Shown: positions 1-27,236 of the stretch, piece after piece
How positions within the stretch are numbered: the first letter of the stretch is position 1
Layout: each line of letters opens with the position of its first letter
Assembly: GCF_006345805.1 (NCBI RefSeq)
Contig: NW_021834041.1
Span: 1 to 27,236 of the forward strand
Length of the DNA stretch: 27,236 nucleotides
Reading direction: 5' to 3'
Origin: Octopus sinensis
Taxonomy: Eukaryota
The notes under the pieces: generated by a model
Database searches by the model: none
What the model was told of the DNA's origin: nothing
What the model saw: the letters and a program-made list of their open reading frames with translations, nothing else
Translations under genes and position numbers: made by a program

Positions 1-1123
1 TTGTGGTTCCTGTGATCAAAACTGACTGCGAGTGGTGATCATGTAACACTGACCTATACATGGATTTAACATACAACATTTTTTTAAATGGTCTTTTCAT
101 GCAATTAGATTGTGCCAAATACTGAAAGCCAACCCTGGGTTTTAAAGCAGTGTATAAATTGCCTGAGAGTGATTCATTAAAATAATTAAGTTTTCCCTTT
201 TGTTCTTGTTCATTTCAAGATCTAAGAGAAATTCTCCACTAATACTGATAAATGGAATTTGAAACACTTTTATCTGAATTTACATCTTCATCTGAATTTG
301 CTTTAGAAGAAATACAACCAAAAAAGTGATTCAAGTTATGAGCTGGAAGTGAAAAAAGGTTAATGTTTCCAAATCAAACCCCACTTCTCTATTTCATTGA
401 AAATGTCTTTATCAATAGTTTTTCCATGTATGTTGCTCACTGAAGTTAGATTTTCTATCATTTCAAAGTTAACATTAATTCTCTGAATGAACAATATCAT
501 CACCAAACTGTCAGATACATCTCTTCATTTGTTAAGAGCCAACAAAAGCTGGGAGTCTTGTCTTCAACAAGTTGTGTTGTCTCTATAAGAAACAACACAG
601 CATATTGTTTCTTTTGTCTTCAACTCTCTAAATCCCATTTTCTAGACATCCCATCAGTAAATAATTCTCCTTTCTTAGCCAACAATTAAACTGCTTTCAA
701 ACCTGATTTAGTTGCAGCTACATTATTAACATTTATTTCTTTTGAAAAAGCATTAAAAGACTCTAATTCAGAAGTTTATATTTCTCATGACAGTTTTTCT
801 CTTTGATGAGAATTGTAAGATGAATGCTTCAACTGCTAATGTTAATATTAGCACTGCATTTCAGAAATATGGGGAAAAGGCTAAGAATGGGCAACTCTTT
901 ATATTGTGTAAGAAAAACTTTGTGTTTTGCTTTAAAGTCATCCCTCAAACTAAGGTAAATGTTCTTCCAGTGTGTGAATTGTCTACCTATTTGCAGATTC
1001 TGGATCTGTACAAATTTTCTTTCCAATTATAATTTTCAAAAGCCTGAAGCTGAGAAAAAATTTAAAGTAGGTCTATTTTGTGAAGAAACACAAGTATTTT
1101 TCTTTCTACCACTTTGGACTTAA

Positions 1124-1416
1124 CCCTTTTCAGACATGGGGCTTTAGTATGTTTAGCCAAAAAGACCAAATTTTTTTTTCTGTTAAGATTGAAATTGAAG
1201 GGTGCAAGTAGAAAACAGAGGATAAAGTACCTAAAGCTACTTTATTAGTATGTAAAACCATATAAATTATATAGTTTTATATCCACCGAAAGATGATCTC
1301 TGATTGGCTATTACACTTCAAAATGTTGGTTTGATAAGGCCAATGAATCAACTTCAAAGTCCTTTCAGCTGGTATCACACTTGGGCCAATCAATCAGCCT
1401 GGGTGTCACAAGAGGG
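1124..1416. mobile_element. piggyBac-like non-autonomous element (MITE)
   Basis: TTAA at 1120-1123 and 1417-1420 flank imperfect inverted ends CCCTTTTCAGACA / CCCTCTTGTGACA (10/13 match). TTAA|CCC termini are the piggyBac hallmark. Confidence 0.5.
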
Positions 1417-2689
1417 TTAACAACCTGAATGTATACTTGTTAATTATTTTGTTATTAATGGGGTAGTCAGGTAATTCAAAAATACTGTGTTAGGTTCTAA
1501 TATCCATTATTCTTAATCCATAAATAAATTAAGTAATAGTTATGTTCTAGTTGTACTGATACAGTTATTTGAACTTAATGTTTAAAAACTAGTTTTTTTT
1601 TAATTTCCTCTTTATCAGATAATTTACTACAGTGAAAGTAGAAATTCCAATTACTGAACGAAAAAGTACAGAGGTAAATTTACTTTCAAAATGTTGTCAG
1701 GAGGTAAATGGAATGAAAAAAATGTTGAAAGCTGTTGCTTATATAATCAAAATAGTTACCAGAGGTAAGACACAGCCTGGCCTATTTGAAACTGGTAATA
1801 ATATAAAAACGTCCCCTGATGCAATAATGTTGATATTACCTACACATTTAATGACATACAAATGTCATTAACGACATAGCATGTGCCATAAATGACATTA
1901 CATGCAATGGGAGGTTAAATTATTTTTAGTTAGAATGAATGGCAGATTTTGTGGCTCCAGGGATAAACATGACATCAACCACTTTACTTGCTTTCCTCAA
2001 TGTACTAGTAAAGGTTTTTTGCCACTCCCTGCTCATATTGTCATAGATACATACAAACTATATTGCAGCAGTGTATGGGATGTTGTTGATTTCTGTGGCT
2101 CCATCCATTTAGAGGGGTGAAGATATACTGTTTGGAATTTCACACTTCAGGAAATTTTCATGTTTTAGCAAACAAAAATATCACACTTTTTTTTGTATTT
2201 TTTTTCATATAAAACATTGATTCAGTTGAGGTTACTACAGCAATTAGACTTTTATTTTTTGAGACTGAATTTTATTGCTCACTAACTAAAGATAAATAGG
2301 GAAACAAAATTTTTTGTGTGAATGTCACACTCAATGAAGCTGAAGGCTCAAATAAGACTAGTGAGTATAGTTTGTTAACTCCAGTGCGTATGAACAAAAA
2401 CATGGTTCCAACGGAGGAACAAATTGATTACTGGAGATAAAAACATAACAGAAAACAATAGTGTAACAAAACGGGATATAAAACATTTTTATACACATTC
2501 AGTTCATAAAAAATTTAGAGTTAGTTCCCTTAGTTTCATTCACCATAACGAGACTACAGTATTATTTTTATATTATTTTTACCATCTAGAGATATGGAAA
2601 ATAACATTTCAAACTATCTTTATAGAATAAGTATAACTTTATGATACACGAAAGAAATTCTGCCATGTATTTTGTAACAGAATTATTTT

Positions 2690-3152
2690 AACATGACCTC
2701 CTGGAATCTGTCCAGAGACGTGCAACCAAACGCATACCCTCCATCAGACACCTACCATATTCTGAGCGCCTTGCTTCCCTGGGCATGGATTCAGTGAAGC
2801 TCCGGCGTCTGGCGACGGACTTGGTAAACACCCACAAGTTTATCAACCACCTCACCAACAACAACACTGAACACCTTTTTGATCTCCATGTGTCTAACAC
2901 ACGTGGACATGCCTACAAAGTCAGAAAACAACACAGCTCCCATGACTTTCGGAAACATTTTTTCATGCTCAGAGTTGCTGAAGCATGGAATAAACTGCCT
3001 GCGTCAGTTGTTGACTGCCATGACACTGCATCCTTTAAGGCCCTCATGCTTTCCGAAATCTGCCGAAACTACACCTGATTATATATACACTTTAGATGAG
3101 TTGTAGTGCACCTGAGCACTGTACACAATTATTATTATTATTATTATTATTA
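2690..3152 (+). mobile_element. 5'-truncated CR1/L2-clade LINE: ORF2 C-terminus, 3'UTR and (ATT)n tail
   Basis: Translates LESVQRRATKRIPSIRHLPYSERLASLG...TRGHAYK...FRKHFFMLRVAEAWNKLP, typical of the post-RT C-terminus in this clade. Ends in (ATT)n at ~3128-3152. Confidence 0.85.
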
Positions 3153-3539
3153 TGATGATGATGATGATGAATCCATATTATATACTGATTATATACAGAG
3201 AATTCAGGCTAAATTTGACAATTCTTTTTGTCTCCTTTTTTCAGGAACAGCTTAATGTATTGATGAACAGTTGACAGTAGTGGAGAGCAAAGAGATCAGA
3301 GTTTTACTTGAGATAAAGTTAGCTGACATGGAGGAACCGAAACCATCTGAATACGGGAAAAGAGTTACCCATCTCATGATGATTCATGCCGGTGTCAAAA
3401 TGCTGATGTCATCATGGTTATTCAATGCTTTGTGGAAAGTGTAAAGGCTGCAGACACAACATAGCAAGCTGCAATGGAGGCTATGAAGCCAAGGCCAGCA
3501 GGAAGGTACACTGCAAGCGTTCTGACTGTGACCACATGC

Positions 3540-3900
3540 CAGAATTCATCCCCACAAATCTGAACAGGGCCTTAGACTCAACTCAGAAGGCTATGTGAAG
3601 CTGCTGCAGACTATGGTCAATTCCTGGTTGGAGAGAGTTGCTGTTGGAAGGCCATATGTGTAGCAGCAGGATTCGGATCCTTGCCAGACTTTCAGAAAGA
3701 GTCAGAAATGGTTGTCTGAGAATTTCTAAGACTTCACCAGCCTCAATTTCTGGTCTCCTAATTGAAATCTCAAGGATTAGTATGCATGGGTCAAAATGAA
3801 GGAAGTGCCCAAAGATCTTCCCAGGACACAATGAGGAACACATGGGCCAAGTTCCAGAGCCAAGGTGAAAGCTAAAGGCAGCAGCTACTTCAAGTAAACT
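3540..3900 (+). mobile_element. Decayed Tc1/mariner-superfamily transposase fragment (probably maT/DD37D-like)
   Basis: Translates EGYVKLLQTMVNSWLERVAVGRPYV*QQDSDPCQTFRKSQKWLSENF*DFTSLNFWSPN, matching the QQDSAPxH...WL...WPPNSPDL catalytic region. Contains stops and deletions. Confidence 0.72.
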
Positions 3901-5125
3901 GTTATCTCTGAGCCATAAGCCAGGTTGATGTTTTTTGATTTTTAAAAAATTACTTTTATTTTTGGAGGGGATATTGTTTTCTTTACCTTTTATGCAAACT
4001 GTCGAATCTAGGCTGAATGTCCTCTGTGTGTATATGAGGAGGGACAGGGGTAGGAGGGAGATGATTTATGATTGATTCAGAATTAATTTCTTTCTACTTT
4101 AAATGACTCAAAACTTGAAATGTTCACCTTTCTACTACACAAGACAGAAATCAGGTAACATTCTCTCCTCAATTGATAAAAAATTTCTATTATCTATTTC
4201 ATACAAAATATGTCATTCGGATATCTGCTTTCATTTCAAGTTAATTAGAAACATATATTTTATTACTTGGTTCAGCCTTGATGACAGTAGTGTTATAAGA
4301 GATATATCTCCAGTCATTAATATAGCACCATGATGCAGAAAAAACGTAATTTTTACACAGAAATTTGTTTTAAAATAACAAATTTACAGTGAAATAATAA
4401 ATCTATAGGATATAAAGAGTAATTGCATTTGTTTATATCAATTTAAATCTCTGTTATGCACATAAAGAACATTTAATTTGCTAATTGTTATATGACTGCA
4501 ACACTATGACAGACTTAGAATAACAGTTGAATAAATTATAAATATCTTATGAAGAAATTAAATTACCAAACTATTGATATTAATGTTTTATATAGTTCGT
4601 CACTGCTAATATTTTAAATCAAATAAATATCTTAACAAATGTACTCATTTTGTCTGTCCTTCTCAAGATGGAATAAAACTAACCTTTCTGAAAATAATGC
4701 TCAAGATGAAATTAACAACCAGATATATTTTATTCATTACACACAAAGACACAGATAAGAACACATAGTCAAGTAAAAACACAGATAGACACTAATACAG
4801 GAAGCAGCCAGAATTATTAATAACTGTATTATTATGAAATTTGTGAAATTTAATAGAGAAATGCTATACTACTAAATATAGTTAAATGATTATTATGTGC
4901 AATAATTTATAAATACAAAGACTAAATATCTAATGGCCTCATTTCCTAGGAACAGAATGAGATATAATACTCATAACAAGTGAATGAAGATAATAAGGAT
5001 ATATAATTATGAAGAAAATTAATTATGTAAGTTTGAACATATATTCTTCATATTAAATGTTGTTTCTATAAAGGAAATCCTTGATAGCCATCATGGAAAG
5101 GAAGACTAATAAGAACTAACCCAAA

Positions 5126-5765
5126 TCTAATATGGCCACCATTAGAATATTACATTTTGAGGCTACAATACAAGCAAACATGAAATCATTATTTCACATA
5201 ATTTGAATAAATAATATGGAATAACAAACTTACCTTCATTGTGTGTAAAATCCTTTGTTGTATAAACTGTGACTTGGTCCCAATGTTCTGTTGTTAATGT
5301 TTGTCTGTGTCACTGCTGCTATGGTGTGACACTGGCTTCATGTTGATGGAATAGTGTTGGTGGTGAGTCAGTGGGAACCAGCAGTTCCCTCTCAAGTCTT
5401 CCTCTGTGGATGGGTGGTGTTTAGTGAGTGTGTGTGTATGCATGTAAGTGAGTGAGAGAGAGAGAGAGAAAGAGGGGAAGAGTGATGGGTGATGCTTACT
5501 CCAGCCTCACTCAGACTTGGTGTTGTGTTTTCCCTCCACAAAGAAAAGAGAGGGACAACAAACTATCAGCTCCACTAACAGTCAGCCATGATAAGTCTAT
5601 ATAACACCAACATGTCTGATGTGGAGAGAGACTGACATAGAAATCCTTAGAACAGAGAGGTTATATTAACAAAATATGGCTGATGCTGTTAATGTGTGTG
5701 TAATTTAAAATATAAACAGAATATTGATGATAATAGTTAGTGTGTCTGACCTAATTCTAAACTAA
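5126..5765 (-). promoter_or_regulatory. Third copy of the Pcdh promoter / first exon block (donor at 5234/5233), for a gene not seen in the window
   Basis: Homologous block with the identical core at 5551-5685. No cadherin exon in positions 1-5200. Confidence 0.62.
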
Positions 5766-5836
5766 CTCTCTCAATCAGGATTTGAAACTTTAAAGATGTA
5801 CTGATATGTATAGTAAATAAATTATATTTCCTGAAA

Positions 5837-6053
5837 TACTGGTCTCAAATTTTCGTACAAGGCTAGCAATTTGGGGTGAGAGAGTAACTCAACTGCATGG
5901 ACCGAGTACTCCACTAGTACTTATTTTATCAACCCTGAAAGGATGAAAGGTAAAGTCGACCGGGATGAAATCTGAACTCAGTATGCAAAGATGGACAAAA
6001 TGTTGCTAAACATTTCACCTGGTGTGCTAATAATTCTGCCAGCTCACTGTCTT
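5837..6053 (-). mobile_element. tRNA-derived SINE (same family as 21330-21543)
   Basis: Aligns with 21330-21543. Minus-strand head with B-box-like GAGTTCAGATT and shared core ccctgaaaggatgaaagg. Confidence 0.7.
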
Positions 6054-6539
6054 ATTTATTTCCTAAAATATTACCATGTAATATAATCCTTATTCAAGAT
6101 TTATATGGAATATACATGTAAACTGTCATCATCATCATCACTTAACATCTACTTTCCATGCTGGCATGGGCTGATATTTCCTCACATCCTAAAATTTAAT
6201 TAATAACTCATTAATAACACATTTTCAAAAGCATTTTTACTTTTAAATTTTATTTTACCAAGAGAAAAATTATTTTAAAATTTCCAAAAATGTTAATCTT
6301 ACCTAAGTTTATGTAATTACAGAGAGTTATATTTTGATTGAAACTTTTCATGCCTATAACTGATGGTTATTTTTTTCATCTGTAAAAACCTTCAAAGATT
6401 TATTTATAATATGTATAGTTTGAAATGCATAGAAAGGAATTCAGTCATATGAAAGCAATATCATGATGTAACTAATATATTTCTGCTGTTTTAAATGTTG
6501 TGTGAATGTTGAAGGTGATATTATTTCTGTTGTGTTAAC

Positions 6540-6661
6540 TTAACTGGCAACAACATCTGGTGTTGAAGGTAACTGTCTCTCTGGAGGTTTCACATATCTG
6601 TCTTGGTAATGGTCTCTCTCACTGGTGCTTGATACATCGGGTGGGGCACCACCATAGATTC
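6540..6661 (-). CDS. Pcdh: Protocadherin A terminal coding exon (GIYGGAPP...RQLPSTPDVVAS*)
   Basis: gtttcag|GA acceptor and TAA at 6542-6540. About 100 nt of downstream 3'UTR also aligns with B and C. Confidence 0.85.
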
Positions 6662-7897
6662 CTGAAACACACATATATATCAAATAAATGTATTGAATAA
6701 GTCACATAGTCAGTAGGTATTTTATGTCAGGGAAAAAAACTGTCAAACCTTTAAAAGAAATTTAGATGTGTTTTAATTGTACAATATATTATGTTGTTTA
6801 CTGATTTTAATTAAATAGTTCTGCTCCATTAGTTTCAAAAAGTATTATAAATCACACCACAATTACCTGTATATTGTGATGAACAACTAATTGTACATAA
6901 TGAAAAACAAGGGACTAATGATGAAAATACTGGACCAGGTTAAAATATATGAAATTAAGAACTTGACAAGGTGAGTAGATATATATCTGAATTTGAAGGA
7001 GATTCATCACAAGGGATAAGTTACAAAACTTAGTGTAAATAATAAATAAATACATAAATAATATATAAATATAGTGTAAATATGAAAATGTAGTATAATA
7101 ATATACAAAGAAATGTCACTCACAACAAAACCCATATCCAAAATATTTTTGTATTCATATAGACAGATTTTATAAAAGTCATTTTATCAATTGTATTTCC
7201 GCATCAGTTTAATAATTTATGTCCCTAACACTTAGCTGAATGGAACAAACACCATATTTTGTAGAAAAAAGTGCAATACCTTTTTAGATTCCTGTAAACT
7301 GTGTACTTATAACTACCAGAATATGAATAAGAATTGAATACTCTTGTAAATGTTCCTAATGTTAGGTTCTTGAAGATATTTTGTGAAATATAAACATAGT
7401 TCAGATCATGTAAATGTTTTCTGTTTTTTTCAGTGTTTAGAGTTAATTCTGGACAATACTGTGATAACCACCTAATGACATTTTATATTATGTAAATTGC
7501 ATTCACAATAACTTTTGAATAGATTACAGCGAGTTGAGCAACAGGATACATGTTTAAGTCAATGACAGTATGTAATATAGGGGAGGTCCTCTATACATCT
7601 TTGCTTTGTACAGGGAGATTTGGTGTGTATGTATAAAGTATTATATTGTCACTTTAAGTATATATTGGTATTTCTAAAAGTTTCCTTACAGCTTTCTATG
7701 TCGTGATTAGTTGATATATTTTAAGGAGAATACATTACATAATGTCACAAAGGCTGTTTCTAAAAAATCATGATTAGAATTCAGGATACGAATTTTATAT
7801 TAATTAACAGATTAAAGAGTTTCATGAGAGTGACTTCAAGAATGAGAGACATGATAATGAAATTAATAACAAATGCAAATGGCTGAGAGTGTTCTAC

Positions 7898-8051
7898 CTG
7901 ACATTGCTGGTATTTCTTCATACTGTCTACTTGACCGCTCACTCCAGCACTGTCCACTGCTCTTACGACTGGCCAGTGTGTCAGTGGGATAGTGAGAAGA
8001 TGGTCTGTTGTCTCCATAAGATGTCACCTCTATTGGTTGACTGTATTTCTG
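7898..8051 (-). CDS. Pcdh: Protocadherin A cytoplasmic exon (154 nt)
   Basis: ttttccag|CAG acceptor and G|gtagaa donor. 51 codons plus 1 nt, in frame. Confidence 0.88.
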
Positions 8052-8688
8052 CTGGAAAATACAATAGCAACAAAATATATTGTAATGGTATCATTTATAA
8101 ATGTGAACCTGTTACATAGCTAATTCTTAAATATTGATGGGTACATGTATGTAATAATATACTATTAACAAGCTATTCTTCCTAACTGCCCATATGAGCA
8201 CCTAACTAGAACAAGTTAACTAAAATTAGACACATCACAAATCATTATTTTATAGCTCACTCTGAAAAAGCAAATAGTGTCCATGGAATTTTTACATCTT
8301 CCTTTATTAGTTATACTACAAATTCATATTGTGCATGTGTCTGTATAATTGCCATACAAGCCTGGAGGCATCTGAACTGCTATATCAATAGTCTTCATAA
8401 AATTAGCAAAGATTCTATTGACAAATGGTAAGAACGTACAATGGTTAATTAAGTCACTGATGCTCTACAGTGTATGAATGAACCCTTGATACTCCTAATA
8501 GGGATTCTCTTGGATTTGAACAAGAAACAGAAGGCATTTGTCATCTCTGCACCATATCAGTAAATTCTTCAGAGCTAATCTAAACCAAAAGCATTTGGAC
8601 AGCAAACAGTATTCTTAAATTTCCAAAGAGGAAAGTAACTTTCATGTAAACATGGTGCCATCTAATAGTCAATCAAAATAAGGCTTAC

Positions 8689-11045
8689 CTTTGTAGACTT
8701 CTGAAGTGTTCTGTTCATCGTTGCTGTCTTCCAGTCTTCAGGATAGTAATGGCTCCTCGAATGACCATATCTGTCTGACATCTCTCCTCGATTACCTGAC
8801 ATCACAGGTACACTGTTGTTACCTTGATAGATCAACTGTCTCATCTCATTGCGGCATTGGTATGCCTGTTTCTCTTCTGCTGTTCTTTCAGATGAGCTAT
8901 TTCTCACATTGTTACATCTCACAATACACAGGGTTATAGAAACCACAATAGCTATAGATACTATCACAGCTGCTACTACAATGATAATCAACAATGTCGC
9001 ATCTATTGTGTTATCACTTGGTAGGTGCACAGCTGTGAACATTGGTGACGTCTTGTTACTAACAGTCAGTGTCAAAGACACACTAGTTGTTGCTGACAGA
9101 ACTGGAGTACCACTGTCTTTCACAACAAACTCAAGCTCATATGATCCAGCATCATTTTGGTAAACTGTGCGAGAGTAAGATAACACACCAGTGAACGAAT
9201 CCAGTTTAAATAACTGTCTCTCGTTACCTGAAACGATTTCATACCTGAGAAAAGCATTCATGTGACTGTCTATATCAGATGCTTTCAGAACTGTGATGTC
9301 GTTCTTACTTTGCGGATGATAGTGGACATTAAGAGTGAAAGGGTCAACACTAGGAAATGTAAAATATGGAGCATTATCATTTCTATCCAATACTTCCACT
9401 TCAACATTCACTGTGTTATTCAGAGATGGGCTTCCATTGTCTTTCACAAAAACCTCAAACTCATAGAAATCTCTGTGTTCTCTGTCTAAAGACTGGTTTG
9501 TTGAAATAAAGCCAGAGTTGATAATCTGGAATGGCAGACGATATTGCTGTTTATTTCTCAGAGAATAAGACAATTCACCTCCCTTACCAATATCTGGGTC
9601 TGTAGCATTGATAAAGCCAATAGGGAAATTAGCTTTGTCATTCTCATAGGTAAGGAACTTGAATGTGTCTTTCGTAAAGTGTGGTTCTACATCATTCACA
9701 TCCAACACTTGGATTGACAGATCTTTATCAGTTTTCAGAGCAGGTAATCCTTTATCTTCACACGACACAGTAAAGTGATAATGTTCCTGTGTCTCTCTGT
9801 CTACTGCTTTCTTTAGAACTATTTTATATTCCTTCGATCCCATTGACTGTAGTTTGAATGTGTCGTCTTTGATATGACAGTTCACCTGTCCATTGTGTCC
9901 AACATCGTTGTCAGTGACCATCACATAAGCAATGAAACTACCAACTTTGATGTCTTCCAGAATGGTAGCTGTGTTGTGATTCTGTGTAGAAATAAAATTC
10001 ACATCAATATTTGGGGGATTGTTGTGTTGGTTGATGACATTTACTATAACCGTTGCTATGGAACTCAGAGGAGGTGTGCCATCATCTCTGGCTTCAATGT
10101 ATATTTTAAAAGACTCTTCTTTATCAATTTCTGAAGATGTAGCTAAATATAATTTCCCAGTATTTTCATCTAAATTAAAATGTCTCTTCACTTTCTCAGT
10201 AGTTTTCCTGGCAAAGTAATATGATATTTTACCATTCCTGCCAATATCTAAATCATTGGCTAATAATGTGACTACTGGAATATTCTTTTTATGTTTATGT
10301 TCAATAGAGACATTGTAGATACTTTGAGAAAATTGTGGTGCATTATCATTTTCATCTTCCACAGATATTTTCACATTTAAAACAGATTGTTTTGGTGGGT
10401 TCCTCCATCTTTAGCAATGACTTCAATATCATAATTGTCCTTCTTTTCTCTGTCTAATTTCTCTTCTAAAATAATTCTTAACGTTGATATTTCATCAGTT
10501 TGTTTAGAAACTGATAAAGAAAAATGTCCATTATCTTTTTTTAATTCATAAGTAATTAAGTTGTTTTCTGGACTCATATCTTTGTCAATAGCATTAGGTA
10601 TGGGTTTCTTCATACCTTTACCATCTCCTTCCCTAAAATGTAGAGTAATTTCTTTCTGAGTAAACTCAGGTTGGTGGTCATTGATGTCTTCTATTATGAC
10701 TTTAATCTTTAAGATCTTCATAAATGTCTTGGATTTGTGAACAGCAACTTTAACGATTTCAAAACATTCTTTCTCATAACTACACACAGACTCAGCATCC
10801 AATGTCTCAACAGTGTACAGTTTACCTGTTCTCGTCACATTGAACAACTGTTCTCCCTTTTGTTGCAGTTGACTAAATGTAATTAAATCCTTATTCTTTA
10901 AGAAGGAGCTGTCTGATTTCTGTAAGTCAGTAGCAATGTCCCCTACATAGGTGTAGGGACTATTCTCTTCTTCAACATGGTATGTGATATCTTCACTTAG
11001 ATAACAGTGGAAGAAAGTCAGTAAAACACAGAGAAATAGCAACAT
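8689..11045 (-). CDS. Pcdh: Protocadherin paralogue A, large exon (signal peptide, EC1-EC6, TM, proximal tail) with one 1-nt frameshift at ~10398
   Basis: ORFs 10377-11153 and 8662-10374 join across ggtgggtt, where gene B has ggtggagtt. ATG at 11045 (MLLFLCVLLTFFHCYLS). Acceptor ttgtttcag| with exon start 11101, donor AAG|GTAAGC at 8689/8688. Confidence 0.92.
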
Positions 11046-11612
11046 TTCTGAACTTGATATTAACACAGTGTCCAGGAAAAAGGTGGTTTGTAAAATTAAA
11101 CCTGAAACAAAAAATATGTATCTCATATCAATAAGAAATGTATGGATTTGCAAACCAAGTTTCTTTTCTTTATTTCATTCATAAAAATATTTTCAATGAA
11201 GAGCAGCAATGCTACTCTTCTTAATATCATGTACAAGTGGACAAGAATTATATGACCAATTCTCACCAAATTTAATTATGTATATTAAGATTCAATGATT
11301 CATAGAATTTCTGAAGACTTAAAGAGTAAAAGTGGCACTTATTTCCAGATAAGTACTCTCAAACAAATATTAATCTGCCTAATTTTGAAGTAAATTAATT
11401 AAAGATGAGAAACGTGAATTGTGGGCAAGATCATAATTGATATTTTGACTCTCATTTTACAATGGAATCTAACTTCGCATCAATATTTTTACAGGTCAAA
11501 ATACAAATATTTTATGGAACTTTGAGTTATTTCCCTTAAACATGACAAACAATTTTAAGTCGAGCAATTATCAATGAAAATATGCTTAGTTATGTACTTT
11601 ACGTACGCACAG

Positions 11613-11671
11613 GTGTGTGTGTGTTTATGTGTGTGTGTGTGTGTGCTTGTGTGTGTGCTTGTGTGTGTGCT

Positions 11672-11710
<39 letters not shown>

Positions 11711-11769
11711 CACTTTCAGAATCTGGTTAATACATTTGTGATAATGCTATATATATATATATATATATA
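11613..11769. repeat. Compound microsatellite (GT)n/(GTGTGTGCTT)n/(TA)n
   Basis: Directly visible tandem repeats. Confidence 0.9.
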
Positions 11770-12670
11770 CAAAGCATTATCAAAATGTATTAACCAGTTT
11801 CAGAAAGTGCAATAATTATATGTTCATGAATTTTTAAAAATACACGTGAAATCGGACAATGAAGTTTCTAAGATTATTAAATAGTAATGATATGCTACCT
11901 GGTGGTTAGTTATTGATCAGTTTAAGATACTAAGCCAAATCGCTTTAACTCAACTCCAAGAAATAATTCCTGTCAATAGCACTAAATTCTAAAGAAATTA
12001 TGAACAAAAGAATTCTATAACATAATACTGTCCATTACTTGACTCATCTGTTTATTGAAGAAAAAAGTCTTACAACAAATTAGACCAGAAGTAAAGAAAA
12101 CATTCGTTTAGTAAGGTGAGTAAGACTTAGCTGATTACTTTAAACTTGATAGGTATGAGAGAATGGCATATACCTGTTTAAACGTCAAACTAATAATTTT
12201 AAATAAAGCCACCTAATGTAAATTTGACAATAATTAAATAATCAACAGATTTACAATTAATTGCGTCCTATAACTGAAAATGAAATAAAATTATGTAGAA
12301 AAAATCTAATATAAATACTTAATGAATGTATCTGAAATTAATTATTCTGAAATATGCATCAAATATTTGGAGACAACCTTTTTAGCGATCTGCAGGTGAA
12401 TGTTTGTTATCTGTGATAGACTAAATTATTTTTGTGTAAATCTATGTCAGCACTTCTTGAGCAAAATTATGATCAAAGCATTCCAACCATGACCATCCCA
12501 TAATTTTTCATATAGTGGTACATTACCATCATTAAAAAAACAATCAACAGATAAAGATTCACACTGGAACAGATAACAAGGAATAATTACCAAATCAATA
12601 CTCTTCATGCAGTTTTAATACCAGGTATTCCTAATGGATTTACTAAATTAACAAATTTTGATTAAAACAA

Positions 12671-13093
12671 GGTATAAGCTTGGTTGTGTGATTAAGAAGT
12701 TTGCTTCCCAATCACATGGGTTTGGGTTCAGTCCCACTGCACGGCATCTTAGACAAGTGTCTTCTACTATAGCTTCAGTCTGACCAAATGCTTGCAAATG
12801 GATTTGGTAGACAGAAACTGAATGAAAGAAACCCATCGTGTGTGTAAGTGTCTCTCCCTCTCTTCGTATTATGTGACAGTTGTAAAAGAGTGACACTGTT
12901 ATACAAGCAGTGAGGTTCTTTCCAATCATCTATTAAAACATGTCTGGCCAACAGTAAATATTACCTTATTTGGAAATAGGTGAGGTTTGGCAACAGGAAG
13001 GGCATTAGTCCATAGAAAATCTGACTCAATAAACATTTTCTGACCCATACAAACATGGAAAAGTGAATGTTAATAAAAACATGATGACAATGA
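12671..13093 (+). mobile_element. tRNA-derived SINE with LINE-like 3' end and degenerate (ATG)n tail
   Basis: A-box-like TGGTTGTGTGATT and B-box-like GGTTCAGTCCC. The 3' part (ggaagggcat...catggaaaagtg...atgatg) resembles the reverse complement of 20729-20870. Confidence 0.68.
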
Positions 13094-13459
13094 TCAAAGA
13101 ACATACTAGAAAATGTTAGAAACACTTCTGGGTTATTGCTGAAAACATATTAAGTATGTAAACTAAAAACAATCATTTACTGATCAACATTGGCCATACT
13201 TGTACATTGAATTTGTTAAACACATTTCATAGACAACCAATATGAAATATTACATCATGAATACTGTTCAGTGACTGAACAAAAGAAGTGAATACAAAAC
13301 TATACTCATCAATAACTCACGCAAAGCAATGAACATTTGCATCCACCCAAGACTAAACACACACACACACACACAATATACTATCAAAAGTAATAATGGT
13401 TTCTAACTAATATTCTTTTTCTTAATTAAAATTTCTTATATGAACATGAATTGCAATGA

Positions 13460-13494
13460 ATATATATATATATATATATATTATATATTATATA

Positions 13495-13527
<33 letters not shown>

Positions 13528-13530
13528 TAT
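13460..13530. repeat. Imperfect (TA)n microsatellite
   Basis: Directly visible. Confidence 0.9.
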
Positions 13531-13692
13531 AAAAAAGGCAGACAAGATAAACAGTGTGAAAACACAAAAGATAAGAGAATATGCTTTGAGCAGAATGCTA
13601 GTGACAAGGATTGAACACACTCACTTCACTCTCTGTTTTTCACAATCTTTTCCATAACCAACTCATAAAGACATTAAATGAGAACAAACAGA

Positions 13693-14345
13693 TCTAATAT
13701 GGCCACCATTAGAACGTTACATTTTGATAATATAATATGGTTATATATGAAATCATTATTTCACATAATTTGAATAAATAATATGGAATAACAAACTTAC
13801 CTTCATTGTGTAAAATCCTTTGTTGTATAAACTGTGACTTGGTCCCAATGTTCTGTTGTTAATGGTTGTCTGTGTCACTGCTGCTATGGTGTGACAATGG
13901 CTTCATGTTGATGGAATAGTGTTGGTGGTGAGTCAGTGGGAACCAGCAGTTCCCTCTCAGTCTTCCTTTGTGGATGGGTGGTGTTTAGTGAGTGTGTATG
14001 TGTATGAGAGAGAGGAGTATATGAGTGATGCTTACTCTAGCCTCACTCAGAAGTGATGCTTTCTCTAGCCTCACTCAGATTAAATGTTGCCTTTCCCCTC
14101 CACAAAGAAAGGAAAGAGAGGGAGAAAGGGACAACAAACTATCAGCTCCACTAACAGTCAGCCATGATAAGTCTATATAACACCAACATGTCTGATGTGG
14201 AGAGAGACTGACATAGAAATCCTTAGAACAGAGAGGTTATATTAACAAAATATGGCTGATGTTGTTAATGTGTGTGTAATTTAAAATGTAAATACAATAT
14301 TGACAATAACAGTTAGTGTCTGTCTGACCTAGTTCTAAATTAATT
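13693..14345 (-). promoter_or_regulatory. Conserved promoter / first exon block of Pcdh A (donor at 13801/13800)
   Basis: Homologous block. Donor 2.7 kb upstream of the gene A acceptor at 11101. Identical core at 14127-14261. Confidence 0.7.
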
Positions 14346-14736
14346 CTCCCATTTAGAATGTAAAATGGAGAGAAATCAAAACTGTGAAATAAAGTATTAT
14401 TTTTAAAATGTAATATCATCATTTTATTACTCAAATATATGTTATACAATTGTCTTATATTTGTTGCTTAAATATTTTCAATTTTAAATTGTATTTCACG
14501 AGTAAAAATGTCAATCTATAATTTCTTAGTCATTCCTTTATCTTTAGTTTACCTAACAGAGCTATAAATGTATTCCTCTTACCTAAGCTGTAAAATTATT
14601 GTCTGAAACACATACAAAGATATTCAGTCATATGTTGGCAATATTATTAACTAACTAATATATTTCTGTTGCTTTTAAATGTAGTGTGAATGTTGAAGGT
14701 GATATTATTTCTGTTGTGTTCCTTTCTCAGTCTCAC

Positions 14737-14858
14737 TTAACTGACAACAACATCTGGTGTTGAAGGTAACTGTCTCTCTGGAGGTTTCACATATCTGTCG
14801 TGGTAATGGTCTCTCTCACTGGTGCTTGATACATCAGGTGGGGCACCACCATAGATTC
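14737..14858 (-). CDS. Pcdh: Protocadherin B terminal coding exon (122 nt including TAA)
   Basis: gtttcag|GA acceptor. Translates GIYGGAPP...RQLPSTPDVVVS*. Confidence 0.85.
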
Positions 14859-15196
14859 CTGAAACATATATATCAATGGGTATTCAACGATTGACTTTAG
14901 TCAACAGTTCCTTCTTTTATATTAAGTGCTCTACAAAATAACTATTATAAAGAGATTAATACCTCACTATACGATTAGACCTATACAATCTTGAGCATAT
15001 TACGTGACAATTAACTAATAAATAAAAAGAGATTTACACTTTTAATTTATAAATTTAATTCATAGTGATAAAACTATTAGAAATAACATTTTGGAAGTGC
15101 TCAAAATCCTAGTGTTTGTTTAGACTTCACTCCCAGACATATCAATGGGATAAATGATAAACACACCAAAAACATAGGTAAATGTGAATGTTTTAC

Positions 15197-15350
15197 CTGA
15201 CATTGCTGGTATTTCTTCATACTGTCTGCTTGACCGCTCACTCCAGCACTGTCCACTGCTCTTACGACTGGCCAGTGTGTCAGTGGGATAGTGAGAAGAT
15301 GGTCTGTTGTCTCCATAAGATGTCACCTCAATGGGTTGACTGTATTTCTG
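15197..15350 (-). CDS. Pcdh: Protocadherin B cytoplasmic exon (154 nt)
   Basis: ctaacag|CAG acceptor and G|gtaaaa donor. Near-identical to the A and C copies. Confidence 0.88.
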
Positions 15351-17007
15351 CTGTTAGAGAAAACAAAAAACAACAATGACTTGATTTGTCCAAGAAAAAC
15401 ATTTGGGAATTCTGGATGCTTACTGTTTTGGGGTGTAAAGGTTAGGGTGTGTGGTTAGTGTGAGATATGGGAGAGGAGACCATGGTAAAAGTTTTGAGAC
15501 TGGAATGAGTTTTCAGCAAGCTATTCATAGAAAGAGTCCATGGCAGTGGTAAGAGAAGAAGAAATGAGAAGGAACATCTCAGACGCAGACGTTAGTGCAT
15601 TGCTTAGTGAGTCTTCACTGATCACTAAAAGAAACATTGTTTGAAAATTTTTCAAGTCAACACTAAGATGCAGAAGGTAGCTAAGAGATTTTAGATAATT
15701 ATAACTACACATCTATTGAAGAGAAGAAATAAGTGCCATAATGATAAATTATTGCCAAGAAAGAAGGATACCTCATGAAATATTAACTATTTAACATTAA
15801 TTAAAAATCAAGGATGTTTGTGTGTGAAGTAGCAGTGATAACATTTCAGCTTTATAGGTCAAGGCATGTGAGATCATTAGATTCGAGGATTTTGATAAAA
15901 ACTTCACACAAACACAACTCAAGAAGCTTCTATTCAACCTAAAACACTCACAAAATATTCTTTGTTTCCTTACAAGAAGTAGTGGTCTTAGATCCATTAT
16001 TTTTAGAAAAAGAACAGGATAGCCACAATCTATACGTTCATTCTTCCAGTTATGTTGCATCTCCATATATTGATGGACCATATCACTTTGACTCTGCTTT
16101 TCTACTTTCACTTACAGAAGCCTCAACTCTCAGAGGTCCCACCCTGGGCGACTCATCTTACTCATCTCTTCTCCTCTAGTCAATCGTATTGCCAGCCTTT
16201 CTGCACCCTACAACGACCACTTAATCTTTCTGCCACAGCACATTTTCCCCACTGAAATTCACTCTACTCCCATACTTCTCCAGCTGTTTTATACCAGTAA
16301 TTGCTCAAGAGAGTATGCCACATTAACCTCAATTGTGAGGGTCAAGGACACAGTCCCTACATCTGGTAAAAACCCTTATGTAACAGAAAAAAAAACTTGT
16401 ATATTTATATGCCAGTGTAATGATTTATTTAAATATTGAATGTTGTTACAGTCAAATAATAATAAAATATCACAGACATTTGGTGTAGATGAGCAACATA
16501 ACATACCAGAAATAACAATTTCTACTCTCAACTCATAATTCTAAAAGAGTACAAAATAAACTAAAACTAAATTCTGAATTAGAAGCAGCTCTAATACTAT
16601 AAACATAATTGATGTCACAAACTTAATAATTGTGTTTAGTTTGAAGAGTTACAAGTCACAGGATTTCATCCATGGAAAGTTTCTTTAAGGCATACGTTGA
16701 AGAACACTGAATACTTCAAAACCAAACAAAACAGATGAAATACACAATTGATAATGTTATACAAACATTGTTGGATAATAATTATGGAAATAATATCTAA
16801 AACTATATTTATGAAAATATAAAGATTACACTAAAAGTATAAATGAAGTTGTTCTCCAGAGGAGATTTAAGAGAATACCGAAATAGAAGATTAATACATA
16901 TTTTCATGCTTTTTGGCAAACTTCAGTTCAATGTCAATGTCTTCTATTCAAATAGTTCTTAATTGAACATTAACTACTAACAAACACTCAATCCAAATAT
17001 ATCTTAC

Positions 17008-19351
17008 CTTTGTAGACTTCTGAAGTGATCTGCTCATTGTTGATGTCTTCCAGTCTTCAGGATAGTAATGGCTCCTCGAATGACCATATCTCTCTGACAT
17101 CTCTCCTCGATTACCTGACATCACAGGTACACTGTTGTTACCTTGATAGATCAACTGTCTCATCTCATTGCGACATTGGTATGCCTGTTTCTCTTCTGCT
17201 GTTCTTTCAGATGAGCTATTTCTCATATTGTTACATCTCACAATACACAGTGTTATAGAAACCACAATAGCTATAGATACTATCACAGCTGCTACTACAA
17301 TGATAATCAACAATGTTGCATCTATTGTGTTATCACTTGGTAGGTGCACAGCTGTGAACATTGGTGACGTCTTGTTACTAACAGTCAGTGTCAAAGACAC
17401 ACTAGTTGTTGCTGACAGAACTGGAGTACCACTGTCTTTCACAACAAACTCAAGCTCATATGATCCGGCATCATTTTGGTAAACTGTGCGAGAGTAAGAT
17501 AACACACCAGTGAACGAGTCCAGTTTAAATAACTGTCTCTCGTTACCTGAAACGATTTCATACCTGAGAAAAGCATTCATGTGACTGTCTATATCAGATG
17601 CTTTCAGAACTGTGATGTCGTTCTTGCTTTGCGGATGATAGTGGACATTAAGAGTGAAAGGGTCAACACTAGGAAATGTAAAATATGGAGCATTATCATT
17701 TCTATCCAATACTTCCACTTCAACATTCACTGTGTATTCAGAGATGGGCTTCCATTGTCTTTCACAAAAACCTCAAACTCATAGAAATCTCTGTGTTCTC
17801 TGTCTAAAGACTGGTTTGTTGAAATAAAGCCAGAGTTGATAATCTGGAATGGCAGACGATATTGCTGTTTATTTCTCAGAGAATAAGACAATTCACCTCC
17901 CTTACCAATATCTGGGTCTGTAGCATTGATAAAGCCAATAGGGAAATTAGCTTTGTCATTCTCATAGGTAAGGAACTTGAATGTGTTTCGTAAAGTGTGG
18001 TTCTACATCATTCACATCCAACACTTGGATTGACAGATCTTTATCAGTTTTCAGAGCAGGTAATCCTTTATCTTCACACGACACAGTAAAGTGATAATGT
18101 TCCTGTGTCTCTCTGTCTACTGCTTTCTTTAGAACTATTTTATATTCCTTCGATCCCATTGACTGTAGGTTGAATGTGTCATCTTTGATATGACAGTTCA
18201 CCTCTCCATTGTGTCCAACATCATTGTCAGTGACCATCACATAAGCAATGAAACTACCAACTTTGATGTCTTCCAGAATGTGGCTGTGTTGTGATTCTGT
18301 GTAGAAATAAAGTTCACATCAATATTTGGAGGATTGTTGTGTTCATTGATGACATTTATTGAACGATTGCCAGAGAACTGAGAGGGGAAATACCATTATC
18401 CCTGGCTCCAATATAATTTAAAATTCTTCTTTCCAAACTCTATTGATTTAGCTAAATATACACTCCTGTATTTTCATTCAAATGAAAATATTTTCTCATC
18501 TTCACATCAGTTTTCTGACTGAAATAGAAAGATATTTTACCATTCCTGCCAATATCTAAATCACTGGCAGATAATGTGACAACTGGAATATTCTTTTTAT
18601 GTTTATGTTCAATAGAGACATTGTAGATACTTTGGGAAAATTGTGGTTTATTATCATTTTCATCTTCCACAGATATTTTCACATTTAAAACAGATTGTTT
18701 TGGTGGAGTTCCCCCATCTTTAGCAATGACCTCAATATTGTAGCTGTCCTTCTTTTCTCTATCTAATTTATCTTCTAAAATAATTTCTAATGTTGATATT
18801 TCATCAGCTATTTTTGATTGGGATAAGGAAAAATGTCCATCACCATGTAATACATATTTGATTAAACTGTTCTGATTACCCATATCTTTATCAATGGCAT
18901 TAGGTATCATCTTTTTCATACCTTTACCATCACCTTCACCAAAGATCAGTGTAATTTCTTTCTGAGGAAACTTAGGCTGGTGGTCATTGATGTCTTCTAT
19001 TATGACTTTAATCTTTAAGATCTTCATAAATGTCTTCGATTTGTGAACAGCAACTTTAACGATTTCAAAACATTCTTTCTCATAACTACACACAGACTCA
19101 GCATCCAATGTCTCAACAGTGTACAGTTTACCTGTTCTCGTCACATTGAACAACTGTTCTCCCTTTTGTTGCAGTTGACTAAATGTAATTAAATCCTTAT
19201 TCTTTAAGAAGGAGCTATCTGATTTCTGTAGGTCAGTAGCTATGTCCCCTATATATGTATAGGGACTATTCTCTTCTTCAACATGATATGTGATATCTTC
19301 ACTTGAATAACAATGAGAAAATGTCAATAAAATACAGAGACACAACAGCAT
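17008..19351 (-). CDS. Pcdh: Protocadherin paralogue B, large exon (EC1-EC6, TM, proximal tail); several frameshifts as assembled (pseudogene or sequence error)
   Basis: ORF fragments 18452-19387, 17962-18240 and 16948-17730 are collinear with gene C. Signal-peptide ATG at 19351 (MLLCLCILLTFSHCYS). Acceptor ttttacag| with exon start 19396, donor AAG|GTAAGA at 17008/17007. Small deletions at ~17735, ~17987, ~18280, ~18360 and 18400-18470. Confidence 0.88.
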
Positions 19352-20728
19352 CTCTGGTCGTGATGTCCAGGAATTTGGTAGCTTCACATTATTAATCTGT
19401 AAAATAAATAGATAGCTTGTAGTGGGAAGAAATAAAAAACATATTGTGAAAGACTATTTTAGTAATGAATAAATAATCTCCTTCTTATAAGAAAACATAC
19501 CAAAAGTAGGACTGAAGTAAAGTATCCCAGGGGGAACTTACTGCTCACTAAATATACATTGTCTGCCATATATTTTATGGCAAGTTGAAGATCTTTACTT
19601 AATCTGAAATTGTCTTTGCAATAGTAATGAGAAGGCAATAATTTGGACAACTAATTCATATGATTTAACAGGTTCTTCTCATAAGTCAGATAACTTGAGA
19701 CTACTTAAACAGCGCAGTTTCTTATTCTAATAATTTATTGTAATTAATCTTATAAAATATTGTTCAAAGTGACATTCATTATAAAACTGCTCCAATTTGC
19801 CAAACTTCATAAAGATAATAACCACCACATTCCCATACTCTCAAAATAATTAACTGATTAAAAATTATTATACAAGTTGCTGAAACTTCAACATAGACAT
19901 TACAGACTTCACGAAAAATTATAAAATATGACAAAATAATTATAGGTTTTGTTTATAGCCTAATGGGAAAATAATGTTTCCTTCAGTTATACAGCCTAAA
20001 TTGAGTTCGCTCCCTTGAACAGCATTACCAATAGCAAACGAAATTATTTTGCATTGAGTTTCTCTTATTTCTTTGGTCCCCGAATGAAAATGTAAATATA
20101 TGTAAAATAATTATCGGTAACGCTTTTCTGCAAATAACTCAACGTAATTCACAAGAACACAGTAGAATACATAAGTGGGCAAGAGTGTATTTGTGCATGT
20201 GTGCAATAAATTCAATGTTATTTTGTTGTTATATTATACGTTAATTACTGATAAAACTATATTTGTTGATGTGACATTGTTTAAAAAATATTAGTATACT
20301 ACAAATAATGTAATAGTCAGGAAATCATTGTCAGACATGCAAAGGGTAAAGTTTAAGGCAGGAATATGTGGTTACAACAATTCTGCTAGAACAGAAGAGA
20401 TGAAAAACAAAATATAAATTCAAACCACATACAATTTGTCTGACGGTTATAATGGCACCAAAGATGGACATCTGGTCATCATTCACAAAACACTATGATA
20501 ATATTAAGAAGCAGATATTCCAGAATAGAGAAGATATAAACTAGAAGCTATTTAAATGACAAATTTAGAAAAGTCATTTAGTGAAATGAAGTTATGGAAA
20601 CCAAACAAATATTCACTTTTCAACCATAAAATTAAATCATTATCAATCAATATGGCCTTTTTATATTACAATATCTATCATTCAGTTCCAGTTATATTGC
20701 AATAACATAGTAATGGCAAAGATAATAT

Positions 20729-20870
20729 CATCATCATCATCATCATCATCGTTTATAACGTCCATCTTCCATTCTAGCACGGGTGGGACGGAATCACAAG
20801 AGCCTGCACCAGACTTCTGTGACTGTTTAGGCAGGATTTTTACAGCTGGATGCCCTTCCTAACACCAACC
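20729..20870 (-). mobile_element. 3' fragment of a SINE/LINE with (ATG)n tail
   Basis: (CAT)n run followed by acgtccatcttccattctagcacggg...ggatgcccttcct. A shorter related tail lies at ~6127-6173. Confidence 0.55.
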
Positions 20871-21129
20871 ACTTGTAATTTTTTTGGAAGTTACGTTCTA
20901 CACTAATTCCTGATAAAACTATATTTATTGATGTGACATATTTCTGTCTTAACCTTTACCTGTTCCATGTCCCAATGCTACATGACATTGATGCCTCTGT
21001 CTGACAATGCTTTTTCATGGATGTAACATTATGTGTTGTATACTAATATTTTTTAAATAATGTCACATCAACAAATATGGTTCTATAAGTAATTAGTGTA
21101 TAATATAACTTCACAAAAAATTACAAGTG
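20870..21129. mobile_element. Inverted-repeat (MITE/foldback-like) element with ~70-bp arms
   Basis: 20870-20939 (cacttgtaattttt...gatgtgaca) is an imperfect reverse complement of 21061-21129. A third related arm lies at 20228-20299. Confidence 0.6.
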
Positions 21130-21329
21130 ACTATTTTTTTAAATTTTGTAAAACAACTCTACACTAAATTGATAGAGGACATGCTTGAGATGACATTTTT
21201 TAAAATATCCGATTATGATGAATATCATACCAATATTTTTTTAAGTTTCACACAGCAGGTATGGTTCATTAGCTTAGAAATAATCCTAGGTAGATGAATT
21301 CGAAATTTATAAATGTAAGGACTAATAAT

Positions 21330-21543
21330 CTTTACTATTGTAGGCACAAGGCCTGAAATCTGGGGATAGGGAGCTAGTCATTTACATCAACCCCAGTGTT
21401 CAAGTGGCACTTGTATAACTGACCCCAAAAAGATGAAGGGTAATGTTGGCCTAGGTGGAATTTGAACTCAGAATGTAAAGACAGCCAAAATGCCACTAAG
21501 CATTTCATCTGGCATGCTAATGATTCAGCCAGTTCCCTGCCTT
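21330..21543 (-). mobile_element. tRNA-derived SINE
   Basis: Minus-strand A-box-like TGGCTGAATCA and B-box-like GAGTTCAAATTCC. Homologous to 5837-6053. Confidence 0.7.
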
Positions 21544-21614
21544 AAATTAAAGAAGTAATAATGAAACAAGACAAGATATACAGAAATTAACCAATTAATG
21601 TATTTAGACAAACA

Positions 21615-21637
21615 AACACACACACACACACACACAC
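21615..21637. repeat. (AC)n microsatellite
   Basis: Directly visible. A similar (AC)n run lies at ~13357-13376. Confidence 0.85.
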
Positions 21638-22036
21638 TTAAACATCATAAAACACATAAAAATACATACAACAATATCGATATCAATTTTTATTCATACT
21701 TTTCTTTCTTGTTACTACACAGTCAAATGTTAGTTTTATAATATATTTTATTATATTATTACTATAATTTCATACATATGGAAATAGTCTGCCACCGAAA
21801 TATTTCAGAGAAATTCCTATAAAATGTCTGTATCAATTTATCAGTACACAATCATTTAGAAGAAACTAGTTAAGAATAAGGAAACAAGTACATGAAAACC
21901 TGGGAACATTAAAAATATAGTATATTGAAATAATGGACATTATATTCCTAAACAGTTTTTCTTTTCCTAGAGCTGTTCTCAAAATATTCAACAGCCAACG
22001 TCTGAAAAGAAGACATTCAATATGAACTGACACAGA

Positions 22037-22662
22037 TCTAATATGGCCACCATCAGAATATTACATTTTCATATTACAAGAAGGCTACATATGAAATCAT
22101 TATTTCACGTAATTTGAATAAATAATATTGAACAATAGACTTACCTTCATTGTGTGAAATCCTTTCTTGTATAAATTGTGACTTGGTCCCAATGTTCTGT
22201 TGTTAATGGTTGTCTGTGTCACTGCTGCTATGGTGTGACAATGGCTTCATGTTGATGGAATAGTGTTGGTGGTGAGTCAGTGGGAACCAGCAGTTCCCTC
22301 TCAGTCTTCCTTTGTGGATGTGTGATGTTTAGTGAGTGTGTGCATGGGTTTGAGTGAGAGACAGAGAGAGGAAGAGAGATGGGTGATGCTCACTCCAGCC
22401 TCACTCAGACTTGATGTGTTTTCCCTCACAATGAAAAGAGAGGGACAACAAACTATCAGCTCCACTAACAGTCAGCCATGATAAGTCTATATAACACCAA
22501 CATGTCTGATGTGGAGAGAGACTGACATAGAAATCCTTAGAACAGAGAGGTTATATTAACAAAATATGGCTGATGTTGTTAATGTGTGTGTAATTTAAAA
22601 TGTAAATACAATATTGACAATAACAGTTAGTGTGTGTGTGTCTGACCTAATTCTAAACTAAA
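22037..22662 (-). promoter_or_regulatory. Conserved promoter / first exon block of Pcdh B (donor ATGAAG|GTAAGT at 22145/22144)
   Basis: One of three homologous blocks. Strong donor 2.75 kb upstream of the gene B acceptor at 19396. Contains the identical 135-bp core at 22441-22575. Confidence 0.7.
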
Positions 22663-23084
22663 TCTCCTTTCTAGAAAATTTAAGGCTGCCATGTAAACTA
22701 TATTTATATTTAAAATGTAATGGAGGCATTTTACATCATAAAGTTGTTGATATTTATTGCTTGAGACATTTTTTAATGTCAAACTTTACTTCACTGGGAG
22801 GAATATATATCAGTGATTTCTTCCAATATTGCATTTACCTTTCGTTTACCTAACAATAGAGTGGTGTGAATTGATTAATCAGAACAATTGATGCTATATC
22901 AGTTTTATCTGCAGAAACCTACCCCAGATGTACACATTTCAAATAATTTGTCAGAAATACATACAAAGATATTCAGTCGTATGTTGGCAATATTATTTAC
23001 TAACTAATATATTTGTGTTGTTTTAAATGTTGTGTGAATGTTGAAGGTGATATTATTTCTGTTGTGTTCCTTTCTCAGTCTCAC

Positions 23085-23206
23085 TTAACTGACAACAACA
23101 TCTGGTGTTGAAGGTAACTGTCTCTCTGGAGGTTTCACATATCTGTCTTGGTAATGGTCTCTCTCACTGGTGCTTGATACATCGGGTGGGGCACCACCAT
23201 AGATTC
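23085..23206 (-). CDS. Pcdh: Protocadherin C terminal coding exon (GIYGGAPPDVSSTSERDHYQDRYVKPPERQLPSTPDVVVS*)
   Basis: gtttcag|GA acceptor completes the phase-1 Gly codon. TAA at 23087-23085. Conserved in three copies. Confidence 0.85.
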
Positions 23207-23505
23207 CTGAAACACACATATATACATCAACTGAACTTATCGTATGGTACACAAAGACAATAAGTATTTACTGACAGGCTTTGGTCAATATTCTCTTCTC
23301 TTCTATGCAATAATCTACTAAACAACTATTATAAAGAAATTAATACCTCACTATACAATAGATCTGTACAAACTTCAGCAGATCAAATAACAATTAAACT
23401 AATAAATAAAATTATCATAGTGTTCGTTTAGGGCTCACTCCAAAAGATATCATTGGGGTAAATGACAAATATACCAATTAAGATAGGTAAATGAAAGTGT
23501 TTTAC

Positions 23506-23659
23506 CTGACATTGCAGGTATTTCTTCATACTGTCTACTTGACCGCTCACTCCAGCACTGTCCACTGCTCTTACGACTGGTCAATGTGTCAGTGGGATAG
23601 TGAGAAGATGGTCTGTTGTCTCCATAAGATGTCACCTCAATGGGTTGACTGTATTTCTG
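23506..23659 (-). CDS. Pcdh: Protocadherin C cytoplasmic exon (154 nt; QKYSQPIEVTSYGDNRPSSH...QYEEIPAMS)
   Basis: ttttacag|CAG acceptor and G|gtaaaa donor. Open in phase with the upstream exon and conserved in all three paralogues. Confidence 0.88.
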
Positions 23660-24440
23660 CTGTAAAATGCAATAGTAACAAGACATATTATACAGATAAC
23701 ATTTGACTGACAGTCCTATATCTAATATTGAATAAAATAGTTTCTGTCTGATAAAATAAGGCAGCTTATGCATTATATCACTTCAATTAGTAAAATGTAA
23801 CACACGCTTATACAAGGTAATTTATTTGAAATATGACAATGTTCCAAGATAAAAAAAGAGAGAAATTACTAAAAAGTCAATGATGACACTAGTGAAATTA
23901 GTGATCACTCCATATTAAAAGAAGTGTACATATTCGATAAAGAATCAAAACCATAATTGTCTATTATTAATGTCCAGATACATTTATCATGAGATGGATT
24001 AAAACAGAGGCATTAAAGGATTAACTTAACTTTATATAAAGAGAGAAAATTGAAAAATATCAACACAACTTCCATTTCTCTGTCAATTGTTTCCTATTAG
24101 CCTATTTGAACCTACACATGCACACACACTATATACCTTGAATTCTCATTCAGACAGTGCACATAGCTGTAAACAATTTCAACAATATCCAAGTCAACTC
24201 ATTACTAAGTCTACTCATTTTTGACTGTAATTAAAGAGATTACTAAACCTACAATGTATGAAAGCATCTTTGATTCTTGTTGTGGTAGAATTGCTAGAGA
24301 TTCATTAAACATCAAATAACTTGTAACATGCACAGGACAAAATGTATTTCTCATCAATACATCACGAAAGTAATTTTTCAACATGGCATATTTCATATTA
24401 AATACATTTGGAAATTAAATACTACCAATCATCAAGGACA

Positions 24441-24787
24441 GTAAGGGTAAAGACCCCCTTCGGTCATGAATGACCATGGGAGCACATAGCACCCTCTAGC
24501 ACAGTCCTCAAAAACACAAGTCCGGGCAGTTGTTTATGGAAGACCAGCAGTCGCCCATGCATACCGGCCTCCCTCTCCACGCCACCAGTGTTATCCAAGG
24601 GAACAACAAAGGTCGATACAGCTTGGCACCTGTGATGTCGCAACTCATTTCTACAGATGAGTGAACTGGAGCAACGTGAAATAAAGTGTCTTGCTCAAGA
24701 ACACAACACGCAGCCCGGTCCGGGATTCGAGCTCACAACCTTACGATCGTAAGCTCGACGCTCTAACCACTGAGCCATGCGCCTTCA
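24441..24787 (-). mobile_element. Relatively young tRNA-derived SINE in intron 2 of Pcdh C
   Basis: Head GGCGCATGGCTCAGTGGTTAGAGCG...GAGCTCGAATCCCGG with A box and near-consensus B box. GC-rich with CpGs retained, and a short (TTACCC)-like tail. Confidence 0.78.
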
Positions 24788-24893
24788 GTGATTCTGATAT
24801 AAAGGAACAGTGATTCTGATATAAATTAATAAACTTGATCATTTTTAATTAAATGCTATTTACTGCAAGACTGATAATTGAAATAAAACTTAC

Positions 24894-27236
24894 CTTTGTG
24901 GACTTTTGAAGACTTCTGCTCATTGTCGATGTCTTCCAGTCTTCAGGATAGTAATGGCTCCTCGAATGACCATATCTCTCTGACATCTCTCCTCGATTAC
25001 CTGACATCACAGGTACACTGTTGTTACCTTGATAGATCAACTGTCTCATCTCATTGCGACATTGGTATGCCTGTTTCTCTTCTGCAGTTCTTTCAGATGA
25101 GCTATTTCTCACATTGTTACATCTCACAATACACAGGGTTATAGAAACCACAATAGCTATAGATACTATCACAGCTGCTACTACAATGATAATCAACAAT
25201 GTCGCATCTATTGTATTATCACTTGGTAGGTGCACAGCTGTGAACATTGGTGACGTCTTGTTACTAACAGTCAGTGTCAAAGACACACTAGTTGTTGCTG
25301 ACAGAACTGGAGTACCACTGTCTTTCACAACAAACTCAAGCTCATATGATCCGGCATCGTTTTGGTAAACTGTGCGAGAGTATGATAACACACCAGTGAA
25401 AGAGTCCAGTTTAAATAACTGTCTCTCGTTACCTGAAACGATTTCATACCTGAGAAAAGCATTCATGTGACTGTCTATATCAGATGCTTTCAGAACTGTG
25501 ATGTCGTTCTTACTTTGCGGATGATAGTGGACATTAAGAGTGAAAGGGTCAACACTAGGAAATGTAAAATATGGAGCATTATCATTTCTATCCAATACTT
25601 CCACTTCAACATTCACTGTGTTATTCAGAGATGGGCTTCCATTGTCTTTCACAAAAACCTCAAACTCATAGAAATCTCTGTGTTCTCTGTCTAAAGACTG
25701 GTTTGTTGAAATAAAGCCAGAGTTGATAATCTGGAATGGCAGACGATATTGCTGTTTATTTCTCAGAGAATAAGACAATTCACCTCCCTTACCAATATCT
25801 GGGTCTGTAGCATTGATAAAGCCAATAGGGAAATTAGCTTTGTCATTCTCATAGGTAAGGAACTTGAATGTGTCTTTCGTAAAGTGTGGTTCGACATCAT
25901 TCACATCCAACACCTGGATTGACAGATCTTTATCAGTTTTCAGAGCAGGTAATCCTTTATCTTCACACGACACAGTAAAGTGATAATGTTCCTGTGTCTC
26001 TCTGTCTACTGCTTTCTTTAGAACTATTTTATATTCCTTCGATCCCATTGACTGTAGTTTGAATGTGTCGTCTTTGATATGACAGTTCACCTGTCCATTG
26101 TGTCCAACATCATTGTCAGTGACCATCACATAAGCAATGAAACTACCAACTTTGATGTCTTCCAGAATGGTAGCTGTGTTGTGATTCTGAGTAGAAATAA
26201 AATTCACATCAATATTTGGAGGATTGTTGTGTTGGTTGATAACATTTATCTGAATTATTGCAATGGAACTGAGAGGAGGAATTCCATTATCTTTGGCTTT
26301 CACATATAATTTAAATGATTCTTTCTTACCAAAATTTATAGGTTTTTCAAGAAATAACTTTCCAGTACTTTTATCTAAATGAAAGTATTCTTTTATCGTT
26401 TCATCAGTTTTCTGACTGAAATAGAAAGATATTTTACCATTCCTGTCAATATCTAAATCACTGGCAGATAATGTGACGACTGGAATATTCTTTTTATGTT
26501 TATGTTCTATAGAGACATTGTAGATACTTTGAGAAAATTGCGGTTTATTATCATTTTCATCTTTTACAGATATTTTCACATTTAGCACAGACTGCTTTGG
26601 TGGACTTCCCCCATCTTTACCAATAACCTCAATATTGTAGTTGTCTTTCTTTTCTCTGTCTAATTTATTTTCTAAAATAATTTCTAAAGTGGAAATTCCA
26701 TCTGCTTCTTTAGAAACACTTAATGAAAAATAGTTACCTCCACCATTTAAGTCATAATTAATTAAGCTGTTTTGGTAACCTTTATCTTTGTCGATGGCAT
26801 TAGGTATGGTTTTCTTCATACCTTTACCATCTCCTTCTCTGAAATGTAGTGTGATTTCTTTCTCAGGAAACTCAGGTTGGTGGTCATTGATGTCTTCTAT
26901 TATGACTTTAATCTTTAAGATCTTCATAAATGTCTTGGATTTGTGAACAGCCACTTTAACGATTTCAAAACATTCTTTCTCATAACTACACACAGACTCA
27001 GCATCCAATGTCTCAACAGTGTACAGTTTACCTGTTCTCGTCACATTGAACAACTGTTCTCCCTTTTGTTGCAGTTGACTAAATGTAATTAAATCCTTAT
27101 TCTTTAAGAAGGAGCTGTCTGATTTCTGTAAGTCAGTAGCAATGTCCCCTACATAGGTATAGGGACTCTTCTCTTCTTCAATATGATATGTGATATCTTC
27201 ACTTGAATAACAATGAGAAAAAGTCAATAAAATACA
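24894..27236 (-). CDS. Pcdh: Protocadherin paralogue C, large exon (signal peptide cut by window edge, EC1-EC6, TM, proximal cytoplasmic tail); reading frame intact
   Basis: 792-aa ORF with six cadherin repeats (DINDHQP, DENDNKP, DVNDVEP, DRNDNAP linkers; LDRE motifs), EC1 Cys-X5-Cys (CSYEKEC) and TM LLIIIVVAAVIVSIAIVVSITLCIV. Phase-0 donor AAG|GTAAGT at 24894/24893. By comparison with gene B the start codon lies just beyond 27236. Confidence 0.95.

Follow-up and report, generated by a model that had tools for sequence, protein, structure and literature searches.

A 135-nt element held identical ahead of tandem octopus protocadherin genes is a candidate shared core promoter

Introduction

Upstream of the small first exon of each unit in a tandem array of Octopus sinensis protocadherin genes stands the same 135-nt element, which we propose as a candidate core promoter of each array gene, common to all of them, and which is probably kept identical in this role by selection together with gene conversion. 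Cephalopods have 150–300 protocadherins, and what is gained for the study of their regulation is a defined candidate cis-element, a first exon and the prediction of no gating by CTCF or CpG, in other words a concrete place to study the choice that octopus neurons would make from these genes. A review from 2023 expected vertebrate-like stochastic control in cephalopods and noted that there are no functional cohesin data for spiralians (PMC10658181).

Results

The protocadherin array

The window, i.e., the whole 27 kb stretch that was analyzed, consists of whole protocadherin genes of the octopus repeated in tandem, with a unit of ~8.3 kb, in which the order is always the 135-nt element, a linker, a small exon 1, an intron, a large cadherin exon and two 3' exons belonging to that gene (Table 1). 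These are genes of the coleoid tandem-array type, head-to-tail whole genes with six cadherin repeats, a TM and a multi-exon tail, and their proteins are 88–92% identical to O. sinensis "protocadherin beta-15-like" models. No 3' exon is common to genes B, C, and D, in agreement with the available portions of PMC9068888. The frameshifting deletions in the large exon of gene C are likely read errors. The three genes are distinct from one another in EC2-3, and the possibility of a redundant haplotig of the chromosome models was unsupported (best non-self EC2-3 matches of 91.6–93.7% among 157 proteins). A search of the window for tRNA genes gave none, and a dispersed SINE-like repeat at ~12.7–13.0 kb attracts hundreds of loose contig ends.

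Only ~0.8–1.3 kb separate the stop of one gene from the next exon 1 donor, and the conserved sequence within this gap is limited to the first ~110 nt of the 3'UTR and a block of ~660 nt that contains the element; AATAAA occurs upstream of each block and never within the blocks. The initial annotation had described most intronic sequence as unalignable, and so it is, since spacers (0.29/0.29/0.55 vs. 0.27/0.29/0.53 in shuffles) and the body of intron 1 (0.58 vs. 0.58) align like shuffled sequence, except for the short intron 2-3 of genes C and D (0.63 vs. 0.52 shuffled).

Table 1. Coordinates of the element, its surrounding block, motifs and gene features in the window.
Feature	Position	Strand	Other copies and remarks
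Element copy 1	5551..5685	-	855 nt beyond gene B stop
Element copy 2	14127..14261	-	476 nt beyond gene C stop; ahead of gene B exon 1; covered by X19 record 29
Element copy 3	22441..22575	-	510 nt beyond gene D stop; ahead of gene C exon 1
Conserved upstream flank	14262..14350	-	5686-5772, 22576-22668; 13/87 columns variable
CT/CA-rich linker, variable length	13997..14126	-	5433-5550, 22341-22440; bridged by X1 record 7 and X19 record 28
Conserved 3' part of exon 1, ending ATG AAG/GTAAGT	13801..13996	-	5234-5432, 22145-22340; 12/196 columns variable
Conserved first ~120 nt of intron 1	13679..13800	-	5113-5233, 22023-22144
TATA-like TATATAG (putative function)	14173..14179	-	5597-5603, 22487-22493
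Inr-like TTAGT, candidate start site	14150..14154	-	5574-5578, 22464-22468
YY1/Pho-type core GCCATATT inside element	14249..14256	-	5673-5680, 22563-22570; 8/9 letters of CGCCATNTT
Second YY1/Pho-type core GCCATATT, conserved start of intron 1	13696..13703	-	5129-5136, 22040-22047
Gene B large exon (signal peptide, EC1-6, TM, part of tail)	8689..11101	-	1-nt gap near 10399
Gene B cytoplasmic exon	7898..8051	-	Paralogous exons 15197-15350, 23506-23659; gene C copy has spliced contig joints
Gene B last coding exon, to stop	6540..6661	-	Paralogous 14737-14858, 23085-23206
Gene C large exon	17008..19396	-	Six frameshifting 1-2 nt deletions
Gene D large exon	24894..27236	-	Truncated by window end
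AATAAA, candidate gene C poly(A) signal, upstream of block	14423..14428	-	Gene D 22753; gene B 6055, 6249, 6399

The element and its block

The three copies, which the initial annotation had reported as letter-for-letter identical, do match at 135/135 positions, and the match is not extendable in either direction. A 20-nt piece of the element has three matches in the window at up to three mismatches and none in 100 shuffles. All three copies lie 296–326 nt upstream of an exon 1 donor, and for two of them the downstream coding exon falls in the window, the remaining 5.2 kb downstream of copy 1 containing no Pcdh coding exon. What had been annotated as a putative first exon next to the element is a real exon 1, found in RNA contigs (see below).

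Two features had been missed. One is the ~660-nt block, of which the element forms the invariant core; copy 1 of the block is 87–89% identical to the other two, and the block comprises the element, the CT-rich linker, a nearly non-coding exon 1 ending in ATG AAG before the GT, and ~120 nt of intron. The linker, likely the 5' part of exon 1, has indels and 50/100 variable columns. Besides, when the three-way identical tracts are ranked by length the element comes fifth, after four coding tracts of 252, 164, 143, and 137 nt; because of these longer tracts and the evident gene conversion, its identity is by itself unremarkable. The MK of exon 1 opens three database models (P0006, P0007, and P0129), and the exon 1 splice product of gene C matches P0007 at 40/42 residues.

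A coding role for the element was ruled out (only frames of 4–13 aa, three short ones led by ATG), as was an RNA hairpin or structured ncRNA such as a miRNA or snoRNA, with fold z values of -0.71 and -1.42 and no Rfam family at threshold, the best result being one match with E 0.72 and 18.5 bits against a gathering value of 50. Scanning metagenomes with a DNA pattern yielded 0 matches, and with a protein alignment 324 pattern matches, 0 of them confirmed.

Candidate motifs

TATATAG and TTAGT, to which the initial annotation had drawn attention, are both present at the spacing it gave, the A of TTAGT being placed 27 nt after the first T of TATATAG. The pair appears in 21/3,000 shuffles of the element, and the pattern, a loose one, also at 10 other places of the window. 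Two YY1-type cores in like orientation, 523–553 nt apart, bracket exon 1, both without the leading C of the YY1/Pho consensus CGCCATNTT (taken from PMC1904287). The CGCT box is absent from the three blocks, and none of them has a CTCF core at two or fewer mismatches to a 13-nt consensus, which agrees with the earlier remark that no full CTCF motif was recognized. There is no CpG in the element, and the blocks hold 0, 1, and 1 compared to ~23 expected.

RNA contigs

None of the listed runs is registered as RNA, and X1 and X19 were treated as such solely because their contigs carry GT-AG joints; two DNA-like runs are without them. Exon 1 is present in spliced RNA, with X1 record 6 spanning 13826–13959 of this exon with zero differences and an X1 joint (10805–13807, letters between not known) bridging intron 1 to connect exon 1 with the cadherin exon. 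Some RNA does cross the element: record 29 of X19 (546 nt) spans it whole, covering 14123–14323 and extending 343 nt further upstream, and in X1 a joint connects the block (14314) with 3'UTR-like sequence (14474). Read-through PCDH transcripts have been reported (PMC9712504). A further copy of the element in X19 has two differing letters over 201 nt, including 62 nt of flank.

Two RNA contigs end at 14150, within TTAGT, and were rejected as start-site evidence, because the next X19 contig starts ~30 nt back, which is compatible with a branching of the graph into shared sequence. In the 3'UTR, two contigs end before AATAAA, at 14445 and 14470, different places that give a weak hint only. In both RNA-like runs contig depth dips upstream of the element, rises in exon 1 and is near zero in introns, while in the DNA-like runs the element has a much lower depth than the SINE-like repeat; since contig depth neither ranks parts nor tells copy number, it was kept out of the evidence.

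Selection and gene conversion

Four-fold sites are variable at 22/43 positions in EC2-3 vs. 10/171 in EC4-tail (p = 4e-11); the divergence of EC2-3 contrasts with homogenization by conversion in part of EC1 and EC4-tail. In the EC2-3 tree 10 genus changes are required, against a mean of 10.9 in shuffles, with starred pairs crossing genera and lineages that span Octopus and Argonauta. In contrast, the EC4-cytoplasm proteins cluster by genus, the EC4-tail tree needing one genus change (0/500 shuffles), with 12 near-fixed genus differences and a support of 66 for the genus split in a quick tree. This is a side result, maybe of equal weight: conversion is limited to the same domains as in vertebrates, where EC2-3 are also diverse and EC4-6 homogenized by conversion (PMC4978886), and is thus a pointer to convergent selection for EC2-3 specificity. 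A "recent" protocadherin burst was dated to 8–14 Ma from distances (PMC9795677), and our data suggest that this dating could partly reflect conversion, should the present subfamily belong to that burst.

The element has 0/135 variable sites vs. the 10/171 of converted coding four-fold sites (Fisher p = 0.003), a comparison of three copies whose 135-nt edges were set after the fact. Runs of at least 135 invariant columns appeared in 4/20,000 shuffles of the block columns, which assume an independence that conversion tracts violate. Taken together with its flank (13/222 variable columns) the element equals the converted four-fold sites (p = 1.0). Being more invariant than these sites while the adjoining spacers are saturated, the element is likely under selection, and purifying selection acting together with ongoing gene conversion between paralogues is the likely way in which identity is kept.

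Discussion

Weighing of alternatives

In the proposed explanation, which we consider more likely than not, the upstream gene (C or D) would mostly end at the AATAAA located 70–90 nt before the block, part of the transcripts would read through into the next unit, and polymerase would restart in or near the element, with its TATA-like site, the TTAGT 27 nt further on and the two YY1-type cores. The retained homology would let conversion go on copying the block, from which spacers and introns escape. The element could act instead at the level of RNA or termination, as part of a long 5' leader or of a read-through or bicistronic transcript, or as a terminator or insulator shielding the next gene. 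The RNA contig running through the element and upstream of it, the joint of 3'UTR-like sequence to the block, the read-through PCDH transcripts in the literature (PMC9712504), the fused database models P0127, P0129, and P0143, the distance of <1 kb between genes and the three short ATG-led frames would all suit such a role. However, there is neither a stable fold nor an Rfam family at threshold, AATAAA lies upstream of the blocks and not inside them, and the promoter would be left with unconserved spacer or linker only, and we regard this role as rather unlikely. Somewhat less probable still is that a recent conversion tract left the perfect identity behind as a neutral by-product, the true promoter consisting of a few short motifs or residing in the linker. 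Conversion is strong in these genes, longer identical tracts exist and the element with its flank shows the variability of converted four-fold sites; but those longer tracts are coding, with most sites fixed by the protein, an indel-bearing linker separates the element from exon 1, exon 1 itself is less invariant (Table 1), the neutral spacers that adjoin the element are saturated and the further X19 copy is nearly unchanged well into its flank.

We give very little credence to the idea that the element truly corresponds to the vertebrate CSE, as a CTCF-bound and methylation-gated site for enhancer–promoter choice. The constant position ahead of each clustered Pcdh would fit it, CTCF sites have been reported at the TAD borders of one squid and cohesin-type control has been proposed for cephalopod PCDH clusters (PMC10658181), and even alpha CSEs of zebrafish and Xenopus are without CGCT according to the available part of PMC4978886. 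Against it stand the missing CGCT box and CTCF core (consensus with up to two mismatches), the CpG depletion and the separate origin of the octopus clusters, as given in the available portions of PMC9068888 and PMC4978886. It is equally hard to believe in an assembly artefact or in a dispersed repeat that has no connection with the genes. The contig does have indel errors, but the three copies all occupy the homologous place of their unit, with no other in the 27 kb, their flanks differ, as do the three genes in EC2-3, an independent run contains the element, and loose ends gather at the repeat at ~12.7–13.0 kb, with none at the element among the 24 listed (there are 1,484 more). Of the idea put forward in the initial annotation, a shared Pcdh promoter element whose copies could compete for a shared enhancer in a choice system analogous to that of vertebrates, the fixed place in each unit and an invariance beyond conversion alone have stood, and the likeness to the CSE has not, given also that each gene has its own 3' exons.

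Comparison with other recognition systems

In vertebrates, clustered Pcdh genes are served by a distal enhancer with reverse CTCF sites and cohesin looping, and their expression is stochastic and sparse per neuron. Here as there, a conserved element precedes each member at a constant distance (PMC7811963, PMC4978886), and a like-oriented motif pair surrounds the likely start, CSE plus eCBS in vertebrates and two YY1-type cores in octopus. However, in vertebrates the ATG of the large exon is preceded at ~200 bp by the CSE, a short CTCF site whose CGCT box is sensitive to methylation (PMC7811963, PMC4978886), whereas the octopus element has 135 identical nt and no CpG and is followed by a small, separate exon and 2.7 kb of intron. 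The constant parts come from shared exons in the vertebrate alpha and gamma clusters and from conversion in octopus, and from the literature available the clusters are not orthologous.

The coleoid sub-arrays described by Albertin et al. (2022; PMC9068888) and Jiang et al. (2022; PMC9795677) are, as here, head-to-tail multi-exon whole-gene duplicates that do not splice to shared constant exons, and gene conversion has been suggested for them too. The available portions of these accounts present no promoter element, small first exon or domain-by-domain conversion pattern, and the word "promoter" occurs 0 times in the two main texts. Another invertebrate tandem array of recognition molecules with a promoter per unit is found in the shortened Dscam of chelicerates, whose 5' cassettes stand in tandem and are chosen through their promoters (cited in PMC6339937); this is a different protein family in which choice has been reported, while the octopus units are whole genes and their promoters candidates.

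If the element is the shared core promoter, regulatory input would be the same for all paralogues and their differences would lie mainly in EC2-3, and selection per cell would therefore have to come from position or chromatin, and not from promoter sequence or from CTCF and CpG methylation. From identical promoters one would expect co-regulation no less than choice, and stochastic choice among these genes seems doubtful to us. It is similarly speculative that octopods have rebuilt a barcode, in which interchangeable CpG-free promoters with paired YY1-type sites would compete, conversion would make a "constant" EC4-tail, EC2-3 lineages predating the Octopus–Argonauta split would confer specificity and each neuron would express a random subset of the sub-array, without CTCF or methylation. 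In published data ~21/172 PCDH were expressed per neuron, some being ubiquitous and some enriched in cell types (PMC9712504).

The Protocadherin Array

Self-comparison of the window revealed three units spaced about 8.3 kb apart, each with one minus-strand protocadherin in which a large exon, containing the signal peptide, six cadherin repeats (EC1-6), and a transmembrane segment, is followed by two small tail exons and then the stop codon. Among the best 120 of 1,902 protein matches, the top ones were models from Octopus sinensis, O. vulgaris, O. bimaculoides, and Argonauta hians, and two O. sinensis models are identical to genes B and D in EC3 or EC2-3. The 24 EC2-3 segments from 24 chromosome models represent 15 types which, added to the three genes of the window, give a subfamily of at least about 18 members. 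Several database models (P0127, P0129, P0143, P0152, and P0005) merge two to five adjacent paralogues, through either read-through or annotation error. Compared to gene D, frameshifting deletions of 1–2 nt are found in gene B (10399) and gene C (17735, 17986, 18280, 18360, 18411, and 18460); all are deletions, and they are likely long-read errors rather than marks of pseudogenes. An extra A at 10398, possibly paralogue-derived, appears in contigs of all four runs mapped here (see below).

Coordinates of the main features of the array
Feature	Positions	Strand	Remark
Gene B large exon	11101-8689	minus	
Gene C large exon	19396-17008	minus	
Gene D large exon	24894-27236	minus	cut by window end
Conserved ATG AAG closing exon 1	13801-13806, 22145-22150, 5234-5239	minus	
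135-nt element	5551-5685, 14127-14261, 22441-22575		three copies

A Conserved Block and a First Exon

The 135-nt element described in the initial annotation is indeed letter-identical in its three copies, the match being maximal in all of them; only four three-way identical tracts are longer, all coding. It lies within a block of ~660 nt (copy 1 is 87–89% identical to the others) comprising, in transcript sense, a flank of ~90 nt followed by the element, then a linker rich in CT/CA, a stretch of ~196 nt that closes with ATG AAG/GTAAGT, and ~120 nt of intron. Spacers and intron bodies are mostly at shuffle level, in line with the earlier remark that most intronic sequence does not align. We regard the block as real and its function as probably that of a promoter. 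Past copy 1 there are 5.2 kb (1–5233) without any protocadherin coding remnant, the first introns of genes B and C measuring 2.7 kb; this may be a long intron, an orphan promoter, or the array edge.

The putative first exon just downstream of the element proved real on the evidence of contigs, a splice joint, and database models. Contigs of four of the 23 listed runs were mapped onto 10000–17100, and the figures that follow come from the contig pieces, differences, and joints listed. GT-AG joints for the tail introns are present in X1 and X19, the contig sets treated as RNA, and absent from two DNA-like runs. X1 covers 13826–13959 with zero differences, and its joint from 13807 to 10805 (the letters between are not known) spans intron 1 into the cadherin exon. 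The ATG AAG of exon 1 is in frame with gene C, the spliced product matching 40 of 42 residues of the O. vulgaris model P0007, and the fused model P0129 begins like exon 1, with the same MK start. The gene B model P0006 starts at exon 1 via an optional 76-nt exon (12488–12563) that restores the frame; spliced directly, gene B has a three-codon upstream frame from ATG AAG. With its ATG AAG splicing in frame, the first exon is nearly but not entirely non-coding, and the frame differences could possibly reflect paralogue-specific translational control.

Gene Conversion and the Identity of the Element

The distribution of variation shows gene conversion to be active in the array. Among the window genes, 22 of 43 four-fold sites are variable in EC2-3 vs. 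10 of 171 from EC4 to the tail. The trees comprise gene D and the 35 best of the 120 listed proteins, with the two halves of the fused model P0005 entered separately; the Octopus rows include some orthologues besides the paralogues, and models spanning near-identical exons can be chimeric. In the EC2-3 tree (37 rows) Octopus and Argonauta are interleaved, with starred cross-genus pairs and 10 label changes against a shuffled mean of 10.9, whereas in the EC4-tail tree (35 rows, the P0005 halves being too short) the genera separate with a single label change (none of 500 shuffles had so few) and are distinguished by 12 near-fixed differences; the support for the split is 66 in this quick tree. 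Within-genus distances are 0.30–0.40 in EC2/EC3 and 0.002–0.027 in EC4/EC5. Across genes B, C, and D plus P0001-P0035, homogenisation within each genus affects EC4-tail and part of EC1, while the signal peptide and EC2-3 remain diverse and span the Octopus-Argonauta split; this fits old paralogues repeatedly homogenised outside EC2-3. The same EC2-3-sparing homogenisation is described for vertebrate clusters (PMC4978886). Dating of a recent expansion from distances could be biased by such domain-restricted concerted evolution.

Much of the element's identity can be put down to tandem duplication and conversion, and a neutral conversion tract would agree with the element plus flank, variable at 13 of 222 columns and no different from converted four-fold sites. 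However, the element itself has no variable column out of 135, which makes it less variable than those four-fold sites (p=0.003) and also less so than exon 1, where 12 of 196 columns vary, in a comparison of only three copies with edges picked post hoc; when the 423 block columns were shuffled 20,000 times, an invariant run of at least this length appeared 4 times. We find a purely neutral tract improbable: conversion alone seems insufficient, and selection together with conversion is the best fit.

Transcription and Candidate Promoter Motifs

Contigs of both RNA-like runs bridge exon 1, linker, and element. Since X19 record 29 spans the entire element and continues 343 nt upstream into unlike sequence, and an X1 joint connects 3'UTR-like sequence with the block, some RNA crosses the element, consistent with the PCDH read-through transcripts noted in PMC9712504. 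AATAAA precedes the block in each upstream gene and is absent inside all three blocks scanned. The preceding stop codon is 476–855 nt from the element, so there would be no other conserved place for a shared promoter.

The proposed TATATAG and TTAGT are present 27 nt apart; such a pair occurs in 21 of 3,000 shuffles but also has 10 further occurrences elsewhere in the window. The suggested analogy with the conserved element of vertebrate clustered promoters (CSE), defined in PMC7811963 by CGCT, a CTCF core, and CpG, found no support: CGCT is absent from all blocks, no CTCF core occurs in any block within two mismatches (the initial annotation had likewise recognised no full CTCF motif), and the element has zero CpG. 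CGCT is also missing from some fish and frog CSEs (PMC4978886). The octopus block would work partly like the vertebrate system, yet is not a CSE family member. AANATGGC has eight matches in the window, six of them in blocks (3.0 expected by chance), which amount to two independent positions, the element and the conserved intron start; both are candidate YY1 sites with 8 of 9 letters of the consensus CGCCATNTT (PMC1904287). Fold and family searches of the element returned no RNA structure or RNA family.

On balance we favour the element as the core promoter of each gene, with a candidate start. The upstream gene would usually terminate ahead of the block, with polymerase restarting within the element or close to it; exon 1 is spliced onto the cadherin exon, and conversion would go on copying the block because selection keeps its homology. 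The same promoter sequence implies the same inputs, which allows random choice and equally predicts co-expression. Published single-cell figures (~21 PCDH per neuron, some ubiquitous, some type-enriched; PMC9712504) do not discriminate between them. Neither the protocadherin arrays nor the proposal of conversion is new, cephalopod conversion in general having been suggested by Albertin 2022 (PMC9068888); in the protocadherin and cephalopod literature available we found neither the block nor, for octopods, domain-restricted conversion described, although Albertin 2015, Noonan 2004, Wang and Ragsdale 2017, or large supplements may cover them.

Other Repeats in the Window

Intron 1 of gene B contains a dispersed repeat (~12690–13070) that collects hundreds of loose-ended contigs and that we take to be SINE-like. 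Presumably also SINE-like are another repeat, whose two copies at non-homologous sites (5857–6054 and 21346–21544) are 71% identical, and a segment of higher GC content whose end resembles a tRNA (~24450–24790). At 2692–3150, a 128-aa frame without Pfam match, with (ATT)n and (GAT)n tracts behind it, resembles the 3' portion of a LINE reverse transcriptase. Finally, 107-nt inverted arms (20218–20324 and 21013–21119), 84% complementary and 688 nt apart, are MITE-like, with a third partial copy of the arm at 20870–20939.

Follow-up and report, generated by a model that had tools for sequence, protein, structure and literature searches.

What do the cytoplasmic tails of octopus protocadherins connect to inside the cell? 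The available sections of one study describe the intracellular partners of cephalopod protocadherins as unexplored (PMC6339937), and those of another state that cephalopods diversify these proteins via whole-gene duplication and gene conversion, not via shared constant exons (Albertin 2022, PMC9068888). The question is raised here by a stretch of 27,236 nucleotides of Octopus sinensis DNA (the window). A first-pass annotation proposed that the tails encoded there carry a Src-type SH2 ligand (QYEEIP) and a class I SH3 ligand (RQLPSTP), which together act as a constant signalling domain.

The window contains three protocadherin genes, copies A, B and C, arranged in tandem head-to-tail and all on the minus strand. 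Copy A spans 11045-6540 and copy B 19351-14737, while copy C runs from 27236, where the window edge truncates it, to 23085. Each gene consists of one large exon, encoding six cadherin repeats (by Pfam), the transmembrane (TM) segment and the start of the tail, and two small exons. Exon 1 of copy A (8689..11045) also encodes the signal peptide; it was located by tblastn of P0001, with six Pfam Cadherin matches in P0006, and its TM segment (8920..8994) by translation and hydropathy. Exon 2 lies at 7898..8051, as defined by contig joints and GT..AG ends, and the coding part of exon 3, up to the stop codon, at 6540..6661, as defined by contig joints and exon comparison. The corresponding exons are 17008..19351, 15197..15350 and 14737..14858 in copy B, and 24894..27236, 23506..23659 and 23085..23206 in copy C. 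Exon 1 was placed by tblastn in both, together with an indel map in B and translation in C, and the small exons by sequence comparison and GT..AG ends. The first exon of copy C is a single ORF that stays open as far as the window end. Exons 2 and 3 are separate in every copy, and no constant exons are held in common. Elsewhere in the window, a 128-codon frame on the plus strand (2692-3078) resembles the terminal part of a LINE reverse-transcriptase ORF; Pfam gives it no support.

Among the best 120 of 2121 matches, the nearest named relatives are protocadherins of Octopus sinensis, O. vulgaris, O. bimaculoides and Argonauta hians. The copy A tail is identical, in every letter, to that of the O. 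sinensis RefSeq protein P0006. Copies A, B and C are members of the coleoid tandem-array protocadherins, and not delta- or vertebrate clustered protocadherins. As that group is described in the available parts of PMC9068888 and PMC6339937, they share with it full multi-exon genes lying head-to-tail, a single large exon for the six repeats and TM, gene conversion as the means of homogenisation, and the absence of the vertebrate CM1-3 motifs. They differ from the published description in their tail motifs. Styfhals Table S2 (after Albertin 2015), as far as it was available, gives only EC1, EC5, EC6, TM and PP1 as octopus motifs, with neither YEE[IL]P nor a class I proline motif (PMC6339937). The available text of Styfhals 2019 reports no CM1-3 motifs and cites Wang and Ragsdale for the lack of vertebrate intracellular motifs (PMC6339937); the accessible portions of the reviews PMC7339444 and PMC10084454 give no information on cephalopod tails. 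A literature search found no description of the motifs discussed here, although Albertin 2015, Wang and Ragsdale 2017 and the supplement of Albertin 2022 may note YEE.

Joining the exons of each copy at GT..AG sites produces one open segment of 179 codons, comprising the end of the TM segment and the tail. Evidence for this splicing can be found in transcript-like contigs of four runs from four studies, whose 'RNA?' label was guessed and is supported by the joints themselves. The exon 2/3 joint, 6660|7897 (cut +1, CT..AC), occurs in all four runs, and the exon 1/2 joint at 8048|8689 in three and at 8051|8689 in one. Contig depth is almost confined to the exons, with hardly any intron cover. 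Because the contigs may derive from near-identical paralogs or sister species, the splicing they document is that of the subfamily, not of copy A itself; at this level the small exons are joined in the frame that the first-pass annotation had given. The acceptor of exon 2 is of the NAGNAG type in A (8051 or 8048), B (15350) and C (23659), and the choice made there yields a tail with or without one Gln, both of which are seen in the contigs. A further joint, 6605|7897, found in all four runs, was considered as alternative splicing and rejected: its ends are not GT..AG, and it is explained instead by a P0030-like paralog that has a different linker and whose stop region shows up as loose ends at 6553. 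Run X1 contains a low-depth contig over 7448-7699, in intron 2 of copy A, with five differences; it may represent pre-mRNA, DNA or a repeat.

Both motifs are present on the minus strand of all three copies, as the first-pass annotation had it. QYEEIP, a predicted phosphotyrosine ligand for SH2 domains, occupies 7908..7925 in copy A (Tyr codon 7922-7920), within RQYEEIPAM at 7928-7902, for which the first-pass annotation gave the narrower 7925-7908; its YEEI core lies at 7922-7911 in A, 15221-15210 in B and 23530-23519 in C. RQLPSTP, a predicted class I SH3 ligand, is found at 6558..6578 in A, 14775-14755 in B and 23123-23103 in C. The tyrosine is N-terminal, 36 residues from the Arg of RQLPSTP, and for the polar linker of 32 residues a chain formula gives an rms span of about 31 A. 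Some 120 residues separate YEEI from the membrane, and composition suggests that the tail is disordered. Two YxxP motifs accompany the pair: YSQP (8034..8045), a possible secondary phosphosite with Tyr in 20 of 42 rows, and YVKP (6585..6596). A conserved Trp (7944..7946), eight residues N-terminal of the tyrosine, is present in 26 of 42 occupied rows. The sole S/T-P of the tail is the Thr-Pro within RQLPSTP, which could regulate the SH3 site.

Delta-protocadherins carry CM1/CM2 (and CM3, RVxF). The first-pass annotation did not recognise CM1/CM2 or WIRS, and no WIRS, RVxF or CM1/CM2-type pattern was found in the tails of A, B and C. WIRS is defined as Phi-x-T/S-F (PMC8209697), and in its strict form it is not enriched among relatives (3/48, against 6.7 in shuffles). 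Pfam finds no Cadherin_C_2 or Cadherin_tail match in the window genes. Other features of the tail can be noted. A juxtamembrane Cys (8928-8926 and following), kept in 40 of 41 rows, is a possible palmitoylation site, and a dileucine-like EMRQLI stands further along. The string SSGQCWS (7958-7938) belongs to a DSGxGWSE-like element about eight residues before the tyrosine, common to octopod and decapodiform tails, which may recall delta-protocadherin CM1 or a phosphodegron; DSGxG itself occurs in 3 of 48 relatives.

The invariance of the motifs among the three copies is real but says little, because the copies are near-identical even at silent sites. Across the three, identity in exons 2 and 3 is 97-99%, a figure that covers silent sites and some 100 bases of 3' UTR, and 13-15 of the 179 codons differ between copies, 7-10 of these silently. 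The introns do not align. Exon 1 shows identities of 0.97-1.0 across most of its 3' half, against 0.70-0.81 in its EC2 and EC3 windows. These variable windows lie at 10664-10465 and 10265-10066 in copy A and in the matching parts of B and C (70-81% identical), whereas the exons from EC4 to the tail are 94-100% identical, so that the recognition domains vary above a homogenised base. This pattern may be the product of exon-limited gene conversion, which it fits. Seven frameshifting indels, every one a deletion, interrupt exon 1, at 10399 in A (a single nucleotide) and at 18460, 18411, 18360, 18280, 17986 and 17735 in B. Contigs from three of the four runs have one extra base at the copy A break, and an error of assembly in a small contig is probably a likelier cause of the frameshifts than pseudogenes.

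More can be learned from divergent relatives. The octopod set comprised 124 proteins: 118 of the 120 listed relatives, which as the best 120 of 2121 matches are biased toward close ones, and six from a 50% representative search. One without a clear TM segment was dropped, and the other 123 tails formed 48 clusters at less than 50% identity. YEEI occurs in 20 of the 48 clusters, and YE[ED][ILV] in 29, compared with a mean of 0.28 and a maximum of 3 in 500 shuffles. In the tyrosine column, the 44 occupied rows comprise 37 Y, 3 C, 3 K and 1 H; four further rows have a gap, and none has Phe or Trp. At +1 there is Glu in 37 of the 44 rows and Asp in one; at +2, Glu in 34 and Thr in four; at +3, Ile (20), Leu (18) or Val (4), 42 in all; and at +4, Pro in 31 of 43. 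From Y to +3 the tails have a pairwise identity of 0.74, compared with 0.24 over their full length and 0.20 over the 45 residues that precede the motif. After the juxtamembrane Cys, Y and E are the best-kept columns of the tail, and no other Tyr column exceeds 24 rows. The invariant tyrosine of alignment A3, which was built from Tyr-bearing rows, is excluded as evidence.

The conservation of the Tyr motif among relatives is due to shared ancestry and selection, which do not name the partner. Outside the group, neither motif was found in the 56 usable tails among 140 other cadherins, and the octopod tail profile matched none of 142 non-cephalopod cadherins at E<0.01. The 50% representative search returned mostly giant cadherins and, besides the six new octopod members, no usable gastropod, bivalve or nautilus tail; a bivalve model (P0259) has an unrelated tail. 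Look-alike searches of the atlas scored 0.82 or less, within chance.

The SH3 ligand has a narrower distribution. A class I pattern, [RK]xLPxxP, is found in 14 of the 48 clusters, always within the last 60 residues (shuffles: mean 0.07, maximum 2). This count is probably a lower bound, as the ligand may be missing from some tails because the isoform is short or the gene model imperfect. The two motifs coincide in 8 clusters, or in 10 if Thr is permitted at +2; on the latter count the Tyr motif is found in 33 clusters, the class I ligand in 14 and both in 10, at spacings of 36 to 114 residues. The constant signalling domain of the first-pass annotation thus applies to the window's subfamily, but both motifs are joined in just 8-10 of 48 clusters and the genes share no constant exons. 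A Y-x-[KR]-P sequence precedes the ligand in 11 of the 14 clusters that have one.

A search for homologs of the tail alone returned 37 proteins, all from one octopod subfamily. Its sample consists of 35 tails from Octopus and Argonauta, with P0029 (unrelated tail) and P0005 (no TM) excluded. All 35 keep YEEIP; 32 also keep the class I pattern, and the other three have lost the SH3 ligand. Variation is limited to the x positions of RxLPxxP and to the sequence and length of the linker. RQLPSTP itself is restricted to this young subfamily.

In a quick tree of 65 EC4-TM rows, whose deep branches are weak, proteins that end in the ligand fall into two octopod clades, separated by lineages that have the tyrosine only. 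One is the window subfamily, and the other a long-tail clade with KPLPxxP (SH-aLRT 97). Since the deep branches are weak, gain and loss of the ligand are indistinguishable. Lys replaces Arg in 12 of the 13 long-tail ligands. RQLPSTP lies four residues further past the shared Y-x-[KR]-P anchor than the long-tail ligand does, an offset which suggests that the ligand may have been rebuilt through a short insertion. The last 30 residues of long-tail proteins (P0119, P0098, P0102) also contain a conserved block, W-N-L-P-x-R-N-S-F-T-S-Y-S-K, just before KPLPxxP. A pattern F.[STAC][YFL].[KR]P is found in 13 of 48 clusters; it is WIRS-like with Tyr in place of Phe and does not match the strict consensus.

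By sequence and conservation, then, the tail has both an SH2 ligand of the pY-E-E-I type and a class I RxLPxxP. We consider it somewhat more probable than otherwise that YEEIP and the terminal RQLPSTP form a two-site dock for Src-family kinases, similar to that of FAK and p130Cas in reversed order, with binding to both sites predicted. In the available text of PMC4140816, pYEEI is a high-affinity ligand of Src-family SH2 domains, stronger than the kinase's natural tail; FAK activates Src by tandem SH3 and SH2 docking; and the Src SH3 domain uses an Arg in its ligand. QYEEIP is the core of EPQpYEEIPIYL, a peptide used as a Src activator according to the part of PMC9768919 that was available. 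The Src SH3 site of FAK is given in available text as QKEGERALPSIPK, residues 363-375, acting with Tyr397 (PMC6528292), and ERQLPSTP matches ERALPSIP of FAK at 6 of 8 positions. p130Cas, in the sections available, combines RPLPSPP with YxxP substrate sites, through which Crk and Nck are recruited (PMC2956669).

Under the Src-dock reading, RQLPSTP would tether the kinase weakly through its SH3 domain. Clustering driven by adhesion would then bring about phosphorylation of the YEEI tyrosine, and the SH2 domain would bind pYEEI, push out the kinase's own inhibitory tail and lock the kinase open. The active kinase would phosphorylate the neighbouring YxxP sites (YSQP and YVKP), which would recruit adaptors of the Crk/Nck type and lead to actin remodelling. 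Paralogs with the Tyr motif alone would be weaker docks, used for phosphorylation only.

The tail likely works like the Src-binding regions of FAK and p130Cas without being a member of that class. The FAK region (RALPSIP and pTyr397) has the same kind of class I site, an SH2 tyrosine about 30 residues off and tandem Src docking. FAK, however, is a cytosolic kinase in which the SH3 site comes first, whereas the octopus protein is a TM adhesion protein with its tyrosine first, no homology to FAK and no built-in priming kinase. p130Cas (RPLPSPP and a YxxP domain) undergoes Src SH3/SH2 docking followed by YxxP phosphorylation, a sequence of events predicted for the octopus tail, and its proline site resembles the RKLPSPP of an Argonauta paralog (P0033). 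It is an adaptor with fifteen YxxP motifs, and the octopus protein a receptor with two; its SH3 and SH2 sites, too, stand in the order opposite to that of the octopus tail.

Several points count against a Src partner: the motif order opposite to that of FAK, the Lys of long-tail ligands, the frequent uncoupling of the motifs, and an SH3 ligand that is not family-wide. Src kinases favour an aliphatic residue before Tyr. The residue found there is mostly His or Gln, which are non-aliphatic, so another kinase may prime the site. Conservation across the 48 octopod clusters considerably strengthens the Src-type reading of the first-pass annotation, which is upheld in part, while the identity of the partner is suggested by resemblance to known ligands.

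The same uncoupling (33, 14 and 10 of 48), the spacing of 36-114 residues and the Lys-for-Arg exchange would also fit motifs that serve other or separate partners, such as Tec/Btk, Fer, Abl, Shark/Syk or Nck/Dock, and several SH2 families accept pY-acidic-acidic-hydrophobic. We regard this as possible, though on the unlikely side. Nck SH2 prefers Asp at +1, which is seen in 1 of 44 rows; the window tails contain no class II PxxPxR, NPxY or YxN; and an exact pYEEIP combined with a FAK-like proline site indicates Src-family domains.

YEEI also satisfies the YxxPhi sorting consensus. It could be an endocytic or lysosomal signal for the mu subunits of AP complexes, with the proline motif binding an endocytic SH3 protein; it is the sole YxxPhi in the tail, stands beside EMRQLI and keeps its tyrosine strictly, as such signals require. 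In sorting signals, Tyr and Phi are fixed and the two middle positions free. Here Glu fills the first of these in 37 and the second in 34 of 44 rows, Pro follows at +4 in 31 of 43, and the motif is about 120 residues off the membrane, all of which make a sorting signal improbable.

Alternately, YEE[IL] fits the Tyr type of LC3/Atg8-interacting motif ([WFY]xx[LIV], with acidic middle residues), which would route protocadherins to autophagic or endolysosomal membranes. The aromatic position of such motifs exchanges among W, F and Y, with Phe and Trp equal to Tyr or better, so 37 Y, 0 F and 0 W in 44 rows, together with an upstream acidic run that is not conserved, make this reading very unlikely. 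Finally, that the motifs are chance look-alikes carried in recent duplicates, as the near-identical tail exons of A, B and C, the frameshifts in A and B and the confinement of RQLPSTP to one young subfamily might suggest, is highly improbable and for YEEI largely refuted, given that Y and E are the top conserved columns after the juxtamembrane Cys in tails of about 24% identity and that the subfamily varies only at the x positions of RxLPxxP and in the linker.

How far does the putative Src dock extend among cephalopods? The first-pass annotation had named motif conservation in divergent cephalopods as a check, and the answer is divided: the tyrosine is kept in 37 of 44 octopod rows, but YE[EDT][ILV] occurs in none of 120 decapodiform-side proteins, of which about 13 include a homologous second exon. 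The named members of this set are from the cuttlefish Acanthosepion pharaonis, so it represents one clade and is not a census. The tails are homologous, as the octopod profile, at E<0.01, detects 77 of the 167 decapodiform-side sequences, and two have a decayed motif (HSEEVP and PCEKVL). Nine proteins (P0313, P0337, P0341, P0342, P0350, P0363, P0380, P0392 and P0411) have Y[QR]E[IV] spanning the exon 1/2 junction, a possible replacement SH2 site, and [IVF]YQ is seen in 39 of the 120 tails. P0304 terminates in RPLPPLP, a class I ligand. It belongs to the P0105 cluster (P0299, P0302, P0303, P0304), which appears to represent one gene with several alternative last exons; since only one of these has the ligand, splicing may toggle the SH3 site. 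Cuttlefish P0321 has a protocadherin tail of 500 residues with repeated DY[LV]EP, similar to the p130Cas substrate domain.

The docking tyrosine may also be subject to RNA editing. The O. vulgaris protein P0079 (QBA31128.1), a transcript-type record and one of the three Cys rows of the Tyr column, has Cys in place of the motif's Tyr843, its sole difference from the genome-derived P0429 over 852 residues. Its genomic versions encode Tyr, which is also found in the O. bimaculoides and Argonauta orthologs; residue 843 is homologous to window 7922-7920. The P0079 sequence matches a transcriptome-derived row in the available part of the Styfhals supplement. The change requires a single A>G, as do 15 of 150 single-base amino-acid changes. 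Tyr843Cys is thus a candidate for A-to-I recoding, noticed post hoc in one record, with a private allele or an assembly error as the alternative; in two other paralogs Cys is genomically encoded.

In two further transcript/genome pairs nothing points to editing of the motif: P0281 has one difference, not A>G, and the P0227 pair has nine, two of them A>G-compatible. In run X2, the main contig covering 7897-8030 carries at least two differences, and none of those listed falls on the Tyr codon; the predominant form in the window subfamily is thus unedited at this site, with the proviso that contigs tend to drop rare variants. The accessible part of Shoshan 2021 (PMC8382921) does not mention protocadherins or the tyrosine.

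A bolder proposal, which we hold to be doubtful, is that octopods evolved a protocadherin code of their own, made up of a family-wide tyrosine for Src SH2 domains, a modular SH3 ligand in the last exon and Tyr-to-Cys A-to-I editing in some paralogs. If so, separate clades would each have acquired or rebuilt the SH3 ligand, and RNA editing could let a neuron toggle a given protocadherin between combined adhesion and signalling and adhesion alone.

Vertebrate clustered alpha and gamma protocadherins likewise combine a variable ectodomain with a near-constant tail. Fyn binds CNR/alpha protocadherin. Vertebrates, however, obtain the constant tail from shared spliced exons, whereas octopuses have separate exons that are kept alike. 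The vertebrate tails engage Pyk2 and FAK, and, by a cited title, Ret; in the available sections they are described as inhibiting Pyk2/FAK, and not as presenting Src ligands (PMC7339444).

The cephalopod expansion of protocadherins is independent of that in vertebrates, and a conserved Src-type dock, as predicted here, would name a class of partner for its tails. If true, it would mean convergence on tyrosine-kinase signalling via a borrowed design like that of FAK and Cas. It would also explain why the tails are homogenised alongside divergence of EC2 and EC3, and would give RNA recoding a site with a clear on/off biochemical meaning. Adhesion proteins that wire the brain would thereby gain a testable signalling route.

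Follow-up and report, generated by a model that had tools for sequence, protein, structure and literature searches.

The window, a small contig of 27,236 nt (NW_021834041.1), carries three protocadherin genes, here A, B and C, and is a second copy of part of an array of 43 genes on G000:C14. In these genes EC1 to TM lie within one open frame that contains a Pfam PF08266 (Cadherin_2) stretch and five PF00028 (Cadherin) stretches; among the 30 fold matches listed, 29 are protocadherin or Dchs/Fat chains, with protocadherins at the top. The genes are complete with three exons each, and every gene has its own exons 2 and 3. The C14 array comprises 43 exon-1 copies, all on the same strand, in 570 kb, together with 40 exon-2 and 41 exon-3 matches. 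As head-to-tail full-gene duplicates on the protocadherin chromosome, A, B and C are members of the coleoid clustered protocadherin arrays (Albertin et al. 2022, PMC9068888; Jiang et al. 2022, PMC9795677). PMC9068888 describes chromosome-14 tandem sub-arrays of full-gene duplicates and suggests homogenization by conversion from whole-gene trees.

All features lie on the minus strand:

8689..11045 (-), gene A exon 1, encoding the signal peptide, EC1-EC6, TM and the first part of the cytoplasmic region, with a 1-nt assembly gap at 10400
10668..10994 (-), gene A EC1, homogenized within the g06-g30 sub-block
10012..10667 (-), gene A EC2-EC3, variable block, from the domain alignment of A, B and C
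8689..10011 (-), gene A EC4 to the end of exon 1, homogenized across the array
7898..8051 (-), gene A exon 2, own copy, with a tandem CAGCAG acceptor
6540..6661 (-), gene A exon 3, coding part, own copy, from the exon-3 match
17008..19351 (-), gene B exon 1; its several small gaps are likely errors of assembly
18327..18973 (-), gene B EC2-EC3, from the same domain alignment
15197..15350 (-), gene B exon 2, end set by the length of A exon 2
14737..14858 (-), gene B exon 3, coding part, from the exon-3 match
24894..27236 (-), gene C exon 1, open frame with Cadherin_2 and five Cadherin stretches; the contig end cuts the signal peptide
26217..26873 (-), gene C EC2-EC3, from the same domain alignment
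23506..23659 (-), gene C exon 2, end set by the length of A exon 2
23085..23206 (-), gene C exon 3, coding part, from the exon-3 match

Gene A exon 1 shows no substitutions relative to the C14 gene g08 in six compared segments. Because its gap at 10400 is missing from the otherwise identical g08, this gap is an assembly error; the gaps in gene B (seven frame-breaking or short, plus one of 3 nt) are likely errors as well. Joints from 8689/8691 to 8048/8052 in two RNA-like runs show exon 1 of gene A spliced to its own exon 2 position, and contigs of two such runs partly cover its EC2-EC3, with one difference each. The EC3 of gene B differs by 1.2% from the distant g19 and by 14% from g06/g07, although B shares the flanks of g06/g07, a combination suggestive of ongoing conversion; its type of EC2 is present without differences in contigs of other runs. 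Gene C EC2 differs from all compared C14 copies by 10.6% or more.

Divergence is concentrated in EC2 and EC3

An earlier, sequence-only reading of the window had proposed that EC2-EC3 vary within an otherwise near-identical protein. All six peptides that it quoted were located in the contig, and its EC2-EC3 boundaries were within a few bases of those listed above. Pairwise DNA identity among A, B and C is 96.9-98.5% in EC1, 80.7-83.0% in EC2, 78.1-84.9% in EC3, 97.6-98.8% in EC4, 100% in EC5, 98.4-99.0% in EC6, 98.0-99.3% in TM and 95.0-96.8% in the first cytoplasmic part. Variable columns make up 173 of 646 in EC2-EC3 versus 43 of 1,646 elsewhere (Fisher p 4e-63), in agreement with what that reading had seen in these three genes.

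Beyond the contig, the proposal needs qualification. Near-identity of EC1 holds in the contig's own sub-block but not array-wide (82.5% identity, dS 0.48, 33 intact genes). EC2-EC3 are variable overall, but a block of approximately 70 codons inside them, covering EC2 strands F-G and EC3 strands A-B, is largely homogenized (92% amino acid identity, dS 0.24). Across 24 intact paralogues, protein identity for EC1 to EC6 is 96.8/74.8/76.2/99.1/99.9/99.3%, close to the 95.9/69.3/58.5/85.5/98.0/84.3% of the mouse alpha cluster (PMC4978886, Table 1), and the likeness extends to dS (highest in EC2/EC3, lowest in EC5/EC6). Here, dS is 0.55 in EC2 and 0.51 in EC3 versus 0.039, 0.002 and 0.050 in EC4, EC5 and EC6, which bears out the earlier claim that the likeness includes synonymous sites.

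Gene conversion homogenizes most of the protein

Several observations point to gene conversion as the source of this profile. Genes g02, g31, g32 and g33 are near synonymous saturation relative to the 24-gene group in EC1-3 (pS 0.48-0.74), yet their EC5 pS is 0.001. Exon 2 is 93-100% alike in 39 of 40 matches despite mostly unalignable flanks: the upstream 300 nt can be aligned in 7 of 300 gene pairs and intron 1 in 26 of 300. In g43, conversion has affected part of EC5-EC6 only.

The same domain profile is found in Argonauta, with species-specific residues. Across 58 proteins, analyzed with quick trees, a single species change suffices for EC4-6 and 14 are required for EC2-3; EC2-3 rejects species monophyly (p-AU 5.6e-5) and contains clades common to octopus and Argonauta. 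The pattern is thus confirmed as domain-restricted concerted evolution, in which EC4-6 sort by species and EC2-3 keep cross-species clades.

A neighboring array of 20 genes repeats the pattern (dS for EC1 to EC6 0.20/0.53/0.61/0.08/0.02/0.02), with variation in EC1 F-G and EC4 strand A too. The EC4-6 of the two arrays differ strongly from each other, yet both arrays spare EC2-3 from homogenization. Among 57 decapod representatives, only 5 pairs have any domain at 90% identity or more, with mixed patterns. In GC3, EC2-3 (0.20-0.26) fall below the other regions (0.34-0.38). GC-biased conversion was considered and set aside: fourfold sites do not follow the trend, and EC2-3 GC3 is likewise low in six genes that lie outside the arrays.

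Identity of this kind could also arise if assembly collapse or polishing had merged distinct copies, since the contig is itself a duplicate with indel errors and 8 of the 43 C14 copies have broken frames. Short reads contradict this. EC4-5 unitigs from three other runs are unbranched over 380-635 nt and show no differences; where a run also includes the flanks, as two of them do, unitig depth is approximately 40 times that of the flanks. An EC1 unitig spans 213 nt at approximately 24 times (depth is not a copy number in either case). As the profile also recurs in another genus with its own residues, we consider the chance of such an artifact negligible. Domain-wise dS, the Argonauta profile, the unitigs, the flanks and the trees point to conversion rather than collapse or recent duplication.

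EC2-EC3 carry old differences in shuffled modules

Within EC2-3, dN/dS is 0.27-0.29, so that synonymous divergence exceeds replacement divergence, and site models on four block trees found no codon class with dN/dS above 1 (M1a = M2a). EC2-3 therefore escape homogenization rather than evolve fast, and the word "diversification" in the sequence-only reading was an overstatement, given also that the most variable loops lie off the vertebrate interface, that EC1 varies across the array and that EC1 F-G and EC4 strand A vary in the neighboring array.

These results bear on a second possibility, that the genes are young tandem duplicates whose EC2-3 then changed rapidly by adaptation. An 8-14 Ma burst has been proposed from whole-gene distances for one octopod cluster (PMC9795677), and a few neighbors such as g06/g07 do have common flanks. 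This reading is contradicted by the EC2-3 clades in common with Argonauta, and the excess of synonymous divergence, the mostly unalignable flanks and the lack of detectable positive selection in EC2-3 also speak against it, making it very improbable. Whole-gene distances of 0.07-0.08 understate EC2-3 distances of 0.23-0.27 approximately threefold, and whole-gene dating of these arrays is biased young.

EC2-3 modules are shuffled between genes. Mosaicism is significant (PHI-like p 2e-4), and 24 genes carry 23 module combinations. Among 35 intact genes, no EC2-3 sequence occurs twice, and 7 of 276 pairs are at least 90% identical there. Near-pairs include g18/g20, g19/g21 and g06/g07, and g16/g17 have modules in common.

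The variable blocks include the elements that form the vertebrate EC2:EC3 contact (compared with PMC5115871). The loops with the most variation, EC2 C-D and EC3 E-F, do not appear in the list of vertebrate interface elements. Enrichment of variability at the interface is modest (entropy 0.77 versus 0.56, p 0.017, for sites that are not independent). The homogenized 70-codon block carries only 7 of 65 interface-element residues.

One reading of these data is that EC2-3 simply drifted beyond the similarity that conversion requires, with no selection for distinct binding, and that the array provides dosage or separate regulation of interchangeable adhesion proteins. The low dN/dS, the position of the most variable loops and the escape of flanks and introns from conversion all fit such drift. 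It sits poorly with the sparing of EC2-3 in two arrays with strongly different EC4-6, in Argonauta and in vertebrates, and with a block between the variable blocks that was homogenized and holds so few interface residues. Moreover, conversion is active inside EC2-3, yet has left every intact gene distinct there. We regard neutral drift as unlikely.

Charge pairs support a predicted antiparallel EC1-EC4 dimer

Positions 96 in EC1 and 389 in EC4 have opposite charges in 66/67 octopod and 56/57 cuttlefish-like proteins, or 122/124 cephalopod-type proteins. An acidic residue at 82 pairs with a basic residue at 359 in 24/24 octopod and 41/41 cuttlefish-like proteins. Charge covariation links EC1 F/G with EC4 B/D-E, and the charge swap may trace to a small number of events (the tree, poorly resolved, gives 2 to 8 changes). 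In the neighboring array, the EC1 F-G type equals the EC4 strand-A type in 20/20 genes while the intervening sequence is uncoupled; these elements are in contact in vertebrate dimers (PMC5001838). This coupling was not seen among 10 Argonauta representatives. Together, the charge pairs support a predicted vertebrate-like antiparallel EC1-4 dimer.

The many top covariation pairs with gapped columns (45, 155) were ignored. An 82/333 charge pair was rejected, as it ranks only 915th-1444th of 72,222 inter-domain pairs and is missing from the cuttlefish-like set. Gene C EC1-4 was also modeled as a two-copy complex; the prediction, in which the alignment was not used, scored 0.01 (mark 0.32), and we drew no evidence from it.

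At positions of the vertebrate EC5-6 cis dimer (Tyr532, Val560), Phe is found at 532 and Lys at 560, and Leu555 falls inside an alignment gap. The EC6 Lys replaces gammaB7 Val560, which is required for one side of the vertebrate cis dimer, and resembles the alpha-type Arg560. This replacement counts against the interpretation below, as does the EC2 A-B module, which is uncoupled from EC3 (r 0.04-0.09) although contact is expected.

A candidate recognition code

Taken together, these data probably reflect a conversion-homogenized tandem array in which old EC2-3 differences set binding specificity within the predicted antiparallel EC1-EC4 dimer. Gene conversion maintains near-identity array-wide in EC4-EC6, the membrane anchor and the cytoplasmic exons, and in EC1 inside sub-blocks only, while the EC2-EC3 differences likely confer on each protein its own specificity. 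Tracts that would wipe out these differences may be selected against because two genes would end with the same tag; whole-module swaps may be tolerated and yield new combinations. Homogenized tails would give all isoforms one signaling output. Vertebrates reach a common output by splicing to shared constant exons.

Like the vertebrate clustered protocadherins, the octopus genes encode six EC repeats and TM in one large exon, form a head-to-tail array and have the same fold and an EC3 Phe-X10-Phe loop. Both homogenize EC1 and EC4-6 by conversion and spare EC2-3, octopus EC1 within sub-blocks only. In contrast, identity to the vertebrate proteins is approximately 30%, the octopus genes have their own conversion-homogenized exons 2-3 where alpha/gamma clusters share constant exons, and EC1 is basic and EC4 acidic where gammaB4 has Glu and Lys. 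PMC9068888, PMC4978886 and PMC9712504 give the cephalopod arrays an independent origin, and the latter two describe them as not orthologous to the vertebrate cluster.

Since EC2-3 are spared as in vertebrate nerve-cell identity proteins, the array is likely an independently evolved recognition code. The antiparallel dimer has been argued to be ancestral for vertebrate protocadherin families (PMC5001838); if it is ancestral to protocadherins, convergence lies in the clustered repertoire shaped by conversion and need not extend to the binding surface. Of the sequence-only reading, the domain pattern and conversion hold up, the profile matches mouse alpha, and EC1-EC4 charge pairing supports the same dimer geometry; homophilic specificity and a neuronal identity role would be predictions, and "diversification" and confinement of variability to EC2-3 do not hold.

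An alternative role for the variable domains is to set graded or heterophilic adhesion among cell types, on the model of delta-protocadherins (Pcdh19, Pcdh1, Pcdh8), rather than to provide a self-recognition barcode for single neurons. Xenopus Pcdh8.1 is the best sequence and fold match, and the antiparallel EC1-4 dimer of this group has an EC1 acid-EC4 base salt bridge (Pcdh19 E81-R349) that apparently matches octopus 82/359. PMC9712504 reports ubiquitous or cell-type-enriched expression, with approximately 21 PCDH genes per neuron, and the portion consulted makes no mention of stochastic choice, which counts against a code. The Lys at the Val560 position, the EC1/EC4 common to 24 genes and the close EC2-3 pairs fit graded adhesion as well. 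Delta-protocadherins themselves are single dispersed genes with heterophilic cross-talk and no array-wide conversion. On the other side, mouse beta6/beta8 are strictly homophilic at 92% EC1-4 identity (PMC8901172), so close array pairs need not cross-react, and short-read single-cell counts may fail to tell apart paralogues whose exons are nearly identical, so that expression counts of this kind would blur them. Graded adhesion is a minority possibility, if a serious one.

A bolder form of the recognition code is conceivable, though we lean somewhat against it. Octopods may have evolved an independent vertebrate-like neuronal code on the ancestral antiparallel dimer, run by gene conversion alone: a common "constant region" for approximately 40 separate genes, selection-protected contact surfaces, ancient EC2/EC3 modules reshuffled into new tags, with differences even between the haplotypes within an animal, and two classes, split by an EC1/EC4 charge reversal, that are unable to bind each other.

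Nothing is known of the adhesion specificity of cephalopod protocadherins, according to PMC6339937. In the portions consulted, PMC9068888 makes no functional claim on the expansion, and neither it nor PMC9795677 contains domain-level analysis, cross-species EC2-3 clades, module shuffling or dimer evidence. From the domain and strand map come candidate segments for swaps, naturally similar pairs for comparison and two charge pairs.

An array of protocadherin genes

The window is a complete contig with three protocadherin genes (A, B and C), all encoded on the minus strand. In each, a large exon 1 codes for a signal peptide, six cadherin repeats (EC1-EC6) and a membrane anchor (TM), and exons 2 and 3 are the gene's own. 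The proteins identical or closest to the three products are Octopus sinensis protocadherins. Positions 1 to 14080 match 59.556-59.570 Mb of C14, the contig carrying the main array, at 98.7% identity, and in the remainder the majority of unique flank tiles agree with it at ~92-99%, so the window is partly a second-haplotype copy of a larger array. Its first 14,080 nt are nearly those of C14, while 14046 to 27236 is a few percent off. The contig has three genes against four in C14; it may switch haplotype or have a different gene count. Within 570 kb of C14 we found 43 same-strand exon-1 copies (g01-g43), 35 of which have an open frame of at least 790 codons; codon statistics exclude the 8 broken copies. 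The g35-g41 sub-block (59.82-59.87 Mb) shares EC4-TM and exon 2 with the other genes of the array, but its EC1 is of a separate type and its exon 3 has diverged (~60% to the g28 type). Other features of the gene units are as follows.

8048 to 8053, minus strand: tandem CAGCAG acceptor at exon 2
15347 to 15353, minus strand: tandem CAGCAG acceptor at exon 2
23656 to 23662, minus strand: tandem CAGCAG acceptor at exon 2
5096 to 5787, 13668 to 14365, 22004 to 22666 and 20216 to 21129: dispersed repeats, with a short inverted repeat pair

The extra Gln from the tandem acceptor is present in some annotated proteins and absent from others, and RNA-like contigs contain two joints. The dispersed repeats, common to the three units and also found elsewhere in the array, are, with the inverted pair, likely transposon remnants.

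Variation is restricted to EC2-EC3

As the sequence-only reading had noticed, A, B and C differ strongly in EC2-EC3 (78-85% identity versus 95-100% in other domains; 173 of 646 columns vary versus 43 of 1646 elsewhere). The frameshift of A at 10400 is missing from its C14 counterpart, g08. The likeness outside EC2-EC3 extends to synonymous sites, again as first read.

Table. Domain profiles of protocadherin arrays. Mouse values are from Table 1 of PMC4978886, as far as available.
Set: EC1, EC2, EC3, EC4, EC5, EC6
Amino acid identity, 24 intact genes g06-g30: 0.968, 0.748, 0.762, 0.991, 0.999, 0.993
dS, same genes: 0.094, 0.553, 0.513, 0.039, 0.002, 0.050
dS, second array, 20 intact genes: 0.20, 0.53, 0.61, 0.08, 0.02, 0.02
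Identity (%), mouse alpha cluster: 95.9, 69.3, 58.5, 85.5, 98.0, 84.3

Among those 24 genes, dN/dS is 0.29 in EC2 (95% CI 0.21-0.38) and 0.27 in EC3 (0.20-0.36). Across 33 intact genes (g02-g40), EC1 identity falls to 0.825 while EC4-6 stays at 0.989-0.999. The proposed near-identity of EC1 and EC4-to-tail thus holds array-wide from EC4 to TM, but for EC1 only within sub-blocks. A homogenised block also lies inside EC2-EC3, spanning EC2 F-G and EC3 A-B (identity 0.923, dS 0.24). Within it, a single residue of the EC2-3 linker (DENDNxP; model residue 219, about 26546 in C) is highly variable, being Ala, Lys, Arg, Pro or Thr; in vertebrates the linker is at the interface.

Read collapse would also make paralogs look alike, but unitigs from other data are uniform over EC4-5 at high depth (Logan contigs). 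Single unitigs without differences cover 534, 380 and 635 nt of EC4-5 in sequencing runs X1, X3 and X6. Their depth in X1 and X3 is ~40x the value for flank unitigs, and a 213-nt EC1 unitig stands at ~24x; although Logan depth is not copy number, these ratios agree with the gene counts for EC4-6 and EC1. X3 is likely another animal, since its flank sites carry differences from the window at full depth. Two presumed-RNA runs contain exons only, with joints 8689/8691 to 8048/8052.

Gene conversion rather than recent duplication

The like domains are due to gene conversion, not recent duplication. Among 300 gene pairs, alignable flanks are found upstream in 7 and in the intron in 26; exon-2 matches are 93-100% alike in 39 of 40. 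In Argonauta hians, 24 representatives have EC1-EC6 identities of 0.73/0.64/0.60/0.97/0.98/0.98, although selection by EC4-6 similarity and as 90%-cluster representatives biases the EC1-3 values downward. Their EC4-6 is 0.94-0.95 identical to that of octopus genes, and the majority residue differs between the species in 15 columns, of which 4 are fully fixed (33/33 versus 24/24) and 3 go with a shift in the alignment. The selection bias could not have generated such species-specific residues.

Trees of 58 rows, built without three rows from O. vulgaris and a gapped one from Argonauta, gave 1 species change for EC4-6 (support 91) and 14 for EC2-3, where species monophyly was rejected (p-AU 5.6e-5). 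Well-supported cross-species EC2-3 pairs, among them g42/P0033, g32/P0031 and g02/P0029, indicate duplicates older than the octopus-Argonauta split, for which the available text of PMC12682272 sets a minimum calibration age of about 29 Ma. In the portion available, PMC9795677 dates a burst in one cluster to 8-14 Ma by whole-gene distances; here the whole-exon distance is 0.07-0.08 versus 0.23-0.27 for EC2-3, and we do not equate our array with its beta cluster. At the array edge, g43 (C14 59988057; L055-L056) is converted only over part of EC5-EC6, leaving a visible tract boundary.

Module exchange within EC2-EC3

EC2-EC3 sequences are mosaic: incompatibility grows with distance (PHI-like p 2e-4), and there are 23 module combinations among 24 genes. 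The EC2 A-B module shows next to no correlation with the other variable blocks (r 0.04-0.12, split-half 0.77). EC2 C-E and EC3 C-G, on either side of the homogenised block, stay correlated (r 0.46-0.63). Gene B has flanks of g06/g07 type (3-4% different), and its EC3 is 1.2% from g19 versus 14% from g06/g07. B-type EC2 is present without differences in contigs from other runs. On another contig, C12667, EC2 of two genes is 9-10% off that of the C14 counterparts, versus 3-5% for the flanks, and a third gene is nearly identical to its counterpart. Site models, limited by saturation and block trees, yielded no codon class above neutral in EC2-EC3 (82% of sites at 0.11, 18% at 1).

The predicted dimer interface

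The predicted EC1-4 model (pLDDT 86) matches protocadherin structures. Interface elements were taken from the list in the accessible part of PMC5115871 and transferred by strands of the model. In EC2-EC3, interface elements are more variable than the rest (entropy 0.77 versus 0.56 bits, p 0.017), but the two loops with the most variation lie outside the interface. The homogenised block holds just 7 of 65 interface-element residues, and per-site variability tracks that in Argonauta (rho 0.68).

The top inter-domain covariation pair, EC1/EC4 residues 96/389, is oppositely charged in 66 of 67 octopod proteins (dereplicated set) and in 56 of 57 cuttlefish-like ones; basic 359 accompanies acidic 82 in 24/24 and 41/41, respectively. 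Charge swaps represent few independent events (2-8), and the non-charge pair 96/406 follows the same clades. In the text available, Pcdh19 E81-R349 is a trans salt bridge, whose match to 82/359 we infer from alignment offsets; delta-Pcdh contacts are treated in part of PMC7082078. Mouse gammaB4 has Glu at 82 and Lys at 359, whereas the window's family is in the reversed state. EC6 here differs in having Lys at the position of Val560 of the vertebrate cis interface (PMC8901172, in part). Two charge classes exist among cephalopod-type protocadherins (P0001-P0120 and 57 of P0152-P0271), one with basic EC1 and acidic EC4 and one with the opposite arrangement; a few proteins, such as P0235, are switched in one of the two pairs only.

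The array has thus undergone domain-restricted concerted evolution with module exchange. This evolutionary pattern is real and well supported; it is a convergent variant of one known from vertebrates, in a gene family already described. Selection may remove conversions that would wipe out EC2-EC3 differences, each gene would retain a distinct tag on the predicted antiparallel dimer, and the converted tails could work as a constant region. Distinct binding tags in neuronal recognition are likely as a putative role. The available part of PMC9712504 gives a figure of ~21 PCDH genes for each neuron, with both ubiquitous and cell-type-enriched genes among them. Cephalopod arrays, full-gene duplication and suggested conversion appear in the sections available of PMC9068888, PMC6339937 (whose supplement does not use the term "conversion"), PMC10084454 and PMC13218726. 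We found no domain-level analysis for cephalopods in the literature as available; Albertin 2015 or Wang and Ragsdale 2017 may hold an earlier statement.

A second array

C14 59.10-59.36 Mb (59.097-59.36): second protocadherin sub-array, L061-L083, 23 genes taken, 20 intact, with a domain profile like that of the first array

Here EC1 F-G and EC4 strand A are variable too, and their types agree in 20 of 20 genes, the types having been defined after viewing the alignment. With 3 divergent genes removed (17 genes), the two correlate at r 0.61, versus at most 0.31 for either with other blocks, including those that lie between them. They are in contact in vertebrate dimers, according to the text available of PMC5001838. 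This coupling was not evident among 10 Argonauta representatives. In EC4 strand A of the second-array gene L075, a short stretch is typical of the window's array, which suggests conversion between the two arrays.
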